Source: Gammaproteobacteria bacterium (GTDB taxonomy: Bacteria; Pseudomonadota; Gammaproteobacteria; UBA4575). From it: a stretch of DNA of 64,000 nt. The stretch lies in NCBI GenBank assembly GCA_965221955.1, contig CBDCTA010000002.1:32001-96000 (forward strand). Reading direction: 5' to 3'. Shown here piece after piece: positions 1 through 64,000 of this stretch. The translations under genes and the position numbers were made by a program. How positions within the stretch are numbered: position 1 is the first letter of the stretch; each line of letters begins with the position of its first letter. A model generated the notes under the pieces. The model was not told where the DNA came from. It saw nothing but the letters and a program-made list of their open reading frames with translations, and searched no databases.

Positions 1-491
1 CAGGAGAAGCTGTAAAAGCTCCACTTGAAGAAAAAGACTTAGAGTTAATTCGCGGCATTGTGCAAGGAGCAATAGGTTTTAACGAAGAACGCGGTGATAG
101 TATTGCAATATACAACAGTAGTTTCCTTCCAGAAGAGATTTTGGAAGAACCTGAAGCTACACCTTTATGGAAACAACCTTGGCTAGTTGCAATTATAAAA
201 CAAATCTTTGCAGGTATCTCAGTATTGATTATTTTGTTTATGTTCGTACGTCCAGCTATGAAAACTTTAATGGGTAAGCACACTCAAGTACCAGCTGCTG
301 ATAATGAAAATATTGACTCACAATCTATGTTACGAGGGGGTTCTAAACAGATGGCATTAGCTGCACCAGGGGCTGCTGGAAGTTATCCAAATTATGTACA
401 ACAGCTGGCAATGGCAAAAGAACTTGTTGCGCAAGACCCTAAACAAGTGGCAAAAATTGTAAAAAGTTGGGTAGCTCCAGGCGATGAGTGA
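1..491 (+). CDS. fliF: Flagellar MS-ring protein FliF, C-terminal part (truncated by window start)
   Basis: GAIGFNEERGDSI motif, TM helix, C-terminal DPKQVAKIVKSW; overlaps fliG start. Confidence 0.93.
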   Translation, partial: GEAVKAPLEEKDLELIRGIVQGAIGFNEERGDSIAIYNSSFLPEEILEEPEATPLWKQPWLVAIIKQIFAGISVLIILFMFVRPAMKTLMGKHTQVPAADNENIDSQSMLRGGSKQMALAAPGAAGSYPNYVQQLAMAKELVAQDPKQVAKIVKSWVAPGDE

Positions 492-1506
492 AGAAACATC
501 ACAAGAAGGTGTAAGTTCACTAGATGGTGCGCAACGGGCAGCTATTCTTATGATGGTGCTCGGTGAGTCAGAAGCTTCTAAAGTTCTTAAGTTTATGGAC
601 CCTGAGGAGTTAGAGCTTATCGGTTCAGCGATTAGTGCACTAAAAGATGTGACTCAGCATCATATTTATGATGTTTTAAACAATTTTGGTGAAGTTAATA
701 ATAAACATACACCTTTAGATATTGGTGCGCAGGATTATTTAAAGAAAATACTATTTCAAGCAATAGGACCACAGAAAGCAAACAGTATCATGTCAAGAAT
801 CGAGCTAGGCCCTAATGCTAGTGGGCTCGAAGCATTGAAATGGATTGAGCCTTCAGAAATTGCAGATGCAATTAAAGACGAACATCCACAGTTGATTGCT
901 ATATTACTCGTACATTTAAAAGATGAACAAGCGGGTAAAATATTAGAGCTTTTGGGCGAAGAAAAAAAAGCAAATGTGATAATGAGGATTGCTAAGTTGG
1001 GAGATATAAACTCATCAGCTTTGAAAGAACTTGAATTGCTGATTGAGAGCAGGTTCTCTCAAGAAACAGATAGCAAGATTAAAAACCTTGGAGGTATTAA
1101 AGCTGCAGCTGATATTTTAAATAATGTTGATAAAGACAATGAAAATAGCATAGTTGAAACCCTTACAGAAATAGATAAGGAGTTGTGCGAGGCTATTAAA
1201 GGAAAAATGTTTGTCTTTGACAATTTACTTAGTGTTGACGATCGAGGCATGCAAACAATATTAAGAGAATCCCCTCAGGATAAGTTGGTGGTTGCGCTTA
1301 AAGGTGCAAGTACAGATATCGCTAATAAAATATTTAAAAATATGTCTAAACGTGCAGCTGAATTACTTAAAGATGATCTTGAAACCGCTGGACCTGTGCG
1401 TTTAGCTGAAGTGGAAGAAGCACAGAAAGAGATCTTAGATGTTGCGCTTAGGCTTGCAGAAGACGGAACTATTATGTTGGGTGGCAAAGGTGACGATTTC
1501 CTTTAG
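484..1506 (+). CDS. fliG: Flagellar motor switch protein FliG
   Basis: GAQRAAILMM, EHPQLIA, GGIKAAADILN, MFVFDNL, NMSKRAA motifs. Confidence 0.97.
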   Translation: MSEETSQEGVSSLDGAQRAAILMMVLGESEASKVLKFMDPEELELIGSAISALKDVTQHHIYDVLNNFGEVNNKHTPLDIGAQDYLKKILFQAIGPQKANSIMSRIELGPNASGLEALKWIEPSEIADAIKDEHPQLIAILLVHLKDEQAGKILELLGEEKKANVIMRIAKLGDINSSALKELELLIESRFSQETDSKIKNLGGIKAAADILNNVDKDNENSIVETLTEIDKELCEAIKGKMFVFDNLLSVDDRGMQTILRESPQDKLVVALKGASTDIANKIFKNMSKRAAELLKDDLETAGPVRLAEVEEAQKEILDVALRLAEDGTIMLGGKGDDFL

Positions 1507-1522
1507 ACTTTAAGTTCTCTTT

Positions 1523-2125
1523 ATGGATAAGCAAGATAATTGGCAAAGAGCATCATTAGGCTCATTTGAAACAAATAAACAAGGCCCATATTTAGACCGG
1601 GATTTGTCAGTTTCTGGAACAAAAAAATCATATGATGAAGAACTAAAAAATGGTTATAAGGATGGGCTGAAACAAGCACAGCAAACTTTAAATGAATATC
1701 AGCAAACCTTTGGAGTTCTTTTTTCTAGTTTTGATGATGCGTTGAAAGTAGTTGATGAAGATGTAATTCAGGGCATCACTCAGCTTGCTATTTCTATTTC
1801 TAAACAAATTATTAGAAGAGAGATACAAATTAACTCGGAGCAAGTGGTTTCTGTAGTGCGAGAGGCGATTAAATTACTGCCACTTGAAAAAGGTCGCCTA
1901 ACTATCCATTTAAACCCTAACGACATAAATATAGTACAAAAAGTATTTAATCAAGATGATACTGAGCATAGTTATTCTCTTGTTGAGGACCCTTCTATTC
2001 AACGAGGGGGTTGCAAGCTATCCACTGATGACTCAATCATCGATGCCAGCATTGATTCACAAGTAGCTCAGATTGCTGCAAACATATTAGGTAGTCAACG
2101 TACTACGGATCGTGCTGATGACTAA
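1523..2125 (+). CDS. fliH: Flagellar assembly protein FliH
   Basis: GYKDG repeat, IHLNPND, DPSIQRGGC; between fliG and fliI. Confidence 0.9.
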   Translation: MDKQDNWQRASLGSFETNKQGPYLDRDLSVSGTKKSYDEELKNGYKDGLKQAQQTLNEYQQTFGVLFSSFDDALKVVDEDVIQGITQLAISISKQIIRREIQINSEQVVSVVREAIKLLPLEKGRLTIHLNPNDINIVQKVFNQDDTEHSYSLVEDPSIQRGGCKLSTDDSIIDASIDSQVAQIAANILGSQRTTDRADD

Positions 2126-3488
2126 GTTAGCTAACTCATTGCCTTATCTTTCACAACGAAAACAGCATTGGCTTGATGCTATTAATCGTTGTGAACAATC
2201 TCTATCGCCCTACATTTATACTGTAGAAGGCAGATTAACGCGTTTGGTGGGTTTAACGATTGAAGCACAAGGTTGCCAGGTAAATATTGGAGGTAGATGT
2301 TTAATTGTGTCTCCAAATGATCAAACGATGGAAGCTGAAGTGGTTGGGTTTTCGGGTACAAAAAGTTACTTGATGCCTATTGGAAATATGCAAGGGGCTG
2401 TTCCGGGTGCGCGTGTCATACCAAGTAAAGATAACCACAAACTACCCGTTGGTGAAGAGTTGTTAGGACGTGTGATTGATGGTTCCGGTCAGCCATTAGA
2501 TAAAGGAGAGCCAATTCAAACTCAAGAGCATCGTGACCTAGAAGGTAAAAACATTAATCCATTTGAACGTAAGCCCATTCAAACTCCTCTTGATGTGGGT
2601 GTGAAAGCCATTAATGCTTTGTTGAGTATAGGTACTGGGCAACGAATGGGATTATTTGCGGGTAGTGGTGTGGGAAAAAGTATTTTATTAGGCATGATGA
2701 CTAAATTTACTGCTGCAGATGTCATTGTAGTGGGTTTAATTGGTGAGCGCGGTAGAGAAGTAAAAGAATTTATTGATCAGATTTTAGGTAAACAAGGTTT
2801 AACAAAAACCGTTGTCGTTGCAGCCCCTGCTGATTGTTCTCCATTGCAAAGAGTACATGCTGCAAAATATTCCACCACGATAGCTGAATATTTTCGTGAT
2901 CAAGGTCAACAGGTATTGCTATTAATGGATTCACTTACAAGGGTGGCACAATCCTATCGAGAAATTGCGCTTGCAATTGGTGAGCCACCTGCAACAAAAG
3001 GTTATCCGCCTTCTGTGTTTACTAAAATTCCAGCTTTAGTAGAGCGTGCAGGTAATTCAAGTATCTTAGGTGGTTCGATCACTGCATTTTACACTGTGTT
3101 AGTAGAAGGTGATGACCATAACGATCCTATCGCAGACGCTTCAAGAGCAATTTTGGATGGGCACATTACCTTGTCAAGAACTTTGGCTGAAGTAGGACAC
3201 TTCCCGGCTATAGATGTTGAAGCTTCTGTAAGTAGACTTTTTCATACAGTAAATGATGAGAGACAAGTAAAACTAGCTCAACAGTTTAGAGAACTTTATG
3301 GGCGTTATAAAAAACATGAAGATATGATTAACTTAGGTGTATATCAGTTAGGTACAGATGAAAGTATTGATCAAGCCATTGAATATTACCCTAAGTTAAT
3401 GAATTTCCTTAAACAAAATATGAAAGAACCATTCGATTATGCATCTTCCTTACAGGAAATGAGTCATTCCTTAGAACCAAATGCGTAA
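2112..3488 (+). CDS. fliI: Flagellar export ATPase FliI
   Basis: Walker A GSGVGKS, GERGREV, LLLMDSLTR, GEPPATKGYPPS. Confidence 0.97.
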   Translation: MLMTKLANSLPYLSQRKQHWLDAINRCEQSLSPYIYTVEGRLTRLVGLTIEAQGCQVNIGGRCLIVSPNDQTMEAEVVGFSGTKSYLMPIGNMQGAVPGARVIPSKDNHKLPVGEELLGRVIDGSGQPLDKGEPIQTQEHRDLEGKNINPFERKPIQTPLDVGVKAINALLSIGTGQRMGLFAGSGVGKSILLGMMTKFTAADVIVVGLIGERGREVKEFIDQILGKQGLTKTVVVAAPADCSPLQRVHAAKYSTTIAEYFRDQGQQVLLLMDSLTRVAQSYREIALAIGEPPATKGYPPSVFTKIPALVERAGNSSILGGSITAFYTVLVEGDDHNDPIADASRAILDGHITLSRTLAEVGHFPAIDVEASVSRLFHTVNDERQVKLAQQFRELYGRYKKHEDMINLGVYQLGTDESIDQAIEYYPKLMNFLKQNMKEPFDYASSLQEMSHSLEPNA

Positions 3489-3503
3489 TTAGATTAATAA
3501 TTA

Positions 3504-3947
3504 TTGCTCGTGACACGCTCAAAGAAATTAAATGCGGCATTGGAAATTTTAGACTTCAAGCTAAATAAGCAATTTTCATCTTTAATTGAGCTTATGCAAC
3601 ATAAGATCGAAAATGATCAAAAATTACAAGATTTACTAAATTATCAAGCGAACTATTTATCTACAAATAAAAATAAATCGAATCAAACCATTACAAGCAT
3701 ACAATTACATCATAGTTTAATGAATAGACTGGAAGAGGCTATCAATATCCAGCAGAAGGTAGTCCATGATTTAGAGTATAAAGTGAATCAAAAAATTCTT
3801 ATGCTGCAAAAAGATCGTGCACAAAATAATGCTTTAGGCATGCTAGTGAAACGTTACCATCAACAAGAGCTAGAAATTAACCAGCGTGATGAACAAAAAG
3901 AAATGGACAGCCAAATTCTTGCAATGCTGCAAAGTGATACCTCATGA
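3504..3947 (+). CDS. fliJ: Flagellar export chaperone FliJ
   Basis: About 147 aa coiled coil with L..YQ..Y and C-terminal EQKEMD; follows fliI. Confidence 0.85.
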   Translation: MLVTRSKKLNAALEILDFKLNKQFSSLIELMQHKIENDQKLQDLLNYQANYLSTNKNKSNQTITSIQLHHSLMNRLEEAINIQQKVVHDLEYKVNQKILMLQKDRAQNNALGMLVKRYHQQELEINQRDEQKEMDSQILAMLQSDTS

Positions 3948-3969
3948 AATCAACATAACTGCTTAAAAC

Positions 3970-3985
3970 TGGCCTAAATAATGCA
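3970..3985 (+). promoter_or_regulatory. sigma54 (-24/-12) promoter of fliK
   Basis: TGGCCTAAATAATGCA: GG-N10-GC, about 30 nt before ATG at 4014. Confidence 0.7.
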
Positions 3986-4013
3986 TTATCTAATACAAAG
4001 GAAATGATTAGAT

Positions 4014-5416
4014 ATGGCAGAAACAGAGGCATTGCAGAGTAGTAATATACTTCTTACACCGAATTCCTGTGCAAACTGTCTTGATACGCAAACAGTTGGC
4101 CAAAATCAGAGTGTAAACGGTAACTTTAGTAACTATTTACATGGGCATTTAAACAAAGTTTAAACTCCGGTGACGGAAAAGTATTGCCTGTAGATGGCAA
4201 AAACTTGCCACAAACATTGCTGCAACCAGTATTAAAAAGCCTTAAAATAAAGCTGCCAGCTCTGATAAATGATATTCAAGTTTCTGATATCGAAGTAAAT
4301 AGCTTAACTGAACAGTTAGATGGGTCTATAGAAAGTGATATCGATGCTAATATAGTTGGTCTTCAAGTACTGTTGGATCAATTGGTTGAGACTGAACCCA
4401 CACTAGAGAAAGTATTAGGAAAAGATAACTTACTAAATGTATCTAAGCCGGTACAAGATGAAATTACACCTGAACTTAAAGATGCCAATGAGCTCGTTAG
4501 CAATCTCATTCGCGAACTGTCTAGTAATCCCGTTCCTATACAAGCTGCTCAAATAGATAATAGTTCCTTGGCAACTAATATATCGGAATATCAGCGAAGT
4601 TTAGTAAATGAAAAGCAGATAAATCATACAGAAATTCAACAACGTATAGTTGCTGATTTTGCGGTTGAATCGAAACAACCTGTAGTTGCACTTGCTACAC
4701 AAAAGCATGAAACAAGTGAAAATAAGTCTGCAAATTCATATGAGTTTACAAATAATATCTTGTCAGAAGAGAGTGCATTCAAGAATGTTGTTAAAAACCC
4801 AGCTATAGGTGCTGATATTTTCCAGCAAAATATAAATGCAATAAAGTCAGATCCAATCTCGCTGAACTTGAACACAAGCTCAGTTATTGATACCTACAAT
4901 AGTCATCATCCATCTGGATTGCAAAATAAAGTTATAGAGGCACCTATACCTTTGTTGATTAAACAAGGAGTAAGTGTTGAGCAAGTGCAACAGAATGTTG
5001 ATCAATCTATTTCACAGAATATTAAGTGGTTGATTGGAAATAATACTCAGAATGCAAAGATTAATATTTATCCAGAATCTTTAGGGCAGGTTAATATTGC
5101 GCTCAATCTTGAAGACACAAATCTGAAGATTAACTTTTTAGCAAGTAATAATGTTACAAAAGAGTTAATCGAAGCTAGCGTTTCTAGCTTGCGTAATCAT
5201 TTCAATGAGAGCGGTATAAATTTACAGGAAGTTAATGTTGAGACACGCTTTTCGAGTCAAACAAACCAAAATTCACAGTTTTCTGACTTGAATGATCAGA
5301 ATGAAAGAAAAATTAATTCGAATTCAAGCTACACTACGCAAGATGATGAAATAGTTTCATGGCATGAATCTACTCGTATTTCTACACCACGATATTTGCT
5401 TGATGCTTATGCTTGA
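4014..5416 (+). CDS. fliK: Flagellar hook-length control protein FliK (one frameshift near 4150, probably a sequencing indel)
   Basis: C-terminal AKINIYPESLGQV domain, ends LLDAYA; ATG at 4014 reads to a stop at 4161, while the main frame is open from about 4133 (SGDGKVLPVDGKNLP). Confidence 0.85.
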
Positions 5417-5548
5417 ATAGATGTTTTAAAGAACAAATCTTTGACGCTGTTCAAATAGCTTTAAATCTTTAAGTCAATTTATTGGCTGTCAAAAAATAAA
5501 CCTAAGCTAACTTCCTGATATTTATAGACTTAAATGCTTATAAAAAGT

Positions 5549-5564
5549 TGGCACGCTGGTTGCT
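5549..5564 (+). promoter_or_regulatory. sigma54 promoter of the fliL operon
   Basis: TGGCACGCTGGTTGCT, perfect match to TGGCAC-N5-TTGC. Confidence 0.88.
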
Positions 5565-5608
5565 ATCTATTATTTGTAAGTAAAAAAGTCTGACAAGAAG
5601 GTTTGTAT

Positions 5609-6070
5609 ATGAAAAAAATGATTATTTTTGGCGGCCTTGGTGTGGTTCTGATAGGAGCTGGCATAGGGGGTGCGATGTTTTTTCTAAAATCTCCTGAGCC
5701 ACCTGAAGGCGAAGTAGAAATGGCAGAAGAAGAGATGATGTCAGCTGCTAAAGAAGCTATTTATGAAAACATACATCCCGCTTTTACAGTTAATTTTAAT
5801 GAAGATTCAAAGAAGAAATTTATGCAGGTCTACATGGTTGCAAAGTTTTATGACATGGAAGCAAGAGATCAGTTCAAGATGCATATGCCAGTTGTGCGTA
5901 ATAATTTACTTTTGCTCATGTCTGGAAAGACGAGTGAAGAATTGTCAACGGTAGAAGCAAAAGAGCAGTTACGTAAAGACGCACTTATGTCAGCTCAGTC
6001 CGTAATGCAAGAAATTTATGGTGAGAATTTAGTAGAAGATATCTATTTTACTAAACTTGTAATGCAATAA
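5609..6070 (+). CDS. fliL: Flagellar basal body protein FliL
   Basis: N-terminal TM, FTVNF, MPVVRNNLLLL, C-terminal IYFTKLVMQ. Confidence 0.93.
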   Translation: MKKMIIFGGLGVVLIGAGIGGAMFFLKSPEPPEGEVEMAEEEMMSAAKEAIYENIHPAFTVNFNEDSKKKFMQVYMVAKFYDMEARDQFKMHMPVVRNNLLLLMSGKTSEELSTVEAKEQLRKDALMSAQSVMQEIYGENLVEDIYFTKLVMQ

Positions 6071-6095
6071 CCATTAGTTCCGAAGAGATTACGTC

Positions 6096-7148
6096 ATGAG
6101 CATGTCTGAACCTGAAGAGAATCAAGAACAAGAAGCGGGTCAAGAGCCTCAGGAAAGTATCGAGGCTGAATCAAAAGAGAGTACTGATGAAAATGAAGAT
6201 GGAGAAGTACTGAGTGAAGAGGAGCTAGAAGCCTTATCTGGTGATGTTGAGGAACTCACTGATGAAGCAGGTGTAATGACGTATGACTTTTATTCACCAG
6301 CTCATATAAACAAATCCAGTCTTCCTGCTTTAGTAATCATAAATGAAAAAATCATTGAATCCATGAATGAAGGATTGATAAATCTATTACAGCGAGAAAT
6401 TGAGGTTACGGTAAATGATATTGAAATAAGTCGGTATGGCGATTTTATCCATTCGCTACCAACTTTAGTTGACACAAGCATTATTAATGTAAGCAAGATC
6501 GATACACAGGCAATGGTTTGTATAGATAGCGCATTAATCGAAATTATTATGGATTCATATTTTGGTGGAGAAGGAAAATTAAGTGAAGCAAGTGAAAAGC
6601 AAGTTTTTACGAGTACAGAATTAAATTTAAGTAACAAAATATTAGAAATGTTTCTTAAATCAAATAAAGATGCATGGGAAAAAACAGAACCATTAGAATT
6701 TCAATTTGCACAACGCGAGTTACAACCAAAGTTAATTAATCTGATAGCAGAAACAGATTTAGTGGTTATTAGTCAGTTTGCAGTTTCATTAAATGAGGAA
6801 GCTAGCTATATAAGAATGATTTATCCCTATAAATCGCTAGAGCCAATAAAACAAAGCTTAAGAAATATGGTTCCAGAAAAAGGTAGTGAAACAGATGTGC
6901 ATTGGAAGAGAGAGTTTTTTAATAGTGTTAAAGCTGCGCCTATAGAACTAAATACTGTACTTAGTGAGTTTAATCTTACTGTTGATGAAGTAGTTAGGCT
7001 AAAAGCAGGGGATGTGATTCCTTTTCCAATGCCGGATTCAGTAACAGTGTATTCAAACGTTACTCCGGTTTTCACTGGAAAAATTGGTTCAGTGAATGAT
7101 GCGGTTGCTGTGAGTATTGATTCATGGATACGAAATAATAAGCGTTAA
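6096..7148 (+). CDS. fliM: Flagellar motor switch protein FliM
   Basis: YDF motif, FGGEG, FTSTE, C-terminal SpoA domain (LKAGDVIP); acidic N-terminal extension. Confidence 0.92.
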   Translation: MSMSEPEENQEQEAGQEPQESIEAESKESTDENEDGEVLSEEELEALSGDVEELTDEAGVMTYDFYSPAHINKSSLPALVIINEKIIESMNEGLINLLQREIEVTVNDIEISRYGDFIHSLPTLVDTSIINVSKIDTQAMVCIDSALIEIIMDSYFGGEGKLSEASEKQVFTSTELNLSNKILEMFLKSNKDAWEKTEPLEFQFAQRELQPKLINLIAETDLVVISQFAVSLNEEASYIRMIYPYKSLEPIKQSLRNMVPEKGSETDVHWKREFFNSVKAAPIELNTVLSEFNLTVDEVVRLKAGDVIPFPMPDSVTVYSNVTPVFTGKIGSVNDAVAVSIDSWIRNNKR

Positions 7149-7165
7149 ATTTATTAGGAAATAAT

Positions 7166-7519
7166 ATGAGTGAAGAACAAGTCAATGATCAAGTGAGTGT
7201 TGCTCAAGAAGGTAAAAGTCAAACCGAAGATGCTTCTGTTAATGCATTACCAGATATGAATAATTTAGATGTTGTGCTAAATATTCCAGTCGATGTTTCA
7301 CTTGAGCTTGGAAGAGCAACAGTAGATTTAGAAAATTTAATAGAATTAAGTCAAGGCTCAGTAATTGAATTAAATCGGTTAGTGGATGAGCCGGTAGATG
7401 TTTTAGTAAATGGAAAGCTCGTTGCAAAAGCAGAAGTAGTCGTGGTGGATAATAAATTTGGCGCACGAGTTACGAGTATTGTTAGTCCAGAGAAGCGTGT
7501 CGAAAAACTCAAGAATTAA
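7166..7519 (+). CDS. fliN: Flagellar motor switch protein FliN
   Basis: IPVDVSLELG, GSVIELN, VNGKLVAKAEVVVV..KFGARV. Confidence 0.95.
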   Translation: MSEEQVNDQVSVAQEGKSQTEDASVNALPDMNNLDVVLNIPVDVSLELGRATVDLENLIELSQGSVIELNRLVDEPVDVLVNGKLVAKAEVVVVDNKFGARVTSIVSPEKRVEKLKN

Positions 7520-7527
7520 TCTAACGA

Positions 7528-7986
7528 ATGAAAAACTTTCAAAGAATAGCAATACTTGGGTTACATCTTCTGTTATTGCTTTTCATCACAACAAACGTTC
7601 ACTGCCAAGAGCTTTATGGTAACCAATTATCTGGGAATCTAGGGAAGCCAGTAATAGATTATGGGCAGATTATATATGCTGCTGTATTTCTAATACTCAT
7701 GGTATTTGGCGCTTTGTTTTTGGTAAAAAAATCAAATTTTAATCATTCAAATAGCGCTGGATTTATAGATATTGTTTACAACCATGCAATTACATCAAAG
7801 GATAAATTATTAATAGTAAAAATTGGAGAGGAATATCTTTTGTTGGGTGTATCTGCAGCAGGGATAAATAAGTTGCACGAATTAGATAAAGAAACTATTC
7901 AAAAAATGATGTCTGAAAAAAATATAAAAACAAATGATTTTTCTAACATATTAGTCAACTTAATAAGTAAACATCGCAATGCTTAA
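7528..7986 (+). CDS. fliO: Flagellar biosynthesis protein FliO
   Basis: TM helix plus [25 protein letters not shown]; between fliN and fliP. Confidence 0.88.
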
Positions 7987-8719
7987 GTTAATATTAATAG
8001 TAATGTTCTGGTTTATTGCACCCTGTGTGTTTGCCGAATCAGGGCTGCCAGCATTAACAATTGAGTCTACAGAGAGTGGAGGTCAAGCTTATTCCTTAAG
8101 CTTGCAGGTACTCGTATTGATGACGGTAATCACCCTATTGCCTGGCTTATTGCTTACTATGACTTCTTTTACACGCATTATCATTGTATTGGCAATATTG
8201 AGACAAGCACTTGGGACTGCGCAAACACCATCAAACCAAATTCTTCTTGGGCTTGCTTTGTTTATTACATTCTTTGTTATGACACCTGTGTTAACTGAAG
8301 TGTATAACGATTCACTAAAGCCATACATCTCTGAAAATATTGATGCAGAGACAGCTGTTGGAAATGCGATTAATCCAATAAAGCAATTCATGCTTGCACA
8401 AACACGCGAGACAGATATTGCTCTGTTTGTAGATTTATCTGGTGGAAATGTGATTGAAAAGCCAGAAGACATTTCTATGTCAGTGCTGCTTCCCGCATTT
8501 GTTACTAGTGAGTTAAAAACGGCATTTCAAATAGGATTTATTTTATTCATTCCGTTTTTAATAATCGATTTAGTTGTTGCAAGCGTATTAATGTCGATGG
8601 GAATGATGATGTTATCACCCTTGATTATTTCATTGCCTTTTAAATTAATGTTGTTTGTATTGGTTGATGGGTGGTCGCTTGTATTAGGGATGTTGGCATC
8701 TAGTTTTTATATTGCTTAA
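7979..8719 (+). CDS. fliP: Flagellar export gate protein FliP
   Basis: [41 protein letters not shown]. Confidence 0.97.
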
Positions 8720-8729
8720 AGGAAATTAC

Positions 8730-8999
8730 GTGACACCCGAAACAACATTAACACTATTAAATAATGCCTTATGGATAACGGTTATGGTTGCGGCACCAAT
8801 CTTATTAGCAGTATTAGCGATTGGTGTGTTAGTTGGAATGTTACAGGCAGCTACACAAATAAATGAAATGACTTTAAGTTTCATACCTAAATTAATTATT
8901 CTTTTTTTTACATTATTGCTAGCAGGTCCTTGGATGCTAAAGACGTTAGTCAATTACGCGACTAATTTAATAGCCGGCATACCTGATTTACTTATATAG
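8730..8999 (+). CDS. fliQ: Flagellar export gate protein FliQ
   Basis: QAATQINEMTLSFIPK; GTG start chosen at 8730. Confidence 0.95.
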   Translation: MTPETTLTLLNNALWITVMVAAPILLAVLAIGVLVGMLQAATQINEMTLSFIPKLIILFFTLLLAGPWMLKTLVNYATNLIAGIPDLLI

Positions 9000-9020
9000 C
9001 TATGCAATAAAAATATTCTA

Positions 9021-9788
9021 ATGTTTTTTCAATTAAATGAAATTTTAACAAGTTTTGAGCAGTTCATACTGCCATTTTTTCGTGTTGCAGCATTATTTTC
9101 AGTTGCGCCTGTGTTGAGTAGTCCATTCTTACCATTAAAAATCAAGATAGCGATCGCATCAATTCTTACAATATTTATTGTCCCTCTTTTAGAGAAAACA
9201 CAAGCTGTAGAATTATTTTCATCCAGTGGATTCATACAAGTAGGCGTTCAGTTATTAATAGGTTTGTCGATGGGTTTTGTTTTGCGTTTGGTATTTTCTG
9301 CGTTGACTATTGCGGGCGAGAATATAGCAGTAACAATGGGTTTGGGTTTTGCGCAAATTACTGATCCAGTTAATGGTGTAACAGTACCTGTTATTAGCCA
9401 ATTTTTAATTATTACTGCAACTCTAATATTTTTAGCATTAGATGGCCATCTTGCACTTTTTAATATGTTGTTTGATAGCTTTACTTATATACCCGTTGCA
9501 TACAGTTTTGATTATCAAGCAGTAATATGGGATGTGTTAGCTTGGGGCGCTAATATGTTTTCGGGCGCATTAATGGTTGCTATTCCTGCGATCACTGCTT
9601 TGTTGATAGCTAACTCAGCATTAGCACTAATGACACGTGCTGCACCACAATTAAATGTATTTTCGGTTGGTTTCCCAATCACAATCATGCTTGGACTTGC
9701 AGTCATTGCCTTAACTTTGCCAAGTATAGTGGTGGTATTTCAGAATTTACTAAGTAATACATTTGAGCAAATGCCATTAGTGCGTTAG
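9021..9788 (+). CDS. fliR: Flagellar export gate protein FliR
   Basis: MGLGFAQITDP, DGHL, RAAPQLNVFSVGFP. Confidence 0.96.
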   Translation: MFFQLNEILTSFEQFILPFFRVAALFSVAPVLSSPFLPLKIKIAIASILTIFIVPLLEKTQAVELFSSSGFIQVGVQLLIGLSMGFVLRLVFSALTIAGENIAVTMGLGFAQITDPVNGVTVPVISQFLIITATLIFLALDGHLALFNMLFDSFTYIPVAYSFDYQAVIWDVLAWGANMFSGALMVAIPAITALLIANSALALMTRAAPQLNVFSVGFPITIMLGLAVIALTLPSIVVVFQNLLSNTFEQMPLVR

Positions 9789-9798
9789 AGATTTCACA

Positions 9799-10926
9799 AT
9801 GGCAGAAGAGAATTCACAACATGATAGAAATCAAGAGCCTACGCAGAAGAGGCTTGATGATGCGCGCAAGAAAGGACAAATCCCCAGATCCAGAGAGTTG
9901 AATACTATGTTGGTTACATTTTTAGGTGCAGTTGCTTTGATATTTACTACTGAAAATATTACACAAAACTTTCATAAAATATTTTTACATAATTTTCAGT
10001 TACCTATCTTGCACGTTATGGATAAAAACTATCTTATTCCACATTTTACTGAAAGTGGTATGACAGCGTTACTGTCGATCACTCCATTCTTAGTTGCAAT
10101 GTTTATGGTTGCTTTATTTGGCCCTATGTTTATTGGCGGCATGTCATTTTCGATGAAAGCTATGGCATTTAAGGCAAGTCGGATGAGCCCTCTATCTGGA
10201 CTTAAACGTATGTTTGGTTTAAGAGGGCTTGTTGAGTTAGTAAAAGCGTTGTTGAAAGTAGGCTTAATAGGTTCAATTGTATATCTATTATTAAAAACAT
10301 TTACAGATGAAATATTAAATTTAGGTTTTGAATCTGTACAAGAGAGTACTGCTCATGCATATCGGTTGATTTTACTGATTTTTACCGTTTCTTCGGCCGG
10401 TCTTATTATTGTTGCATTAATCGATGCACCTTATCAGTTTTGGCAACACAAAAAGCAATTGCGTATGACATTGCAAGAAGTGAAAGATGAATTCAAAGAG
10501 ACAGAAGGAAATCCAGAGAATAAAGGTCGTTTGCGTAATTTACAAAGAGAGCTCGCACAAAAGAGAATGATGGAAGCGGTTCCAGATGCAGATGTGATTA
10601 TAACTAACCCAACACACTTTGCAGTGGCGCTTAAATATGATGCGGATAAGTCAAGTGCACCGGTTGTTGTTGCAAAAGGTATCGATTTTATCGCAGAAAA
10701 GATTAAAGAAATTGCTTTGAGCAATGATGTAAGTGTGTTTTGTGCGCCAGCACTGGCAAGGGCTGTTTATTACAGTACAGATGTTGATAAAGAAATACCT
10801 TCTGGCTTGTATATTTCAGTAGCAAAAGTTCTTGCATATGTATTCCAAATTAAAAATGCAGTGCCTGGAAATTATCCTAACCCGCCGGATGAATTAGAAA
10901 TACCAAATGAATTCAGGACCAACTAA
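9799..10926 (+). CDS. flhB: Flagellar export switch protein FlhB
   Basis: EPTQKRLDDARKKGQIPRSREL; NPTH autocleavage motif. Confidence 0.97.
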   Translation: MAEENSQHDRNQEPTQKRLDDARKKGQIPRSRELNTMLVTFLGAVALIFTTENITQNFHKIFLHNFQLPILHVMDKNYLIPHFTESGMTALLSITPFLVAMFMVALFGPMFIGGMSFSMKAMAFKASRMSPLSGLKRMFGLRGLVELVKALLKVGLIGSIVYLLLKTFTDEILNLGFESVQESTAHAYRLILLIFTVSSAGLIIVALIDAPYQFWQHKKQLRMTLQEVKDEFKETEGNPENKGRLRNLQRELAQKRMMEAVPDADVIITNPTHFAVALKYDADKSSAPVVVAKGIDFIAEKIKEIALSNDVSVFCAPALARAVYYSTDVDKEIPSGLYISVAKVLAYVFQIKNAVPGNYPNPPDELEIPNEFRTN

Positions 10927-10942
10927 GTAAGGATACGATAAC

Positions 10943-13057
10943 GTGGATAGTGCTTTACATACTTTTAAAGAATTTACAAAAAATGGCTTAGGTACACCAT
11001 TATTGGTGGTCATGATGTTTAGCATGATGATAGTGCCATTGCCGCCCTTTGCTTTGGATTTGGTTTTTACATTTAACATTGCGCTTGCATTAATCATTAT
11101 CTTGGTAAGTATTTATACCTTAAGGCCGCTCGATTTTGCTGTTTTTCCTACGGTTTTGCTCGTAGCGACTATGCTGCGCTTAGCGCTTAATGTTGCTTCT
11201 ACACGCGTTGTACTGTTAAACGGACACACGGGTACAGATGCAGCAGGAAATGTAATTGAGTCATTTGGAAATTTTGTTGTTGGTGGAAATTATGCAGTAG
11301 GTTTTGTTGTGTTTGCGATTTTAGTCATTATCAACTTCGTTGTAGTGACTAAAGGTGCAGGTCGTGTTTCTGAAGTAAGTGCACGTTTTACTTTGGATGC
11401 CATGCCAGGCAAACAAATGGCAATTGATGCGGATTTAAATTCAGGACTCATTTCTCAAGAAGAAGCTTTAAAGAGAAGAGAAGACATTTCAAAAGAAGCA
11501 GATTTTTATGGCTCTATGGATGGTGCAAGCAAGTTTGTACGAGGTGATGCCATCGCAGGTATTTTAATTATCTTCATAAATATCATTGGTGGTTTAGCGG
11601 TAGGTATGGGGCAGCACGATTTAAGTTTCAGTGTCGCTACTCAAAACTATCTTCTTTTATCAATTGGGGATGGGCTAGTAGCGCAAATACCATCATTACT
11701 ATTATCTACTGCCACTGCAATTATTGTTACACGCGTATCTGCTTCGCAAAACATGGGTGATACCGTAGTCAGTCAAGTATTTAGTGATAAGCGTGTGTGG
11801 ATGGTAACGGCAGCAATTATTGGTGGTATGGGACTCATTCCTGGGATGCCAAATGTCGTGTTCTTAATTATTTCAGCGCTATGTTTAGTTTTTTCACGCA
11901 TGACGGTGAATAACACACAAGAAGAGGAAAATCCTGAAGCTGAACTAGATGAAGAAGCTGAACCTGCGCCTGATGATGTTGAACTAAATTGGGGAGACAT
12001 GCAGAGCGTAGATGTGATTCGCTTAGAAGTGGGTTATCGGCTTATTTCATTAGTCGATAAAGAACAACAAGGTGAACTGATTGGACGTATTAAAGGTGTT
12101 CGCAAAAAAGTTTCACAAGATCTTGGCTTCCTGCTTCAGCCTGTACATATTCGCGACAATTTAGATTTGCCGGCAAATAATTACCGCATTGTGATTCAAG
12201 GTGTAATTGAAGGTGAGGGTGAAGTTTATCCTGAGCGTGAATTAGCGATTAATCCTGGAAATGTAAGCGGTAAAGTGGATGGTATTGCTACTAAAGATCC
12301 TGCATTTGAAATGGAAGCGATTTGGATTGAACCCAGTCATCGCGATCAAGCTCAGACATTAGGTTATACCGTAGTGGACCCTAGTACTGTGGTAGCAACA
12401 CACCTCAGTAAAATACTGCGTGAAAGTGCGCATTACTTCCTAGGCTATGATGAAACTAAACAGCTTCTAGACAAACTAGCCGAACGTTCACCTCAATTAG
12501 TTGAAGATTTAGTTCCTAAAACTTTACCAATGAGCGCAATCGTTAAGGTAATGCAAAACCTATTACAAGAAGGTGTACCAATTAGGGATATTCGAACAAT
12601 CGTTGAAACTTTGGCGGAAGCGGCAAACACTAGCCAAAATACTGACGTTTTAACAGCTATTGTTCGTGTTGCCTTGCGAAGGGCAATTGTCCAGGAAATC
12701 AACGGGATGCGTAAAGATTTATCCGTATTTACGCTTTCACCAAAGTTGGAACAGTTATTGCAAAAGACTATACATGATGGACCAGAAAGTTATTTTGCTT
12801 TAGAGCCAACGTTAGCAGAAAAGATGCAAGATTCAGTACGAGAAATAGCGCAACAGCAGGAGGCAGTAGGTTTGCCACCAGTGCTTTTAGTTACAAGTAG
12901 TTTGCGTGTAATGCTATCAAAATTATTTAGAACCAGTGTTAAAAATCTACATATTTTATCTTTTGATGAAATACCAGAGAGTAAGAGAATTAATATTACC
13001 GCTAGTGTAGGCGATCAACATGAAGATGCTCAACAACTACCAGTAACTGCAGCTTAA
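10943..13057 (+). CDS. flhA: Flagellar export protein FlhA
   Basis: RFTLDAMPGKQMAIDADL, FYGSMDGASKFVRGDAIAG. Confidence 0.97.
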   Translation: MDSALHTFKEFTKNGLGTPLLVVMMFSMMIVPLPPFALDLVFTFNIALALIIILVSIYTLRPLDFAVFPTVLLVATMLRLALNVASTRVVLLNGHTGTDAAGNVIESFGNFVVGGNYAVGFVVFAILVIINFVVVTKGAGRVSEVSARFTLDAMPGKQMAIDADLNSGLISQEEALKRREDISKEADFYGSMDGASKFVRGDAIAGILIIFINIIGGLAVGMGQHDLSFSVATQNYLLLSIGDGLVAQIPSLLLSTATAIIVTRVSASQNMGDTVVSQVFSDKRVWMVTAAIIGGMGLIPGMPNVVFLIISALCLVFSRMTVNNTQEEENPEAELDEEAEPAPDDVELNWGDMQSVDVIRLEVGYRLISLVDKEQQGELIGRIKGVRKKVSQDLGFLLQPVHIRDNLDLPANNYRIVIQGVIEGEGEVYPERELAINPGNVSGKVDGIATKDPAFEMEAIWIEPSHRDQAQTLGYTVVDPSTVVATHLSKILRESAHYFLGYDETKQLLDKLAERSPQLVEDLVPKTLPMSAIVKVMQNLLQEGVPIRDIRTIVETLAEAANTSQNTDVLTAIVRVALRRAIVQEINGMRKDLSVFTLSPKLEQLLQKTIHDGPESYFALEPTLAEKMQDSVREIAQQQEAVGLPPVLLVTSSLRVMLSKLFRTSVKNLHILSFDEIPESKRINITASVGDQHEDAQQLPVTAA

Positions 13058-13101
13058 CCATCTTATGTAAGGAATAGTGAATTAATGAAGGATATAACAA
13101 T

Positions 13102-14292
13102 ATGAATATGAAAAGATTTCACGAAAAAAACATGCATACAGCACTACAAAAGATTCGTGAAGAGCTGGGTGACAACGCAGTAATTATTTCTTCTAACCAA
13201 AACTCGAATGGAGTTGAAGTCGTAGCAGCAACGGATTATGAAGCCGTAGCGAATAGTGATGTGGTTCCAAATATAGAAGCATTCGAAGAAGTACCAATGA
13301 ATGATGCTGAATACAGCCAGCAAAAGAATAAACAAAATATTGAATTACAACCCGTCATACAACAAATTGACACCTCTGCTATAGAGGAAGAAATTACTCA
13401 ATTGCGCACAATTATTGAGTCGCAAACAGAGTTAATAAGTTGGAGAAAGCTTAGAGACCAAAATCCAAACACTAGAAAGTTATTGCAAAAATTATCAATA
13501 AGTGGATTTGGCTTTAATCTAAGTAAAAAATTACTCGGTAATGTAAAAGATGTTAACGATTTTGATTGTGCGTGGAGTGAGATAGAGAATGGCTTAAAAG
13601 AAAATATTTCAATTACACAAGAAAGCGTTATTGAAGAAGGCGGAATCGTTGCGCTTGTAGGACCTACTGGAGTTGGAAAAACTACTACGATTGCAAAAAT
13701 TGCAGCTCAATATGCAATTTCACATGGTAACAATAATATTGCAATAATTAGCACGGATCATTTTAGGATCGGAGCGCATGACCAAATTAGTATCTATGGA
13801 AGCATTCTAAATGTTCCGGTTATTACTGCTAATAATGAATCTGAATTGCATAAAGCACTTAAGATTGTTAAGAACAAGAGACTCGTATTAATTGATACCG
13901 CGGGTTTAAGTCAGCGAGATGCACGGGTTCATGAAATCACTAGTACACTAAGTAAATTATCAAAGGAATTAATAAGCTATTTAGTGGTTTCGGCAAATTC
14001 TCAACTATGTGTTCAAAAAGAAGTAATTAACAAATTTGGTTCAGACAACCTCAGTGGAGTGGTAATTAGTAAAACCGATGAAGCTTCGCAAATTGGTGGA
14101 ATTTTAACTGCTCTCATTGAGCAAAAATTACCTCTTGCCTATGAAACTACTGGTCAAAGGGTCCCTGAAGATATAAATCGCCCAAATCAAGAACAAATAT
14201 TAACTAAGGCGTTCGTCTTTGGTGAGAGGTTTGGAAGTATGGAGTCACTTCACTCAACAGAATTATATAGTGAGCTTGTAAAAAATGTTTGA
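13102..14292 (+). CDS. flhF: SRP-type GTPase FlhF
   Basis: ELGDNAVIIS, GPTGVGKTTT, DTAG, SKTDE, TGQRVPEDI. Confidence 0.95.
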   Translation: MNMKRFHEKNMHTALQKIREELGDNAVIISSNQNSNGVEVVAATDYEAVANSDVVPNIEAFEEVPMNDAEYSQQKNKQNIELQPVIQQIDTSAIEEEITQLRTIIESQTELISWRKLRDQNPNTRKLLQKLSISGFGFNLSKKLLGNVKDVNDFDCAWSEIENGLKENISITQESVIEEGGIVALVGPTGVGKTTTIAKIAAQYAISHGNNNIAIISTDHFRIGAHDQISIYGSILNVPVITANNESELHKALKIVKNKRLVLIDTAGLSQRDARVHEITSTLSKLSKELISYLVVSANSQLCVQKEVINKFGSDNLSGVVISKTDEASQIGGILTALIEQKLPLAYETTGQRVPEDINRPNQEQILTKAFVFGERFGSMESLHSTELYSELVKNV

Positions 14293-15169
14293 ACAAAATA
14301 ATTGTAGTGTAATCCCTATTGATCAAGCTTCTTCTTTAAGAAGAATGAATACTGCTGATGGCATTAATGTATTAGCAGTTACAGGTGGAAAAGGTGGCGT
14401 GGGAAAAACCAGTATTGCCATTAACTTAGCGATTGCATTAGCAGATCAACAAAGAAAAGTGATGCTATTAGATGCAGATTTTGGGTTATCAAATATTGAT
14501 GTAATGCTAGGTTTGCGTGCAAGTAAAAATTTACACCACGTACTGCATAACGAATGTAATGTTGAGGACATCATACTGTCAGGGCCACACGGTATACAGA
14601 TTATACCTTCTGCTTCTGGTGTTAAAGAAATGGCCAATCTAAGTGTTCAGCAGCATATGGGCATTATTGATTCAATTTCAGAATACAATCCCTCGCTCGA
14701 TTATTTCATCATTGATACAGCTGCAGGTATTAGCAATAGCGTATCACTATTCACTCATTTGGCAAACAATATATTAATTGTTGTATGTGATGAGCCTGCT
14801 TCCTTGGCAGATGCATATGCGCTGATCAAGGTATTAAGTAGAAATAATACTAAACAAAAATTTCGCATTCTGAGCAACATGGTTGAATCAAGTGCGCATG
14901 GTGAACGTTTATTTTCACAATTAGAAAAAGTGTCTAACCGCTTTTTAGGTACGTCTCTAGATTATTGTGGTTATATTCCAAATGATAAATACGTTAGGAA
15001 AGCAACTAAAAAACAATGTTCGGTTATTGATGCCTATCCAACCAGTCGTTCTTCATTGGGGTTTGCACGGCTAGCAAGAAAAATTAGTAGTTGGCCGGCT
15101 GATACAGATGTGAGTGGAGCCATTGAGTTGTTTTTATCGCAGCAGTTAACAAACCAAAAAACGAATTAA
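14285..15169 (+). CDS. flhG: MinD-like flagellar number regulator FlhG/FleN
   Basis: DQASSLR, GGKGGVGKT, DADFGLSN; between flhF and fliA. Confidence 0.94.
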   Translation: MFEQNNCSVIPIDQASSLRRMNTADGINVLAVTGGKGGVGKTSIAINLAIALADQQRKVMLLDADFGLSNIDVMLGLRASKNLHHVLHNECNVEDIILSGPHGIQIIPSASGVKEMANLSVQQHMGIIDSISEYNPSLDYFIIDTAAGISNSVSLFTHLANNILIVVCDEPASLADAYALIKVLSRNNTKQKFRILSNMVESSAHGERLFSQLEKVSNRFLGTSLDYCGYIPNDKYVRKATKKQCSVIDAYPTSRSSLGFARLARKISSWPADTDVSGAIELFLSQQLTNQKTN

Positions 15170-15180
15170 AAATAAAAAAT

Positions 15181-15915
15181 ATGAGTGAATCAGCAGCAGC
15201 AAGTTACACTGAAGTACAAAACCTAAATATTGAGAGTGTTGTAACGCAACACGCATCTTTGGTAAAAAGAATTGCATACCATTTGAAGGGTAGATTGCCT
15301 GATACAGTTTTAGTTGATGATTTAATACAGTCAGGAATGGTTGGTTTACTCGAGGCTGCAAAGAATTTTAATCCTACTCAGGGTGCGAGTTTTGAAACTT
15401 ATGCAGGCATACGTATTCGTGGCGCGATGTTAGATGAAATTAGGCGTGGAGATTGGACGCCACGATCTGTGCATCGTAAATCTAGAGATATGATGGAAGC
15501 GATTAGAAAAGTAGAAAATCGAACCTTATCAAGTGCTACAGATACAGAAATTGCTCAAGAGATGGGGATAGATTTAAACGAATATAACAAAATTTTACGC
15601 GATTCATCTGTCGCACAAGTATTCAGTATCGATGATAGCGAGGAATCCTCAGATTACAAAATTGAAATGGGTTCTGATTCTGACCCAGATAAAGAATATG
15701 TTGATGAAGCATTTCATTCGGAACTAACATCTGCAATTAATCAACTACCAGAGCGTGAACGTTTAGTGATGTCTTTATACTATGAAGAAGAAATGAACTT
15801 GCGTGAAATTGGTAGTCTCTTAGAAGTGAGTGAGTCACGAGTTTGTCAGATACATGGTAAAGCACTCGTCATGCTTCGAGCTAAATTGAGCGAATGGTTA
15901 GAAAATAAAAATTAA
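15181..15915 (+). CDS. fliA: RNA polymerase sigma-28 factor FliA
   Basis: DDLIQSGMVGL, RIRGAMLDEIRRGDWTPRSV, VSESRVCQIH. Confidence 0.97.
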   Translation: MSESAAASYTEVQNLNIESVVTQHASLVKRIAYHLKGRLPDTVLVDDLIQSGMVGLLEAAKNFNPTQGASFETYAGIRIRGAMLDEIRRGDWTPRSVHRKSRDMMEAIRKVENRTLSSATDTEIAQEMGIDLNEYNKILRDSSVAQVFSIDDSEESSDYKIEMGSDSDPDKEYVDEAFHSELTSAINQLPERERLVMSLYYEEEMNLREIGSLLEVSESRVCQIHGKALVMLRAKLSEWLENKN

Positions 15916-15986
15916 TATCAAAAAAGGACTAATTTAATTTACATAAAGGATTGATAGGAAAACATAAATGATTTAAGAGTTTTTAA

Positions 15987-16160
15987 ATGGTTGATAGCAA
16001 CAAAATTGGTTCATTAACTAGAACTTGGCCAACTCAGCCAATCAAAAAAGATCGTCCAGATCAAAATAAAAAACATAGAAACAAGCAAGACGATCAGGTA
16101 AAACAAAAAAGTGATGAGCCTAAAGATCCTGGCGATACAATCATTGATGAATACGTATGA
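15987..16160 (+). CDS. Unannotated 57-aa protein, probably flagellum-associated (MVDSNKIG...IIDEYV)
   Basis: Translated by hand; stop overlaps next ATG (ATGA); C-terminal IDEYV resembles the FliK end LDAYA. Confidence 0.65.
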   Translation: MVDSNKIGSLTRTWPTQPIKKDRPDQNKKHRNKQDDQVKQKSDEPKDPGDTIIDEYV

Positions 16161-16639
16161 TCAAAAAAGAGGTAATTATGGAAGTTTATAGTGTAACTTT
16201 AGAATATTTTATAAACCTATTTAGCAGTATCTCTATGCATGTTATCTCTAACTATGAAATTTCAATTTTATTATTATCTATGTTGGTAATATTAATTTCA
16301 GCATTCGTATTCAACCGAAAAATAATAAAATTAGAAAAAACACAGTTCAATGATATAGATGATATTACTAGTTATAGTCGTTTGATCGATGACGAGTTGG
16401 GTATTCTAAGAAAACAACAAGATGAACTTAACCAAGTCATCAATAGTTCTGAGGTGAAAATAACATCAAATGCAGGCTCAGCTAAAGAAGGAAAGCTATT
16501 TACTAACACACCTTATTCACAAGCTGTGCAACTAGCTCGACGTGGATATGCAAGAGAAGACATTATTTCTCTATGTTCACTTACAGACTCTGAAGCAGAA
16601 CTGATTCTTGCTCTACATTCAAATACAGAAGCTGCGTAA
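16157..16639 (+). CDS. DUF2802-like membrane-anchored protein
   Basis: TM, coiled coil and C-terminal PYSQAVQLARRG...CSLTDSEAELILALH. Confidence 0.8.
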   Translation: MIKKEVIMEVYSVTLEYFINLFSSISMHVISNYEISILLLSMLVILISAFVFNRKIIKLEKTQFNDIDDITSYSRLIDDELGILRKQQDELNQVINSSEVKITSNAGSAKEGKLFTNTPYSQAVQLARRGYAREDIISLCSLTDSEAELILALHSNTEAA

Positions 16640-16691
16640 CACTTTATTTAAATTATATTTAGTAATATTTAAATAGTTACAAATAATTAAC

Positions 16692-16718
16692 TCAAGAAAT
16701 CTATAATCTAGTCGATAT
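16692..16718 (+). promoter_or_regulatory. Putative sigma28 promoter
   Basis: TCAA-N15-GTCGATAT before ORF 16745. Confidence 0.45.
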
Positions 16719-16744
16719 ATCCTTTCATATAGGGATATATCGAT

Positions 16745-16933
16745 ATGTATTACAAGTGTACATGGTGTAAGAAACGAATAGTTTCACCACCAGTTTATTA
16801 CACACAAGGGTTTCCAACTTTACAGCCTGGCTTTGAAGTGTATTGCAATGCTGCTTGCTCCTTATTTGCATATGGGTCTGTATCAAAGTCCCATATTCCA
16901 ATAGAACAAAATTCTAGCCCCAAAAAAGCCTGA
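16745..16933 (+). CDS. Small Cys-rich putative metal-binding protein
   Basis: CTWC...YCNAAC pattern like TRASH/MYM zinc fingers; AGGGA RBS. Confidence 0.55.
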   Translation: MYYKCTWCKKRIVSPPVYYTQGFPTLQPGFEVYCNAACSLFAYGSVSKSHIPIEQNSSPKKA

Positions 16934-16975
16934 TATGCGAGTAAAAATATATTTATTTCAATAAGTTACTTTGTT

Positions 16976-17002
16976 TAAAGTAGTTCTTTCTAAGGCCGAT
17001 AA
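16976..17002 (+). promoter_or_regulatory. sigma28 (FliA) promoter upstream of the ion channel gene
   Basis: TAAA-N15-GCCGATAA, exact consensus. Confidence 0.8.
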
Positions 17003-17112
17003 ATTAAATAAGAGTTATTGGCTATGGGTAGCAGATTTTCTACCTTTTTCAATAGCTGACTAAATTCGCTGATTCTTATATTTGCTGCATAGGATGCTAA
17101 ATAAAATCATAC

Positions 17113-18159
17113 GTGAGTATTTATGCAATGGAGTATGCATTGAAGAAGATTTTGTCTAGACAGCGCACTTTTGAAATCTTAGAAATAGCTTCATCAGGAG
17201 ACAAAACAAGCCGCTTAGTAGATATTGTTTTGATAGCGCTCATATTACTTAGTGTATTAGCAATTATTCTAGAGTCTGTCCAGGTTATTAATGCTTCATA
17301 TCATGAGTACTTTTTTTGGTTTGAAGTCTTTTCGGTATCAATTTTTACACTTGAATATGTGTTAAGAATTTGGTCATGTATAGATAATCCTTGTAATGAA
17401 AATAATAAAGTAAGTAATTTTAAATTAAGACTTCGTTATAGTGCATCATTTTCTGCTGTCATTGATTTGCTTGCAATATTGCCTTTCTATTTCATGATGC
17501 TTGGTTTGTTTGGTAATGTAGATATGAGGTTCCTGCGCGCTTTCCGTTTACTCAGGATATTTAAGCTGACTAGATATTCTTCTTCTTTTGATATTTTAAC
17601 GACTGTCTTTAAAGAAAATTTGCATGCTTTTGGCGCAGCATTTTTTGTTTTACTAGTTGTAATGTTGTTAGCTGCATCAGGTATGTACTATTTTGAGCAT
17701 GATTCGCAACCTAAAGAGTTTTCTAGCATCATTGCCTCAATGTGGTGGGCGTTTACTACTTTAACAACAGTAGGCTATGGTGATGTCACGCCAATAACAG
17801 CTGGTGGCAAAGCGTTTGGTGCACTTATAACAGTAGTTGGAGTAGGTATGGTTGCGCTTCCTACAGGTATATTGGCTTCAGCCTTTTCTGAGCAATTACG
17901 TTTACGTGCTAATAAATATGAAAATTTGGCGGATAGAGCTTATGAGGATGGTATTTTAACCGCAGACGAAAAAGAAGAACTAGAATCTTTACGCGAAGAG
18001 TTAGGAATTGCAAAAGGTGTAGCAGAACAAATTTTAGCAAATGAAGAAGAAAAGCTTGTGGCACAGAAGATATGTGCAGTTGAAAAGTGTCCGCATTGTG
18101 GAAATAAATTAGCTGATACAGATAAAACAAGCCCAATTACCTTAGTCAAGGCTGTTTAA
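17113..18159 (+). CDS. Voltage-gated K+ channel (6-TM ion transporter)
   Basis: Selectivity filter TTVGYGD; S4 RFLRAFRLLRIFKLTR; C-terminal CPHC. Confidence 0.92.
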   Translation: MSIYAMEYALKKILSRQRTFEILEIASSGDKTSRLVDIVLIALILLSVLAIILESVQVINASYHEYFFWFEVFSVSIFTLEYVLRIWSCIDNPCNENNKVSNFKLRLRYSASFSAVIDLLAILPFYFMMLGLFGNVDMRFLRAFRLLRIFKLTRYSSSFDILTTVFKENLHAFGAAFFVLLVVMLLAASGMYYFEHDSQPKEFSSIIASMWWAFTTLTTVGYGDVTPITAGGKAFGALITVVGVGMVALPTGILASAFSEQLRLRANKYENLADRAYEDGILTADEKEELESLREELGIAKGVAEQILANEEEKLVAQKICAVEKCPHCGNKLADTDKTSPITLVKAV

Positions 18160-18297
18160 GTGGTTTAAATAGGCAAGCCATAACTGATGTAGAGAACGAC
18201 GAAGTGCTAGAAATTATCTAGGAAATTGGTGTTGAATTATGCCGAAGACTATTGGGTAAGAGATACCAAAAGAATGCTATAAATAGCCATTTTTGAT

Positions 18298-18324
18298 TCA
18301 AGTAATCCCCAGTTTGACCGTTAA
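18298..18324 (+). promoter_or_regulatory. Putative sigma28 promoter of the HDOD-GGDEF gene
   Basis: TCAA-N15-ACCGTTAA. Confidence 0.4.
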
Positions 18325-18388
18325 CTTAATGAAGTAAACCAAACCTATTCATAGTCTAGGAATAAAGTCGCAAGAAATAAGGATAGAC

Positions 18389-19933
18389 GTGGCATTATTA
18401 AATAACCCTGATTTAGTAGCTCGATTAGAGCGTTGTATAGATTTGCCTACACCACCCGGTGTGGCTGAACAAATCATTGAGTTAAGTGCAGATCCAAACA
18501 GTGATATAGGTGTATTGGCTGAAGTTGTTAGTCTAGATCCGGCTTTAACAGTTAAAGTTCTGCGCATGGCAAATTCTCCCATGTATGCAAGAAATGCGAA
18601 AGTGGAAACGTTAGAACAAGCCGTGATGATGTTTGGGTGGAACGGTACCTTAAACCTAGCATTAAGTTTTTCATTAGTATCAAAAATTAATTCAAACTCA
18701 GATGAAGGGCTTGATTATAACTTCTTCTGGAAACGCTCTATATCGGCAGCTGTATCAGCAAAACATTTTGCTAAGGTTGTTGGCATCGAAAGTAGAAAGG
18801 AAGACCTCTTCTTACCAGGTTTATTACAAGACATCGGTATGCTCGCTTTAGATAAAGCTGTACCAGATTTGTATAACAATATTCTTGATGATCAACATCA
18901 ACACAAAGTTGTGCAAAAAATTGAAAAAGAAAAACTCAGTGTTGACCATGCTGTAGTTGGTGCTTGGTTATTAGACAGATGGAATTTGCCTGAAAGAATA
19001 ATTGATTTAGTTTCTATTAGTCACAATGAAGAGCGTTATGCTAATGTGGGGAACACAACACCTGCCGAAAACTGTATCGAAGTTTCTAATGTTCTTGCTG
19101 ATTGTATCTGTAGTGATGTAGATAAAAAAGACTATGGCTATGCTGCAAATGTATGTGAGAAACTCTTGGGAATTGATCAAGAAGGATTTTTAGATAATCT
19201 AAAAGGTATTGTTGATGAAATTCAAGATACTGCGATAATTTTTGAATTAGATGTTGGTGATCCAAGACTTTTAAATTGTATTGCTGAGCAAGCTAAAGAG
19301 CTATTGTTGTTGCGCAGCATGGAGTCTCTAAAGACTGCTGAAGAATTACATCATGAAGCAGAGTATTTAGAATCTAAAGCAAAAAAACTTGAAGATTCAG
19401 CCAGATTAGATGGACTCACTAAAATATATAACCGTGGATATTTAGAGAAAGCAATTGAGAGTGAATTTGAGTCCTCTAACCTACGAAATTCACCTTTTGC
19501 AGTTGTAATGGTCGACTTAGATCATTTTAAAAAAATAAATGATGAATATGGCCATAGTTGCGGTGATAAAGCTTTAGTCTATGCAGTCGAAATTCTTAGA
19601 TCTTGTATACGTGGAACAGACTCCTTATTTAGATATGGTGGTGAGGAATTTGTAGCGATATTGCCAAATACTAATGATGCGGGAGCAGAAAGTTTCGCCA
19701 CTAGAGTAATCGAAACATTTAATAATAAAAGATTCGTAATTGAAAAAGAAAGTATTAATTTTCCACTCACAGCTTCACTAGGTGTTGTGACACATGGAGA
19801 GAACTATGAGTTTGATAATTGGGAGCATCTGTTAAATATAGCGGACTATTGTTTATATGCATCGAAAGCAAATGGCCGTAATCAATATACGCTGTATAAG
19901 GAAGATGATATAGCAAAGGCTGCTGTGGGTTAA
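18389..19933 (+). CDS. HDOD-GGDEF diguanylate cyclase
   Basis: HDOD (LPTPP, DPALTVKVLRMANS, GLLQDIG); DLDHFKKINDEYGH..GD, RxxD I-site RGTD, RYGGEEF. Confidence 0.92.
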   Translation: MALLNNPDLVARLERCIDLPTPPGVAEQIIELSADPNSDIGVLAEVVSLDPALTVKVLRMANSPMYARNAKVETLEQAVMMFGWNGTLNLALSFSLVSKINSNSDEGLDYNFFWKRSISAAVSAKHFAKVVGIESRKEDLFLPGLLQDIGMLALDKAVPDLYNNILDDQHQHKVVQKIEKEKLSVDHAVVGAWLLDRWNLPERIIDLVSISHNEERYANVGNTTPAENCIEVSNVLADCICSDVDKKDYGYAANVCEKLLGIDQEGFLDNLKGIVDEIQDTAIIFELDVGDPRLLNCIAEQAKELLLLRSMESLKTAEELHHEAEYLESKAKKLEDSARLDGLTKIYNRGYLEKAIESEFESSNLRNSPFAVVMVDLDHFKKINDEYGHSCGDKALVYAVEILRSCIRGTDSLFRYGGEEFVAILPNTNDAGAESFATRVIETFNNKRFVIEKESINFPLTASLGVVTHGENYEFDNWEHLLNIADYCLYASKANGRNQYTLYKEDDIAKAAVG

Positions 19934-19957
19934 TTCATAAATCTAAGAAGTATTATT

Positions 19958-20917
19958 ATGGAACTATGTTTACAAGATTTATTGGACAGTGAAACGTTTG
20001 TCTTATTAGAAGAATGTGGTGACTTGCCAAGCCCTCCAGGTGTGGCAGATCAAATAATTCACCTTAGCTCAAATGCAAATTCTGATATTGATACGCTTGC
20101 TGAAATAGTGAGTTTCGATCCCGCACTTACAGCAAAAATTTTACGTATTGCAAATTCATCTTTATATGCGCGTAGAACAAAAACTGAAAATATTCAACAA
20201 GCAGTTGTTATGTTTGGTTGGGAAGGGACGTTGAATTTAGCACTTAGTTTCTCACTTGTTGGGAATTTAAAGGATGATGGTGATGGCTTGGATTATAGTT
20301 ATTTTTGGAAGCGATCTTTAGCAACAGCAGTTGCATGTCGATGCTTGGCAGGTGCCACGGGCTATACAAAGAAAGAAGAATTATTTCTTCCAGGATTATT
20401 GCAGGATATTGGAATGCTTGCGCTTGATAAAGTGCATCCAGAATTGTATTTAGGAATTGGAAAAAAGCAGCAAGACCATCAAAGTTTGATTGAATTTGAA
20501 AAAAGTAAATTAGGCTTTGATCATGCTGTAGTGGGAGCTTGGTTGTTAAATAAATGGGATATTCCTGAAAAAATTACAGAGCTTGTAGAAGTCAGCCACG
20601 GTAGTGGATTAGATTTATTGGATGATAGCAACAAAGATGCAGCAAAGTGTGTAGCGTTTGCTGGAGAGTTAGCTGACTGCATTTGTTTTGATCACACAGA
20701 CCAGGGATACCTTAAAGAAGCAGATCGAGCTGAGAAAGAATTCGGGATCGATATCTTAGATTTTATGAATTTGATTGGTACTATGACTCGAGAATTTTTA
20801 GAAACTGCGAACGTATTTGATGTCGAAATTGATGATCCTGACATTCTCGAAACAGTAGCTGAAATGGCTAAAATGACGCTTGAATTAAGTGGAGCAAATA
20901 GTAATCAAGCAGCATAA
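19958..20917 (+). CDS. HDOD domain protein, paralogue of the upstream gene lacking GGDEF
   Basis: Shares VMFGW.GTLNLALSFSLV, GLDY..FWKRS, LFLPGLLQDIGMLALDK with 18389. Confidence 0.9.
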   Translation: MELCLQDLLDSETFVLLEECGDLPSPPGVADQIIHLSSNANSDIDTLAEIVSFDPALTAKILRIANSSLYARRTKTENIQQAVVMFGWEGTLNLALSFSLVGNLKDDGDGLDYSYFWKRSLATAVACRCLAGATGYTKKEELFLPGLLQDIGMLALDKVHPELYLGIGKKQQDHQSLIEFEKSKLGFDHAVVGAWLLNKWDIPEKITELVEVSHGSGLDLLDDSNKDAAKCVAFAGELADCICFDHTDQGYLKEADRAEKEFGIDILDFMNLIGTMTREFLETANVFDVEIDDPDILETVAEMAKMTLELSGANSNQAA

Positions 20918-21034
20918 TCAAAAGCTCCTCTCTATAATAATTAATTTTTCCACAATTGTAGCATTCGCTATAATGGTTTCGTTTTATACTTAATATAGTT
21001 TAAGAAATTTAAACTTCTGGATAAACGTATATTT

Positions 21035-21592
21035 ATGAACCTTTATGACGATGAAAAAATAGAAATAGCTATATTAGGAAGTGGCAAATTATCTGATTTG
21101 ATAATTGAAAAGCTAATACCTACTCAAATTACTATTAATATTTTAGAGTCTGATAAAAATCCATACTCTGGAAATTGTAGTGTCCAATCTCATAGCTCTA
21201 TATTAAGAGTCGTAAAATCATCTTCAATCATAATTACAATTCTTTCCGATGGTCCAGCATTAGAAGAAATGCTATTTGGCGAGCAAGGAATACTCAATTA
21301 TGTATCGAGTGTGAACACAATAGTTGATATGAGCTCTGTTTCGCCAGAGCTAATAAAAGAAATTTCAGAACAATTAGTAGAGAAAGAGGTTCCATTTCTA
21401 GATGCTGCGATTATTAATGAAGTGGCGAGTGAATCAGCTCTTATCCAAATGATATTGATTGGAGGAGAGGAGCATATATATAAGAGTGTTTTACCTGTTT
21501 TTCAGACAATCGCAGATGAGGTGAAACACATTGGTGAAAATGGGGCGAGTCAATTCTATCGACAAGCCTTTGGAGTGAGGGCTAAAAGGTAG
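21035..21592 (+). CDS. Stand-alone NAD(P)-binding domain of the beta-hydroxyacid dehydrogenase family, degenerate
   Basis: IAILGSGKL, VDMSSVSP, FLDAAI, IGGEE, HIGENGASQ; no C-terminal helical domain. Confidence 0.7.
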   Translation: MNLYDDEKIEIAILGSGKLSDLIIEKLIPTQITINILESDKNPYSGNCSVQSHSSILRVVKSSSIIITILSDGPALEEMLFGEQGILNYVSSVNTIVDMSSVSPELIKEISEQLVEKEVPFLDAAIINEVASESALIQMILIGGEEHIYKSVLPVFQTIADEVKHIGENGASQFYRQAFGVRAKR

Positions 21593-21780
21593 TAAATTAG
21601 CTGAATTATTCTAATGAGAGTGGTTAATAGCTAATATTAAAATACTTTTTAAAGTTTATTGATTTAATTCTGTAACCACTTGATTATATTAATAATGCAA
21701 GCTATCTTGTTTTTAAAATTACTAAAATGCTTATTGAAGTAATATAATTGCTAAACATGCACTAAATTGGTGAGGAAATT

Positions 21781-22017
21781 GTGTCGGTTGTTCAGTATTT
21801 AGATATTCCAAGTGCCTCAAGGTTTACTGGTATCTCAATCACAAAACTATACAGATTTATCCATGCAGGAGATCTATCCGCCCATAAGGAAAATGGGAAA
21901 CTCGTTGTCAAAGTTCAAGATATTTTGAGGATGAAATCACGAATAAAGGACAGTGAGCTGCTAGAGCCTGCCTTTATGAATTTTATTGCAGAAGTTAAGT
22001 CTAAAAATACAAATTAA
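21781..22017 (+). CDS. Excisionase/MerR-like helix-turn-helix protein
   Basis: YLDIPSASRFTGISITKLYRFIHAGDLSAHK. Confidence 0.7.
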   Translation: MSVVQYLDIPSASRFTGISITKLYRFIHAGDLSAHKENGKLVVKVQDILRMKSRIKDSELLEPAFMNFIAEVKSKNTN

Positions 22018-22030
22018 TTTTCAAGCTAAG

Positions 22031-22516
22031 TTAATTGCTCAGTTTGCAAAATTTACCCGCATGCCATACTGAAGGTGGGCAACTATTTACACTTAAAAAT
22101 TCAACTTGACCAACTAAAATAATATGGTCTCCACCTGGATAAACGTGACTAGTCTTACATTCTAATGATACAGGGCAGTTAGGGAGAATAGGTAGGCCAG
22201 TTGAGCCTTCAACAAATTCATCACCATCAAATTTGTCACATCCTTTAGTGGCAAATTTAAATGCGAGTGCTTCATGCTCATTATCTATGATATTAACTGC
22301 AAACGTGGTTTTTTTGTTGAAGGATTCAAAACAATCAGCATTATTTGCTAAACAAACTAGTATTAACGGCGGAGAAAGCGATAGTGAAGTAAAAGCAGAA
22401 GCTGTAAAGCCACAACGATCACCTTGGTCATTAATAGTTGTGACTATCGTAACGCCACTAGGAAAGCAAGCCATCGCCTGTTTAAAAGAATCATCATTAA
22501 TTTTGTTGGTTGGCAT
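22031..22516 (-). CDS. Flavin reductase, HpaC/RutF-like
   Basis: FPSGVTIVTT, GFTASAFTSLSLSPPLILVC, GGDHIILVG. Confidence 0.93.
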   Translation of the reverse strand: MPTNKINDDSFKQAMACFPSGVTIVTTINDQGDRCGFTASAFTSLSLSPPLILVCLANNADCFESFNKKTTFAVNIIDNEHEALAFKFATKGCDKFDGDEFVEGSTGLPILPNCPVSLECKTSHVYPGGDHIILVGQVEFLSVNSCPPSVWHAGKFCKLSN

Positions 22517-22638
22517 ATTGTCAAATTATAATTTTACTGCACGATTGAATATACACAATAAATCTACGGTTATCGATGTAATAGGAAATCGCTATTGTTA
22601 TTTTAGTATTTAATCATTTATCTTATACACTATTTACT

Positions 22639-22654
22639 TGCAATTTATATGCCA
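22639..22654 (-). promoter_or_regulatory. sigma54 promoter of the flavin reductase gene
   Basis: Minus strand TGGCATATAAATTGCA, GG-N10-GC. Confidence 0.8.
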
Positions 22655-22736
22655 TTAATGTTTAAAAGTTTAATCTACTTAATCTTCGATTTAATAAGGT
22701 TATGCTATTAAAGTTCAGTGAGCTTAATTATTTATT

Positions 22737-22784
22737 TGTTTCAATATGAAAGCTTGAAAATTTTAACTTGTTCTTTTTGATACA
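22737..22784. promoter_or_regulatory. Putative activator binding sites (UAS)
   Basis: TGTTTCAATATGAAAGC and TGTTCTTTTTGATACA, about 85-130 bp upstream of the minus-strand sigma54 promoter. Confidence 0.55.
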
Positions 22785-23007
22785 AATGTTGTAGTGTAAT
22801 ACTAAACAAAATGTAGCAAATTGATAAATAAAGTATCAGCTACATTCTTTATGAAATCATTATAGTAATGAGAGTTAGTTTGGAAGTGGCTGTAAAGATG
22901 TAAGTTATTAAGTACAAAATCTTTTACAACCCGCTAAATGTGAGCATAAGAAATTGCAGCTATTTTTTTATATTACACAAACTAAACATTAAAATTGAGG
23001 AGTGAAA

Positions 23008-24402
23008 ATGAAAATTTCTCATAAAATTTTAGTTGTTGAACATGATGTAGAGTTTGGTGAATCCGTGAAAATTTTGCTCGATGGTGAGCAAATGTCTGTA
23101 ACACATGTCTCAAAAGTTCATGATGCAATGAAAATGCTCTTGTCAGAGCATTATGATTTAATTTTGAGTGATCTAAAGTTAAGCGGTCCAACTGGCCTGG
23201 ACTTATTAAGAAAGGTTCGTGCTGAAAAGCTAGAAATACCGACGATCATTATGACTAGCTACACTTCTATTAAATGTGCTGCACAAGCATTGCGCCTTGG
23301 TGCTGCAGATTACATCCTAAAACCATTTACTGATTCATATTTATTACATGCTGTCGAGAGATGCTTAAAAGAAAAGTATATTCAAAAAGAAAATACTCTA
23401 TTACGACGAAATTTAAGCGCTGCACTACATACCAAGCAAGAAATAATTGGTGACAGTCATTCCATGCATGAGCTTAAGAAATTAATTAAAAGGGTTGGGC
23501 CAAGTGATGCAACTGTTCTTATACAAGGTGAAAGTGGTACTGGTAAAGAATTGGTGGCCTTAGGAATTCATAAAGAAAGTCCACGAAGAGAAGGTAGATT
23601 TGTTCCTGTTAATTGTGGCGCAATACCAATAGAGTTGATGGAATCTGAATTTTTTGGGCATGTAAAAGGTGCATACACGGGTGCTGTTTCAAGTAAAGTA
23701 GGGCTGATTCAAGAGGCGCATGGGGGAACTCTATTTTTAGATGAGATTTCAGAATTAGCACCAATGCTACAAGTGAAATTGTTGCGATTTATACAGGAAA
23801 AAATGATTAAGCCTGTAGGTGAAAGCAAATCTCATGAGGTAGATGTTCGTATTATTGCTGCATGTAATCGAGATTTACAAAATGAAGTTAATGAAGGGCG
23901 AATGCGAGAAGATTTATTTTATCGATTAAATGTCATTCAAATTTCTGTACCTCCGTTGCGTCAACGACTAGAGGATATAGAAATTCTCACACAATATTTT
24001 ATCAATCATTACAATAATAAATTAGGCAGGAAAATTGATAGTGTTGAAGATGAAGCGATTGACTTATTAAAAGAGTATCAATGGCCTGGAAATATTAGAG
24101 AATTAGAAAATTCAATTGAGCGCGCTGTAATATTAGCTAAAAGTGACGAACTGACTGCAGAAGATTTCAAACATATAAAATCAAATGGAGTAAATCAAAA
24201 ACCAATAAATGGTCAAGAGCATAAGTCACATGAGCCGATGTCAATAGAAGATTATACGCGTCGAGTAATTGAAAATTACCAAGATCGCTATAGTGAAATT
24301 GAACTTGCAAATTTATTAGGCATAGGGCGAAAAGCGTTATGGATGCGCCGAAATAGATGGGGACTGTTTAGGGATAAACCAAAAACAGCTGCAGAATTAT
24401 AA
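23008..24402 (+). CDS. Sigma54-dependent response regulator (REC-AAA+-HTH), CbrB-like C-terminus
   Basis: ILSD phosphoacceptor, GESGTGKE, GAYTGA, LFLDEI, WPGNIRELEN; C-terminal SIEDY...ELANLLGIGRKALW.RR; RBS GAGGAG. Confidence 0.92.
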   Translation: MKISHKILVVEHDVEFGESVKILLDGEQMSVTHVSKVHDAMKMLLSEHYDLILSDLKLSGPTGLDLLRKVRAEKLEIPTIIMTSYTSIKCAAQALRLGAADYILKPFTDSYLLHAVERCLKEKYIQKENTLLRRNLSAALHTKQEIIGDSHSMHELKKLIKRVGPSDATVLIQGESGTGKELVALGIHKESPRREGRFVPVNCGAIPIELMESEFFGHVKGAYTGAVSSKVGLIQEAHGGTLFLDEISELAPMLQVKLLRFIQEKMIKPVGESKSHEVDVRIIAACNRDLQNEVNEGRMREDLFYRLNVIQISVPPLRQRLEDIEILTQYFINHYNNKLGRKIDSVEDEAIDLLKEYQWPGNIRELENSIERAVILAKSDELTAEDFKHIKSNGVNQKPINGQEHKSHEPMSIEDYTRRVIENYQDRYSEIELANLLGIGRKALWMRRNRWGLFRDKPKTAAEL

Positions 24403-24578
24403 GATATACATTAAAAATATTTTATAAGCGACATTTAATTTCTGTATATTTAAATTTATTTCAGATTAAATTTCCATTTTAGCTATTACTCATAACTTAT
24501 ATTCTTAAATAATAATTTACTAATTAGCTCGAAATAGTAGATAAATAAATTCGTTTAAAACAAAAATGTGTGCTTCTT

Positions 24579-24616
24579 TGTTTCTATCTAGATATGTTAA
24601 GTGTCTTTTAGAAACA
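24579..24616. promoter_or_regulatory. Putative activator binding sites (UAS)
   Basis: TGTTTC at 24579 and GAAACA at 24611. Confidence 0.55.
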
Positions 24617-24669
24617 CTCTATTCTATTTAATTCTCTTAACCCTGTGAGTTTGCGCGGTTTGCATAAAC

Positions 24670-24685
24670 AGGAACGAAAATTGCT
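24670..24685 (+). promoter_or_regulatory. sigma54 promoter of the ABC binding protein gene
   Basis: AGGAACGAAAATTGCT, GG-N10-GC. Confidence 0.7.
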
Positions 24686-24903
24686 TTATAATTTAAGTAA
24701 GGTATTCTCATGTGCCGCAAGTTTTTAATTATTTGCTTTTGATGGGTTTGTGTACTCCTTCAACATGAATTAAATTACTAATTTGCGGTTACATGAGATT
24801 ACTGAAAATTCAGAAATTAAAATAACTAAATATAAATCCTTGCTTTTTAATATTCATAGACATGCTATGCAATACACAAAAGTATTTATGTAGGAGGAAA
24901 AAA

Positions 24904-26332
24904 ATGAAGTTCTTTAACTTTACAAAGCTAACAGTGTTAACAATATCATTTGTTGCAATGTTAATTAGTCCTTTAGCAATTTTTGCTGAAGGTAAAATGT
25001 ATATTCCTATACCAAGTTATCGTGTAGGACCATACGCTGCAGGAGGAACAGGTTATTACGGCGGTATTCTTGATTACTATAATCTAATGAATATTCGTGA
25101 TGGCGGTGTAGGCGGTGTCAAACTCACTTGGTCAGAGTGTGAAACAGAATATTCTGTAGAACGAGGTGTTGAATGCTATAAGCGAATGAAAGACCGTGAT
25201 GGTGGGGCATTGTTTTTTGATCCTTTAAGTGTAGGTATAGCAATTGCCTTAAATGAAGTGGTTCGTAAAGATCAAATCCCTATGATCACAGTGAATCATG
25301 GCATGAGTGAAACTATTGATGGTGAGGTTTTCCCATATGTATTTCCATTAGGTATGGGTGTTCCTGATGAATACAATGCAACAGTTCGTTTTATGGCACA
25401 TTTAGAATCTGGTGAAAACCCTAATACGGTTGACATCAAGAAGGCTTTAGATGGCAAGAAAATTGTTACATTATTTCATGGGTCTCCTTATGGAAAAGAA
25501 GCACTTGATTACATGGACGCGATGGGTGAAGAGTATGGATTTGAGCATCATAGAATTGAAATTCCACACCCAGGTAACGAACAGCAAGCGCAATGGCTTC
25601 AGATAAGAAAAATTAAACCAGACTTTGTATTCTTACGTGGATGGGGAGTAATGAACCCTGTAGCAATGCAATCTGCAGCGCGTATTGGTTATCCAGTGTA
25701 ATCGTTTGATTGGAAATATTTGGAGTAATTCAGATGAAGATGTGGTGCCTGCGGGTAAAGCTGCACATGGCTATCAAGCTATTACCACACACCCTGCTGG
25801 TATTTTCGCGGATGTTCAAAATGAAATTATTGAAACCGTCTATGGTGGCGGAAAAGGTGATTTACAAGATAAAAGCCGTCTAGGAAGTGTGTATCATAAT
25901 CTTGGTATCACTGCTGGCATCATGCACGTAGAAGCGATTCGAAATGCTCAAAAACGTTGGGGTAATGTGCCTTTAACCGCACAGCAAGTGCGATGGGGCT
26001 TTGAAAACATTCACTTTGACGAAGCAAGAATTAAAGAGTTAGGTGCTGAAGGTTTGTTAGCGCCAATGTTAGTTACTTGTAAAGATCATGTAGGTGGACA
26101 TAATTCTAAATTCCAAAAATACAATGCTGAGAAACCCGTCAAGTGGGAAATTGTTACACCTTGGATTAAAAGCCAAGCACCAATTGATGGGCTCTATGCG
26201 TCAGCTGAGAAATATCGTGCAGATAACGAAATAGAGAAGCGTAACTGTGACGATGAAAATGATCGTAATAACTGGACGCTATCAGGCGATCAGCCAGCTG
26301 TTCCTGCAGGTGTAAGCACTTGGGGCAGTTAA
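24904..26332 (+). CDS. ABC transporter periplasmic binding protein, branched-chain/LivJ-like family; frameshift near 25697
   Basis: Signal peptide, YRVGPYA, ECETEY..ERGVECY, PGNEQQAQWLQIR, GWGVMN, continuing in another frame as GNIWSNSDED; RBS AGGAGG. Confidence 0.85.
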
Positions 26333-26480
26333 AAGGTATTGTGTCTAGATAGTAAATCTATCTACTTGTACATTAGCTGCGCTTTCAAAACGTAGAACAA
26401 CGCATTAGCCACTGAGCAAAAGGCAAGCCGGGTTACAGGAAGTAACTCGTTACAAGGAAGTGCGTCCGGTTTCGTTCAAT

Positions 26481-26529
26481 GAAACACAAAAATTCGTTTC
26501 TTTTTGACCTATGTTTCTAAAATGAAACA
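26481..26529. promoter_or_regulatory. Putative activator binding sites (UAS)
   Basis: Palindrome TGTTTC-TAAAAT-GAAACA at 26512-26529, plus GAAACA at 26481 and CGTTTC at 26495. Confidence 0.6.
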
Positions 26530-26593
26530 TAATATAGTTCTGTGTAAAAACTTATAGTATATTTATAATTGTATCGATAGATCATGGGTCTTA

Positions 26594-26610
26594 TGGCATA
26601 ATAAAATGCA
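26594..26610 (+). promoter_or_regulatory. Probable sigma54 promoter of the ribBA-sfnG operon
   Basis: TGGCATAATAAAATGCA; GG-N11-GC, one base too long across an A run in an indel-rich stretch. Confidence 0.55.
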
Positions 26611-26674
26611 GAATTAGAGCACAATCGCTGCAAGTTTTTATTCAAGGCAATAACTTATATTCAGTAAGTCATCT

Positions 26675-27916
26675 ATGGGTGAAGTTCAATTTAATAGTAT
26701 TTCTGAAGCATTGATTGATTTGCGTCGAGGTAAGTTAGTAATCGTAGTCGATGATGAATGTCGTGAGAATGAAGGTGATTTCATAGGAGCGGCAGATAAA
26801 TGTACCCCTGAAATGATCAATTTCATGGCTACTCATGGTAGAGGTTTAATTTGTACTGCAATTACAAGAGAACGAGCAGATGAGCTTAATTTAGATTTAA
26901 TGGTATGCTGAGTCAGACAATGATTCATTGCACATGAAACACCGTTTTCACAACTTCTGTAGATTTTAAACATGGAACAACAACAGGAATTTCTGCAGCA
27001 GATCGATCGAAAACAGTTAAAGCTTTGTCAGACCACAAATATTAGATGGGGAAAGATTTTGCACGACCTGGGCATATCTTTCCATTACGTGCGGCTAGAA
27101 GGAGGGGTATTTAGAAGAAATGGTCATACTGAAGCAACGATAGATTTAATGGATTTAGCAGGTTTAAAAAAGCCGGTGTTCTGTGTGAAATTATGAATGA
27201 AGATGGTTCACCATGGCGCGTCTTGCCTGAACTTACAAGACATTGGCAAAGATGCATGGATTAAAGATTAATAAGTATAAAAGACTTAATCCAATATAAA
27301 TTACGTTATGAGTCTAGAGTTCAGCGTGTAGTTACGGTTGATTTGCCAACAAATGGGGCGATTTTGAGTTAGTCGCGTTTAGTGATATTTATACTGATAA
27401 AGAACATTTAGCAATCGTCAAAGGGTCATGGGGAAAAGATGATGAAGTCATTGTGCGAATACATTCTGAATGTTTGACGGGTGATGTATTTGGTTCGTCA
27501 CGTTGTGATTGTGGGGATCAACTTCAATCATCAATTAAAAATTCATCAATGAGCATGGCGCTGGAGTCGTTTTATATATGCGAGAAGAGGGAAGAGGCAT
27601 TGGATTGCTTAGTAAACTTAAAGCCTACTCATTACAAGAATGTGGCTTAGATACTGTTCAAGCAAATAGAGCATTAGGATTTGATGCAGATCATCGAGAC
27701 TACACTGTAGCAGCACATATACTAAGTGCATTGCATGTTGAACGAGTTCAGTTGTTAACAAATAATATGAATAAATGTTGTTGGATGGAGAAACATGGAA
27801 TTGAGTGTACAAAAAGAATTCCGATCTTGTCACCATGTGAAGATCACGAATACCGAAAAAAATATTTAAATACTAAAAAAGAGAAAATGGGTCATGTAAT
27901 CCCCATGAAGAAATGA
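26675..27916 (+). pseudogene. ribBA: Bifunctional DHBP synthase/GTP cyclohydrolase II with multiple frameshifts (sequencing indels or pseudogene)
   Basis: Fragments [64 protein letters not shown] in changing frames. Confidence 0.88.
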
Positions 27917-27980
27917 AAGAGATAAATTATTAATTGTTTTAACCTGGATTATTTAATGGAGAAATTTCGTAGGAGGAAAA

Positions 27981-28169
27981 ATGTCTGAGAATGAAGAATT
28001 TGGTTTAAAGGACTTAACTGCAGAAATGATAAAAATCGTAAGGAATGAGACAAGAGCTGGAACAATAGACTGTAGGGATGCGTTGATTGAAAGTAAGGGA
28101 GATACGGATAAAGCGATAGAGATTTTGAAAGAGAAGGGAATTGGAACACCAAAAAAAGTTTGGACGTAA
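27981..28169 (+). CDS. Stand-alone EF-Ts N-terminal (UBA-like) domain microprotein
   Basis: LTAEMIKIVRNETRAGTIDCRDALIESKGDTDKAIEILKEKG aligns with the EF-Ts N-terminus; RBS AGGAGG. Confidence 0.75.
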   Translation: MSENEEFGLKDLTAEMIKIVRNETRAGTIDCRDALIESKGDTDKAIEILKEKGIGTPKKVWT

Positions 28170-28287
28170 GAATTATGCCTTTTGCAACGGTTGTATTATT
28201 GAATATATTTAACTTGATAAATAATTGTTCAAAGAATGCAGAGAAAATTGATACATAGTCGACTATATAAGAGAACAGAGGTGAAAA

Positions 28288-29460
28288 ATGGCAACATATC
28301 CAAAACTATTACCAAATTCTGAGAATCCACTTAAGCCTTCGGCTTGGCTGGAATCAGATCAAGTGGAGTTTGCGTATTGGGTGCCCAACATATCTGGTGG
28401 TTTGGTAATTACAACACTACCTATGGATACTGATTGGACTCCTGAGGCAAACATTAAATATGCGCAAGATGCAGAAGAAGTAGGATTTGCAACTGCTCTA
28501 TGCCAAACACGTTGGTTTGCAAGTTATGGCGCAGACCATCAACACGAAGCATTCACAATTGCGAATGTACTTCTACAACACACTAAAAAAATTGAAATGA
28601 TTACTGCATGTCATCCCGGTTTATGGCATCCGGCAATTGTGGCTAAGTTGCAAGCATCGCTTGATGTTTGTTGTCAAGGCCGTACTTCAATTAATATCGT
28701 GAGTGGCTGGTTCAAAGGCGAATTTACGGGTTATGGCTTACCATGGCTTGAGCATACTGAACGATATCGTAGATCCGAAGAATTCATTCGTATTATGAAA
28801 GGTATGTGGACTGAAGAAGAGTACACCATGTACGGGGATTTCTATCAAATAAATGGTGCTCCAATGCTACCAAAGCCGTTACACAGAATTACAGTATTTC
28901 AGGGTGGAAACTCTAAAGATGCGCGTCGAATGGCAGGTAGAGTGACAGATTGCTTGTTTATGAATGGAAATACAAACAAAGGCTTTAAAGAAATTATGGA
29001 TGATTCTCGTGCCTCTGCAGTCGAGAGTGGTCGTGATCCTAACGAACTTAAGTTTGGTGCAAATGGTTTTTGTATTGTTCGCGATACGATGGAAGAAGCA
29101 ACCGATACTTTGCGTGAAATCATCGTTAATGCTGATGTAGAAGCTGTGAAGGGTTTTGGTGAAGCTGTGAAAAACGCAGGCCGATCATCTGCTGAAGGTG
29201 AAGGCATGTGGGCAAATTCATCATTTGAAGATTTAGTTCAATATAATGATGGCTTTAAGACTGGCCTTATTGGCACACCAGAAACAGTTGCTGATCGTAT
29301 TATTGAGCTAAAACAGTTAGGTATGAAAGTAATCCTTTGTGGGTTCTTGCACTACAATACAGACTTAAGAGCATTTGGCGAGAAGGTTATTCCTTTAGTG
29401 CGTGAGAAAGAAGAAGACCTTCGCAAAGGTAAGTCTTACGGCAAAAAGAAGTCTGCTTAA
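28288..29460 (+). CDS. sfnG: Luciferase-like FMNH2-dependent monooxygenase, SfnG (dimethylsulfone monooxygenase) family
   Basis: FAYWVPNISGGLV, NIVSGWFKGEF, EHTERYRRSEEFIR, FQGGNS, FEDLVQYNDGFKTGLIGTP, GFLH. Confidence 0.85.
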   Translation: MATYPKLLPNSENPLKPSAWLESDQVEFAYWVPNISGGLVITTLPMDTDWTPEANIKYAQDAEEVGFATALCQTRWFASYGADHQHEAFTIANVLLQHTKKIEMITACHPGLWHPAIVAKLQASLDVCCQGRTSINIVSGWFKGEFTGYGLPWLEHTERYRRSEEFIRIMKGMWTEEEYTMYGDFYQINGAPMLPKPLHRITVFQGGNSKDARRMAGRVTDCLFMNGNTNKGFKEIMDDSRASAVESGRDPNELKFGANGFCIVRDTMEEATDTLREIIVNADVEAVKGFGEAVKNAGRSSAEGEGMWANSSFEDLVQYNDGFKTGLIGTPETVADRIIELKQLGMKVILCGFLHYNTDLRAFGEKVIPLVREKEEDLRKGKSYGKKKSA

Positions 29461-29521
29461 TCAAGTAAAGTACTAAGCTTAGATTATCTAATGCTATGTA
29501 TTTTCCTCTGCCAGAAACGCT

Positions 29522-29561
29522 GAGAAAAGGAATTAAATAGAAATTATAAATTCCTTTTCTC
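29522..29561 (+). terminator. 13-bp stem-loop between sfnG and the FMN reductase (partial terminator or mRNA stabiliser)
   Basis: GAGAAAAGGAATT-N14-AATTCCTTTTCTC. Confidence 0.65.
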
Positions 29562-29596
29562 TTGTCGTTTCTAGCATTATTTAGGAGGTATATGTA

Positions 29597-30196
29597 ATGA
29601 AATTACTAGGAATATCAGGAGGCATGAGTCAAAAAACTCTTGTTGCTTTAGAAAAGGCACTTGATTTTGCATATCAATATGACAATGCTATAGATATTGA
29701 GGTAATAAGTATTGGCGAGCTTGATATCCAATTTTGTGATGGTAGAGATCCGGCAAAATATGAAGGCGATACAAAGCTTATTATTGACAAAATTATTGAT
29801 GCAGATGCATTGATATTTGGAACACCGATGTATCGAGGGACTTATACTGGACTGTTAAAAAACGTTTTTGACTTAATCCCGAATGACGCACTTATGGGTA
29901 AACCAGTAGGCTTGATTGCAACAGGTGGTAGTGATCATCATTATTTAGCATTAGAGCACGAACTCAAACCTTTGTTAGGTTTTTTTCTCGCACACGCTAT
30001 TCCTGGGAATGTGTATGCAAATAATGAGCATTATTCTAATAGGGATTTAGTAGATCAAGATGTTCTTGACCGTTTAAGAGAGCTTGCAGAGTCTATTGTA
30101 AATTTTGTAAGAATCTTGCCGGAAGATAAAGCAAGCCTCGTAGGTGCGAGAGCACCCACTATAAGAAGGAAGCCTATACTAAAAAAAGCTAGTTAA
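29597..30196 (+). CDS. NAD(P)H-dependent FMN reductase (SsuE/MsuE/SfnF family)
   Basis: GTPMYRGTYTGLLKNVFDL, ATGGSDHH, LEHELKPLLGFF. Confidence 0.9.
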   Translation: MKLLGISGGMSQKTLVALEKALDFAYQYDNAIDIEVISIGELDIQFCDGRDPAKYEGDTKLIIDKIIDADALIFGTPMYRGTYTGLLKNVFDLIPNDALMGKPVGLIATGGSDHHYLALEHELKPLLGFFLAHAIPGNVYANNEHYSNRDLVDQDVLDRLRELAESIVNFVRILPEDKASLVGARAPTIRRKPILKKAS

Positions 30197-30233
30197 AAAT
30201 AAATAATAAATACTCATATTGTCGGAGGAACGT

Positions 30234-30539
30234 ATGTCTCAAAATAATCCTAAATATAAAATTTTGCAGCAAGTCGTAGATGAAGAAACGTATAGGACAG
30301 ATACATCTACTTTATTGGCTTATGATGAAGGCAATAGTAAATTTCTTTTTAGGGCATTAAATTCTAATTATTTTTTACAAAGTGACGATAAAGAAGAAAT
30401 ACAAGTATTAGAAATGGGTGAGGCTGAAGAGATGTGGAATGAAATGCCAAATAAGCATGTAACGAATATTACTGCTGCATTTCCAAAATATCATGGTGGT
30501 GTAGGAATGGATACCTATACTAATTTGTATGACGACTAA
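30234..30539 (+). CDS. Hypothetical protein
   Basis: GGAGG RBS and ATG at 30234; 101 aa; no motif recognised. Confidence 0.75.
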   Translation: MSQNNPKYKILQQVVDEETYRTDTSTLLAYDEGNSKFLFRALNSNYFLQSDDKEEIQVLEMGEAEEMWNEMPNKHVTNITAAFPKYHGGVGMDTYTNLYDD

Positions 30540-30588
30540 TCTTGTAGCACATTAAGATAATTAGCTTATAAGCTTTAAGGGGTTAGTA

Positions 30589-31164
30589 ATATCTACATTA
30601 GTAATACCTCCGTTAAATTATTGCACTAATTGTGGAGCAAAACTTACACGTTTTGTTCCAAATGGCGACTTGTTAGAGCGTAGTGTTTGTCATAAATGCG
30701 AACTAGTTCATTACGAAAATCCAAAAATACTTGTAGGAAGCATTATTGATTGCGATAGCAAAGTTTTATTATGCAAACGGGCAACTGAGCCGCGTCTGGG
30801 TTATTGGACATTGCCATCTGGCTATATGGAAAATAATGAAACTGTTCATGCTGCTGCGCTTCGTGAAACCTATGAAGAAACTAAGGTATCAGTGGAGGAG
30901 TTGAGTTTATACTCAGTATTCTCATGCCCTAACATAAATCAAGTTTACTTTATATTTCGTGGTCAGGCAGATAATGACTGCGCCTCTACAACAGAGGAAA
31001 GTTCAGAGACAAGATATTTTCAAAAACAAGATATTCCCTGGCATGATTTATCTTATTCTATTATGAAACAAGCCTTAGAGTGGTATTTTCACGATAAAGA
31101 AATTGGTAGCTACCACTTTAGAATGCATGATGTGTATGGTTGCGATCCGGATTTACAATCATAA
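30589..31164 (+). CDS. Zinc-ribbon NUDIX hydrolase (start codon uncertain)
   Basis: Frame open upstream of the track start gives NYCTNCG...CHKC..HYENPK; Nudix box GYMENNETVHAAALRETYEE. Confidence 0.85.
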   Translation: MSTLVIPPLNYCTNCGAKLTRFVPNGDLLERSVCHKCELVHYENPKILVGSIIDCDSKVLLCKRATEPRLGYWTLPSGYMENNETVHAAALRETYEETKVSVEELSLYSVFSCPNINQVYFIFRGQADNDCASTTEESSETRYFQKQDIPWHDLSYSIMKQALEWYFHDKEIGSYHFRMHDVYGCDPDLQS

Positions 31165-31225
31165 ATAAAACTCAATTAGTGTGTTGTTCCCACACTACTA
31201 AAATCCTAACCTTTTGCTCTTCATA

Positions 31226-31265
31226 TGTTTCAAAGTGCACATATCCAGATAGCGTTAATGAAACA
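31226..31265. promoter_or_regulatory. Putative activator binding sites (UAS)
   Basis: TGTTTCAAAGTGCACA at 31226 and GAAACA at 31260. Confidence 0.55.
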
Positions 31266-31345
31266 TGTTAATTTTTAAATTAATAATGAATTCACTATTG
31301 ATACTTAAACTACTAGTTATTAAGGCAATATTTTTTCATAAATTG

Positions 31346-31361
31346 TGGCCCATTAGTTGCA
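31346..31361 (+). promoter_or_regulatory. sigma54 promoter of the osmC-osmC-acs-lpdA operon
   Basis: TGGCCCATTAGTTGCA, GG-N10-GC. Confidence 0.8.
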
Positions 31362-31402
31362 GGTATTTTAATTAAAGCTGTTAAAAATTAGGAAATGTAA
31401 GG

Positions 31403-31972
31403 TTGAGCCAAGAGAATATTAGAGATAATACAAGTTTAAAAGACTCCGTATTAAATCTTATTAGTAAAACTTCTGCTGACGAAAATGTTGGGAAATTTTC
31501 CTATAGTGTTTATACACATAATGAAGGAGGGGTATTGTGTAAAGCAAGGGTGCGAAATGAACATAGTTTAGTTGTTGATGAGAAACCAATCTTAGGCGGT
31601 TGTGATTTGGGTATGAGCCCCATTGAGCTTTTATTAGTTTCATTAGGTACATCACAAGAAATTGTATTCTCGATGATGGCGTCTAAATTAAATATTGAAT
31701 TAGAAGAATGTGAAGTGCAGTTAACAGCGGAATTAGATGTAAGAGGAATGCTTGGTGTTGCAGATAGGAACAATGAGGCAGGAACTGGGCTTAGCAATAT
31801 TAATTATACTACTAAATTGAAAAGTAACGCTTCAAGTAAGCAGCTTGAAGTGCTAATCCAAGCAGTTAAAAAACAATGTCCAGTATTAAATATATTGACA
31901 GAGAAAGTAAGTGTAAAAGGCACAACAATAATAAATAACTATGAATTGAATCATAGAGATAAAGTTGCCTAA
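31403..31972 (+). CDS. OsmC/Ohr family protein, first catalytic Cys replaced by Ser
   Basis: VDEKPILGGCDLGMSPIELLLVSLGTSQ ... QCPV. Confidence 0.85.
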   Translation: MSQENIRDNTSLKDSVLNLISKTSADENVGKFSYSVYTHNEGGVLCKARVRNEHSLVVDEKPILGGCDLGMSPIELLLVSLGTSQEIVFSMMASKLNIELEECEVQLTAELDVRGMLGVADRNNEAGTGLSNINYTTKLKSNASSKQLEVLIQAVKKQCPVLNILTEKVSVKGTTIINNYELNHRDKVA

Positions 31973-32062
31973 TTACTCAAATATTTGCTGTTGTAGATAT
32001 TTGAGGTCATTGATTCTGTTTTTCCATTTTAAATTTATACTTGAAAAAAATAAAAATAACTT

Positions 32063-32668
32063 ATGAGTAGTGAGAATGTTTCGAGTTTAGAAACAGTAAA
32101 AGTTGCTGTAGGTAAAATTATATCTAGTGCTAATGAAGATTCAGAGTATGGAAATTTTAAGTACTACGTAAATACTAAGTGGGAAGGTGGTACCCTTTGT
32201 AAAAATCAGATACGCCGAGCGCATAAACTTTTAGTAGATGAGCCTCCTGCTTTTGGGGGTGATGATTTAAGTGCTAGTCCAGTTGAACTTGTGCTAGCTG
32301 CACTTGGTTCATGCCAAATAATAATGTTTTCAGCATTAGCTGCAACTAGAAGTATTGAGCTCGAAGAGTGCGAAGTAACCTTAAAAGCACGTCTAAATGT
32401 AAGAGGTTTGCTTGGAATAAAAGAAAATAACCAGCCTGTATACCCAGGGTTTTCAAGCATAGATTACGAAACAAAGCTTAAAAGTTCTGAGCCAAAAGAT
32501 ATTCTTGCAAAACTTATTGAAGATGTCGAAAACCAATGTCCCGTGATGGATATGCTTACACGCTCAATGAGTGTGAATGGAAATGCTTTTGTTAATGAAG
32601 AGCCAATAGATATAAATACGAAAAAATCAATATTGTCTAAACTACTGCATATATTTCGTAAAAAATAA
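32063..32668 (+). CDS. OsmC/Ohr family protein with both catalytic Cys
   Basis: VDEPPAFGGDDLSASPVELVLAALGSCQ ... QCPV. Confidence 0.9.
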   Translation: MSSENVSSLETVKVAVGKIISSANEDSEYGNFKYYVNTKWEGGTLCKNQIRRAHKLLVDEPPAFGGDDLSASPVELVLAALGSCQIIMFSALAATRSIELEECEVTLKARLNVRGLLGIKENNQPVYPGFSSIDYETKLKSSEPKDILAKLIEDVENQCPVMDMLTRSMSVNGNAFVNEEPIDINTKKSILSKLLHIFRKK

Positions 32669-32681
32669 ATTCACTTTTGAT

Positions 32682-34580
32682 ATGTCCACTTTTTTTACAG
32701 AATCTAATTACAAAGCGCTATACCAATGGTCAATGGATGAGCCTGATGCATTTTGGGCTGCACAAGCGAATGAGTTTGTGCATTGGATATCGCCATGGTC
32801 GAAGGTTATGGTTCAAGATGAACATAGGGTACATGCAGAATGGTTTGTCGGGGGTAAAATAAACGTTGCATATAATTGTGTCGATCGGCATTTAGAAGCC
32901 AATGGCGATAAGACTGCCATTATTTGGGAAGGTGATGATCCTAATGAGGTCAAAACATTAACGTATAAAGAATTGCATAAAGAAGTTTGTAAGTTTTCAA
33001 ATGTGCTGAAAGCTAATGGGGTTAAAAAAGGCGATCGTGTATGTGTTTATATGCCATTGATAATAGAAACGGCAGTTGCCATGCTTGCTTGTGCCAGAAT
33101 AGGTGCGATTCATTCTGTTGTTTTTGGGGGTTTCTCAGCAAAGTCACTCAGTGACAGAATTCAAGATGCAGAATGTAAGCTTCTAGTCACTGCAAACGAA
33201 GGATTGCGTGGCGGCAAAATTATTCCAATAAAGGACATTGCTGACCAAGCTCTTGAAACTTGTCCTAACGTGAAGACAGTAATCGTAGTAAAACGCACGT
33301 TGAATTCAACAAATATGATTGAGGGTCGAGATGTCTGGTATGAAGATGAAGTAAGCAAGGTATCTGATGAATGCCCTGTTGAAGAAATGAATTCAAGTGA
33401 CCCATTGTTTATTTTATACACATCTGGTTCTACTGGTAAGCCAAAAGGAATTTTACATGGTTCTGCAGGCTATCTGCTGCATGTCTGTTTGACGCATAAA
33501 TATATTTTTGATCATAAAGAAAACGATATATATTGGTGTACTGCAGACCTTGGTTGGGTTACAGGGCATTCGTATGTGTTATATGGTCCATTATCAAATG
33601 GCGCGACTACCTTAATGTTTGAAGGAGTGCCTACCTACCCGGATGCAAGTCGTTATTGGCAGATCGTAGATAAATATAACGTTAATATTTTTTACACTGC
33701 GCCAACTATATTGCGGACATTAACTGCATTTGGGGAAGAACCTATAAAAAATTATTCATTAGATAGTTTGCGATTACTCGGAACTGTAGGTGAACCCATC
33801 GATGTTGATACTTGGGATTGGTATTTTGAAAATATTGGGCATAAAAAATGTCCAATTATCGATACTTGGTGGCAAACCGAAACAGGAGGTGTGCTAATTT
33901 CTCAATTGCCAGGAGAAATCTCTGAGCAATGTGGCACAAATGCAAAACCCTTTCTAGGTATTGTGCCAGCACTTGTTGACGACAATGAAAATTTGATGGA
34001 AGAGAATTCTGGAAATCTAGTAATTAAGCAACCATGGCCTGGTCAAATGCTTACAATATATGGCGATCAAAAAAGATTTGAAGAAACCTATTTTACAGAT
34101 AGCAGTAAAGGAGGCTATTACTACCCCAGTGATCGGGCTTTAATTCAAGATGATGGTTCGGTTCGTGTTACTGGGCGTACAGATGACACCTTGAATGTAT
34201 CTGGACACCTTTTTGGTGCAACAGAAATTGAAAGCGCATTAATACTGCATGACTTGGTAGCAGAAGCAGCAGTAGTAGGGTATCCACATCCAGTAAAAGG
34301 AGAAGGGATCTATTCATTCGTTGCATTGAATAAAGGTGTGCATTCAAGTGATCAAATGAATGATGAACTAAACCAAATTGTACGAGAACAAATCAGTGCT
34401 GTCGCAAAACCAGATGTAATCCATTGTGTAACTGAGTTGCCTAAAACCCGTAGCGGAAAAATTATGCGACGTATTCTTAGAAAAATTGCAATTAATGATT
34501 TTTCTGATTTGGGAGATACGTCAACCTTAGTTAATCCAGCCATTGTCAATGAGTTAATTGAAAGCAGGAAAAACGTCTAG
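32682..34580 (+). CDS. acs: Acetyl-CoA synthetase
   Basis: YTSGSTGKPKG, YWCTADLGWVTGHSY, DTWWQTETGG, LPKTRSGKIMRRILRK. Confidence 0.95.
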   Translation: MSTFFTESNYKALYQWSMDEPDAFWAAQANEFVHWISPWSKVMVQDEHRVHAEWFVGGKINVAYNCVDRHLEANGDKTAIIWEGDDPNEVKTLTYKELHKEVCKFSNVLKANGVKKGDRVCVYMPLIIETAVAMLACARIGAIHSVVFGGFSAKSLSDRIQDAECKLLVTANEGLRGGKIIPIKDIADQALETCPNVKTVIVVKRTLNSTNMIEGRDVWYEDEVSKVSDECPVEEMNSSDPLFILYTSGSTGKPKGILHGSAGYLLHVCLTHKYIFDHKENDIYWCTADLGWVTGHSYVLYGPLSNGATTLMFEGVPTYPDASRYWQIVDKYNVNIFYTAPTILRTLTAFGEEPIKNYSLDSLRLLGTVGEPIDVDTWDWYFENIGHKKCPIIDTWWQTETGGVLISQLPGEISEQCGTNAKPFLGIVPALVDDNENLMEENSGNLVIKQPWPGQMLTIYGDQKRFEETYFTDSSKGGYYYPSDRALIQDDGSVRVTGRTDDTLNVSGHLFGATEIESALILHDLVAEAAVVGYPHPVKGEGIYSFVALNKGVHSSDQMNDELNQIVREQISAVAKPDVIHCVTELPKTRSGKIMRRILRKIAINDFSDLGDTSTLVNPAIVNELIESRKNV

Positions 34581-34588
34581 TTCCAGAT

Positions 34589-36283
34589 ATGGGAAATAGA
34601 ATAGAAATTAAAGTTCCTGATTTATCAGGAGTAAGCGATGTTCCTGTTACAGAGTTATTTGTATCTCCAGATCAAGCAGTAGAAGCAGGCGATAATCTCA
34701 TCGCCATCGAAACAGAAAAAACGATAATTGATATTCCTTCACCTGTGAAAGGGATAGTAAAAGAAATATCAGTTTCCGTTGATGAGCGTGTAAAAGAAGA
34801 TCAAGTATTGCTGGTAATTGAATCAGATGAAGAATTGTCTGATTCAGCGGAAAAACCAAAATCAAATAGCATTAATCAAGATCTACATACACAAGTATTA
34901 GTAATCGGGTCAGGGCCAGGCGGTTATTCAGCTGCATTTAGAGCTGCTGACCTTGGAAAAAAAGTTGTTTTAGTCGAGCGTAATCAAACACTGGGAGGGG
35001 TGTGCTTGAATGTAGGTTGTATTCCATCTAAATCTTTACTTCACGCTGCGAAAGTTATAAGTGAGTCAAAGGAAATGTCAAAGTTTGGGGTGAAATTTCC
35101 TTTGCCTGAAATAGACACTCAGATATTACGATCGTGGAAAAACAGTGTTATTAAAAAGTTAACAGGTGGCTTAAACAGTCTTGCAAAAAATCGCAATGTA
35201 AAAATTGTAAATGGACAAGCAAAATTCTTATCTTCAAAGCAAATCTCTTTGCAAACTGGAGATAACAAGGTCTATAAAATTGATTTTGAACAGGCCATCA
35301 TTGCTGTCGGCTCAGAACCAGTAAAATTCTCACAGTTTCCACATGAAGATAGTCGAATGTTAACTTCAACTGAAGCTTTGGAAGTAAACGAGATTCCGGA
35401 AAGATTATTGATTGTTGGTGGAGGGATCATTGGTTTAGAGATGGCTACGGTTTATCACGAGCTTGGATCAAAAGTAACGGTTGTTGAATTTGCCAACTCC
35501 TTGATACCGGGAGCAGATCCTGATTTAGTTAAACCGTTGTATCAACGAATTTCGAAAATGTATGAAGATATATATTTAAATACAAAGGTCAGTAGCGTTG
35601 AATCGACTTTAAATGGAATGTATGTTCGCTATGAAGGCCAGGCAAAAAAGAAGAAAGACGTATTCGATCAAGTGCTTGTGGCAGTTGGAAGAACGCCAAA
35701 TGGAAATATGATTGATGCTGAAAAAGCAGGTATAAACGTTAATGAACAAGGTTTCATCACTGTTAACGAAAAATTACAAACAAATGTTGACAATATATAC
35801 GCAATAGGAGATGTGGTAGGTCAGCCTATGCTTGCACATAAAGCGGCTCATGAAGGTAAAGTTGCGGCAGAAGTGATATCTGGCTTAACTGGATATTTTG
35901 ACAATACACTAATACCATCTGTTGCATATACTGATCCTGAAATTGCATGGGTTGGCATAACAGAGACTGAAGCAAAGCAACAAAATTTAGACTTCGAGAC
36001 TGCAATATTTCCTTGGGCAGCAAGCGGTAGATCCTTAAGTATTGAGAGAAATGAAGGCATGACAAAAACTATTTATAACTTGAAATCAAAAAAAATAATA
36101 GGTGCAGGAATAGTAGGAACAAATGCTGGTGAATTGATTTCTGAAGCAGCTTTAGCTATAAAAATGGGTGCGACTTCAAGCGATATAAGCGAGTTGATTC
36201 ATCCGCATCCAACTCTTAGCGAAACGGTAGGTTTTTCTGCTGAGGTGTTTGATAAAACAATTGTAGAAATGTATTTAAAATAA
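34589..36283 (+). CDS. lpdA: Dihydrolipoamide dehydrogenase with N-terminal lipoyl domain
   Basis: Lipoyl motif IETEKT..DIPSP; GGVCLNVGCIPSK; LAHKA; IHPHPTLSE. Confidence 0.95.
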   Translation: MGNRIEIKVPDLSGVSDVPVTELFVSPDQAVEAGDNLIAIETEKTIIDIPSPVKGIVKEISVSVDERVKEDQVLLVIESDEELSDSAEKPKSNSINQDLHTQVLVIGSGPGGYSAAFRAADLGKKVVLVERNQTLGGVCLNVGCIPSKSLLHAAKVISESKEMSKFGVKFPLPEIDTQILRSWKNSVIKKLTGGLNSLAKNRNVKIVNGQAKFLSSKQISLQTGDNKVYKIDFEQAIIAVGSEPVKFSQFPHEDSRMLTSTEALEVNEIPERLLIVGGGIIGLEMATVYHELGSKVTVVEFANSLIPGADPDLVKPLYQRISKMYEDIYLNTKVSSVESTLNGMYVRYEGQAKKKKDVFDQVLVAVGRTPNGNMIDAEKAGINVNEQGFITVNEKLQTNVDNIYAIGDVVGQPMLAHKAAHEGKVAAEVISGLTGYFDNTLIPSVAYTDPEIAWVGITETEAKQQNLDFETAIFPWAASGRSLSIERNEGMTKTIYNLKSKKIIGAGIVGTNAGELISEAALAIKMGATSSDISELIHPHPTLSETVGFSAEVFDKTIVEMYLK

Positions 36284-36285
36284 AT

Positions 36286-36576
36286 ATGAATGATGCTCTT
36301 ACAAATGAGCTTGAAAGAAGAGTGGATGAGGTCTTATTTTATTTTTGGGACCCATTTGGATTAAAAGACGAACCTTATGCAAGGACTGAATATCGATCCT
36401 ATGTACAGGAGGTTTATCGTTATTTGCAAAATAATAAGTCAGCAGAAGAAATGGCTAGATTGCTTATCGACATAGTAGAAAATCGAATGGGAATTTCTAT
36501 TAATCATGACCTTGCGGAAAATGTAGGCAAGTTGTTACTTAGACATAAAAAAGCAGTTGAATCAGGAATATCCTAA
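36286..36576 (+). CDS. Hypothetical protein (WDP..EY motif, DUF1871-like)
   Basis: FWDPFGL....RTEYRSY; 2 nt after the lpdA stop. Confidence 0.6.
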   Translation: MNDALTNELERRVDEVLFYFWDPFGLKDEPYARTEYRSYVQEVYRYLQNNKSAEEMARLLIDIVENRMGISINHDLAENVGKLLLRHKKAVESGIS

Positions 36577-36591
36577 CTAGAAAATTCAAAA

Positions 36592-37170
36592 TTAAATAGG
36601 ATTAGCTACTACAGCATACCGTAAAGATCCTCCTGTTAAAGGGGTATCAAATGGATAGCATGTGATTAATGTTAATTGTTCCATGCCAGAGTCATGCATA
36701 ATCTCTACCTGATTTTGGTCAACAATAAATGTGTAATTAACTCTATATCGGACTTTTTTGCTCGGTAGTTCAACAATAATTTCATCATTACGTATTAAAT
36801 CTTTTAACACAGAGAAATGTGTGTCGCGATGTCCAACGATAACACTGTTTCCTCCATTCCCAGGTAAAGGGCTAGCACTTACATGCCCAGGTCCAAAAGC
36901 CATCGTACGACCATTTCCACCTGCAAGTACAATATAGTGTTGTTTTAGTTTGCTAAAAGTAATTTTAGCAACCGGATAAGTATCGGCCCAGTCCCAAGGC
37001 TTAACCTGATTGTCGCCTTGTAAGGTTTTTGCCCAAGCACTATTTAATAGATACTGTGCTAACTGTGCTTTTGCATAAATATAGCTTCCTGTACCGAATT
37101 GCCAACATGCTATTAATATTATTGTAAAAAAAGTAATATTTTTTACAAAAAATAATTTATTTAAACGCAT
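36592..37170 (-). CDS. Class GN sortase of the proteobacterial dedicated sortase system
   Basis: IYAKAQLAQYL, KPWDWADT, GHRDTHF, LTLITCYPF, LRY. Confidence 0.93.
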   Translation of the reverse strand: MRLNKLFFVKNITFFTIILIACWQFGTGSYIYAKAQLAQYLLNSAWAKTLQGDNQVKPWDWADTYPVAKITFSKLKQHYIVLAGGNGRTMAFGPGHVSASPLPGNGGNSVIVGHRDTHFSVLKDLIRNDEIIVELPSKKVRYRVNYTFIVDQNQVEIMHDSGMEQLTLITCYPFDTPLTGGSLRYAVVANPI

Positions 37171-39280
37171 ACTTTCGTGTCACAAATCCTATTATCAATA
37201 ATAATACTCCTATGATTAAATTCATTTGTGCTGAAGTGGCTCCTTGAGGGATCTGCATATTCCAACCGTGGGGTTTTTTAATCGGTATTGCTTTATCTTT
37301 ACTTGTTATATGTTTTGGTTTGCTAGGAGTGACATCTACCGCAACTAAACTAGTGTGTTGAGTGACAATATGATGTTCAAGGCCTAGCGCTGTAATTTCT
37401 TGTTTAATCTTTTCAGGATCAGCACCATGGCTAATCTTTTGGCTTAAGCTTTGAATTTTGTTGCGTGCCCATAAAATATTCAGGCCATTTGCCTGGCCGC
37501 CTTTAATGAGAGGTAAAGTTGTTGACCAATCTGTATTAGCTGTTTTACCTGTGAGAGCGAGTTGACTCTGGTTTTTTGGTAGTTTGAGGCTAATGATTAA
37601 AGGTTCACCTATATATAAGTCGTGAATAGGGTTGGGCCAATAATCAACTTTACTACTATCTTTCCATGTCATCTCGATGTCACTTAATACAGGGTGATTT
37701 AATTTTTGAAACAATTGTGTCATCTTTTGCTTTACTTCATCGGTTTTTCCAATATAAGTGAAAGTACCTCGACCTAATGAAGCGGCTTCGCTCATGAAAT
37801 AACTATTTGGGGCAGAGCCAATACCAACCGTGAACAAACGACTATGATTTAATTTACGGTTTATGATTTCAAATAACTGCTGTTCATTGCCAACGCTGCC
37901 ATCGGTTAAAAATATAACCTGACGAATTCGTTCGCTTTGATTAGTTAATGATAGTGCTGCATTGAGAGCAGGCGCAATTTCAGTACCACCATTTGCATAT
38001 AATGAGTGTACGTATTTTTTTGCGCGATCAATGTTATTTTCTCTGGCGGGTAACGCTTGTTCAGAAAAAGATTTTGTATAAGAGTTAAATTGAATAATAT
38101 TGAACCAGTCTTCGCTTTTTAGTTGGTTTAGACCTAATAATAAAGCCTGCTTAGCTTGTTGTATGGACTCGCCAGACATGGATCCTGATGTATCGATAAC
38201 ATAAATCATTTCCTTTGCTAAAGTCTGTTGTTGAGTCCAATCTATTTCAGGTGGCATTAACATAAGTAATGCATAGCGATCATTGTCTTTGTCTTGAGTA
38301 AAGAGAGCTGCTTGAGGCTCATGGGTTACCTGTGGACGCCATACCAATTCAAAATCGCGGTTTGCTGGAGTAATGTAATTGGCCAGCTCGATTAGATAAT
38401 GACCCGATTCGATCAATTGTTTGCTGATAGAGTGATAACTACTTTCCACATTAACGAGAGGAAAACCAGCATCAAGCTCAATATTAATCGAAACTGGGTT
38501 ATCGTGTCCTTGATCTACTTCTGTTATGGGTGGAGTGATAAGACTCGCATCAGGTACTGCATCGGTATTCATCGCCCACCCCGTACCTTTAAAGCCTTCA
38601 ACTTTTTGTGTGCCAGGGATGTAACGAATCCCAACGACCATTGGAAAACGTATTGAAAACTGACCTTGGTCATAGCTTAAGGTTTGTTGATATTGAATGG
38701 AAATGGACACTTTCTCATTCGGTCCTATATTGGCTACAGAATTAGTGAAAATATTTGGGCGTTGTTGTTCAACTAGGCTGGCTTTTTTACCTTCTTGTTT
38801 GGCTTGAGTATAAATTTTTTTCGCTTGTATCCTTTCTTTTATTTCCCCTTCGATCACACGCTCGCCAATGATCATTTTCATATGATCTACAGCGGCATTT
38901 TCTGGTAAAGGAAATACATAAATACCATTCACCCATTCAGATGAAGGATTGGTAAAATGCTGAGTCACGTTTACACGCGCAATAAGGCCATTGATAGTCA
39001 TATCAACGTCAGTATTGACGGTAGGTGCCATTCGATATTGGCCAGATCGGTTAGTTTCAATTAATAAACTTCCACTCTCTGTTTCATTTATGGTGACCAG
39101 AACTTCGTTATTTGCCTGTGCGATTGGTTTAACGATGAATATCGTTAGGCTAAGAAAGAATAAAAAAGAGGTGACCCGAAAGCCACCTAATAGAGGAGGA
39201 GCATACTTTGAAAATGAATTACGTTCGACGTTTTGATTTAGTAAAGATAATTTTTGAATACCTGGGGATTGATAGTTCAT
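37157..39280 (-). CDS. Marine proteobacterial sortase target protein (VIT plus vWA domains)
   Basis: YVFPLPENAAV (VIT), DTSGSM MIDAS, FLTDG; C-terminal IPQGAT, TM helix and basic tail. Confidence 0.92.
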   Translation of the reverse strand: MNYQSPGIQKLSLLNQNVERNSFSKYAPPLLGGFRVTSFLFFLSLTIFIVKPIAQANNEVLVTINETESGSLLIETNRSGQYRMAPTVNTDVDMTINGLIARVNVTQHFTNPSSEWVNGIYVFPLPENAAVDHMKMIIGERVIEGEIKERIQAKKIYTQAKQEGKKASLVEQQRPNIFTNSVANIGPNEKVSISIQYQQTLSYDQGQFSIRFPMVVGIRYIPGTQKVEGFKGTGWAMNTDAVPDASLITPPITEVDQGHDNPVSINIELDAGFPLVNVESSYHSISKQLIESGHYLIELANYITPANRDFELVWRPQVTHEPQAALFTQDKDNDRYALLMLMPPEIDWTQQQTLAKEMIYVIDTSGSMSGESIQQAKQALLLGLNQLKSEDWFNIIQFNSYTKSFSEQALPARENNIDRAKKYVHSLYANGGTEIAPALNAALSLTNQSERIRQVIFLTDGSVGNEQQLFEIINRKLNHSRLFTVGIGSAPNSYFMSEAASLGRGTFTYIGKTDEVKQKMTQLFQKLNHPVLSDIEMTWKDSSKVDYWPNPIHDLYIGEPLIISLKLPKNQSQLALTGKTANTDWSTTLPLIKGGQANGLNILWARNKIQSLSQKISHGADPEKIKQEITALGLEHHIVTQHTSLVAVDVTPSKPKHITSKDKAIPIKKPHGWNMQIPQGATSAQMNLIIGVLLLIIGFVTRKYAFK

Positions 39281-39306
39281 TAGTATATAGTTATCCGTAA
39301 AAGAAT

Positions 39307-40107
39307 TTATTGCTCATTTTTTGCGACAGAAAGACTTTCTTCAGCTGCTAATATTTTTTCAGCAATATTTTTTGCGCTAATCTCAATAGGTCTTAGATAA
39401 ACTGTCACGCGTCGATCAAAGAAGTTGTTCTCTAAGTTTTCTTCAGGATTTAGTGGTTGGCTTTCGCCATGAGCTAAAGTGATGATGCGATCTTCATTAA
39501 TCCCATGCTGAACTAAAAATTCTTTTACTTGTTGTGCGCGTTTTTTTGACAGCTCCATGTTGTAATTTTCATCACCCATACGATCGGCAAACCCTGCGAC
39601 CTCAAGCTCCATTTGAGGAGTTGTATTCAATGCATGAGCTAAATCAGCTAAATGTTGTTGATATTGTTTCTCGATGAGTGCTGAGTTAGTTCGGAATTGA
39701 ATGTCAAAATTAAGCGTATGGTTTTTGAGTTCTTGGTTTTGAGTGAGTAATTTCTCAATGGTTGTGTGTGCATCATTTAAAATAATGGTTTGCTGTGAAG
39801 AAGTGTCTTCAAGCACTGATATTTTTTCTGATGATTTGTTTAACTTGTCATTTAGCTCATTATTTGCATTCCTTAAATGCTGAGTTTGATTTTCGGCAAC
39901 AACATTTTGGCCAATCAAACTTCCGATAAATGCACCTGTAACGATTCCAACGGGTCCTGCGATGAGACCGCCTACTACAGAACCAGTGCCAAAACCAACG
40001 CCTAGTTCGATATGATTGGCTTGTGTGTTTTCAGTTGAGTTACTTGCGAAAACAGGGGAGAGCAATAAGGAGATTGCAAGAGTAGTTATTAATAAAGTGA
40101 TTTTCAT
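39307..40107 (-). CDS. pdsO: Sortase-associated OmpA-family protein PdsO
   Basis: Glycine zipper GGLIAGPVG, QFRTNS, GFADRMG...NMELSKKRA, FFDRRV. Confidence 0.9.
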   Translation of the reverse strand: MKITLLITTLAISLLLSPVFASNSTENTQANHIELGVGFGTGSVVGGLIAGPVGIVTGAFIGSLIGQNVVAENQTQHLRNANNELNDKLNKSSEKISVLEDTSSQQTIILNDAHTTIEKLLTQNQELKNHTLNFDIQFRTNSALIEKQYQQHLADLAHALNTTPQMELEVAGFADRMGDENYNMELSKKRAQQVKEFLVQHGINEDRIITLAHGESQPLNPEENLENNFFDRRVTVYLRPIEISAKNIAEKILAAEESLSVAKNEQ

Positions 40108-40294
40108 ACTAGCCTCATGTGTAAGTTACGTCGAGGCTATTAAATAAAACTTATATGACGCTTTTGGGAGCTAAAATGGGCGATTTGCTGTTTAAATATG
40201 GCAACAAAAAGGCAATCATCCTCGAAACCTGGTTTTAAAGAGATTATTCCGTATAGTTTTAACTACAGATAAATCCAAATAAATAAGAAGTACT

Positions 40295-40987
40295 ATGAGT
40301 CACCGCGTTGCAGTTGTAGAAGATGAATTTGCACTGAGAGAGAATTATGCAGATGTGCTGCGCAAACAGGGTTACGCTGTGCAAACATTTGCTAACCGTA
40401 AAGACGCCATGGTTGTATTTGAACAACGTCTACCGGATTTAGCGATCATTGATATTGGTTTGGAGGATGAAGTTGACGGTGGGTTTACCTTATGCCGTTC
40501 ACTTCGTGCAATGTCTGAGACTTTGCCCATTATATTTTTAACTGCGCGTGATAGCGATGTAGACACGGTTAGCGGTTTGCGTATTGGAGCAGATGATTAT
40601 CTGACCAAAGATATTAGCCTCCCACACTTGCTCGCACGTATTGCCGCATTGTTTCGTCGTCTAGAGGCTATGCAGAATCCTGCAACGAGTGAAGCCGAGT
40701 TACAGCAAGGTGATCTTAGTATGGATGCGCAGCGTATGATTGCAAAGTGGAAGGATAAAAATGTAGATTTAACTGTAACCGAGTTTTGGATGGTGCATGC
40801 ATTGGCTAAATACACAGGTCATGTAAAAAACCGCCAACAACTGATGCAAGAATCACAAATGGTCGTAGATGACAGCACAATCACATCTCATATAAAACGT
40901 ATTCGTAAAAAGTTTATACTAATAGATCCCAAATTTGATTGTATTGATACAGTATATGGTATGGGCTACCGATGGAATGTTAGTTAG
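40295..40987 (+). CDS. pdsR: PDS response regulator PdsR (OmpR family)
   Basis: LPDLAIIDIGL.DE.DGGF, LTVTEFW, VVDDSTITSHIKRIRKKF, TVYGMGYRW. Confidence 0.93.
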   Translation: MSHRVAVVEDEFALRENYADVLRKQGYAVQTFANRKDAMVVFEQRLPDLAIIDIGLEDEVDGGFTLCRSLRAMSETLPIIFLTARDSDVDTVSGLRIGADDYLTKDISLPHLLARIAALFRRLEAMQNPATSEAELQQGDLSMDAQRMIAKWKDKNVDLTVTEFWMVHALAKYTGHVKNRQQLMQESQMVVDDSTITSHIKRIRKKFILIDPKFDCIDTVYGMGYRWNVS

Positions 40988-41113
40988 AAACTCTGATTTG
41001 TTTTTATACTTCGTTAAAAAATATCTTAAAATACTCATGTATTATCAAGTACATTCCGTTTTCTTTATATTTTTTGCTTTGTCTAAATACAAATCAGAGC
41101 TTCTTTGACAATC

Positions 41114-43315
41114 ATGAAAATTTTAAAGCCACGCATCGGCTTACGCTTAAAGCTGGTTTTTCTATCTAGTTTTTTATTTGCGATTCCTTGGTTGGGATAC
41201 AAATATGTATGGGAAATGGAAAAATATCTGCGTAAGGGGCAAGAGCAAACATTAGTAGGAACAGTAAGTGCAGCTGCTACAGCTTTGCACGAGAGGCCTA
41301 ACCTATTCAATTCTCAAGCAAGCTTTTTGAGCGATGTGCGTAAAGGCAGAGATTTATATGCTATTGAGGTTTCAACGCCAATTCAATTAGATGGCGATTT
41401 ACAAGAATGGCAAGAGTTTCAATATCAACCTCAATTTTATGGGGACGATTATGTAATTGATGATAAGGAACATTACCAGCCTAAATCACTTAGCTTCAAT
41501 CATATGGTAGTTAAGTTCGAAAATTATTTATATGTAATGTTCGAGGTCATTGATGATTACATTGTATATAGAAATGCAAATTCTTTTAGTGTGCATCGAA
41601 ATGACAATCTACATATAGCATTTCTCGATAAAGAAAATCAATTTCAACGTTACATCATTTCAAATGATTCTCCTGGATGGGTAAATGCATATTTAACCAA
41701 GCCAGAAGAAGGCAGTGTTTACCCTTTGTATCACGAAAGTAAAATTCAAGGTAACTGGAAAGAAACCCCGCATGGTTATAATGTCGAAATCCGTATCCCT
41801 TTAGAGATGATCGGTAACAAATTAGGTTTTGCCATTTATGATGTGGATAATGTGCGTACTCGTAAAGTCAATAATATTGTTGGCACTTCTAATACACAAC
41901 GTTCTGATCAACTAGGGACGGTATTAGTACCTTCTCCTGAAATTGAACAAATTTTAAAAGGCTTAGCCCGTTCAAACTCAAGAATTTGGGTGATTGATAG
42001 TCATCGTCGAGTCTTGGCAAGAATTGGAGACATTCGTTCTGCTTCTGGAGTGATAGAAGGTTCAGAGTCTTATAAAGGTGTGTCAATATCATGGTTGCAA
42101 CAATTCGAAGAAAAGTTCCTACATCCACTTTACTATCAATTACTGACCCGTCCACCACAAGATTTCATTGATGAGTTAGAAGAGGCTACTGAACTTGCAG
42201 GTTCACAAATTGATGCTGCTATACAAGGGCAAGTAGAGTCATCATGGTACTTAACACCTGATAAAAAAGCAGTCGTACTATCTGCTGCACATCCTATTTG
42301 GGTGGATGAAAAAGTGATGGGTGTTGTGATTGCAGAAGAAACGACTAATGGAATTCGTACAATTCGAAATAAAGCGTTGGAAAAGTTATTTACAATAATT
42401 TTAGCAGTGATGTTGCTCAGCACACTTGCTTTATTTTTATTTGCATCTCGAATTTCATTTCGAATACGTAAATTACGCTCACAAGCAGAACAAGCCATTG
42501 ATGAGCATGGCAGAATTCACACGAAGTTTAAGGGTTCAAACGTACAAGATGAAATCGGTGATTTATCGAGAAGTTTTTCCAATATTGTAAGTAGATTAGG
42601 ACAATATAATAACTACTTAGAAAATATGACATCACGTCTTTCGCATGAATTTCGAACTCCTGTAACCGTTGTACGTTCATCACTTGATAACTTATCAATG
42701 CTCGAACATAACGAAGAGGCAAAAGTTTATATGGAGCGTGCGCAAGAGGGGGTCAGGCGTTTAAATACAATTCTGACTAATATGAGTGAAGCAACAAGAT
42801 TGGAGCATTCGTTACAGTCTAGTGATAAGGAAAAATTTAATCTGACAGAACTTGTTAAAGGATGTGTTGAAGGGTACCGAACAGCTTATAGTGAAAATGT
42901 ATTTGAATCGGATATATGCAATATCGATTTACAAGTTAATGGTGTGCCTGAAAATATCGCACAGTTGATTGACAAAGTAGTTGCTAATGCCGTGGAATTT
43001 AGTCGTCAAAGTGATGCAATAAAAATTAAACTTAACAAAGATATGGGGCAAGCGAAGTTAACCATAGAAAACAAGGGCCCTTTGCTAACGGGCGAAATGC
43101 AAGACAGATTGTTTGAGTCTATGGTTTCAGTACGTGAACAAAGCCAGAAAAAACAGACTGGTAAAAAAGAAACTCATTTGGGTATAGGTTTATATATAGC
43201 ACGCCTCATAGCAGAATTTCACCAAGGGCATATCACAATTGAAAACAATATAGACCAATCTGGCGTGATTGCATCTATTTGGTTGCCGGTAGTATCTCTA
43301 GAAAAGAAGGCCTGA
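41114..43315 (+). CDS. pdsS: PDS sensor histidine kinase PdsS
   Basis: PWLGYKYVWEMEKYLR.GQ, HAMP DEIGDLSRSF, H-box SRLSHEFRTP, HLGIGLY. Confidence 0.92.
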   Translation: MKILKPRIGLRLKLVFLSSFLFAIPWLGYKYVWEMEKYLRKGQEQTLVGTVSAAATALHERPNLFNSQASFLSDVRKGRDLYAIEVSTPIQLDGDLQEWQEFQYQPQFYGDDYVIDDKEHYQPKSLSFNHMVVKFENYLYVMFEVIDDYIVYRNANSFSVHRNDNLHIAFLDKENQFQRYIISNDSPGWVNAYLTKPEEGSVYPLYHESKIQGNWKETPHGYNVEIRIPLEMIGNKLGFAIYDVDNVRTRKVNNIVGTSNTQRSDQLGTVLVPSPEIEQILKGLARSNSRIWVIDSHRRVLARIGDIRSASGVIEGSESYKGVSISWLQQFEEKFLHPLYYQLLTRPPQDFIDELEEATELAGSQIDAAIQGQVESSWYLTPDKKAVVLSAAHPIWVDEKVMGVVIAEETTNGIRTIRNKALEKLFTIILAVMLLSTLALFLFASRISFRIRKLRSQAEQAIDEHGRIHTKFKGSNVQDEIGDLSRSFSNIVSRLGQYNNYLENMTSRLSHEFRTPVTVVRSSLDNLSMLEHNEEAKVYMERAQEGVRRLNTILTNMSEATRLEHSLQSSDKEKFNLTELVKGCVEGYRTAYSENVFESDICNIDLQVNGVPENIAQLIDKVVANAVEFSRQSDAIKIKLNKDMGQAKLTIENKGPLLTGEMQDRLFESMVSVREQSQKKQTGKKETHLGIGLYIARLIAEFHQGHITIENNIDQSGVIASIWLPVVSLEKKA

Positions 43316-43317
43316 TC

Positions 43318-43710
43318 ATGCGTATTTCAATATTAATAATACTCAGTATAAGTTTACTTTCTTGCACAACATTGGCAGTTAATAAGACTGAAAAACAGGT
43401 TGTTCATGTTGTTTTAATTTGGTTGAAAGCTCCAGGAAACGAACAACATATTGAGAGAATTATAAATACAACTCATCAACTGAAAGAAATTGAAGAGATA
43501 AAGCAACTTCGAATAGGAAAATCAATTTCTAGTAATAGAAAAATTGTAGATGATAGTTTTGATATTGGTTTATATATGATTTTCGATAGTAATGAAGCTA
43601 TGCAAAATTATCTTATACACCCTATACATAAACATGCAGTAAGAACTATTATAAAGCCATTGGCAGTTAAAATAAGAGTGCATGATTTTAATGCTGTAAT
43701 TAAACAGTAA
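43318..43710 (+). CDS. Dabb (stress-responsive A/B barrel) family lipoprotein
   Basis: Lipobox LLSC; HVVLIWLK, VDDSFD, YLIHPIH. Confidence 0.8.
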   Translation: MRISILIILSISLLSCTTLAVNKTEKQVVHVVLIWLKAPGNEQHIERIINTTHQLKEIEEIKQLRIGKSISSNRKIVDDSFDIGLYMIFDSNEAMQNYLIHPIHKHAVRTIIKPLAVKIRVHDFNAVIKQ

Positions 43711-43737
43711 TTTATGTGAAAATTTGCATACGAAATT

Positions 43738-44151
43738 ATGTTGTACTTTTTATCTATGTATCTACTGAAGTTTTTCCAAAAACTCTTAATAGTATTGTTG
43801 TTGCTTTTTCTCGGAGGCTATAACTATAGCCATGGGCGCTGGAATACAGGAGAGACTTTAATTAATCATTGCAATGCCACATTAAAACTTCAAGATATCA
43901 ATAATCCAACACCACAAGATCATGCAAAATCGGTTGCCTGCTTAAGTTATTTAGAAGGTGTCAAGCAACTACTATACAAACATGAATCTTTCACTCGAGA
44001 AAGAAATATCTGTTTTCCAGAGGTAGGAATCAGCAATGGCCAGGCTGCCAGGATAGTCGTTAATTATTTAAATGAATATCCTGAAAAACTACAGGAGCAC
44101 AAGTTGGATCTTGTGCTTGAATCATTTACAAATGCGTTCCCTTGTAATTGA
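43738..44151 (+). CDS. Rap1a/Tai-family immunity-like protein
   Basis: TG..L...C, CLSYLEGV, ICFP, VVNYLNEYPE, AFPC. Confidence 0.75.
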   Translation: MLYFLSMYLLKFFQKLLIVLLLLFLGGYNYSHGRWNTGETLINHCNATLKLQDINNPTPQDHAKSVACLSYLEGVKQLLYKHESFTRERNICFPEVGISNGQAARIVVNYLNEYPEKLQEHKLDLVLESFTNAFPCN

Positions 44152-44319
44152 AATAATTATTTTAATTACTTTTTTATTCTCTATAGATGATTACCCGCTT
44201 TGGTCATAAGCGGATATTTTTTTGAAAATATCGCGTCATCCCTGACGCGTCTCATATTAATATGCCGCTCCCAACATCCTGTCCTCAGCTTTTTGCGTGT
44301 CGTCTATATTTAAGCTTGC

Positions 44320-44703
44320 TTAGGTGCGTTTAGGCATTAAAATCCATAAAATAATTGCGACAGCAAACAGGGCAGGAACATCGCCAAATAAGTTTGCATG
44401 TTCATGTCCACCTTCACTGGTAATCGCTTGGTATGCCATGATGCCACCATGCGCAATGCTTGACCAAACTGTAAACCATAATAAACTTCTATGTTCGCTA
44501 GGGTTTTTTGCTGCAAGAATTAAGAAGACGCCAAGTGTCGCATAGATAATAATGATCATCTCTTCATATTCGCTTTGTCTTGGAGTCCATCCCCAACTTT
44601 CAGGTGCAATGATGTTCATCATTGGGTATATTCCAATAATAAAAAATATTCCGGTAATAATTAAAAATATTTTTAGTAATTTAGATTTACTATCTTCTAC
44701 CAT
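44320..44703 (-). CDS. Small membrane protein (DUF6632-like)
   Basis: WGW.P, IYATLGVFL, HRSLLWFTVWSS.AHGGIM, LFGDVPAL. Confidence 0.65.
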   Translation of the reverse strand: MVEDSKSKLLKIFLIITGIFFIIGIYPMMNIIAPESWGWTPRQSEYEEMIIIIYATLGVFLILAAKNPSEHRSLLWFTVWSSIAHGGIMAYQAITSEGGHEHANLFGDVPALFAVAIILWILMPKRT

Positions 44704-44998
44704 GACTTTCTCCTTAACACGTCGTTATAATTATAATTTATTAGATGAGGCTATAAGTTAAATTATAAAAAATATTCACTTATTGGAGCTCACTTCCTTA
44801 TTATAGACCTAAGAAACCTGCTTGTGAAAAATAATGAATACATATCTAATTTATTTGATTCTATGCGAAAATTTGATTAATTAGAGGGTGAAAAGTTAAT
44901 AGATGACGCTATAGTTTCAGGGTTTTTCAGTGATATGAGCATTCATATCGAAATGATAGGATAATTATAACGATAAATTCAAAATATAAGGATTAAGA

Positions 44999-45538
44999 AT
45001 GAAGCCAGCATTGATTCTTGTTGATATACAAAATGATTATTTCCCTGGTGGAAAGATGGAGCTGGTAAATATGGATATCGCTAGTTCAAATGCACGACTG
45101 TTATTAGATAAATTTCGTGACCAAAATTTAAAAACCTACCATATTCAACACACATTTTTAGATTCTAGTGCAGGTTTCTTTATTGAAAATACGGAAGGTA
45201 TTGAGATACACGGAAGTGTGGACCCTTTGAGAGGGGAAACAGTAATCCATAAGAATTACCCAAATAGTTTTCGAGAAACCGACTTGTTAGATCAGCTAAA
45301 AGAAAATGGAATTACCGATTTGGTAATTTGTGGTGCGATGAGTCATATGTGTATAGAAGCAACAACGCGTGCCGCGGCAGATTATGGGTTTAAATGTGTG
45401 GTTGTGCAAGATGCTTGTGCCACGCGTGATGTCGATTTTCAAGGTAAAGAAGTTTCAGCTACTGATGTGCACAATGCATCCATGTCTGCATTAGCATTCG
45501 CATACGCAAGTGTCGTTAATTTAAATGATATAATATAA
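44999..45538 (+). CDS. Isochorismatase-family cysteine hydrolase
   Basis: ALILVDIQNDYFPGG, KNYPNSF, GAMSHMCI. Confidence 0.92.
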   Translation: MKPALILVDIQNDYFPGGKMELVNMDIASSNARLLLDKFRDQNLKTYHIQHTFLDSSAGFFIENTEGIEIHGSVDPLRGETVIHKNYPNSFRETDLLDQLKENGITDLVICGAMSHMCIEATTRAAADYGFKCVVVQDACATRDVDFQGKEVSATDVHNASMSALAFAYASVVNLNDII

Positions 45539-45612
45539 ATAAAATTACTATTAACTCTTCATCAATTACAACAGCATTATTTAAAATAGTATTTTGGATA
45601 ACTGCAGTATTC

Positions 45613-45954
45613 ATGAGCTTGAGTTTGACCTCACTCGTTGAACTACAAACAGCAACATTTATAGATCGTCTGGATCTATTCCTTTCAATATTCGCCACAT
45701 TGGGTTTATTTGGGATGGCGTACTCTACGAGAATTTTTACCAATGTGTTTTGGCGTTATTTTTTTTATTTTGGAGTGATTGAAACCTTTTTATATTCAAT
45801 TGTTTTGCCTTGGGTAGGGTACGAGCGCTATGGGAAGCCATTTGTTTTTAGTGGTCTTTATGTGTTTGAGATCATATATGCTGTAATATTGCTTTATGTT
45901 ATATATTTATATGCATATCGGACATCATCAATTTGGATAGATGAGAAAATTTAA
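45613..45954 (+). CDS. Hypothetical membrane protein (start uncertain)
   Basis: Three hydrophobic segments. Confidence 0.55.
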   Translation: MSLSLTSLVELQTATFIDRLDLFLSIFATLGLFGMAYSTRIFTNVFWRYFFYFGVIETFLYSIVLPWVGYERYGKPFVFSGLYVFEIIYAVILLYVIYLYAYRTSSIWIDEKI

Positions 45955-46005
45955 AATTTAGAATTAATATTTTTACATTACTCAATTTGAAAAGGCATAA
46001 ATGAG

Positions 46006-47268
46006 GTGAACCGCGCAGAGCGAAGACGTCTTATAAAAGAAAGCCGCAAACAAAAAGTGGTACCGCCACAACTGCGTGAAAAGTTTTTGACAAATGCAGT
46101 TCAGGAACTTCAGCAAGGCAATCTCGAACAGGCAGATAAATTATTTAAGAAACTGATAACATCTAACCCAGATGATCCAAATGCGCTACATTTTGGCGGC
46201 ATTACGAAATATCAATTAGGTTCATATAATGAGTCGCTTGAACTTCTAAATCATGCAGTGCAAATGGCACCTAACTATGCTGAGGCGCATAACAGTCAAG
46301 GAATAGTATTACTTGAACAACGTGAATTTGAAAAAGCACGTGATAGTTTTGAGAAAGCAGTACATTTAAAGAATGATTATTCGAACGCACACGCAAATCT
46401 TGGTAGTGCGTTAAAAGGTTTAGGTAAGTTGGAAGAAGCATGTACTGCTTATAATATTGCATTACAGATAGATCCAAATAACAGGGAAGCAGCATATAAT
46501 CTTGCAGCAACATTGTTGGCTAATGATGATCCTGTAGCAGCACTAGAAATAGCAAATAACTGTTTAGCGCTTGATCCCTATTGTCAAAATGCGAGTGCGT
46601 ATAAAGCTATTGCACTATCGCAACTTCAACGGTCCGATGACTGGGGTGTTCTATATAACTTTGATGAACTGATTCATAAAGTATATCTCGAAATTCCAAA
46701 AGGATATGATTCATTAGAGTCTTTCAATTTGAAACTTGAAAAAGATGTCCGTAATCATTCAACGTTAACTTGGGAACCATTAGAACGTGTCACTACTGGT
46801 GGTGCAGTTACAAAAGATATATTGCTAAAACCTACAAAAGCTATTCAGGCTTTTGAAAAAATGTTGCGTAATGCAATTGACAGCTATAGAGACAGTCTTC
46901 CATTTGATGATAATCACCCTTTTTATTCTCGTATACCAAAAAAATATCACCTTACTTTAATTGCATCTATCCTAAAAGAAAAAGGCAAGCATCCACCACA
47001 TATACATGAATCATCTTGGTTGAGTGGGTGTTATTATGTGCGCATTCCATCTGCGGTAAATAGTGCATCTGAAAAACGTGAAGGATGGTTGGAGTTTGGG
47101 AGACCAGACTATGAACTGCCAAACGATTTTTCTCCTGATGTTACAGCTGTAAAGCCTGAAGAAGGTGCAGCTCTTTTTTTTCCTTCATACTTTTTTCATG
47201 GAACAATTCCTTTTACAGGAGCTGAGGAAAGAATTGGGATAGCCTTTGACGTTTATCCACTAGAATGA
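46006..47268 (+). CDS. TPR protein with C-terminal putative 2OG-Fe(II) oxygenase domain
   Basis: TPR repeats (PNYAEAHN..G); HPPHIH..SWLSGCYYV, FFPSYFFHGT, RIGIAFD. Confidence 0.85.
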   Translation: MNRAERRRLIKESRKQKVVPPQLREKFLTNAVQELQQGNLEQADKLFKKLITSNPDDPNALHFGGITKYQLGSYNESLELLNHAVQMAPNYAEAHNSQGIVLLEQREFEKARDSFEKAVHLKNDYSNAHANLGSALKGLGKLEEACTAYNIALQIDPNNREAAYNLAATLLANDDPVAALEIANNCLALDPYCQNASAYKAIALSQLQRSDDWGVLYNFDELIHKVYLEIPKGYDSLESFNLKLEKDVRNHSTLTWEPLERVTTGGAVTKDILLKPTKAIQAFEKMLRNAIDSYRDSLPFDDNHPFYSRIPKKYHLTLIASILKEKGKHPPHIHESSWLSGCYYVRIPSAVNSASEKREGWLEFGRPDYELPNDFSPDVTAVKPEEGAALFFPSYFFHGTIPFTGAEERIGIAFDVYPLE

Positions 47269-47570
47269 AATCCGTAATTTTAGTAGTCGCAATAGCAACA
47301 CTACATTTTTTTGTTGGGTTATGGTTGTTTACTAAATCTTTTAGTCATGCTTTTTCTGTTTTTGATACAGGTCGAGAGCTTACATTAATAGAGCGAATTA
47401 ACTATTATTTAGTCGAAATATTGTTTTTCCCAATAGTATCCCTTGTTGAAGCAACAAATTATGAAGGAACAAATATTATTGCCCAATATTTACCATTCAT
47501 ATTAAATAGTGTGCTATGGGGGATATTAATTGCATTTTCTTGGAATAAAATTTCTCGTGCATATAAATAA
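47265..47570 (+). CDS. Hypothetical membrane protein
   Basis: Hydrophobic; ATGA overlap with the previous gene. Confidence 0.6.
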   Translation: MKSVILVVAIATLHFFVGLWLFTKSFSHAFSVFDTGRELTLIERINYYLVEILFFPIVSLVEATNYEGTNIIAQYLPFILNSVLWGILIAFSWNKISRAYK

Positions 47571-47584
47571 GTTTGGGGGCTTTT

Positions 47585-48092
47585 ATGAAACTTCAATATA
47601 AGAAAAATAAATTAAATATTGTATTTCCTGTCGTTCTGCTGTTTTCCTGTCTAGGGCTATCGGAACTTTGCATCCAGAGACATTCATGGTTGAGTAAGAA
47701 GCCATTGTCAATGCTCCAGCAAAAGCCGTTTGAGCATTCATTAGAGTTTTTCATGTTTTAGATAGGTGGCATTTAGCTGTGACAGAAACTACTTTAATGG
47801 GGACAGGTAAAAATATAGGTGTTTAACATTAGATAATGGTCAGCATGTTATAGAAAGACTTGAAATCTATGATGAAGCGGCAATGTCATTTCAATATGAA
47901 ATTATGAAATCACCCTTTCCGATTGAAGATTATCATGCGGAGATAACCGTAAAGAGTGTTGAGGGGAATAAAGCAGAAGTAATATGGCGATCAAATTTTA
48001 TGGCTGTCGATGCTAGTGATGAAGAGGTAAAAGATATTATAAGAGGTATATATGTTGCAGGCTTGGATTCATTAGTAGCATTATATAAATAA
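47585..48092 (+). pseudogene. Degraded SRPBCC (MxaD-like) gene
   Basis: Pieces IVNAPAKAV*AFI...RWH, LTLDNGQHVIERLE, FQYEI..SPFPI.DYHAEI, IYVAGL, with in-frame TGA at the conserved Trp plus frameshifts. Confidence 0.7.
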
Positions 48093-48117
48093 ATATTAAT
48101 GATTAAGGAGGTGTTCT

Positions 48118-48483
48118 ATGAGCGCATCAGACCATTTGGGATTATATGCACAAGGTTGGGCAACAGGCGATGCTGATCTAGTTTTACAAGCAATTACGAA
48201 TGATTACGTATTAGATGACCCTAATACAGGAAAAATTTCAAAAGATAAATTCCAGGATTATCTAAGCGAAATGAAAGAAACTGTAAAATCACTTCGTGAC
48301 GGAGATTTGCCTGATCCATTTATGGAAATAACGGAAGTACTTACATCAGAAGAAAATGATGTAACAACAGCTTGGTGCGCATGGTCCATACCTGGCACGC
48401 CCGTTAAAGGTGCAGGGCTTATAAAAGTAAATTCATCAGGAGTTTTTTCAGAAATATTAACCTATTATACGTCGCTAGCTTAA
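48118..48483 (+). CDS. SnoaL/NTF2-like protein
   Basis: YAQGWATGDAD..L....DYVLDDP; RBS AGGAGG. Confidence 0.7.
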   Translation: MSASDHLGLYAQGWATGDADLVLQAITNDYVLDDPNTGKISKDKFQDYLSEMKETVKSLRDGDLPDPFMEITEVLTSEENDVTTAWCAWSIPGTPVKGAGLIKVNSSGVFSEILTYYTSLA

Positions 48484-48498
48484 GCGTTATATAAAGTT

Positions 48499-48942
48499 AT
48501 GTTACTGCGTGAAGCTGTATTAGAAGATATTCCAAATTTATGTGAGCTATTAAATTACTTATTTGACCAAGAAGAAGAGTTTAAACCTAATGACAAAATT
48601 CAAAGCGAAGGACTAAAAAGAATAATTTCTCAATCTGATGTTGGTGAAATCATCGTAGCTCAAGAGTCGACTAAAATAGTAGGCATGGTTAATATTTTAT
48701 ACACAATTTCAACTGCACTTGGTGGTCGTGTTGCTATACTCGAAGATATGATCGTAGCTCCAAAAGTACGTGGGAAGGGTGTAGGCTCTAAACTTGTGAA
48801 TTTTTCTCTTGATTTAGCCAAACAAAAAGGCTGTAAGCGTATTACATTACTTACCGATCACGATAATGATGGTGCACATAGATTTTATGAGCGGCATGGT
48901 TTTATTCGTTCTTCTATGGTGGTTTTTCGAAAGTCTATTTGA
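48499..48942 (+). CDS. GNAT acetyltransferase
   Basis: LEDMIV...RGKGVGS, NDGAHRFYERHGF. Confidence 0.92.
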   Translation: MLLREAVLEDIPNLCELLNYLFDQEEEFKPNDKIQSEGLKRIISQSDVGEIIVAQESTKIVGMVNILYTISTALGGRVAILEDMIVAPKVRGKGVGSKLVNFSLDLAKQKGCKRITLLTDHDNDGAHRFYERHGFIRSSMVVFRKSI

Positions 48943-49086
48943 AGATTATGGTTGTATCTCGCTATATATCTACTAAATACGCATAGGACCTTGTTTTGCC
49001 AATCTAATTAATTGTTAAATTCAAATTATTTTTAAGTATAATGGCTTTTGTCTCAATAAAATAACTACAATAAATTGGAGGCAAAG

Positions 49087-50451
49087 ATGGATAATGAGCT
49101 GGCTAGCTTAGGTGTCATCTTCACAGAATTTTATTACTGGCTTACAGTAGTGATAATGTTTCTTATACATGTAGGTTTTTGCATGTATGAAGTTGCCGTT
49201 TCAAGGCACAAAAATCATATGCATACTTTAATGAAGAACACCATGGTAATCCCATTGGTGACAATCACTTTTTTCTTTTTTGGGTGGTGGATATATTTCG
49301 CATTTCCAAATGGCCCTGGAATTATTGGCGGATTAATTGATGCCCCACATGCAAAAGGATGGAGTCAATTAATGGGACCACATATGGGAGGAAGTGGTGA
49401 TCCTGATGGTTGGGCACGCATTAATGGAGTGTTTTGGGCAGCTTTTCTTTTGTTTTCGTGGACAGCAGCATCGATAGTATCCGGTTCGGTAATAGAAAGA
49501 ATACGTTCAAATGCATTCTGGTTACTTGCAGTATTAATTGGATCTGTATTTTGGATTATTGATGCCGCTTGGGGTTGGCATGCAGATGGTTGGATGGTAA
49601 AGCTGTTGGGCTATCACGACGCTTATGCATCTGGAGTTATCCATGCTATTGCAGGAGGTTTTGCATTAGGTATTTTATTTGTATTGGGGCCGCGAATTGG
49701 GAAGTTTAGAGAAGATGGCACGCCGCGGGTCATCCATCCACGAAATCCTTGGCTCTATACTATTGGTCTTTTTATTCTGTATACAGGATTTTGGGGCTTT
49801 TATGTGGCATGCAACATTCCAATGTGGGACATTCAAAGTGGTGATGGTGTATTTTATTCAGCAACTAATATTTATTTAGCACCCACAACACTTTCTGCTA
49901 TCACTGTTAATTTTTTAATGTCACTTTCGGGTGGCTTATTGATGGGATACATTGTTTCTAAAGGCGATGCATATTGGACATATTCTGCTGGCCTGGCTGG
50001 AATTATTGCAGCGTCTGCAGGAAATGATTTATATCACCCAATACAAGCACTACTAGTTTCAGCTGCTGGTGTCTTCGTTATCTATAAATTACATTACTGG
50101 GTTGAAAGTAAATTTAAAATTGATGATGCAGTAGGTGCAGTAGCAGTTCATGGCTATGCAGGGTTCTATGGAGTGGTGATTGCAGGATTTATTTTATGGG
50201 GATATCCATCATCCCCAAATCCTGAATATGCGAGTGTTAACCCCCTAGGTCAATTTATAGGAGCACTAATAATGTTTGGACTCCTTGGGTTTCTACCTGG
50301 TTGGATATTTGCCAAAATTTTAAATACGTTTGGAGTCTTACGAATTCCTAGAGAGATTGAGTTAATTGGACTTGATACTGCCGAGAATATTCAACGTTTG
50401 AAGGATGAGCAAGAAATTCTAAAAGCTGAACATGAAGCGATAAACAAATAA
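49087..50451 (+). CDS. Ammonium/methylammonium transporter, atypical Amt family
   Basis: GFCMYE, SIVSGSVIER, HDAYASGVIH, LGPRIGKF, IDDAVGAVAVHG; GGAGG RBS. Confidence 0.9.
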   Translation: MDNELASLGVIFTEFYYWLTVVIMFLIHVGFCMYEVAVSRHKNHMHTLMKNTMVIPLVTITFFFFGWWIYFAFPNGPGIIGGLIDAPHAKGWSQLMGPHMGGSGDPDGWARINGVFWAAFLLFSWTAASIVSGSVIERIRSNAFWLLAVLIGSVFWIIDAAWGWHADGWMVKLLGYHDAYASGVIHAIAGGFALGILFVLGPRIGKFREDGTPRVIHPRNPWLYTIGLFILYTGFWGFYVACNIPMWDIQSGDGVFYSATNIYLAPTTLSAITVNFLMSLSGGLLMGYIVSKGDAYWTYSAGLAGIIAASAGNDLYHPIQALLVSAAGVFVIYKLHYWVESKFKIDDAVGAVAVHGYAGFYGVVIAGFILWGYPSSPNPEYASVNPLGQFIGALIMFGLLGFLPGWIFAKILNTFGVLRIPREIELIGLDTAENIQRLKDEQEILKAEHEAINK

Positions 50452-50487
50452 AGTTTTATAATAGATAAAAATCAATAAGGAGACTTT

Positions 50488-50721
50488 ATGTCTACGGGTA
50501 ATTTTGAAAATTGGGCGGGTGAGATCAGTGAAATCGGTGCAATTTATCCATTTGTAGGTTCAGAATTCATTCTTTGGCTTATAGGAATTGGTTTATGGAT
50601 AGTTTGGCATGTTGTTCAATATCGAACTGAAAATAGACAATATGAAGATCAGCACAAAAAGCTTGGCAGCCCGGATACAATAAAACAGCTTCTTGATGTA
50701 GAGAATCCGGAGCAATTCTAG
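50488..50721 (+). CDS. Small single-TM protein downstream of the Amt
   Basis: W.G.....GAIYPFVGSE...W.VWH; RBS AGGAG. Confidence 0.8.
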   Translation: MSTGNFENWAGEISEIGAIYPFVGSEFILWLIGIGLWIVWHVVQYRTENRQYEDQHKKLGSPDTIKQLLDVENPEQF

Positions 50722-51398
50722 CTACATAATTTTTAATATATTATCTATTCTACTCGTAGTGTATGGTCTAAGTATGTCTTGGATTTCAGCTGCAGTGGTA
50801 TTAATTAAATCTATCGAAATGTCACCATGTCCTTGTAATATAAACAGACAATCATTTGTGTCTGTTGTAGTTTTGGTTTTATCGCATTGTCGACAATCAA
50901 GTCTGCACAGAATTTCGTTATCATCGTCGATGTAACAATATTCACCTTTATTAATACTGTTGTGGTTTATTTCTTCCCTAAGGGGATGAATTGTTCGTCA
51001 CCGTTTGTAAAACAAAGTCTCACATTTCCACTGATATGCTTTATATCATGAGCACCGATAGAGATTCTGTTCTTAATTGCAACGTAATTATAAATATCTA
51101 CTAGAAAATTAATGGGTCTCAAAGATTTATGTTTATATAGAATCCTTATTAAACTTTCTGGTGAAGCTAATAATGTTTTATCAGTAATACCAATAGTTTC
51201 ATGTAACTTTCTATATCCTGATATTTTCGGATCACATTCTAAGTTTTCAAGTGTATGATCGTATAATAATTGTGCGTAGAAGCTTTCAATCTTGTTCCGT
51301 ATGTTTTCATCGTGAGTATCGTTTTCAATTCCATGGATTAGTAGAAATGCAACCTTTATCCCTAATGCAGAAACATCATCACATATTTTAAAATTCAT
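50722..51398 (-). CDS. Stand-alone B3/B4 (PheRS editing-like) domain protein; frameshift near 50965
   Basis: SPESL, PINFLVDIYN, IGAHD, FIPLG, continuing in another frame as GEYCYIDDDNEILCRLDCRQCDKT to a stop at 50722. Confidence 0.8.
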
Positions 51399-51424
51399 AG
51401 AATAAATACGTGTTTAAGTTAAGC

Positions 51425-52081
51425 CTAAATTGGGAACATATTTAATAGAGTAGTTGATGAATAAAGCATTTTCATTCCTACTAAAATGGCTAGAGCACCT
51501 GTAAAAACTTTAAAATATTTAAAAGGTATAAATTTAATTTTACGATGCAAAGGCATCGTCATAAGAATAGAAAGGAAAGACATGCAGATAATCAAGCCAA
51601 TACTAAATAAAACAATATAAGTAAACTTTAAATAAATTGAATCAATCGTTGTGGTAAGAAGCGCAACTATTAAACCAGAACCTGCTGCGCCGTGTAATAA
51701 ACCAATACTTAGAGACTTTAAGGTGAGCCGCGTTTTATTGTTATCTTCTATAACCGTGTTTGTCGAATATTTATTTTCTTTTGTAGAAAAAAGGATTTTG
51801 GCTTTTTTAATCACATCGATTCCCATCCAGACAAGTACAGCACCTACTAAAAGCTCAAAAAAGACGAAGACACTTTTATCAATTTCAATCTGTAAACCCA
51901 TCAAAATCATACTGAAGAGTAATAATGTAATTGTATGACCAATTCCCCATATGGCGCCTTGCTTAGCAGTGGCAGATACCGAATTAGATTCTGTAGAAAC
52001 CATTAATACAGCTGCAATATGATCTGGTTCGAAGGCATGACGGATGCCTAAGGTAATGGCTAAGAGTAGTAAGACAGTCAT
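51425..52081 (-). CDS. UreH/NiCoT-like nickel transporter
   Basis: GIRHAFEPDH, WGIGHT, GLLHGAAGSG. Confidence 0.85.
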   Translation of the reverse strand: MTVLLLLAITLGIRHAFEPDHIAAVLMVSTESNSVSATAKQGAIWGIGHTITLLLFSMILMGLQIEIDKSVFVFFELLVGAVLVWMGIDVIKKAKILFSTKENKYSTNTVIEDNNKTRLTLKSLSIGLLHGAAGSGLIVALLTTTIDSIYLKFTYIVLFSIGLIICMSFLSILMTMPLHRKIKFIPFKYFKVFTGALAILVGMKMLYSSTTLLNMFPI

Positions 52082-52088
52082 ATGCTTT

Positions 52089-52898
52089 TTATTTTTTTCT
52101 AATATTGGGTTTGATTCCAACCAATGATTCTCTAATGATCAGCCATGCTTGAAGCATTGTTTTCTTAATTGCATCACCATCAGTTGCTAAAAATTTAATT
52201 ATAATCCCGCAATTATTCGGAAATTCAGAAACACCCCCATAAATTTCTGGATTGGTGCTAATGTATTTTTGCAGTGGTTCAAACAATTCATTATAAGTGC
52301 CTGACCGATTTACAATAGAGATCGTACCCATGCCAATATAATGTTGATTTGCTTGCAAAAAGTTTTTTGGATTAATTAAATAAACATCTTTTGCCAATAA
52401 TTTGTTATTTTCAGAATAAATTTGTAAATAGCTATTTAATTTGTTGAATAAATGATCTTTACCTTTAAGGAAATGAAGTAAGAACGCATCAGAAACGACT
52501 GCGGTACTTGTTTCATCTGCATATACATTAATCGTCGAGCTTAAAGTAGATTTTGGGAATAGAATCAAAGGGTCTGACACGTATTCCGTGTAAGCATAAT
52601 CTTTTGCATTTACATTTACAGTTTGATGAGCAATGCCATTTGTCATTCCATGAACGATGGTTGAAGCCTGTGTTGTTACATGGCTAAATGAATTGGGGTT
52701 TGCTACAACATTCGTAGTTAGATTTTCATTTTCATAGATTCCTCCAGATGCAGATTGAATATAAATATTAGCCATTCCAGGTGGATCATTTTCAAAGTAT
52801 TGCGTTCTGCAAACATGAAAAGGGTAGGAGGCAAATTGATTCTCAAGATAGGTTTTACCATCTACACTCTTGGAGAATTCAAGTGATAAATTACTCAT
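52089..52898 (-). CDS. ureD: Urease accessory protein UreD
   Basis: YPFHV, QSASGGI, HVTTQASTIV, DPLILF. Confidence 0.9.
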   Translation of the reverse strand: MSNLSLEFSKSVDGKTYLENQFASYPFHVCRTQYFENDPPGMANIYIQSASGGIYENENLTTNVVANPNSFSHVTTQASTIVHGMTNGIAHQTVNVNAKDYAYTEYVSDPLILFPKSTLSSTINVYADETSTAVVSDAFLLHFLKGKDHLFNKLNSYLQIYSENNKLLAKDVYLINPKNFLQANQHYIGMGTISIVNRSGTYNELFEPLQKYISTNPEIYGGVSEFPNNCGIIIKFLATDGDAIKKTMLQAWLIIRESLVGIKPNIRKK

Positions 52899-52922
52899 TC
52901 TTATTTTTTTGTATGTTATAAG

Positions 52923-53549
52923 TTACTTGAACAATACGTTTTCAATAATATGTTCAGCGACCTCTTTAATCCCATCACCCGTTTTACAATTGGTTAGTAC
53001 CAAAGGTTTATTGCCTCTTACTTGTTGACCTTCTTTAACCATTAAGTCCACATCTGCACCGACATATTTAGCGATATCTATTTTATTAATCACTAGCAAA
53101 TCAGATTGCACAATCCCTGGGCCTCTTTTACGTGGAATGTCATCACCTTCCGAGGTGTCAATAACAAACATCCAATAGTCAACAAGATCTAATGAAAATG
53201 TTGATGCAAGATTATCTCCACCACTTTCTATTAAAATTAAATCAAGGTCTGCAAATTCTTGATCCAAGCGGTCGGCGGCTTGAATATTTAAAGTTGGATC
53301 TTCACGGATAACCGTATGAGGGCATGCGCCTGCTTCTACTGCAACGACACGTTCAGGTGCAAGCAAACCGGATTGCTGCAACCGTTTAGCATCTTCTCTA
53401 GTTACTAAATCATTGGTAACAATTGCAAGCTCATTTCCTCTTTCTTTAAAATATGGAATTAACTGCTCAATTAAAGCCGTTTTGCCTGAACCAACAGGTC
53501 CGCCAATACCTACTCGTGCAGGCCCGTTTGTTTTTGGTACTGCGTTCAT
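52923..53549 (-). CDS. ureG: Urease accessory GTPase UreG
   Basis: [26 protein letters not shown]. Confidence 0.96.
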
Positions 53550-55258
53550 CGGAGCATGTAACGTTGTGTGAGTGGAAGCGTTTTAGCAGGCTCACAAGTT
53601 GCTAACTCACCATCTACAAATACATCAAAGGTTTCAGGATTAACGGTTACCTTAGGACAACAATCATTATGTAGCATATGGCTTTTATTCAGTTTGCGTG
53701 TACCGTGTGCAGGTAAATTCACTTTTTGAAGTTGTAATTTTTCTCCAATATTTGCATCAACTGCTGATTGGTTAACAAAATTTGCACTTAAATGCTGTTT
53801 GGCGTTTCCAAAAGCGCCCCATTGAGGTCGCATTGCAAGTGGTTCGCATGTCATTAATGATGCCGCACTGTCTCCCATTGCTGACCAAACAATAAATCCG
53901 CCTTTAATGATCAATTCTGGTTTAATACCAAAAAACTCCGGCCTCCATAAAACGACATCACCGATTTTTCCTTTCTCTAACGAACCGATATAGTCATCAA
54001 TGCCAAAAGTACGTGCAGCATTAATCGTATACTTTGCGATAAATCGCTTAATTCGTTCATTGTCACCACGTTTGGTAGTTTCTTCCGCAAGTCTTCCACG
54101 TTGGTCTTTCATTTTGCTTGCAAGTTGCCATGTTCGACAAATGACTTCATTAATACGACCCATGCCTTGGCTATCGGATCCCAACATTGAGATTGCACCA
54201 AGATCATGCATTACATCTTCTGCGGCAATGGTTTGTGCACGAATTCGACTTTCTGCAAAGGCAACATCTTCAGGAATAGCAGGATTTAAATGATGACACA
54301 CCATGGTCATATCTAAATGTTCGTCAAACGTGTTAACGGTATATGGATTTGTAGGATTGGTAGAAGAGGGGAGACAATTATATTCGCCTGCTACACGAAT
54401 AATATCGGGAGCATGTCCACCACCTGCACCTTCAGTGTGATACATATGTATGGTTCGACCATTAATGGCAGCTAAAGTGTTTTCCACAAAACCACTTTCA
54501 TTCAATGTATCAGTATGAAGTTGTACTTGATAATCTAAATCATCGGCAACGGATAGGCAGGTATCGATGACCGCAGGCATTGCGCCCCAGTCCTCATGAA
54601 TTTTAAGTCCTATGCAGCCTCCCGCGAGTTGGTCAATGATAGATCGAGGTTTGGATGTATTGCCGCGCCCTAAAAATCCAAAATTAATGGGCCATTGTTC
54701 CGAGGCCTGTAACATCTTGCCTACATTCCAAGCACCGCCACAATCAATACCAACTGTGATGGGACCAAGTGATCCACCAATCATAGTAGTGATGCCCGAA
54801 CTTAATGCGTGTTCGCATAACTGAGCACTATCAAAGTGAACGTGTACATCAATTCCTCCAGGAGTAGCAATTAATCCTTCGGCATCGCGAACCGTTGTTG
54901 CAGCTGCGCAAACTAACTCAGGATGAACGTTGTCCATCGTGGCTGGGTTACCAGCTTTACCTACGCCAACAATTTTTCCTTCTTTAATTCCAATGTCTGC
55001 TTTGACAATCCCTAAAACAGGGTCAATTACTAATGCATTACTAACCAACATATCGAGTGACCCTGCTGCACTGTCATAACCTGGTGTTAAACCTAAGCCG
55101 TCACGTAAAGTTTTGCCGCCACCGTGTAAGCATTCATCTCCAGGCACTGCATAGTCATGTTCTACTTCCGCGAGTAATGATGTATCTCCTAATCGAACAG
55201 CATCTCCCTTTGTAGGTCCATACATTACGGCATATTCTTTTCTAGAAATCTTAATCAT
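53546..55258 (-). CDS. ureC: Urease alpha subunit, divergent paralogue
   Basis: Ni ligands [32 protein letters not shown] flap, SDSQGMGR. Confidence 0.93.
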
Positions 55259-55260
55259 GG

Positions 55261-55959
55261 TTATGCCCCTTTAAATCCGCGAGTTTTGGCTAAATGTAAA
55301 GCTTCTTGTTTTTTCACTTCACTCGATGTTGAACCATTAGTTAAGCTGTTTAATCCGTAAATTTCTCCAGCGCCTCCAAAATCAACCAATGCGACTTCTT
55401 TGCTTTCTCCTGGTTCAAATCTAACCGCCGTTCCAGCAGGAATATCTAAATGCTTTCCAAATGCATCTTCACGTTTGAAATCTAATCCAGGGTTCACTTC
55501 AAAAAAGTGGAAATGACTTCCTATTTGTACAGGGCGGTCACCTGTATTTAATACTTTCACTTTAATTGATTTTTTACCTTCATTAATTTTTACATCACCT
55601 TCACCAGGTATAATCTCTCCTGGGATAACATCATCCTTTTTAGATTTTTTCTTGCCTGCACGTATAGGTTCATGCACAGTCACCAACTTTGTTCCATCTG
55701 GGAAAGTTGCTTCAACTTGAAGCATATGCATCATATCGCCTACACCTGGCATGACGTCATCCGTGCTGAGTAAGGTTGAACCATAACTAATCAATTCTGC
55801 TACAGAACGTCCTTCACGTGCGCCTTCTAATATTTCATCTGCGATGATAGCTGTAGCTTCAGGATGATTTAGTGCTAAGCCTTTTGCTTTTCGTTTTCTG
55901 GCTAGCTCTGCGGCAGTGTAAATTGTTAATCGTTCTAATTCAGTTGGTGTTAACAGCAT
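55261..55959 (-). CDS. ureAB: Fused urease gamma/beta subunit
   Basis: [24 protein letters not shown] fused to [34 protein letters not shown]. Confidence 0.95.
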
Positions 55960-55980
55960 GGTTTTCCTCCGAATTCATTC

Positions 55981-56661
55981 TCAATTAGCAAACAATCTAG
56001 AATCTGCATGTTCATGACGCATCGATGCAATGTCAGCGAACGGTGTAAAAGCATGTATCTCTTCAATTGCAGGAATGGGCCATTGTGTAATTTCTAGTAT
56101 CAGCGATCGAAATGTAGTTAAACTATTTTGGCAATCAATATGTCCAATTAAACCAAGTCGTAAAGCAGCGCCTAAAACTGAAACACAAAAGTTATAAGCG
56201 GACAGGATCAAAATAGATTTTTTAGATAAGCCAAGAGAACTCCAAATCAAACCTTGTGATATGGACAAATGTCCAAGTGCATTATTTTTGTAAATAAGGC
56301 TTAGGTATTTCTGTGCGGCTGCGTTGTCTAATTTACTATATGTAGTTAGTAAGGCATTCCCTAATCTTTTTGAACCTTCTCGTAATTCACTCGCAAGCGT
56401 CATGCATTCAATCAGACGATCCATTTCAATTACTTTTTCTAAATCATTACCATTTTCAATGGTGTGTGCTAAAACGACTCGTTCAAACGGACCCCATCTT
56501 TCTACGAGTTGATTTTCAATGAAATCATTTACGCCCGTAATAGAAGTAACAATTTCATCTTCTTTTAACATTTCCAAACCCCAAGAAAATGACACAGCAC
56601 CTGATGGGAAAAAGCTGTCCCCATGCTGCAAAAGCGTGAGTAATTGTTCTTCTTCAGTCAT
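55981..56661 (-). CDS. ureF: Urease accessory protein UreF
   Basis: GDSFFPSGAVSFSWGLE, C-terminal RHE...RLFAN. Confidence 0.92.
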   Translation of the reverse strand: MTEEEQLLTLLQHGDSFFPSGAVSFSWGLEMLKEDEIVTSITGVNDFIENQLVERWGPFERVVLAHTIENGNDLEKVIEMDRLIECMTLASELREGSKRLGNALLTTYSKLDNAAAQKYLSLIYKNNALGHLSISQGLIWSSLGLSKKSILILSAYNFCVSVLGAALRLGLIGHIDCQNSLTTFRSLILEITQWPIPAIEEIHAFTPFADIASMRHEHADSRLFAN

Positions 56662-57103
56662 GGTCTGCAATAGTAATTTTATTTTGGTCAAAGAAATCTT
56701 TTAATCGATCAAGATAAATTTCTTTTGGGCTATCTAATGCAATATCAAGATGTTTGTTTTCAAATTTAACACGCCAGTGCATATTGCCAGCGAAATAGCC
56801 AAGTTCGATTGCAGTTGAAATATCTTTAGGCTGTAGTGATAACCATTGATCTTCAGCCATTTTTACAACAATAGCGCGATCAGTTTCTAATAATAATACT
56901 GCGCCATTTGATAATTTATTTTCGCGTGAAATAACTACAGCACAATCTGTACCTTGATCCGTTTGAGCGCGGAAACGTCTACGCTGTAAATTAGCGTGAT
57001 CTAAAACAATATATTCGACTTTATTTTGATGTGATAAATCGTGAAGTTGACCTGATAGATTCGAATCATGTGAATGACCAAGGACTTGATTAAGTTGAAT
57101 CAT
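56654..57103 (-). CDS. ureE: Urease accessory protein UreE
   Basis: RRRFRAQTDQG, L.NGAVL, LGYFAGNMHW. Confidence 0.88.
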   Translation of the reverse strand: MIQLNQVLGHSHDSNLSGQLHDLSHQNKVEYIVLDHANLQRRRFRAQTDQGTDCAVVISRENKLSNGAVLLLETDRAIVVKMAEDQWLSLQPKDISTAIELGYFAGNMHWRVKFENKHLDIALDSPKEIYLDRLKDFFDQNKITIADHD

Positions 57104-57422
57104 TTTTGTTTTTTATACTATCCAATATTAAGGCTGAGCAATTAATACTGATGATTAATTAACCATGATTTAATAGCGGTATTACTAGCTTTATCAAACT
57201 ACGTGTAGCTAATATACCTATTATTAAAAATTAATTCATAGTAAAATAAGTTTATTGATAGAAACTATAATATTTTTTAATAATTTGAGTTGTTATAGAT
57301 TGATTTGGATAAAAAACGATCAAATTATGATCTTCCTGAGAAGTTATTTAACTTCAAAAATTTGAAAATGTAAGTGTTACTTAAACAATAAAATATAAAT
57401 ATAAGGAAGGGGCCTGATTCAA

Positions 57423-57824
57423 ATGAGTAAAAACATTAAAGAACTAACAGAACGTTTTTATGAGCTCGTAAATAATGGTGGAGAATTATCGGAAGTGTTA
57501 TCTGATGACTTTATATTTGGGATTATGCCTGGTTTTCCTTATGGTGGAGATCAAAATGGATTGCAAGCATCGTTAGAATTTTTTGATAAGCTAGGTGGCC
57601 ACTTTGAGTTTTGGGAAGTAGTCCCACTAAAATATATAGAAGTGGATGACAGTAACATTGTTGTACAAGCATTATATCGAACCAAAGCGACTGAATCAGG
57701 CCAAGATGTTGAACTAGAAACGGTCCATCTTTGGACATCAAAAGATGGAAAGTTAAATACTTATAAACATTACTGTGATACAGCGTTGTTATGTTCAGCG
57801 CTTGGGCATTCAATACCTCATTAA
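57423..57824 (+). CDS. SnoaL/NTF2-like protein
   Basis: GFPYGG, VHLWT.KDGK, HYCDTA. Confidence 0.8.
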   Translation: MSKNIKELTERFYELVNNGGELSEVLSDDFIFGIMPGFPYGGDQNGLQASLEFFDKLGGHFEFWEVVPLKYIEVDDSNIVVQALYRTKATESGQDVELETVHLWTSKDGKLNTYKHYCDTALLCSALGHSIPH

Positions 57825-57849
57825 TTATTTTGTATTTAAGGAAAAATTT

Positions 57850-58758
57850 ATGTGCGGCATAGCAGGCATCATGCTTAAGGACTCATCAGACTATAAAACC
57901 GGTGAGGCTTTAGTGAGTATGTTAAATGGTTGTCAACATCGTGGCCCAGATTCTACGGGCTTTGCTTTATATGGTAGCTCACAAGAAAACACATTGAAAT
58001 TAAGACTATTAGTGGGTCAAGGTGAAATTGGAATAGCAGCAATTACTCGAATTAAACAGTTATTGAAAGAAAATGATGCATCGATAATTGAGGATGAACA
58101 TATTGGAGAAACCTATCGTGCAACGATCAATTACTCTGGCGATATTCAAAAATTTTCCTATGCACTAGAGAATGCAGCAAAAGTTGTTTCAATAGGAAAT
58201 AGTTTAGACATTATTAAAGATGTAGGAAGTGCGGAAGATGTAGATGCTAGTTATGACATCCGAAAATATAAAGGTTCCCATGGTTTGGGGCATGTACGAC
58301 TAGCAACGGAATCTGACGTTAAGCCAGAAGCTGCACATCCTTTTTGGGCCACTGGATTTGCAGATGTTGCTATCGTACACAATGGACAAATCACAAATTA
58401 CTGGAAAATGCGTCGTAGATTAGAACAGCGCGATTATGAATTTCGTACTGATAACGATAGCGAGCTTATTGCAGTTTATCTTGCAGATAAATTATCACAA
58501 GGAATTAAGTTAAAAGATGCACTTAAAACATCAATTGAAGATCTTGACGGAACATTTTCATTTTTAGTTTCTACCAAAGATGAAATTGGATATGCAAAAG
58601 ACCACTTAGCCGTAAAACCTATGGTGATGTATGAAACTGAAGACATGGTGGCGATTGCTTCCGAAGAGGTTTCGCTGAATAAACTATTTCCAGGGCAGGC
58701 CCTTAATACAAAAGAACCACCACCAGGAACCTATAACACATGGTCACGATCGATCTAG
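57850..58758 (+). CDS. Class II glutamine amidotransferase, GlxB/MgsA-like
   Basis: True start MCGIAG (Ntn Cys1), RGPDSTG, HVRLATES, AHPF, VHNGQITNY, TDNDSE. Confidence 0.9.
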   Translation: MCGIAGIMLKDSSDYKTGEALVSMLNGCQHRGPDSTGFALYGSSQENTLKLRLLVGQGEIGIAAITRIKQLLKENDASIIEDEHIGETYRATINYSGDIQKFSYALENAAKVVSIGNSLDIIKDVGSAEDVDASYDIRKYKGSHGLGHVRLATESDVKPEAAHPFWATGFADVAIVHNGQITNYWKMRRRLEQRDYEFRTDNDSELIAVYLADKLSQGIKLKDALKTSIEDLDGTFSFLVSTKDEIGYAKDHLAVKPMVMYETEDMVAIASEEVSLNKLFPGQALNTKEPPPGTYNTWSRSI

Positions 58759-60701
58759 GAAAAACTTCCGTAAGAGAAGGCAATGAAATAATTCGACAAT
58801 GCGGTAAAGACGGAGAAGATGTCGAAGTAATCAATCCGGATGCACGCCATCACATTGGCGTAGGTTTAATTCATCCCATTACAGTAAAAGTAAAAGGTTC
58901 TGCAGGTTATTTCTGTGCAGGATTAAGTGATGCTGCGCACTTTGAAGTGGAGAGTAATGTAGGTTGGGGTGTGGGTGACAACATGTACTCAGGTTCAGTA
59001 ATAGTTGGTGGGAATGCAGGTGCTATTCCTGGAGTTGCCATACGTGGAGCCGATATAGTAATTCGTGGAAACATGGGTTCTCGTGCAGGTCAAGTTATGA
59101 AGGCCGGAACTTTATGTTGTGAAGGTAACGCAAACTTTATGGCTGGTTATATGATGTATGGAGGGCGCATCATTATATTGGGGGATTCAGGCGAAAAAGT
59201 TGGCGAGGATATGTCTGCAGGTGAAATATTCGTAGGTGGGAAAGTTGAAGATTTAGGTTCTGACGCAGAGCTTACAGATATCGATAGTGCAGAAATAGAT
59301 GAAGTAAAGGAATTTTTGGAACGTTATAAAATTCCATTCAAAGGAAGTTTTCAAAAAGTCGTTAATGCAGGAAAGAAACTACGTTACGCAACATCTGAGC
59401 AACAAATGCGTAGCATTCCGTTTTTCTCATTTTCAGGCGCATCTGATTATTGGAATCCAAAAATCCAAGAAGATTTATATATTAAGTCTCAAATTGGACG
59501 TTATCGTATTCGTGGTTATGGTGGTGCACGACCATTACCTCATTTTTCAGACATAGCATTTAAAAAAGATTTATCTATGGCGGGTGGCGATGTAGATGTT
59601 GTTTCTAAAGTAAAAATGCGCACGGAAATCGGCGGCATTAATGGCGCAGAACCTCTTAAATTAAGTATGCCAGTCATGATTGCGCCAATGAGTTATGGTG
59701 CTCTAAGTGCATCAACGAAAAGAGCAATTGGACTCGCTTCTACGTTATCCGATATTGCAGAAAATACAGGTGAAGGGGGTATGAGTGATGCGCAACGTGG
59801 AGCGGCAAAGCAGCTAATCTTTCAAATGCTTGGAGGGAGGCTGGGTTGGAATATTCATGATATGAATCGTGCTGATGGTTTAGAAATTTATATTTCACAA
59901 GGGGCTAAGCCTGGTTTAGGTGGGCAGCTAATGGCTAAAAAAGTAACGCCAGAACTCGCAAAGATAAGAGGAATTCCTGCAGGTATTGATTTACGTTCAC
60001 CTTCTCGTCATCCAGATATTTTAGGTGCTGATGATTTAGTTATTAAAGTAGAAGAATTACGTGAAGCAACAGGTTATCGTTTACCTGTTAGTATCAAGCT
60101 TGGTGCAGGACGTGTCCGTGACGATATAAAAATTGCAGTAAAGGATGGATTTGATTTTGTAGAACTAGATGGTATGCAAGGTTCCACTGGTGCGGGAAGT
60201 GCAGAAGTAATCGACTATGTAGGTATACCGACTTTACCTGCCATTATCGAAGCATTAAATGCATTAGATGAGATTGGAAGGCGTGATGATATACAAATTG
60301 TTCTCATGGGCGGCATACGCGATGGTGTAGATGCGGCTAAAGCATTATGTTTAGGTGCAGATGCTGTAGCGTTAGGGACTTCTACTATTATTGCAGGTGG
60401 ATGTATTGCATGTATGCAGTGTCATGTTGGTCAATGTGTTACTGGTATTGCAACGCAAGATCCTGAACATGAAAAACGTTATGAGCCTGAAGTTGAAGCA
60501 CAAAACATTCATCGTTTCTTAGAAAGTGTTCGTTGGCAGATTGCTACTATTGCAAATGAACTTGGCTATAACGATGTAACACAGTTAAGTCGGGACGATT
60601 TGGTGGCGTTAACGCCCGAAGTTGCAGAGATGACGGGCTTGCCATATGAGCCCCAATATGGAGATGCAGACCTTGATATTAAAGTGAGGGCAGCAGGATG
60701 A
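58740..60701 (+). CDS. Fusion of GXGXG beta-helix (GlxC/MgsB-like) and FMN glutamate-synthase domain (GlxD/MgsC-like)
   Basis: GXGXG repeats; APMSYGALS, NTGEGG, QGAKPGLGGQL, CIACMQCHVGQCVTGIATQD. Confidence 0.88.
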   Translation: MVTIDLGKTSVREGNEIIRQCGKDGEDVEVINPDARHHIGVGLIHPITVKVKGSAGYFCAGLSDAAHFEVESNVGWGVGDNMYSGSVIVGGNAGAIPGVAIRGADIVIRGNMGSRAGQVMKAGTLCCEGNANFMAGYMMYGGRIIILGDSGEKVGEDMSAGEIFVGGKVEDLGSDAELTDIDSAEIDEVKEFLERYKIPFKGSFQKVVNAGKKLRYATSEQQMRSIPFFSFSGASDYWNPKIQEDLYIKSQIGRYRIRGYGGARPLPHFSDIAFKKDLSMAGGDVDVVSKVKMRTEIGGINGAEPLKLSMPVMIAPMSYGALSASTKRAIGLASTLSDIAENTGEGGMSDAQRGAAKQLIFQMLGGRLGWNIHDMNRADGLEIYISQGAKPGLGGQLMAKKVTPELAKIRGIPAGIDLRSPSRHPDILGADDLVIKVEELREATGYRLPVSIKLGAGRVRDDIKIAVKDGFDFVELDGMQGSTGAGSAEVIDYVGIPTLPAIIEALNALDEIGRRDDIQIVLMGGIRDGVDAAKALCLGADAVALGTSTIIAGGCIACMQCHVGQCVTGIATQDPEHEKRYEPEVEAQNIHRFLESVRWQIATIANELGYNDVTQLSRDDLVALTPEVAEMTGLPYEPQYGDADLDIKVRAAG

Positions 60702-63226
60702 GCACAGTTTATGACATTAATCGAATTTTAATGCCTGAGGTGCCGCCTGATTATGAAGATCACACGGCAGATGTAAATTATGTTCCCGCTCCATGTCAGG
60801 TGGCGTGTCCAATCGGCACCGATGCACCTTCTTATATTGGTTATATTTGGGAAGGGAAGTTTGAAGAAGCATTTGAAGCCATAACGGCAACCAATCCTTT
60901 TAGTTCTATTTGTGGTCGTGTGTGCGATGCGCCTTGTGAACCTGCATGTAGGCGAACCGATAGTGATGGACCGTTGCAAATCCGTAATTTAAAACGCTTT
61001 ATCATGGATGAGCTTGGTGCTACCTATGTGCCCAAACCAGTAGAAGTTAAGCAGTCTAAAACTGTAGCCATAGTGGGTTCTGGTCCTGCTGGTCTGACTG
61101 CAGCGAATGATTTGTGTGCTGCTGGGTTTGAAGTACATGTATATGAAATGACAGATCGTTTGGGTGGGATGATGATTTGGGGTATACCTGCATTTAGATT
61201 ACCACCAGATATCATTGAGGAAGATATCAAACGTTTGCTGAAACGTTTCCCAGGTTTACATATTCATTTAAATACAGGGTTAGGTAAAGAAATTACATTA
61301 AATGAGCTTAAAGAAAAGCATGATGCCGTTTTATTAACCATTGGCTCGTGGTGGGGAAAACCAATGGGGATTCCCGGCGAAGAAGGGAATAAAAATGTTG
61401 TTGATGGAGTAAGTTTTTTACGACATGTAAATGCTGGAGAGCGCCCTTCATTACCAGAAACAGTTGTTGTAGTGGGTGGGGGAGATGTTGCTATGGATGC
61501 TTGTCGAGCAGCATTACGATTACCAGGTTGCAAAAATGTAAAAGTTATTTATCGGCGTGGTCCACATGAAATTCCTGCTAGAAAAATTGAGCTTGAAGGA
61601 GCAATTGAGGAAGGGATTGAGTTTATATATTTTACTCAACAAACTGCTGTTGAAGAACAAAACGGAAAATTAATTCTCAAATGTGTTAAGACAAAATTAG
61701 GCGAAAAAGGTGAAGATGAACGACTTCAGCCTGAAATTGAAGAAGGAAGTGAACACGAAATTGAATGTGGAATGGTGATTGCTGCGGTTGGTCAAAAAGG
61801 TGAGTCTGAAGAATTAGCAAAACATAATCTAATGGATGTCGATCGAGTGCAAACAGATTGGGAAACGATGCGCACAAAAGACGCAAAAGTTTTTGCAGCA
61901 GGAGATGGTGCATTTGGAGGTTCTACAATTGTTATGGCTATGCAACATGGGCAACGTGCTGCGTACTATGTGAAATCATTTTTATATGGCATTGAAAACC
62001 CAATCCCCTATCGGACACCTTATCGAACACGGCGAGTACCTGTTGCACAAGATATAAAATGGGAAAAATTTAATCCACACCATCCTGAATTTTTTGGAGT
62101 AGGTGATGATCCTGTAAGTTTTCCTGAAATTGAAGCAACCTACGATTGGGACACTGCGCGCAATGAAGCATCACGGTGCTATCGTTGTGATGCGGAAACG
62201 GGTTCGCCAGACTATTCCGTCGCACATCGTGAAGATATTTTTTCTATGGCACGTACAAATCCAGCAGATCATATGAAGTTGAAATCTATGTTGCGAAAAC
62301 GATTACGTACTCGCACGAATCCTTTTCCTGAAAATCGTGCACCTAATTTAGATGACATTGTATTTTTACCGGCTAACTTATCACGTCTTGTAATTGATCC
62401 GTATCGAGAAGCGTGTAATGTCACTATGAATCTTGCCAATAAGCTAGATATGCAACATCCATTTCTAGTAACGGGTTTTGACAATGAAGCGCAAGAAATA
62501 TTTAAAGCAATGAGTCAAGGATGTGCTATATCGCATACACCTTATTTAGGTAATAAGAACCCTGGTAATGAAACGAGTTGGTTACAACTCAGTTCTAATT
62601 TGTCGGATCAAAACAAAGATACAGCAGGGTATATCTATTATCTAGACAAAGATGAAGAACCTGTACCATTAACACCAAATACAGATCATCAAATAGTTGG
62701 TTTAGCAATTTCTACGCGCATTAACCTTGAACAAGTCATTGCTAGTTCAATTGATAATAAGCATGATATTTTGGTTTTAGATGGAAGCGGTGATCTTTAT
62801 CGTAATTGGTCTGAATTAGAATCTGCACCAGATTTTAGTATATTGCGAGATACTATCCGTATTTTGCGCAAAATGAAAAAAGAAGAGATGATTGACATTG
62901 TTTATTTTGGGGGCGTGCGTTCTGGCACAGATGCAGCAAAATTAATTGGGTTAGGTGTAAATGCAGTGGTGATGGGAGTTTGTGCTGGACTTGCCATGGG
63001 TGGTGAAGTTATTAATAATAATCTTGTGTTTAGCTCAAATTATTCTGACACTGATCGCATTCAAGGATTAGCTAATATTGTTAAAGCAAATTTAGGCGAA
63101 GCATCCATGATGGCGCGTTGTACTGGAAAAACTAATTTATATAATGTAGAGCCGGAAGATTTGAGTGCTGTTACCAAGGAAACATCTAAGGTCACAGGGA
63201 TTCCGCTTTCTGGAGGATGTGTATAA
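60698..63226 (+). CDS. GltD-like Fe-S/FAD/NAD(P)H oxidoreductase fused to a degenerate glutamate-synthase FMN barrel
   Basis: APCQVACP, CGRVC.APCE.AC, GSGPAG, GGGDVAMD, FAAGD, RCYRC; then GGVRSGTDAAK..GLG, SMMARCTGK. Confidence 0.85.
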   Translation: MSTVYDINRILMPEVPPDYEDHTADVNYVPAPCQVACPIGTDAPSYIGYIWEGKFEEAFEAITATNPFSSICGRVCDAPCEPACRRTDSDGPLQIRNLKRFIMDELGATYVPKPVEVKQSKTVAIVGSGPAGLTAANDLCAAGFEVHVYEMTDRLGGMMIWGIPAFRLPPDIIEEDIKRLLKRFPGLHIHLNTGLGKEITLNELKEKHDAVLLTIGSWWGKPMGIPGEEGNKNVVDGVSFLRHVNAGERPSLPETVVVVGGGDVAMDACRAALRLPGCKNVKVIYRRGPHEIPARKIELEGAIEEGIEFIYFTQQTAVEEQNGKLILKCVKTKLGEKGEDERLQPEIEEGSEHEIECGMVIAAVGQKGESEELAKHNLMDVDRVQTDWETMRTKDAKVFAAGDGAFGGSTIVMAMQHGQRAAYYVKSFLYGIENPIPYRTPYRTRRVPVAQDIKWEKFNPHHPEFFGVGDDPVSFPEIEATYDWDTARNEASRCYRCDAETGSPDYSVAHREDIFSMARTNPADHMKLKSMLRKRLRTRTNPFPENRAPNLDDIVFLPANLSRLVIDPYREACNVTMNLANKLDMQHPFLVTGFDNEAQEIFKAMSQGCAISHTPYLGNKNPGNETSWLQLSSNLSDQNKDTAGYIYYLDKDEEPVPLTPNTDHQIVGLAISTRINLEQVIASSIDNKHDILVLDGSGDLYRNWSELESAPDFSILRDTIRILRKMKKEEMIDIVYFGGVRSGTDAAKLIGLGVNAVVMGVCAGLAMGGEVINNNLVFSSNYSDTDRIQGLANIVKANLGEASMMARCTGKTNLYNVEPEDLSAVTKETSKVTGIPLSGGCV

Positions 63227-63264
63227 AAACTTTATAGATTTAAATATTCTCCTACAGATATACT

Positions 63265-64000
63265 TCACTGAATGGTAGTTAAATTCGGCGACTTAAACGC
63301 ACCATCCATGCTAAATTTTTGCATCGAATCACTATTTTTTAATAAACTATTTATAGGTAAACGACTGATATCATTATCAGCTAGTTTTTTATCTAAACAT
63401 GTTACATTTCCTAAAGCATTTATCTGATGTTGCTTTAAGTCATACACGCCTTCGATAGTTAATAGTGATTGTTTATATTGATTTGATGAAGATCTGCTAA
63501 TGCAATCTAAGTTTTCTTTTTCTAGATAAGCAAACCACCTAGGCAATAATGTTGAAATTGATGTTCCAGAAATTAAAGCATTTATTTTAATATCTAGATT
63601 TTCATTATTATTTAGAAAAAGGGCATTTCCTTCAGCATGCGCTTCTTCTAAGTTTATTATCGCTTTATCTAATTCTATATGTGAAAAATTATTTAATGCA
63701 TTCCCAACTATCTGGAGGGAAAATATTTCTAAATTTTTTCCAAAATAGTCAATTAATTCTAACGAACCTTTTTCGCTAACCAAATCAAATTCTGCTTTAT
63801 TGATGATTAGAAGCTTATCTATCTCAATTTCTACTTTTCCAGTTAATTGTACTTCTAGGGGTGTAAGGTAAGTGAAATGTGGTGCAATTTCTGTTAATAG
63901 GGCAGGCCTTATTTTATCTAAATTAACTATTAAATTGAGTTTTTCATTACGTGTTTTATAGATACATTTCCCAGAAATATGTAAATTTTCATTCCTTGCT
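63265..64000 (-). CDS. Hypothetical protein, C-terminal part (possibly AsmA-like); frame open to the window end
   Basis: No stop codon in frame from 63783 to 64000; C-terminal FSMDGAFKSP resembles AsmA/TamB-type ends. Confidence 0.55.
   Translation of the reverse strand, partial: ARNENLHISGKCIYKTRNEKLNLIVNLDKIRPALLTEIAPHFTYLTPLEVQLTGKVEIEIDKLLIINKAEFDLVSEKGSLELIDYFGKNLEIFSLQIVGNALNNFSHIELDKAIINLEEAHAEGNALFLNNNENLDIKINALISGTSISTLLPRWFAYLEKENLDCISRSSSNQYKQSLLTIEGVYDLKQHQINALGNVTCLDKKLADNDISRLPINSLLKNSDSMQKFSMDGAFKSPNLTTIQ

Follow-up and report, generated by a model that had tools for sequence, protein, structure and literature searches.

Positions 22031-36576 of the window, the whole 64,000-nt stretch of DNA analyzed here, form one unit in which an activator, sigma-54 promoters and enhancer sites accompany genes centered on the dimethylsulfone (DMSO2) monooxygenase SfnG: two flavin reductases, ribBA, a periplasmic binding protein, two OsmC proteins, an acetyl-CoA synthetase (Acs) paralogue and a dihydrolipoyl dehydrogenase with its own lipoyl domain (lipoyl-LpdA). 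The host is an uncultured marine gammaproteobacterium (genome completeness 96.6%) and a Dsr/Apr sulfur oxidizer, with dsrABEFHCMKL, aprA (1101 bits) and rpoN (504 bits) present in its genome. With confidence a little above even, we read the unit as an accessory island, wholly switched by sigma-54, for DMSO2 oxidation in uncultured marine sulfur-oxidizing Gammaproteobacteria, with OsmC and LpdA acting as peroxide defense and the small protein hyp106 as an SfnG subunit. We rate the island a variant of the Pseudomonas SfnR/sfnG system. Its features, in window coordinates, are:

22031..22516, minus strand: HpaC/RutF-type NAD(P)H:flavin reductase, single gene from P1 (Pfam Flavin_Reduct, 128 bits)
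22640..22655, minus strand: sigma-54 promoter P1 (GG-N10-GC), serving the flavin reductase gene
22737..22753, no strand: upstream enhancer site at about 82 bp from P1; N5 palindrome, imperfect, only one half-site being exact
23002..24402, plus strand: enhancer-binding protein (REC, AAA+ with GAYTGA loop, weak Fis-type HTH), without a sigma-54 promoter of its own
24579..24616, no strand: enhancer site for P2, TGTTTC-N26-GAAACA
24670..24685, plus strand: sigma-54 promoter P2 (GG-N10-GC), before the binding-protein gene
24862..26332, plus strand: Peripla_BP_6 periplasmic binding protein with signal peptide, one frameshift near 25697
26481..26529, no strand: enhancer sites for P3; palindrome at 26512-26529, spacer N6 in the window versus N5 in relatives
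26594..26610, plus strand: promoter P3, defective in the window (GG-N11-GC, one base too long), before ribBA
26677..27916, plus strand: ribBA pseudogene, at least 8 indels in its first two thirds; orthologue intact, 408 aa
27981..28169, plus strand: UBA-like protein of 62 aa resembling the EF-Ts N-terminal domain, directly upstream of sfnG
28288..29460, plus strand: SfnG, FMNH2-dependent dimethylsulfone monooxygenase (TIGR04021, 551 bits)
29597..30196, plus strand: MsuE-like NAD(P)H:FMN reductase (Pfam FMN_red, 99.8 bits)
30219..30539, plus strand: hyp106, unnamed small protein, predicted SfnG lid binder (complex prediction, locus context)
30670..31164, plus strand: Nudix hydrolase, its N-terminal stretch rich in Cys (domain match)
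31226..31265, no strand: enhancer site for P4, TGTTTC-N28-GAAACA
31346..31361, plus strand: sigma-54 promoter P4 (GG-N10-GC), before osmC1
31403..31972, plus strand: OsmC1, first catalytic Cys replaced by Ser in the window
32063..32668, plus strand: OsmC2, both Cys and the conserved Arg and Glu kept
32682..34580, plus strand: Acs paralogue of the Leu-for-Arg526 subfamily (TIGR02188, 937 bits)
34589..36283, plus strand: dihydrolipoyl dehydrogenase with N-terminal lipoyl domain (TIGR01350, 496.5 bits)
36286..36576, plus strand: hyp96, unnamed, last gene of the P4 operon (ORF call, locus comparison)

The activator carries a receiver domain (REC, 80 bits), a Sigma54_activat domain (230 bits) and a weak HTH_8 match (13.8 bits, cut-off 22). 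The label "CbrB-like" given to it originally finds no support, as no NCBIfam equivalog passes and the best, AtoC, reaches 390 bits where 714 are required. Orthologues with at least 70% identity are restricted to the 7 relatives possessing clade-A SfnG; a search for the cognate kinase of the activator found none. Sigma-54 promoters were accepted where GG and GC stand exactly 10 bases apart in a TGGCAY-N5-TTGCW-like site and the genome encodes rpoN. Of four promoters predicted earlier, P1, P2 and P4 have this canonical spacing, whereas P3 (26594) is GG-N11-GC in the window and canonical GG-N10-GC in relatives. Counting sites that score at least 12 in related loci from several genera, P1 is kept before the flavin reductase in 12/14 loci, P2 before the binding-protein gene in 15/15, P3 before ribBA in 10/15 and P4 before osmC in 11/18; six of the seven P4 misses are loci without acs, and the remaining one, L027, scores 11.5. 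In control regions, a sigma-54 site precedes the activator in 0/15 loci and the UBA-like gene in 0/16.

The TGTTTC/GAAACA half-sites reported 55-130 bp upstream of each promoter are likewise real and conserved across loci. They take two forms, YGTTTC-N5-GAAACR before ribBA (N6 in the window) and TGTTTC-N26-28-GAAACA before both the binding-protein gene and osmC. The hexamer by itself shows no enrichment across the window (55 copies, 50 expected); convergent half-site pairs within 40 bp number four, all of them (4/4) inside the cluster. Genome-wide, a palindrome lies upstream of only 4 of 1165 sigma-54-like sites: two of these belong to the island, another is an artefact, and the last is a new site on contig C29. 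Promoter and palindrome are thus paired almost exclusively in this unit. We infer that the activator binds these GTTTC/GAAAC sites after activation by a kinase, possibly with the periplasmic binding protein as ligand sensor. P1 would then drive the flavin reductase gene and P2 the binding-protein gene, with P3 serving ribBA, the UBA-like gene, sfnG, the msuE-like reductase gene, hyp106 and the Nudix gene, and P4 serving osmC1, osmC2, acs, lipoyl-lpdA and hyp96.

Of 40 related genomes, the same seven encode close (clade-A) SfnG and orthologues of the activator and of OsmC2. Gene order is preserved across loci, and dN/dS is 0.03-0.16 for each gene with estimable dS (about 0.03 for sfnG). The gene set is conserved, and the sequence comparisons indicate that the island is inherited as a block; with conserved promoters and enhancer sites and every named gene found, this bears out the original prediction that about 13 genes are tied together as an activator-centered sigma-54 unit. 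We find it very improbable that two unrelated modules simply adjoin here, a DMSO2 operon and a separately controlled oxidative-stress or acetate operon (osmC-acs-lpdA). Such an arrangement could draw on the ability of an osmC/lipoyl-lpdA pair to stand alone and on the loci lacking acs, which have no separate promoter before osmC, but P4 and P2 are preceded by identical enhancer half-sites, OsmC2 orthologues are confined to the 7 relatives with clade-A SfnG, and OsmC adjoins sfnG in 16/16 clade-A loci with a downstream flank.

SfnG lies above the curated TIGR04021 equivalog cut-off (382.95 bits) and matches PDB 8t0u at 410 bits. As the ternary complex of the P. fluorescens enzyme is described in the cited account, DMSO2 is bound by W11, Q53, R55, Y60, W121, F267, W285, Y296 and N297 (PMC11588060), and 9/9 of these residues are identical in the window SfnG with a numbering offset taken from the alignment. 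Identity extends to 5/8 of the FMN-contacting residues (I54, G120, H136, Y140, G186, S188, S189, N284), the differences being I54 to T (a backbone contact), S188 to N and N284 to M. The nine kept contacts and the passed curated model argue against the earlier suggestion of another substrate, for example a methyl ketone, which is not borne out. SfnG would take FMNH2 from the reductases and split DMSO2 into methanesulfinate and formaldehyde. Orthologues of the HpaC/RutF-type reductase occur in 14 loci, the MsuE-like reductase reaches 135 bits against TIGR03566 (under the cut-off of 212.5), and ribBA, perhaps with the Nudix hydrolase, would sustain flavin supply. The UBA-like protein, found in 15 related loci, gives 42.6 bits to TIGR00116, under the cut-off, and weak UBA and CUE matches.

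The 106-aa hyp106 follows or lies beside sfnG in 25 of 26 loci, and the minimal clade-B unit is just ribBA-sfnG-hyp106. Complex prediction from our own alignments gave hyp106-SfnG a score of 0.86, a measure of model confidence, while the best of 3 controls scored 0.00; of solved complexes, 58 of 80 attain the mark applied to such scores, versus 2 of 110 mismatched pairs. Three runs had at least 86% of contacts in common, with partner pLDDT at least 86, and the predicted interface covers SfnG residues 268-328, which correspond to the lid under a worked-out numbering offset. These models suggest that hyp106 is a subunit sitting on the SfnG lid.

A link from this protein to dimethylsulfide (DMS) comes from the new site on contig C29, a fifth promoter with island-type sites that recurs in G004. 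It lies ahead of a Crp/Fnr-type regulator gene, which adjoins a hyp106 paralogue and, after it, the gene for DMS monooxygenase (DmoA; 827 bits to PDB 6ak1). The position of this promoter near dmoA and the hyp106 paralogue ties the regulon to methylated-sulfur use generally, and the enhancer motif defined here brings genes for DMSO2 and genes for DMS together in a single regulon. The genome resembles Hyphomicrobium-type DMS degradation in having DmoA and SBP56-family genes; it differs in the entry of DMSO2 via SfnG, in the hyp106 paralogue before dmoA and in the adjoining Crp/Fnr-type regulator with the island's promoter signature.

Within the P4 operon, the reading that suits OsmC and lipoyl-LpdA best is that of a peroxidase dependent on lipoyl groups. 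In OsmC2, C84, C159, R51 and E75, the presumed catalytic residues, are invariant or nearly so in 19 sequences. LpdA exceeds the TIGR01350 cut-off of 408.8 bits; its redox Cys pair are its only 2 Cys, and its Biotin_lipoyl domain (52.5 bits) has the Lys. Electrons would flow from NADH to LpdA, on to its own lipoyl arm and then to OsmC, which would clear peroxides arising from free reduced flavin and peroxyflavin chemistry. In the Ohr/OsmC systems, the reductants used in the cell are lipoyl groups attached to proteins, and E. coli OsmC is active in an Lpd-coupled assay (PMC5384416); a two-Cys OsmC-family protein and a lipoyl group kept reduced by dihydrolipoyl dehydrogenase are thus common to both. 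Here, in contrast, lipoyl carrier and dehydrogenase form one fused protein, encoded next to OsmC, the OsmC proteins have 189-201 aa with a conserved third Cys, and the pair is under sigma-54 control with a flavin monooxygenase. OsmC and LpdA had been proposed as catabolic enzymes, and the peroxidase pair fits better, a second osmC/lipoyl-lpdA pair being found on contig C18 at a locus without sfnG or acs. The peroxidase reading leaves unaccounted for both the position of acs inside the osmC-lpdA operon and the loss of Arg526 from Acs.

This Acs stands above the TIGR02188 cut-off of 725 bits and matches S. enterica Acs (PDB 2p2f/1pg4) at 774 bits, with the acetate-pocket motifs and the equivalents of Arg191, Arg584 and Lys609 kept. 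It differs at the Arg526 equivalent (Se Arg526 / Mt Arg528), which is Leu in 8/8 cluster copies and Arg in the housekeeping copy; among the top 120 Acs homologues, 32 have Leu at this position and 87 Arg. When the enzyme is in the state that forms the thioester, that Arg binds the phosphate of the adenylate (PMC10455477). Nothing points to acetate as a pathway product, as had been envisaged: of 16 clade-A loci, 6 have no acs, and a seventh (G010) has a frameshifted copy.

In the Pseudomonas pathway, as outlined in the cited accounts, methanesulfinate made by SfnG is handled by MsuC and then MsuD (PMC8234197, PMC13352529). Here, the best non-SfnG matches to the MsuD/SsuD model (TIGR03565, cut-off 518) are 55 bits in the host's own genome and 122-127 bits in 5 cluster-bearing relatives, the SfnB/MsuC family (TIGR04022) has zero matches in the own genome, and no CysH, CysD or CysI type genes of assimilatory sulfate reduction were found there. 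No known gene accounts for a next step after methanesulfinate. Without MsuC, MsuD and SsuD, the island lacks a route freeing usable sulfur and alone would be nearly pointless. The canonical explanation, msuD or ssuD elsewhere in the genome, finds no gene above cut-off, and given the conserved gene set, a noncanonical fate of methanesulfinate is a fair inference. Because the host is a Dsr/Apr oxidizer that lacks assimilatory sulfate reduction, both sulfur supply and energy are possible purposes of the unit.

Dissimilatory DMSO2 oxidation, close to the earlier view, strikes us as unlikely. An unrecognized enzyme, or SfnG with hyp106, would cleave the second C-S bond to give sulfite, which APS reductase would oxidize for energy, and formaldehyde would be oxidized too. 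The host's dsr genes and aprA favor this, as do a SorA-like molybdenum sulfite oxidase at a more distant SfnG locus (L043) and the minimal clade-B unit, which implies that the finishing enzyme must be small or encoded elsewhere. However, no candidate enzyme was found, the host has no glutathione-dependent formaldehyde dehydrogenase (best match 27.9 bits), and the accounts cited above assign those steps to MsuC and then MsuD, not to a second SfnG cleavage, which was reportedly tested and not seen.

We regard as improbable a reductive salvage in which Acs adenylates methanesulfinate and OsmC with NADH-driven lipoyl-LpdA reduces it to methanethiol. The sulfinyl-adenylate would be attacked by a thiol of CoA, of an OsmC Cys or of the lipoyl arm, and the resulting thiosulfinate would be reduced stepwise, in chemistry that would parallel sulfiredoxin. 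Methanethiol would then pass to methionine via MetY, and also via a methanethiol-oxidase-like protein to sulfide and Dsr/Apr energy. Methanesulfinate is close to acetate in size and shape, MsuC, MsuD and SsuD were not found, and without CysH, CysD and CysI type genes sulfite would be of little biosynthetic use. The host has two MetY genes, an SBP56 (methanethiol-oxidase-like) gene is present in 25/25 genomes of the family versus 1/16 from other families, and DmoA, also a methanethiol producer, is tied to the regulon. In Balneolaceae, sfnG lies between metY and metX, once with osmC after it. The Leu-at-Arg526 subfamily of the cluster Acs would fit as well, given the part in thioester formation that the cited work ascribes to the Arg (PMC10455477). 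Yet no such enzyme activity is known, and in the literature searched, the three papers that bring together methanesulfinate, methanethiol and a reductase all describe the oxidative route; moreover, acs is not universal in clade-A loci, the Acs acetate-pocket motifs are unaltered, and the osmC/lipoyl-lpdA pair also occurs apart from sfnG and acs. It is equally doubtful that Arg526-less Acs, OsmC and lipoyl-LpdA constitute an ATP/NADH-dependent free-sulfinate reductase (methanesulfinate to methanethiol) and that hyp106 represents a new family of subunits that bind the lid of luciferase-like flavin monooxygenases, its partners being SfnG and DmoA. If true, DMSO2 would feed both methionine synthesis and energy from methanethiol through sulfide and Dsr/Apr, in bacteria unable to assimilate sulfate.

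Our preferred reading, a sigma-54-switched island for DMSO2 oxidation, shares with Pseudomonas sfn/msu (SfnR, sfnFG/sfnG, msuEDC), as far as published descriptions of that system extend, an FMNH2-dependent SfnG with an MsuE-type reductase and sigma-54 promoters with a dedicated enhancer-binding protein. The activator here has a receiver domain, which SfnR is not known to have; MsuC, MsuD and SsuD were not found; and as assimilatory sulfate reduction is missing from the host, there is no ground for assuming a CysB-type sulfate-starvation setting. The island has in addition the binding protein, OsmC, lipoyl-LpdA, Acs, ribBA, hyp106 and the UBA-like protein. Marine dimethylsulfide is commonly oxidized to DMSO2, whose use by bacteria is not known to have been worked out beyond soil pseudomonads and Acinetobacter, where it serves to scavenge sulfur via MsuC and MsuD/SsuD. 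Here, a marine sulfur-oxidizer lineage unable to assimilate sulfate encodes the pathway's opening enzyme within a closely conserved regulon, and the later enzymes were not found, making testable the fate of methanesulfinate, the role of a small lid-binding partner for SfnG and DmoA, and the use of an Arg-less acetyl-CoA synthetase.

Finally, the window's own copy of the island is decaying: the binding-protein gene is frameshifted (its orthologue is intact, 477 aa), ribBA is a pseudogene and the spacing of P3 is wrong. With the putative sensor gene, ribBA and P3 damaged, the island may be partly silent in this genome. The wrong P3 spacing, together with a terminator-like hairpin 3' of the binding-protein gene in the window, means that sfnG may go uninduced here. 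In the contig of a near-identical strain, base 25698 of the binding-protein gene is absent, and a contig from run X1 has one base fewer at 26513, in the P3 palindrome.

Open reading frames and family scans place the following genes within window positions 22031-36576, here called the island, in a genome, G000, of 2.69 Mb (29 contigs, 96.6% complete, GC about 36%), where the window is C2:32001-96000.

Genes of the island (all within 22031-36576)
Minus strand: HpaC/RutF-type flavin reductase
Sigma-54 activator with REC, Sigma54_activat and AAA-lid domains
Peripla_BP_6 binding protein with signal peptide
ribBA
EF-Ts-N/UBA-like protein, 62 aa
SfnG
MsuE-like FMN reductase
hyp106, an unnamed protein of 106 aa, no family
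Nudix hydrolase
Two OsmC proteins, OsmC1 and OsmC2
Acs
LpdA with a lipoyl domain
Unnamed protein of 96 aa, no family

The SfnG protein passes the equivalog model and aligns over its full length with the P. fluorescens enzyme, and in the alignment it keeps nine of the nine residues that contact dimethylsulfone (DMSO2) or form its aromatic cage (residue list from PMC11588060). Because these residues are kept, and because the enzyme of PMC11588060 also takes ethyl sulfones with lower efficiency, the predicted substrate is a dialkylsulfone, most simply DMSO2. The original prediction had named a sulfone or a methyl ketone; the first stands, with DMSO2 as its simplest form, and the full set of contact and cage residues leaves the ketone unsupported. 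On balance, and with somewhat better than even confidence, we read the island as an inducible DMSO2 monooxygenase system with its own flavin supply and a dedicated peroxidase, one that leaves the sulfinate step open.

Four sigma-54 promoters had been proposed, at 22639 on the minus strand, 24670, 26594 and 31346. Canonical GG-N10-GC sites are indeed present at 22640 (minus strand), 24670 and 31346, before the flavin reductase, the binding-protein gene and osmC; the site at 26594 before ribBA fails in the window, its spacing being one base over canonical, while the aligned site is correct in the related genomes G010 and G004. Taking the best site per upstream region of related loci (many of them kin, and some two contigs of a single MAG), we found a score of at least 12 upstream of the flavin reductase in 12 of 14 loci, of the binding-protein gene in 15/15 (row L025, a coordinate artefact, left out), of ribBA in 10/15 and of osmC in 11/18, where L027 reached 11.5 and the remaining six misses are exactly the loci that lack acs. 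The claimed promoters with TGTTTC/GAAACA sites are kept across related loci, with empty control regions upstream of the activator (0/15) and the UBA-like gene (0/16); a further control, upstream of sfnG, gave one site, in a locus (L034) that has no ribBA. A sigma-70/terminator scan was uninformative, as promoter-like sites were rarer than in shuffles.

The enhancer sites are of two types, a tight palindrome YGTTTC-N5-GAAACR before ribBA (spacer N6 in the window) and TGTTTC-N26-28-GAAACA upstream of both the binding-protein gene and osmC. By itself the hexamer shows no enrichment in the window (55 observed vs 50 expected); convergent hexamer pairs no more than 40 bp apart number four there, all inside the cluster. 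Genome-wide, 1165 sites score at least 12, and a palindrome lies 40-240 bp upstream of just four: the promoters of the binding-protein gene and osmC, an opposite-strand artefact near the ribBA promoter, and a new site at C29:472530(-). This last has both palindrome types upstream, and the gene driven is a Crp/Fnr-type regulator, opposite which a paralogue of hyp106 (51% identity, E 3e-33) and the DMS monooxygenase DmoA (827 bits vs PDB 6ak1) are encoded divergently. The same layout occurs in G004 and G007, with promoter and N5 palindrome also present in G004. The regulator/paralogue/DmoA locus spans G000:C29:471701-475061 (L080 9701-13062), and its DmoA is very similar to the Hyphomicrobium enzyme. 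Within the first codons of osmC2 (window 32077-32095) there is also a TGTTTC-N7-GAAACA, like the enhancer half-sites.

In 25 of the 26 loci with SfnG of at least 70% identity and a downstream flank, hyp106 follows sfnG; the exception is a second copy in G022. Of the roughly 204 database relatives of hyp106, none has a name or a Pfam family. In its predicted structure (pLDDT 79), hyp106 combines a beta-meander and short helices, and a Gly-rich acidic tail is conserved; Foldseek gave no match in the PDB at E ≤0.001, the best protein-atlas score was 0.87, to unnamed clusters only, and a PipX-like fold (best VIA-align match, Z 4.8) was too weak to use. Co-folding of hyp106 with SfnG scored 0.86, whereas the best of three controls stayed at 0.00. 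In calibration, 58 of 80 solved complexes came up to this mark, as did 2 of 110 mismatched pairs, counts that are only rough here as our own alignments were used. Runs had at least 86% of contacts in common, with partner pLDDT of at least 86. The predicted interface joins the conserved hyp106 stretches 45-50 and 86-105 to SfnG 228-231, 268-299 and 309-328, taking in the lid segment as well as neighbours of F290, W308, Y319 and N320. To our knowledge no complex of this type has been solved, which makes it improbable that the model merely reproduced a known structure; the prediction supports, short of proof, binding of hyp106 to the SfnG lid. A hyp106 paralogue also precedes dmoA, suggesting a general accessory role with luciferase-like monooxygenases.

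The gene set proposed as one unit is conserved in other genomes: among 40 relatives, SfnG occurs at 90-95% identity in G002, G004, G007, G010, G017, G019 and G022, and orthologues of the activator (at least 70%) and OsmC2 (at least 65%) occur in exactly those seven and no others. Beside this co-occurrence, the idea that two modules are merely adjacent strikes us as very unlikely. All relatives in which SfnG was found are uncultured 'Gammaproteobacteria bacterium' or 'Thiotrichales' MAGs. Across 32 compared loci, the 16 clade-A loci (SfnG at least 84%) with a downstream flank all have OsmC, with acs in 10 and missing in 6; in G010, acs is split across two frames. A second clade (SfnG 80-81% identity, 7 loci) has just ribBA-sfnG-hyp106 amid housekeeping genes. 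Against three relatives, dN/dS is 0.03-0.16 for all genes with usable dS, dS being saturated.

Several other sfnG loci stand out. The second sfnG of G022 (L018, G022:C1:880500-900000; 79% identity) stands with an opposite-strand UBA-like gene and an msuE-like gene, without hyp106. A 5.8-kb 'Winogradskyella' contig (L031, NZ_JANQOM010000035.1) bears the gammaproteobacterial cluster with SfnG at 93% identity, and is probably mis-binned. Two Balneolaceae loci (L051 8561-13907 and L048 4607-9857) have sfnG within a methionine operon, in the order CoA-binding protein, MetY, SfnG, OsmC or FMN reductase, MetX, homoserine dehydrogenase. A more distant SfnG locus (L043 5541-15663) encodes a hybrid histidine kinase, a LuxR-type regulator and a SorA-like molybdenum sulfite oxidase.

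In the window copy, the binding-protein gene has one frameshift, ribBA at least eight indels (mostly around 26900-27560) between intact neighbours, and OsmC1 has lost its first Cys. From the sequence, we read the indels as real decay, not assembly noise. A near-identical strain contig (run X1) lacks both the frameshift base of the binding-protein gene and the extra base in the palindrome before ribBA. The frameshift site and the decayed stretch of ribBA both lie outside the contigs of runs X2-X4; at a likeness of at least 92%, 26568-27009 and 27231-27451 have no coverage, and between the two there is only a 21-letter joint side from run X2. The binding-protein gene is followed, at window 26400-26480, by a conserved hairpin and T-run, terminator-like by eye, which is probably a terminator and would limit read-through from the promoter of that gene. 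RNAalifold gave 0 pairs there on a ragged alignment; in L033 both arms differ, in a manner that looks compensatory by eye.

On its flanks, the island has a flagellar cluster and HDOD/GGDEF genes 5' and a sortase/VIT-VWA pair 3'. The flagellar export and regulation genes (fliR, flhB, flhA, flhF, a MinD-like gene, fliA) lie at 9021-15915, and the sortase with its VIT-VWA target at 36592-39280. An Rfam scan of 20000-38000 (E up to 1) gave zero matches, and hence no FMN riboswitch before ribBA. Elsewhere in the genome, two 709-aa proteins with identical scores, each a membrane domain fused to a pyridine-nucleotide disulfide oxidoreductase (C10:9926-11281 and C29:124750-126105), may reflect either a duplication or a repeat made in assembly.

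Common to the 19 OsmC sequences are one Arg, one Glu and two Cys, plus a third conserved Cys. In the island LpdA, the only cysteines are the redox pair; the protein has a lipoyl domain that includes the Lys, and a C-terminal His-Pro-Thr-Leu-Ser-Glu stretch. Systems of the SfnG type work with free reduced flavin and by peroxyflavin chemistry, and the title of a 2023 paper by Mangkalee suggests that hydrogen peroxide is involved. Since, in addition, PMC5384416 names protein-bound lipoyl groups as the biological reductants of Ohr/OsmC, the most economical reading is a self-contained peroxidase chain in which electrons pass from NADH via LpdA and lipoyl to OsmC. A literature search found no link of sfnG with OsmC or lipoamide dehydrogenase, in a coverage that takes in few subscription journals and no supplements and so is not proof of absence. 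Sulfur economy, with Cys/Met-poor paralogues, was rejected, the differences being too small (LpdA 2.3% vs 3.2-4.8% in four other LpdA-like paralogues; Acs 3.8% vs 4.5%). Elsewhere the genome encodes an LpdA of housekeeping type, and C18 bears another osmC/lipoyl-lpdA pair (G000:C18:188581-190919, L078 7582-9920). Genes for an outer-membrane channel of FadL/TodX type and for a PAS histidine kinase with LuxR-type response regulator lie 5' of this pair.

Acs is encoded twice in the genome, in the cluster and by a housekeeping gene, the two being 59% identical. The cluster Acs keeps the pocket motifs and the equivalents of Arg191, Arg584 and Lys609; the Arg526 equivalent is Leu in all eight cluster copies. 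Among the best 120 database homologues, 32 have Leu, 87 Arg and one Asn; the Leu homologues are ranks 1-32 minus P0258, plus P0277, at 61-100% identity. P0258, a 973-aa 'FolD-Acs fusion', was dropped as a chimera of fragments. According to PMC10455477, changes at this Arg lower kcat 130-326-fold in AcsMt, whose Ala variant is not saturable with CoA or acetate, and the effect in AcsSe is milder. Judged by sequence, the Leu-for-Arg526 enzymes are a distinct subfamily, and an ordinary reaction should not be assumed.

With dsrABEFHCMKL and aprA found in its genome, the host is a sulfur oxidiser, and since CysH/CysD/CysI-type genes were not found it looks like one unable to assimilate sulfate: no PAPS_reduct match exceeded 28 bits in any of 16 family genomes searched, and no CysI-type NIR_SIR was found in its own genome (96.6% complete). 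The dsr set, complete and oxidative-type, lies at G000:C29:296984-305439 (L079). The lack of the usual downstream genes, first noted for the window, extends to the genome: SsuD/MsuD above cut-off was not found in 6/6 genomes checked, nor was any SfnB/MsuC family gene in the host genome. Glutathione-dependent formaldehyde dehydrogenase was likewise not found. Control of sfnG by a dedicated activator via sigma-54 is already known in Pseudomonas; by comparison, the new features of the island are an activator with a receiver domain, accompanied by a binding protein, a defined enhancer motif that reaches the dmoA locus, the predicted hyp106 partner, a predicted co-regulated OsmC/lipoyl-LpdA pair with an Arg-less Acs, and a sulfur oxidiser without the downstream pathway.

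Without a further step the island would be almost useless, and for this reason we give weight to two alternatives to a monooxygenase system that leaves the sulfinate step open. An unrecognised route to sulfite, which would feed the Apr enzyme of this host, is possible but improbable. That the Acs/OsmC/LpdA set reduces methanesulfinate to methanethiol we hold to be decidedly unlikely; such a reaction would agree with the Arg-less Acs, both MetY genes of the host, the metY-sfnG-osmC-metX operon of Balneolaceae, the DmoA link and a family-wide SBP56 gene (25/25 family genomes vs 1/16 from other families), but acs is lost in many loci; literature covering few subscription journals and no supplements gave only the oxidative route for methanesulfinate with methanethiol and a reductase. 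Enzymes of the NtaA/DmoA family were found in 7 of 41 genomes, each of which also bears SfnG. A tandem pair of SBP56 (methanethiol-oxidase-like) genes, one with an in-frame TAG, is located at G000:C28:132512-135372.

Follow-up and report, generated by a model that had tools for sequence, protein, structure and literature searches.

Gene content of the locus

The window analysed here is a stretch of 64,000 nt from contig CBDCTA010000002.1 of assembly GCA_965221955.1 (Gammaproteobacteria, UBA4575; genome completeness 96.6%), and all positions are given in its numbering. A candidate unit of five genes follows those of the dimethylsulfone monooxygenase SfnG, an MsuE-like FMN reductase, orf106 and a NUDIX hydrolase (Table 1). 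The first-pass annotation had placed OsmC1, OsmC2 and the lipoyl-bearing LpdA correctly but had passed over the acs gene between OsmC2 and lpdA; it was right in seeing no E1, E2 or glycine-cleavage genes nearby, as none was found in the part of the window from 13 to 41 kb. OsmC1, OsmC2, acs, lpdA and orf96 are separated by 90, 13, 8 and 2 nt, respectively, and judging from these gap sizes only, they are probably co-transcribed. Next after orf96 comes a convergent sortase gene. A search of Rfam over positions 22000-37500 gave nothing at gathering score. In a related strain (run X3), single letters are missing at 25698, 27534 and 27537 relative to the window.

Table 1. Features of the candidate unit and its upstream region (window numbering; bit scores against model cut-offs)
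Feature	Position	Strand	Remarks
Sigma54 enhancer-binding response regulator	23002-24402	+	Response_reg, Sigma54_activat and AAA_lid_14 domains
SfnG, dimethylsulfone monooxygenase	28288-29460	+	TIGR04021 551 bits vs 383 (equivalog cut-off passed)
MsuE-like FMN reductase	29597-30196	+	upstream neighbour of the unit
orf106	30219-30539	+	upstream neighbour of the unit
NUDIX hydrolase	30670-31164	+	upstream neighbour of the unit
Candidate unit	31346-36576	+	promoter element, then OsmC1, OsmC2, acs, lpdA and the 96-aa ORF
Sigma54-type -24/-12 promoter element (putative), TGGCCCATTAGTTGC	31346-31360	+	OsmC1 starts 43 nt downstream; 1 mismatch to the searched pattern
OsmC1, long-form paralog, 189 aa	31403-31972	+	TTG start; PF02566 62.9 bits vs 27.5
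OsmC2, long-form OsmC, 201 aa	32063-32668	+	PF02566 66.6 bits vs 27.5
Acetate-CoA ligase paralog (Acs), 632 aa	32682-34580	+	TIGR02188 937 bits vs 725
Dihydrolipoyl dehydrogenase with N-terminal lipoyl domain (LpdA)	34589-36283	+	TIGR01350 496.5 vs 408.8; Biotin_lipoyl PF00364 52.5 vs 22.1
orf96, 96 aa	36286-36576	+	no family match; 2 nt after lpdA, closes the unit

Sites with at most one mismatch to the sigma54 pattern numbered seven in the whole window, both strands included. A TGGC..N..TTGC element precedes the first OsmC gene in eight of ten related loci, and its position is -57 to -60 in the four loci with tandem OsmC genes. The host genome contains rpoN. Upstream of the island, the gene of the enhancer-binding protein recurs in L019, L022 and L024, and in part in L016 and L021. 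The element probably acts as a sigma54 promoter driving the unit, with the enhancer-binding protein as its candidate activator.

Some of the small proteins gave few clues. Homologs of orf96 lie 3' of lpdA in two genome loci (L017, L021) and two metagenome loci (L039, L041), while a PDB search with orf96 returned nothing below E 0.59. For orf106, the best protein-cluster match was 0.87, and the clusters are unnamed. The best PDB match of the NUDIX protein is an uncharacterised NUDIX hydrolase, 3cng.

The Acs of the unit passes the AcsA equivalog cut-off of TIGR02188, and a second acs elsewhere on the contig scores better (1054 bits). V310, T311, V386, W414 and K609 (E. coli numbering), which we take to be the acetate pocket residues, are all kept, and a remodelled pocket was therefore ruled out. 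R526L and N335T occur in all seven copies of the operon type. Acs is encoded in seven of the nine related genome loci; the other two, L019 and L024, lack both Acs and NUDIX.

The OsmC proteins and the lipoyl-bearing E3

Since OsmC1 and OsmC2 miss the curated NCBIfam OsmC/Ohr cut-offs (for OsmC2, 19.1 vs 138 for PRK10738, 24.6 vs 166 for the SACOL1771 peroxiredoxin and 72.1 vs 95 for OsmC_like_Se; for OsmC1, 56.1 vs 95 for OsmC_like_Se), we filed them as a separate long subfamily. Its members are about 180-200 aa long and have, besides an N-terminal helix, a third Cys (Cys46) that is nearly invariant; they form 121 clusters at 50% identity (E up to 1e-30); the closest solved relative is the uncharacterised protein 2opl. 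Arg51, Glu60 and Glu75 are conserved in the family. An AF2 model of OsmC2 (pLDDT 76.9) has OsmC/Ohr structures as its top PDB matches, the best by Foldseek being 1lql, 1ukk, 3cje, 6mjn, 2opl and 1qwi (each with probability 1.00); the TM-scores of 0.4-0.6 are those expected when a swapped dimer is modelled as a monomer. An hhalign comparison places Cys84 and Cys159 of OsmC2 on the two Cys of E. coli OsmC (probability 88.5%), and in 13 family members these positions are invariant or nearly so. The catalytic Arg of E. coli OsmC falls into an unaligned insert of the hhalign alignment and was not matched to the invariant Arg51. OsmC2 retains Arg51, Cys46, Cys84 and Cys159, and is presumably the active peroxidase of the unit.

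In OsmC1 of the window, the position of the first catalytic Cys is taken by Ser (LGTSQE), while all eight orthologs examined read LGTCQE, a change that had escaped the first-pass annotation. Contigs from two sequencing runs are identical to the window at the Ser codon. The protein has an extra Cys within GGCDLG and, at columns invariant in six orthologs, carries nine private changes against two in OsmC2. We read OsmC1 as a diverged duplicate whose peroxidatic Cys was lost in the host; the protein may have no activity, or it may form a pair with OsmC2. As the Cys is kept in all orthologs, a conserved Cys-less partner role of OsmC1 was ruled out in general.

The translation of lpdA contains IAIETEKTIIDI, with the lipoyl Lys, and the motifs CLNVGC, HPHPTLSE and GGGIIGLE...VTVVE, the three motifs presumably representing the redox-active CxxxxC, the C-terminal His-Glu pair and the NAD-type dinucleotide fold, respectively. 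The lipoyl domain occupies about 34589-34830, with Lys44 in ETEKT, and the E3 part starts from about 34889. That lpdA carries a lipoyl domain of its own, as had been read from the ETEKT motif, was borne out by the Biotin_lipoyl score (Table 1) and by the invariance of Lys44 and Glu41 across 13 aligned lipoyl domains, including that of host SucB. A separate housekeeping E3 (472 aa, without a lipoyl domain) is encoded in a sucA-sucB-lpdA cluster elsewhere in the host genome, so the objection of a sole lpdA, which the first-pass annotation had raised against its own proposal of a dedicated reductase chain, falls away. In a quick IQ-TREE tree, E3s linked to OsmC fall into at least three E3 lineages, suggesting repeated recruitment.

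Linkage of long OsmC genes to E3 and lipoyl carriers

Synteny of osmC and lpdA, proposed earlier as a check, was found well beyond close kin. SfnG, MsuE, orf106 and OsmC were present in all nine related genome loci, and the order of the neighbours upstream of the unit is kept in these nine loci and in metagenome loci L040-L045. Lipoyl-LpdA is encoded in eight of the nine, including both loci that lack Acs; the ninth contig ends before the position concerned. A second host locus (contig C18) contains genes for a histidine kinase, a response regulator, FadL, a long OsmC and another lipoyl-LpdA.

For the metagenome scan, the best 80 of 390 matches were kept and reduced to 63 representatives at 90% OsmC identity, 29 of which had at least 2.5 kb of downstream sequence; an E3 was scored if it lay on the same strand within 6 kb. 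Many of the counted loci are kin. Among these best 80 of 390 matches, an E3 was found downstream of the long OsmC in 18 of the 29 loci, and in 15 of 26 when the window's own clade was left out; no E3 within 6 kb was found in the remaining 11 of 29. All 18 loci with an E3 also contained a lipoyl carrier, either fused to the E3 (12) or as a separate, adjacent GcvH-like gene (6). Where N-terminal extensions of OsmC-linked E3s were examined by Pfam, 10 of 10 were Biotin_lipoyl. Given five loci over the E3 cut-off in the 2.69 Mb of the host, we estimate that chance would put an E3 within 6 kb of a random gene in roughly 1% of cases.

Other neighbours recur as well. Within the same best 80 of 390 matches, FadL adjoins the long OsmC in 10 of 29 loci, and 11 of 29 have a gene for a PAS histidine kinase or a LuxR response regulator next to it. 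The same company was observed at the C18 locus of the host and in the distant genomes G118, where the gene order is OsmC, FadL, E3, GcvH, and G178. Linkage of OsmC to SfnG is narrower: it was seen in only 2 of 29 of these metagenome loci and, among genomes, in the window's clade and one distant genome (G178). Around this only distant SfnG-linked OsmC, neither an E3 nor a lipoyl carrier is encoded within about 8 kb, and the distance to the nearest E3-like gene is about 20 kb in G145 and about 54 kb in G271. In a sample of the class, one of three SfnG-bearing genomes had no OsmC at the locus. No published link of OsmC to dimethylsulfone or SfnG was found in the portions of the literature that our search returned.

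Possible function and relation to known systems

On sequence grounds, we consider it rather likely that the unit encodes a hydroperoxide reductase in which electrons would pass from NADH via E3 and lipoyl-Lys to OsmC, protecting the flavin-dependent monooxygenase pathway. The observed basis consists of the gene content, the catalytic motifs, the separate housekeeping E3 and the recurrent linkage of OsmC to E3 and a lipoyl carrier. As for the electron path and the oxidant, we infer that NADH would reduce the N-terminal lipoyl-lysine arm of LpdA through LpdA itself, that the dihydrolipoyl arm would then reduce the Cys84-Cys159 disulfide of OsmC2, and that OsmC2 would turn a hydroperoxide into the alcohol. 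The comparison thereby supports the first-pass proposal, which had listed as candidate oxidants a hydroperoxide or oxidised-sulfur product of the monooxygenase, or peroxide from uncoupled FMNH2 oxidation. With the unit directly behind the genes of FMNH2-dependent SfnG/MsuE and putatively under a sigma54 promoter, its likely task would be to clear H2O2 or organic hydroperoxides arising from reduced flavin and O2. Several points count against the peroxidase model: it gives no part to the Acs paralog, whose gene is wedged closely between those of OsmC2 and LpdA; OsmC1 lacks the peroxidatic Cys in the host; the subfamily stays below the curated cut-offs, and the catalytic Arg of E. coli OsmC does not align with Arg51; and some loci, such as 11 of the 29 metagenome loci and the SfnG-linked one of G178, have no E3 close by.

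The origin of the E3 suggests another possibility. The E3 domain of the window is 55-58% identical to E3s following an E2 gene in G118, G178, G271 and G284, with which it shares a starred clade in the quick tree, and three of these four aceF-linked E3s carry a lipoyl domain. Since host aceE-aceF is followed by an alanine dehydrogenase gene and has no adjoining E3, LpdA could also, or mainly, serve pyruvate dehydrogenase and, 8 nt behind Acs, form with it a pair supplying acetyl-CoA, in which case OsmC reduction would be a side use of the general lipoyl pool. We regard a main role of this kind as unlikely. In Pseudomonas, the E3 of the suc cluster serves both complexes, and sucA-sucB-lpdA could do so here; lipoyl-E3 follows OsmC even where Acs is missing (L019, L024, L044), the E3 linkage persists outside the window's clade (among the best 80 of 390 matches, see above), the host has its second OsmC and lipoyl-E3 pair, and a conditional, putative sigma54 promoter would be odd for a housekeeping E3. 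A similarly small chance is given to the long OsmC being no peroxidase but a lipoyl-dependent thiol reductase or detoxifier, acting for example on a hydrophobic electrophile or disulfide entering via a FadL-type channel. This would agree with the FadL and regulator genes found beside OsmC in the metagenome loci (best 80 of 390 matches) and at C18, G118 and G178, with Cys46 and the N-terminal helix, both absent from classical OsmC, and with the failure to reach the curated OsmC/Ohr cut-offs. However, the canonical Cys pair is conserved and aligns with that of E. coli OsmC, and the reaction of Ohr proteins with fatty-acid hydroperoxides is very fast (PMC5384416); as these are themselves hydrophobic cargo of the FadL type, the FadL linkage fits a peroxidase too.

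The most far-reaching alternative, and in our opinion a very improbable one, makes orf106, NUDIX, OsmC, Acs and lipoyl-LpdA one metabolic block. Acs would adenylate methanesulfinate, the product of SfnG, and dihydrolipoyl and OsmC thiols would reduce it stepwise, in a sulfiredoxin-like manner, through thiosulfinate and sulfenate stages to methanethiol for assimilation. Methanesulfinate does resemble acetate in shape, and the unit's Acs is additional to the other acs on the contig, its two substitutions being fixed in all seven operon-type copies. In the 96.6% complete genome no SsuD/MsuD-type enzyme was found, the only two luciferase-like monooxygenases being SfnG and an enzyme of the NtaA/DmoA family; nor was a CysH/CysD-type protein found there, and DsrAB is the only sulfite reductase, so that sulfite would not be an obvious sulfur source. 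Linkage between OsmC and SfnG is also shared by two lineages that are distant from each other. On the other hand, Acs scores above the AcsA equivalog cut-off with its acetate pocket kept, it is missing from two of the nine loci combining SfnG, OsmC and LpdA, and SfnG is rare at the metagenome loci (2 of 29 among the best 80 of 390 matches). To our knowledge, such chemistry on a small-molecule sulfinate is without precedent. If true, dimethylsulfone would lead directly to reduced sulfur by chemistry that parallels sulfiredoxin on a small molecule, and methanesulfinate would have a new reductive route in a bacterium apparently without MsuD/SsuD and assimilatory sulfate/sulfite reduction.

Returning to the peroxidase model, Ohr and OsmC proteins are usually viewed as borrowing their electrons from lipoyl arms that belong to central metabolic complexes. 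For one barely described subfamily of long OsmC proteins a different picture emerges, in which many bacteria provide an E3 and a lipoyl carrier of its own, the carrier being fused or GcvH-like, and often genes for a FadL channel and for a two-component sensor alongside. Being compact, with three or four genes, such a module is open to bench testing and would offer a function for 'orphan' lipoyl-E3 and GcvH-like genes. In uncultured marine Gammaproteobacteria it is placed in a dimethylsulfone monooxygenase island, where it may explain how high flux through flavin-dependent oxygenases is tolerated, and, given the Acs paralog and the missing MsuD, new sulfur chemistry is conceivable.

Among known relatives in architecture is the lipoyl-bearing E3 of the aceF-lpd type from pyruvate dehydrogenase clusters, exemplified by Neisseria p64k, which shares the domain architecture and, by the quick tree, the E3 clade. 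Genes of that type follow E2, whereas the window's follows OsmC and Acs, with no E1/E2 near and the housekeeping E3 elsewhere. That a lipoyl-dependent OsmC/Ohr can have L and H proteins dedicated to it is a principle already in the literature; the present arrangement, its function being predicted from the sequence, appears to be a variant not previously described.

According to PMC5384416, Ohr/OsmC proteins are reduced by lipoyl groups, with E. coli OsmC working in a lipoamide/Lpd assay. Xylella Ohr with Lpd and lipoylated E2 (Cussiol 2010, cited there) and E. coli OsmC have in common with our proteins the OsmC/Ohr fold, two catalytic Cys and a protein-bound dihydrolipoyl reductant regenerated by dihydrolipoamide dehydrogenase and NADH, the last here predicted from sequence. 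As described there, however, the lipoyl donor is borrowed from E2 of a 2-oxoacid dehydrogenase, whereas the present carrier is part of a dedicated E3 encoded in the same unit and OsmC belongs to the longer subfamily below the curated cut-offs. The hydrogenosomal OsmC of Trichomonas vaginalis, whose partners are the L and H proteins left of a glycine cleavage system that is incomplete (Nyvltova 2016, as discussed in PMC5384416), is alike in forming a stand-alone chain of NADH, L protein (E3), lipoyl carrier, OsmC and peroxide without P/T or E1/E2. That system is eukaryotic and organellar, with a separate H protein; ours is bacterial, with the lipoyl domain fused to E3 and the genes clustered behind a putative sigma54 promoter beside sfnG. 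In Hyphomicrobium denitrificans, GcvH_1 (Hden_1299), a GcvH-like lipoyl protein encoded near OsmC (Hden_1301), has been proposed as its electron donor, and their spacing fits the order OsmC, E3, GcvH of G118 and six metagenome representatives (from the best 80 of 390 matches); the pair is mentioned in passing (bioRxiv 10.64898/2026.10.01.755906), with no fusion, SfnG or Acs. Finally, sulfur starvation of P. aeruginosa co-induces sfnG about 260-fold, ohr more than 40-fold and lsfA more than 45-fold, as reported in PMC12581299. There, too, FMNH2-dependent organosulfur monooxygenases (sfnG and msuDE) share their expression with an Ohr/OsmC-family thiol peroxidase or a peroxiredoxin, but the Pseudomonas link is one of regulon, whereas here it is one of gene adjacency, in a unit with its own reductase.

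Gene layout and putative promoter of the OsmC-LpdA unit

The genes of the OsmC-LpdA unit and of the island upstream are listed in the table. The first-pass annotation correctly described those that it named, but missed the acetate-CoA ligase (Acs) gene between OsmC2 and lpdA. Successive genes of the unit, from OsmC1 to the 96-aa ORF, are separated by 90, 13, 8 and 2 nt. A larger gap (238 nt) lies between the NUDIX gene and the start of OsmC1, and the unit is bounded 3' by the convergent sortase gene.

Genes of the OsmC-LpdA unit and its surroundings (window positions)
Feature	Position	Strand	Family score or remark
sigma54 enhancer-binding response regulator	23002-24402	+	
periplasmic binding protein gene	24862-26332	+	split by frameshift near 25685-25701
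ribBA	26675-27916	+	at least four pieces; in-frame stop and frame changes
62-aa ORF	27981-28169	+	just 5' of sfnG
SfnG	28288-29460	+	TIGR04021, 551 bits (cut-off 383)
MsuE-like FMN reductase	29597-30196	+	
orf106	30219-30539	+	no Pfam or NCBIfam family
NUDIX hydrolase	30670-31164	+	
OsmC1	31403-31972	+	
OsmC2	32063-32668	+	
acetate-CoA ligase (Acs paralog)	32682-34580	+	TIGR02188, 937 bits (725)
dihydrolipoyl dehydrogenase (LpdA) with N-terminal lipoyl domain	34589-36283	+	TIGR01350, 496.5 (408.8); Biotin_lipoyl, 52.5 (22.1)
96-aa ORF	36286-36576	+	last gene of unit
sortase gene and VIT/VWA-domain protein gene	36592-39280	-	convergent to unit

A sigma54-type element, TGGCCCATTAGTTGC, is located at 31346-31360 and is one of seven window sites that deviate from the search pattern at no more than one position. 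Matching elements were found 5' of the first OsmC gene in eight of ten loci, at -57 to -60 in the four tandem-OsmC loci and at -113 to -281 in four others; none was found 5' of OsmC in the two loci without NUDIX and Acs. The genome contains rpoN. A second site with one mismatch, TGGCATATAAATTGC (22640-22654, minus strand), lies about 125 nt 5' of a Flavin_Reduct gene (22031-22516, minus strand) that is divergent from the enhancer-binding protein gene. This second site may be part of one regulon with the first.

Several features of the surroundings are recorded here for completeness. The binding protein gene and ribBA each form one intact frame in a related locus (L016), and in contigs of a related strain (run X3) one letter is missing at each of 25698, 27534 and 27537; the broken genes reflect either genome decay or assembly indel errors. 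The 62-aa ORF, which to the eye looks similar to the elongation factor Ts N-terminal domain, is 57-95% identical in eight of nine related genome loci, and the ninth (L017) begins within sfnG. orf106 follows the FMN reductase in all nine and in SfnG-bearing metagenome loci. A protein atlas search gave no informative neighbour for orf106, which may be an accessory component of the SfnG system. The sortase and VIT/VWA genes, kept beside the unit also in L017, form a sortase system of proteobacterial type that has no bearing on the OsmC-LpdA finding.

LpdA and the two OsmC proteins

Translated LpdA contains IAIETEKTIIDI, CLNVGC and HPHPTLSE. An alignment of 13 lipoyl domains showed no variation at the lipoyl Lys or at the Glu three positions before it. 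The host genome (2.69 Mb in 29 contigs, 96.6% complete) has five loci above the lipoamide_DH cut-off, the lpdA of the unit among them. The dedicated role proposed in the first-pass annotation presupposes another lpdA, and a separate housekeeping dihydrolipoamide dehydrogenase (E3) of 472 aa, without lipoyl domain, is indeed encoded in a sucA-sucB-lpdA cluster. Contig C18 encodes another lipoyl-LpdA of 563 aa, which shares 45% identity with that of the window; there, a PAS histidine kinase, a LuxR-type response regulator, a FadL-type channel, a long OsmC of 176 aa and, directly after it, the lipoyl-LpdA occupy 188581-194233 (locus L013, 6582-12233, minus strand). As a side observation, C10:9926-11281 and C29:124750-126105 have identical lipoamide_DH scores (424.4 bits), due to either duplication or assembly redundancy. 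The C10 copy (L004), which was examined for ORFs and domains, encodes a VTT membrane domain fused to a pyridine-nucleotide-disulfide oxidoreductase (709 aa in all) and is followed by a radical SAM/DUF3641 gene.

Both OsmC1 and OsmC2 are of a long form (about 180-200 aa) with a helix at the N terminus and conserved Cys at three positions (46, 84 and 159, OsmC2 numbering); neither reached the curated NCBIfam cut-offs for OsmC-type families. At E up to 1e-30, this subfamily takes in 121 clusters of 50% identity. In a profile comparison (probability 88.5%), Cys84 and Cys159 of OsmC2 aligned to the two Cys of E. coli OsmC and the catalytic Arg was not matched. The top structural matches of the predicted OsmC2 model (pLDDT 76.9) were OsmC and Ohr structures, and its closest solved relative by sequence is the uncharacterised 2opl.

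At the position of Cys84, OsmC1 of the window has Ser, in agreement with contigs of two runs, and all eight orthologs examined have Cys. Changes private to the window at columns invariant in six orthologs number nine in OsmC1 and two in OsmC2. Given this Ser and the nine private changes, OsmC1 of this genome is unlikely to act as a peroxidase by itself. A representative library contains two-domain proteins (279-429 aa) of tandem long OsmC units, and all 12 that were examined consist of two units. Since the first Cys is lost in one unit of two of these 12 (P0101 and P0104), an OsmC pair with one degenerate partner is no isolated case, and we only suggest such pairing for OsmC1 and OsmC2. Ser replaces the second Cys in each of the two units of P0106, P0108 and P0111. 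Several of the two-unit proteins (P0094-P0111) carry eukaryotic-looking N-terminal extensions.

Recurrence of OsmC linkage to E3 and a lipoyl carrier

We compared nine related genome loci from marine Gammaproteobacteria MAGs (OsmC2 identity 61-77%). SfnG, MsuE, orf106 and OsmC were present in all of them, NUDIX and Acs in seven each, and two OsmC copies in three. Lipoyl-LpdA was present in eight, the ninth contig stopping before its position, and OsmC was followed by lipoyl-LpdA also in the two loci lacking Acs and NUDIX.

When the class was sampled evenly, 19 of 300 genomes, own genome counted, gave a match to the long OsmC profile (E up to 1e-20); the single genome of the same genus in the sample had none at this threshold. 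G118 (73% G+C) has the gene set of the C18 module, except that its lipoyl carrier is encoded on its own: histidine kinase, response regulator, OsmC, FadL, an E3 of 482 aa without lipoyl domain, and GcvH. Kinase, regulator and OsmC also occur in G271, with a GcvH-like gene, a cytochrome c peroxidase and an AhpC/TSA protein encoded nearby on the opposite strand; G145 has OsmC and FadL. SfnG was detected in three of 301 sampled genomes of the class, with long OsmC adjoining it in two and not beside it in the third. In G178, the order is FadL, FMN reductase, an acyl-CoA-dehydrogenase-like gene, OsmC, SfnG (627 bits), an SfnB/DszC-like gene and RibBA, and no E3 was found in the stretch examined around OsmC.

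Of 598 stretches matched in a metagenome scan with a 13-member OsmC alignment, at least 390 were confirmed to be relatives. All counts in this paragraph refer to the best 80 of these at least 390 and, many loci being kin, are descriptive and not statistical. Dereplication at 90% OsmC identity left 63 representatives, 29 with at least 2.5 kb downstream. A same-strand E3 within 6 kb was found in 18 of the 29 (15 of 26 with the clade of the window left out), and every one of the 18 also had a lipoyl carrier, either fused to E3 (12, of which five by tblastn and seven by Pfam) or as a GcvH-like gene after an unfused E3 (six). All ten N-terminal E3 extensions tested were Biotin_lipoyl, and one more of the 29 loci had a GcvH-like gene without E3. 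The 29 also included FadL (10), response regulator (11), histidine kinase (9) and SfnG (2). The lipoyl carrier comes in two interchangeable architectures, fused or GcvH-like.

OsmC-linked E3s fell in three places on a quick tree in which many rows are kin. A starred clade of 26 comprised the E3 of the window, 19 other fused, two GcvH-linked and four aceF-linked E3s; a separate starred clade held six GcvH-linked E3s and one other; and one fused OsmC-linked E3 was placed among suc-type housekeeping enzymes.

Proposed role of the unit and comparison with known systems

The central observation of the first-pass annotation, a lipoyl-LpdA encoded with tandem OsmC proteins, is real once the Acs gene and the Ser of OsmC1 are taken into account. 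Its proposal that electrons would pass from NADH through LpdA and the lipoyl group to OsmC is also the best-supported reading, and we regard it as reasonably probable from the motifs, the separate housekeeping E3 and the recurrent linkage of the OsmC subfamily to E3 and a lipoyl carrier. A purely dedicated role of LpdA is argued against by the lack of an E3 directly after aceE-aceF in the same genome, together with the grouping of the E3 of the window with aceF-linked E3s.

This peroxidase model does not account for the position of Acs in the unit. The contig carries another acs with a better score (1054 versus 937 bits); the Acs of the unit is 58% identical to it and 53% to E. coli Acs. It retains V310, T311, V386, W414 and K609 (E. 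coli numbering), which we take to be functional residues, and looks like a working acetate-type ligase; R526 is replaced by Leu and N335 by Thr in all seven operon-type copies. Alternatively, Acs might adenylate methanesulfinate, which dihydrolipoyl and OsmC thiols would reduce to methanethiol. This reductive route draws on the sulfur background of the genome and on the rarity of SfnG, and we consider it very improbable. The only two luciferase-like monooxygenases of the genome are SfnG and an NtaA/DmoA-family enzyme (C29:473592-475061, 513 bits); SsuD/MsuD was not found in this 96.6% complete genome, nor was a clear CysH/CysD. DsrA and DsrB (C29:303033-305438, equivalog scores 632 and 549) are its only NIR_SIR proteins, and PAPS_reduct gave a single weak match (27.7 bits). 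Its gene content suggests a sulfur-oxidising organism that lacks assimilatory sulfate reduction.

Returning to the NADH-driven chain, PMC5384416 describes E. coli OsmC as active in a lipoamide/Lpd assay and discusses Trichomonas OsmC with L and H proteins. As for sulfur metabolism, two further papers report that in sulfur-starved P. aeruginosa sfnG rose about 260-fold and ohr and lsfA more than 40-fold and 45-fold, respectively (PMC12581299), and that an OsmC-like protein of Rhodococcus is induced during organosulfur catabolism (PMC5157978). Our literature search for OsmC with dimethylsulfone or SfnG (SfnG matches judged by listing) found no description of this linkage. The chain is therefore a variant of a known principle and not a new principle. 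What is new is the subfamily-wide module of OsmC, E3 and carrier, the predominance of its fused-carrier form (among the best 80 of at least 390 metagenome relatives), and its insertion in a dimethylsulfone island of uncultured marine bacteria.

What the first reader, a model, noticed from the sequence alone, without database searches (positions are those of the whole stretch)
53546..55258. Urease paralogue with intact di-nickel centre but remodelled substrate pocket
Seen: all metal ligands and the MVCHHL flap are kept. The near-invariant loop [20 protein letters not shown] reads [17 protein letters not shown] (about 3 residues shorter, ATT lost), HFICPQ reads HFDSAQ, and SDSQAMGR reads SDSQGMGR. 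Known: the Ala in that loop and the Ala of SQAMG (K. aerogenes Ala167 and Ala363) line the urea amide site. Inference: the enzyme may hydrolyse a substituted urea or amide such as N-methylurea, dimethylurea or hydroxyurea rather than, or as well as, urea.
Basis: partly seen in the sequence, partly recalled or inferred. Interest (0 to 1): 0.8.

Follow-up and report, generated by a model that had tools for sequence, protein, structure and literature searches.

The report
Divergent nickel urease with rebuilt pocket loop
This gene encodes the catalytic subunit of a complete nickel-urease gene set from a large, biochemically untested branch of the urease family whose substrate-pocket loop is rebuilt; it probably still splits urea, but its usual neighbours are amide sensors and importers, so its substrate range is open and testable.

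Summary
A 570-aa ureC lies on the minus strand at 53546-55258. It keeps every nickel ligand, the carbamylated lysine and the MVCHHL flap. It reads [23 protein letters not shown] (3 residues shorter than canonical) and SDSQGMGR.

It is not a paralogue here: it is the only ureC in this 2.69-Mb genome. It sits in a ureE-F-AB-C-G-D-NicO operon.

The substitutions define a monophyletic, tightly conserved clade (76-99% identity) spread over many phyla, including cultured Methylorubrum, Aminobacter and Paracoccus. Of 79 host genomes, 62 carry another ureC homologue.

The evidence pulls two ways.
- **For urea:** dimethylguanidine-hydrolase homologues, which make urea, sit directly upstream in 6 of 80 loci. 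A UT channel sits upstream in the closest relative. The genome has no other urea-degrading enzyme.
- **For a shifted substrate:** none of 34 neighbouring UrtA-like binding proteins keeps the urea-binding Asn246. They match the acetamide sensor AmiC. amiR or amiE flank 28 of 80 loci and none of 20 canonical loci.

Best reading (0.55): a true urease of a distinct lineage, possibly with a broadened amide range. This scan met the same clade before on other DNA. No characterised member was found.

The parts
53546..55258 (-). ureC, urease alpha subunit of the short-loop 'FDSA / GPITVGID / SQGMG' clade (570 aa)
   Evidence: ORF. TIGR01792 821 bits against a cut-off of 680. 686 bits to K. aerogenes UreC. 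AF2 model TM 0.93-0.94 to all solved ureases.
54821..54844 (-). HVHFDSAQ: Ni ligands His139/His141, followed by the clade-specific Asp-Ser-Ala in place of Ile-Cys-Pro
54728..54778 (-). Remodelled pocket loop [17 protein letters not shown], 3 residues shorter than canonical [20 protein letters not shown]
   Evidence: AF2 pLDDT is below 50 at residues 165-172.
54584..54610 (-). GLKIHEDWG: carbamylated Lys219, substrate-polarising His221 and Asp223, all kept
54287..54313 (-). Mobile-flap motif DMTMVCHHL (Cys321, His322), kept
54155..54178 (-). SDSQGMGR: Ni ligand Asp362 kept; Gly365 replaces the invariant Ala363 (K. aerogenes numbering)
55261..55959 (-). ureAB, fused gamma/beta small subunit (232 aa)
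   Evidence: NF009671 348.9 bits against a cut-off of 243
55981..56691 (-). ureF accessory protein
   Evidence: Pfam UreF 89.7 bits
56654..57103 (-). ureE nickel metallochaperone
   Evidence: NF009752 182.9 bits against a cut-off of 162
52923..53549 (-). ureG GTPase
   Evidence: TIGR00101 242.5 bits against a cut-off of 204
52089..52898 (-). ureD accessory protein
   Evidence: Pfam UreD 92.9 bits
51425..52120 (-). NicO-type nickel permease, last conserved gene of the operon in close relatives
   Evidence: Pfam NicO 38.2 bits. Same position in L003 and L004.
50967..51398 (-). B3_4-domain ORF that follows the permease in relatives; truncated here (143 aa against 221 aa)
49075..50451 (+). Ammonium transporter (Amt) next to the operon; context only
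   Evidence: Pfam Ammonium_transp 185.6 bits

Best explanation
This is a working nickel urease of a distinct, widely transferred lineage. Shown: the fused gamma/beta subunit and the alpha subunit are present, and the alpha subunit keeps the full di-nickel site (His139, His141, carbamyl-Lys219, His248, His274, Asp362), the substrate-polarising His221/Asp223, flap Cys321/His322 and Arg338. UreD, UreF, UreG and UreE are encoded beside it, followed by a NicO-type permease. Inferred: these proteins load nickel, and the enzyme hydrolyses urea to ammonia and carbamate. In this organism it is the only route for urea nitrogen. Substrate would arrive from outside through the UT-family channel and/or the Urt-like ABC importer encoded 17-40 kb away on the same contig. 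In other hosts the same enzyme sits behind urea-producing dimethylguanidine hydrolase homologues, or inside AmiC/AmiR-controlled amide/urea uptake operons. Also inferred: the rebuilt loop after strand 2, the Asp-Ser-Ala after the HxH motif and Gly365 are lineage-specific adaptations (affinity, flap dynamics or a broadened acceptance of small amides), not a loss of urea activity.
For: - **Catalytic inventory:** intact by alignment to K. aerogenes UreC and invariant across 28 aligned sequences. TIGR01792 scores 821 bits against a cut-off of 680.
- **Maturation genes:** a complete ureE-F-AB-C-G-D set plus a NicO permease.
- **Fold:** TM 0.93-0.94 and rmsd 2.5-2.8 A to every solved urease.
- **No alternative urea enzyme in the genome:** this is the sole ureC. 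There is no urea carboxylase; the best hit is 503 bits against a cut-off of 1304.
- **Variant-only relatives:** three closed genomes of the same family (G098, G085, G087) carry only this type.
- **Urea channel:** a UT-family gene (Pfam UT 192.8 bits) lies about 560 bp upstream of ureE on the same strand in the 99%-identical relative L003.
- **Urea-producing neighbours:** tandem ureohydrolase pairs sit directly upstream and co-directional in 6 of 80 variant loci and 0 of 20 canonical loci; five of the six keep hypA and four of these also hypB. L021's second gene scores 559.6 bits to metformin hydrolase subunit B, 8ryi_C.
- **Published chemistry:** relatives of that enzyme at 70-93% identity hydrolyse dimethylguanidine to dimethylamine plus urea and are reported to cluster with urease genes (PMC11399263, passages).
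- **Same pocket in those loci:** the UreC proteins in these six loci are 82-85% identical to the window's and carry the same pocket motifs.
Against: - **Non-urea binding proteins:** none of the UrtA-family binding proteins within 8 kb of variant ureC has the urea pocket. Asn246 is present in 0 of 34 informative ORFs and Gln144 in 2 of 31. Beside canonical ureC the full urea signature is present in 10 of 10 (own family) and 8 of 9 (other genomes). Mutating Asn246 or Gln144 reduces or abolishes urea binding in UrtA (PMC10392092).
- **Resemblance to an amide sensor:** the variant-linked proteins align with the acetamide sensor AmiC.
- **Amide-gene neighbours:** amiR lies within 8 kb in 20 of 80 variant loci and amiE in 19 of 80, against 0 of 20 canonical loci for each.
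- **Operons without an amidase:** in cultured Aminobacter the array amiC-like/ANTAR/binding protein/urtBCDE/ureEFABCGD contains no amidase, so the variant enzyme is the only hydrolase there.
- **Coexistence:** 62 of 79 host genomes keep another ureC homologue, which argues against simple redundancy.
- **Frozen changes:** motifs that are near-invariant in canonical ureases are changed and then fixed across the clade.
- **No characterised member:** none was found (and the literature searches listed under Tried and rejected).
Confidence: 0.55

Rival explanations
1. The clade is primarily a nickel-dependent short-chain amide hydrolase (formamide, acetamide or an N-methyl amide), fed by an FmdD/AmiC-type amide importer and switched on by an AmiC/AmiR amide sensor. 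Urea would be at most a side substrate.
For: - **Partner pockets:** binding proteins and sensors carry the AmiC-type pocket. Val replaces Asn246 in 33 of 34 and Ile in 1; a hydrophobic residue replaces Gln144 in 29 of 31.
- **Neighbour enrichment:** amiR, amiE and a CbbQ-like amiB are enriched at 20, 19 and 15 of 80 variant loci, against 0 of 20 canonical loci.
- **Sole hydrolase:** amiR is present without an amiE hit within 8 kb in nine of the 80 loci, among them L038 and L044. In the gene maps of L038, L042 and L044 and on the Aminobacter plasmids no amidase gene is seen, so the enzyme is the only hydrolase there.
- **Sister clade context:** a 60%-identical sister-clade cluster on Aminobacter SR38 pSR3 lies beside formate-THF ligase, folD and gcvT, as expected if formate were a product.
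- **No competing formamidase:** the own genome has no FmdA-type formamidase.
- **Chemical precedent:** ureases are known to turn over formamide and acetamide slowly (Dixon et al. 1980, seen only as a reference title in PMC7433671).
Against: - **Urea-producing neighbours:** the dimethylguanidine hydrolase homologues upstream in 6 of 80 loci make urea, not an amide.
- **Urea contacts kept:** every residue that binds both urea nitrogens through backbone carbonyls or His/Asp is retained, and the flap is unchanged.
- **Amidase already present:** many clusters already carry AmiE for C2-C3 amides.
- **Transporter precedent:** the Methylophilus Fmd transporter of this type is reported to take up urea as well as amides (review PMC10781810 citing Mills 1998, passages).
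- **Size argument (inference):** Ala-to-Gly enlarges the pocket, which does not fit a smaller substrate such as formamide.
Confidence: 0.27
2. One reading: the enzyme hydrolyses N-substituted ureas (N-methylurea, dimethylureas, hydroxyurea) and releases methylated amines.
For: - **Methylamine-pathway neighbours:** gmaS-like type III glutamine synthetase genes lie within 8 kb in 7 of 80 variant loci and 0 of 20 canonical loci.
- **Plasmid context:** glnT-glxBCD lie directly upstream on the Acinetobacter sp. NCu2D-2 plasmid.
- **Own contig:** it carries a gmaS-like (type III glutamine synthetase) gene, split glutamate-synthase-like genes of the mgsABC type, and sarcosine-oxidase-like genes.
- **Host bias:** many carriers are methylotrophs, including Methylorubrum, Methylophaga, Aminobacter, Ancylobacter and Paracoccus.
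- **Pocket size (inference):** two Ala-to-Gly changes would enlarge the pocket slightly.
Against: - **Simpler explanation for the C1 genes:** dimethylguanidine hydrolase releases dimethylamine plus unsubstituted urea, which accounts for them.
- **Weak association:** methylamine genes flank under a tenth of the loci.
- **No known supply:** no natural source or importer of methylureas is evident in any context examined.
- **Ambiguous substitution:** the Ala167-to-Gly assignment depends on the alignment.
Confidence: 0.1
3. The protein is catalytically dead, or uses a metal other than nickel, as the iron urease UreA2B2 of Helicobacter mustelae does.
For: It often coexists with a canonical urease. 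3qga, the iron urease, is an equally good structural match.
Against: All ligands are intact. A full nickel-insertion set and a nickel permease are co-operonic. The clade is under strong purifying selection: 76-99% identity across phyla, with short branches. It is the sole urease in closed genomes.
Confidence: 0.03

Closest known systems
Canonical bacterial nickel ureases (K. aerogenes UreABC, S. pasteurii UreABC)
   Same: About 55% identical. Same fold (TM 0.93-0.94), same Ni ligands, carbamyl-lysine, His219/Asp221, Cys-His flap and Arg336, and the same UreDEFG maturation genes.
   Different: The pocket loop is 3 residues shorter, with the ATT(C)TPGP core replaced. Ile-Cys-Pro after HxH becomes Asp-Ser-Ala, and Ala363 becomes Gly. 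There are 41 clade-diagnostic positions in clusters at residues 43-51, 122-125, 143-147, 163-174, 414-418 and 464-479. The gamma and beta subunits are fused. The gene order is ureE-F-AB-C-G-D. It pairs with AmiC-type rather than UrtA-type binding proteins.
Helicobacter pylori UreA/UreB (two-chain urease)
   Same: Fused gamma/beta small subunit plus an alpha subunit; 54% identity; NF010592 hit for the fused subunit.
   Different: The fused subunit scores 293 bits, below the 353-bit cut-off of the Helicobacter equivalog. The Helicobacter enzyme has not been shown to carry this pocket remodelling. No solved urease is more than 56% identical to the window's protein. The gene order and the ecology also differ.
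Helicobacter mustelae UreA2B2 (second urease with altered metal use)
   Same: A precedent for a second, specialised urease kept beside a canonical one; a comparable structural match (3qga).
   Different: As recalled, UreA2B2 is an iron enzyme that needs no accessory genes. The cluster here carries ureDEFG and a nickel permease.
DmgH/MefH (dimethylguanidine/metformin hydrolase) operons with downstream urease in Aminobacter
   Same: hypA and/or hypB plus two tandem ureohydrolase genes directly upstream of this urease type in 6 of 80 loci. The published DmgH gives dimethylamine plus urea and clusters with urease (PMC11399263).
   Different: The window's own genome has no ureohydrolase-family gene. 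I could not check which urease type lies downstream in the published Aminobacter chromosomes.
Pseudomonas aeruginosa amiEBCRS amidase operon and Methylophilus methylotrophus fmdCABDEF amide/urea uptake system
   Same: An AmiC-like sensor (317.6 bits to 1pea), an AmiR (AmiR_N + ANTAR), AmiE (714 bits), a CbbQ-like AmiB and UrtBCDE-like permeases flank this urease type. The Fmd system is reported to import short-chain amides and urea (PMC10781810).
   Different: Those systems feed nitrilase- or acetamidase-family amidases, not a urease-family enzyme. I found no report of AmiC/AmiR controlling a urease.

Membership tests
Nickel urease alpha subunit (EC 3.5.1.5; NCBIfam TIGR01792) | Full-length match above the curated equivalog cut-off | tested here: met
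   821.1 bits against a cut-off of 680; NF009686 866.6 bits against 354
Nickel urease alpha subunit (EC 3.5.1.5; NCBIfam TIGR01792) | Di-nickel ligands His134, His136, carbamyl-Lys217, His246, His272, Asp360 (K. aerogenes numbering) | tested here: met
   All aligned and identical; invariant in 28 sequences
Nickel urease alpha subunit (EC 3.5.1.5; NCBIfam TIGR01792) | Catalytic and substrate-polarising residues His219, Asp221, flap Cys319/His320, Arg336 | tested here: met
   KIHEDWG, MVCHHL and ESRIR are kept
Nickel urease alpha subunit (EC 3.5.1.5; NCBIfam TIGR01792) | Canonical pocket motifs [12 protein letters not shown] (Ala167) and SDSQAMGR (Ala363), whose carbonyls bind the urea nitrogens | tested here: not met
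   The loop is rebuilt and 3 residues shorter, and Ala363 is Gly. The role of these carbonyls is taken from PMC7433671. The backbone carbonyls may persist; the geometry is not testable here.
Nickel urease alpha subunit (EC 3.5.1.5; NCBIfam TIGR01792) | Urease alpha fold (TIM barrel plus beta domain) | tested here: met
   AF2 pLDDT 82.7, pTM 0.90. Foldseek TM 0.93-0.94 to K. aerogenes, S. pasteurii, H. pylori and jack bean ureases.
Nickel urease holoenzyme and maturation system | Gamma and beta subunits plus UreD, UreF, UreG, UreE encoded alongside | tested here: met
   Fused ureAB, ureE and ureG are above their cut-offs; ureD and ureF are found by Pfam
Nickel urease holoenzyme and maturation system | Hydrolysis of urea as the physiological reaction | not testable with these tools
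   Only indirect evidence. For: the DmgH link, the UT channel and sole-urease status. Against: amide-type partner proteins.
Urea-uptake-coupled urease regulon (UrtABCDE + urease) | Partner binding protein with the UrtA urea pocket (Trp120, Ser122, Tyr141, Gln144, Glu146, Tyr190, Asn246, Ser274) | tested here: not met
   The own genome's three UrtA-like proteins score 357, 320 and 284 bits against a cut-off of 492.75 and read YSY[CL]EY[WY]VT. 0 of 34 variant-linked proteins have Asn246.
Short-loop urease-alpha clade (defined here) | HFDSA + [12 protein letters not shown][CS]GG + SDSQGMGR, and monophyly | tested here: met
   SH-aLRT 99 with all columns and 96 with the trait columns removed. Motifs confirmed.

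The most novel reading that the evidence does not exclude
The urease family is not mono-functional. On this reading, this clade and its sister short-loop clades are nickel amidohydrolases that have diversified onto non-urea or broader substrates: small amides such as formamide or acetamide, or N-methylated amides and ureas. The sister clades keep the di-nickel centre but vary the flap and the residue after HED. Each has co-evolved with an AmiC-type sensor and an FmdD-type importer whose pockets have lost the two residues that bind one urea NH2. The window's enzyme would then be a generalist urea/short-chain-amide hydrolase, or an amide specialist, that databases uniformly mislabel as 'urease subunit alpha'.
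Probability: 0.3. Interest if true: 0.85.

Novelty: new variant of a known kind. Interest (0 to 1): 0.6.

Why it matters
Urease is a textbook single-substrate enzyme, and ureC is used as the marker gene for urea use in oceans, soils and symbioses. All members examined are annotated plainly as urease, yet no member has been assayed.

If it is an ordinary urease, it shows that pocket motifs thought near-invariant can be replaced wholesale. It also gives a natural test set for how the loop and flap tune catalysis.

If its range is shifted towards amides, ureC-based inferences of urea cycling would need correcting. That would include sponge-associated and marine MAGs like this one. A new nickel amidase chemistry would also emerge. 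Either outcome is directly testable with cultured, harmless carriers.

Tried and rejected
- **Riboswitch or other RNA control:** Rfam at gathering thresholds found nothing in the window. In eight related loci it found only tRNAs and two 5_ureB_sRNA matches inside ureC. No guanidine or other riboswitch was found.
- **50%-cluster representative search:** ureases are too conserved for this to separate the clade; the best representative is 58% identical. It was useful only for finding deeper short-loop and degenerate homologues.
- **Structure:** the AF2 model confirms the fold but returns no coordinates. Pocket geometry, the position of the Ala167-equivalent carbonyl, and whether the three low-confidence diagnostic segments (44-53, 165-172, 461-482) touch each other could not be measured.
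- **Complementary distribution:** within the own family (56 genomes), variant and canonical types co-occur about as often as independence predicts: 10 observed against about 9 expected from 17 and 30 of 56. This shows neither replacement nor obligatory pairing.
- **Literature:** searches for urease + methylurea/paralog, urease-like/UreC/substrate specificity, ureAB/ureC2/second urease, Methylobacterium + urease, ANTAR/AmiR + urease and the motif strings themselves (0 papers) found no description or assay of this clade. PMC5017803 only notes about three urease copies in M. extorquens-group genomes. The FmdD search was swamped by an unrelated acronym.
- **Rejected idea, urea from within the cell:** the own genome has no ureohydrolase-family gene, so internally produced urea from guanidino compounds does not explain this copy.
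- **Rejected idea, the neighbouring glutamate-synthase-like genes as a conserved partner:** they recur in only 1 of 80 loci.
Full report
**What is there.** The feature is real, but it lies on the minus strand. ORF 53546-55258 (-) encodes a 570-aa protein, and the + strand reading is full of stops.

It is the fourth gene of a compact minus-strand operon:
- ureE (56654-57103)
- ureF (55981-56691)
- a fused gamma/beta ureAB (55261-55959)
- ureC
- ureG (52923-53549)
- ureD (52089-52898)
- a NicO-type nickel permease (51425-52120)
- a B3_4-domain ORF

An ammonium transporter lies on one side. A divergently transcribed, split glutamate-synthase-like trio lies on the other. The window has 36% G+C.

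**Checking the observation.** UreC scores 821 bits on the NCBIfam urease-alpha equivalog (cut-off 680) and 686 bits against K. aerogenes UreC.
- In the K. aerogenes alignment His134, His136, Lys217, His219, Asp221, His246, His272, Cys319, His320, Arg336 and Asp360 are all conserved.
- HWICPQ is replaced by HFDSAQ, and SDSQAMGR by SDSQGMGR.
- [20 protein letters not shown] is replaced by [17 protein letters not shown], which is three residues shorter.

HMMER keeps Thr165 and Cys170 aligned, which makes Ala167 a Gly. MAFFT shifts the gap and makes it a Val. That single assignment is therefore ambiguous.

Their backbone carbonyls accept hydrogen bonds from the Ni(2)-bound urea nitrogen, and Ala366/Gly280 (S. 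pasteurii numbering) hold the distal nitrogen (PMC7433671, passages read). Because these are backbone contacts, Ala-to-Gly alone does not delete them.

**Not a paralogue here.** A family search of the whole 2.69-Mb assembly (29 contigs, 96.6% complete) finds this ureC only. The genome also lacks three other relevant enzymes:
- urea carboxylase
- any ureohydrolase-family gene
- an FmdA-type formamidase

**A large, frozen clade.** The word-index search hit its ceiling of 8000 proteins. The best 120 are 84-98% identical. Of these, 119 show [12 protein letters not shown][CS]GG, 119 show SDSQGMGR and all 120 show MVCHHL; the remaining sequence lacked the anchor my script used.

In one-genome-per-species contigs, 531 stretches encode a relative. 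The best 80 loci (75-99% identity) all carry the motif set; for L017 one pattern failed, but SDSQGMGR is present.

Hosts span Gamma-, Alpha- and Betaproteobacteria, Chloroflexota, Actinomycetota and Bacillota. They include cultured Methylorubrum/Methylobacterium, Paracoccus limosus, Amorphus coralli and Pontibaca salina. On plasmids or chromids the hosts include Aminobacter, Shinella, Ancylobacter and Acinetobacter sp. NCu2D-2. Every named database copy is annotated 'urease subunit alpha'.

For the tree I used 53 of 88 aligned rows. I left out eight degenerate homologues that have lost metal ligands and thinned near-duplicates.
- The clade is one branch: SH-aLRT 99, and 96 after removing 64 trait columns.
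- It is sister to other short-loop groups (L097/L098/L100, then L101/L105/L109/L120).
- It is separate from a canonical plus Yersinia-like clade.
- Deeper short-loop families (P0123, P0126, P0127, P0129, P0130, P0134, P0147) also keep the metal ligands but vary the flap.

Forty-one positions distinguish 28 variant rows from 36 canonical rows. They cluster at residues 43-51, 122-125, 143-147, 163-174, 365, 414-418 and 464-479.

An AlphaFold2 model has mean pLDDT 82.7 and pTM 0.90. It superposes on every solved urease at TM 0.93-0.94 and 48-56% identity. Confidence drops below 50 at 44-53, 165-172 and 461-482, which lie within or overlap the three largest diagnostic clusters. No solved urease belongs to the clade.

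**Coexistence with canonical ureases.** Of 79 genomes behind the 80 loci, 17 hold only this type and 62 hold at least one more ureC homologue. I fetched 40 of those extra copies:

| Type of extra copy | Number of 40 |
|---|---|
| Canonical | 28 |
| Yersinia-like | 2 |
| Other short-loop clades | 10 |

L062 carries a variant and a canonical ureC about 7.5 kb apart.

In the window's own order (one family, 56 genomes) the distribution is as follows:

| Urease content | Genomes of 56 |
|---|---|
| Variant only (including closed genomes G098, G085, G087) | 7 |
| Variant and canonical | 10 |
| Canonical only | 20 |
| Neither | 19 |

This is about what independent assortment would give.

**Partner proteins differ systematically.** Published work on Prochlorococcus UrtA defines the urea pocket as Trp120, Ser122, Tyr141, Gln144, Glu146, Tyr190, Asn246 and Ser274. 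Asn246 and Gln144 bind one urea nitrogen, and mutating either reduces or abolishes binding (PMC10392092, passages).

| Binding proteins examined | Result |
|---|---|
| Beside canonical ureC, own family (7-8 kb away, 540-576 bits) | 10 of 10 read WSYQEYYNS |
| Beside canonical ureC, 20 other genomes (9 found) | 8 of 9 have Gln144 and Asn246 |
| Within 8 kb of variant ureC (35 ORFs in 27 loci) | Asn246 in 0 of 34 informative (Val 33, Ile 1); Gln144 in 2 of 31 |

All seven variant-only genomes of the family lack a canonical UrtA.

P. aeruginosa AmiC, the acetamide sensor, aligns as Y-S-Y-P-E-Y-Y-V-T. The variant-linked proteins are therefore AmiC/FmdD-like.

The window's genome has three such proteins on the same contig:
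- a Urt-like importer whose permeases and ATPases pass the UrtBCDE cut-offs, but whose binding protein scores 320 bits against 492.75
- a binding-protein-like domain next to a hybrid histidine kinase
- an AmiC-like/AmiR/AmiE/CbbQ-like cluster next to a UT-family channel

**Neighbourhood statistics.** Counts are for genes within 8 kb of ureC, in 80 variant loci (49 with 15 kb or more held) against 20 canonical loci:

| Neighbouring gene | Variant loci (of 80) | Canonical loci (of 20) |
|---|---|---|
| amiR | 20 | 0 |
| amiE | 19 | 0 |
| CbbQ-like amiB | 15 | 0 |
| gmaS-like | 7 | 0 |
| Tandem ureohydrolase pair | 6 | 0 |
| UT channel | 1 | 0 |

These loci are related to one another, so the contrasts are descriptive rather than independent tests.

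Three architectures recur:
1. **Amide sensor plus importer plus urease.** The array is an amiC-like gene, an ANTAR (AmiR) gene, a binding-protein gene and urtBCDE, then ureEFABCGD with hupE or a NicO gene. It has no amidase in the Aminobacter plasmids, and L038, L042 and L044 show the same importer-urease array with no amidase seen, with the sensor pair elsewhere or not visible in the stretch held.
2. **The same, with amiE embedded or adjacent** (L003, L058, L062).
3. **Ureohydrolase pair upstream.** hypA and/or hypB plus two tandem ureohydrolases lie directly upstream of ureE (L016, L018, L021, L025, L027, L037).

In the 99%-identical closed relative (L003) everything is contiguous. amiB-amiE-amiR-amiC read in one direction. 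UT, then ureEFABCGD-NicO-B3_4, then the binding protein and urtBCDE read in the other.

**The urea link.** L021's second ureohydrolase scores 559.6 bits (E = 2e-167, full length) against metformin hydrolase subunit B. The published study shows four relevant things (PMC11399263, abstract and passages):
- The more widespread predecessor, DmgH, hydrolyses dimethylguanidine to dimethylamine and urea.
- A 70%-identical Hyphomicrobium homologue does the same.
- A urease is encoded downstream.
- The authors use the clustering with urease to argue for the native substrate.

In my six loci that urease is this variant type, 82-85% identical to the window's enzyme and with the same pocket motifs. This is the strongest evidence that the remodelled pocket still handles urea. 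It also explains the methylamine-pathway neighbours without invoking methylureas.

**Weighing.** Evidence for urea:
- the intact catalytic machinery
- the DmgH link
- the UT channel
- sole-urease status in closed genomes
- a literature statement that Fmd-type importers take up 'short-chain amides and urea' (PMC10781810, passages)

Evidence for a shifted or broadened substrate:
- frozen replacement of near-invariant pocket motifs
- routine coexistence with a canonical urease plus UrtA module
- exclusive pairing with AmiC-type pockets, including operons where this enzyme is the only hydrolase
- a sister clade beside formate-assimilation genes

My probabilities are:

| Reading | Probability |
|---|---|
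| Urea-hydrolysing urease of a distinct lineage, possibly generalist | 0.55 |
| Primarily an amide hydrolase | 0.27 |
| Inactive or non-nickel | 0.03 |

**Novelty.** I found no assay, structure or description of this clade. The searches were made, plus the PDB searches. One paper merely counts about three urease copies in M. extorquens-group genomes (PMC5017803, passages). Supplements were not read.

Earlier notes of this scan describe the same lineage on other DNA and reached a similar reading. I re-derived that reading independently. I added the tree, the binding-pocket contrast, the neighbourhood controls and the DmgH link.

I class the feature as a new variant of a known kind, with a testable chance that the urease family is functionally broader than assumed.

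Noticed in passing
window 50967-51398 (-): The B3_4-domain ORF that follows the nickel permease is 143 aa here but 221 aa in the 99%-related locus L003. It is 57% identical over the shared 143 residues and then hits a stop. This may be a truncation, a frameshift or an assembly error. The role of a B3_4 domain at the end of a urease operon is unexplained.
   Followed up: partly
window 57423-63226 (+): A SnoaL-like gene and a split glutamate-synthase-like trio are transcribed divergently from ureE. The trio is a class-II amidotransferase (327 aa), a GXGXG+FMN fusion (653 aa) and a GltD-like protein with an extra FMN_dh-like tail (842 aa). The set recurs in only 1 of 80 related loci.
   Followed up: partly
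L092 (G000:C2:112001-130000), 1094-10083: A complete N-methylglutamate-pathway-like block lies about 25-35 kb from the urease. It comprises mgsA/B/C-like genes, a type III glutamine synthetase/gmaS (678 bits) and soxA/soxB-like genes. It is followed by a UT-family channel and an amiC-amiR-amiE-amiB cluster.
   Followed up: partly
L091 (G000:C2:96001-112000), 12034-15934: A UrtA-like binding-protein ORF with the amide-type pocket (YSYCEYWVT) lies directly upstream of a hybrid histidine kinase. A NarL/ErdR-type response regulator sits beside them. Together they are a candidate periplasmic amide/urea-sensing two-component system. The ~280-bit UrtA-like class is present in many variant-urease genomes of the family.
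   Followed up: no
L062:11377-14507; also L058, L053, L051, L036: A CbbQ/NorQ-like AAA+ gene ('amiB-like') lies downstream of ureD. In L062 and L058 it is followed at once by a conserved ORF of about 767 aa with no Pfam or NCBIfam hit; the two are also adjacent in L053. That ORF family occurs in 13 of 80 loci. It may be a CbbO/NorD-like partner, but some copies could be ORF-calling artefacts in high-GC DNA.
   Followed up: partly
L175 (Aminobacter sp. SR38 plasmid pSR3), 904-19752: A sister short-loop urease cluster (60.5% identical alpha subunit, fused ureAB, ureG/D/F) has its own AmiC-like/ANTAR pair and an ABC importer. It lies beside gcvT, formate-THF ligase and folD, which hints at a formate-yielding substrate.
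   Followed up: no
L096, L097, L098, L100, L101, L105, L109, L119, L120: These further urease-alpha homologues keep all metal ligands. Their loops and flaps differ (for example MVAHRL, MSSHLL, MLCHSL, PMTMLAHML), and they read HED[YFIL]G instead of HEDWG. Several occur in genomes that also hold the variant and a canonical urease.
   Followed up: partly
L143-L145 and L160 (UrtA-like, 540-552 bits): A UrtA paralogue class passes the TIGR03407 cut-off, so it would be named a urea-binding protein. Yet it reads WSYFEYWVS at the pocket positions and lacks Gln144 and Asn246.
   Followed up: no
L042:8154-8449 and L051:8150-8454 (-): Rfam 5_ureB_sRNA (a Helicobacter antisense RNA model) matches antisense to the 5' part of variant ureC at 42-51 bits, just over the gathering score of 40. 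This is probably conservation of the coding sequence. There is no such hit in the window.
   Followed up: no
G022:C99:1299-3002: A third ureC-like copy (61% identical, short-loop type) carries an in-frame TGA. The same MAG also has two variant copies.
   Followed up: no
L152 (Acinetobacter sp. NCu2D-2 plasmid), 6129-17225: On a mobilizable 310-kb plasmid, glnT-glxBCD (methylamine pathway) and a lone UrtA-like gene directly precede the variant ure genes. An Amt and sarcosine-oxidase-like genes lie upstream, and IS30 and IS5 elements flank the region.
   Followed up: no
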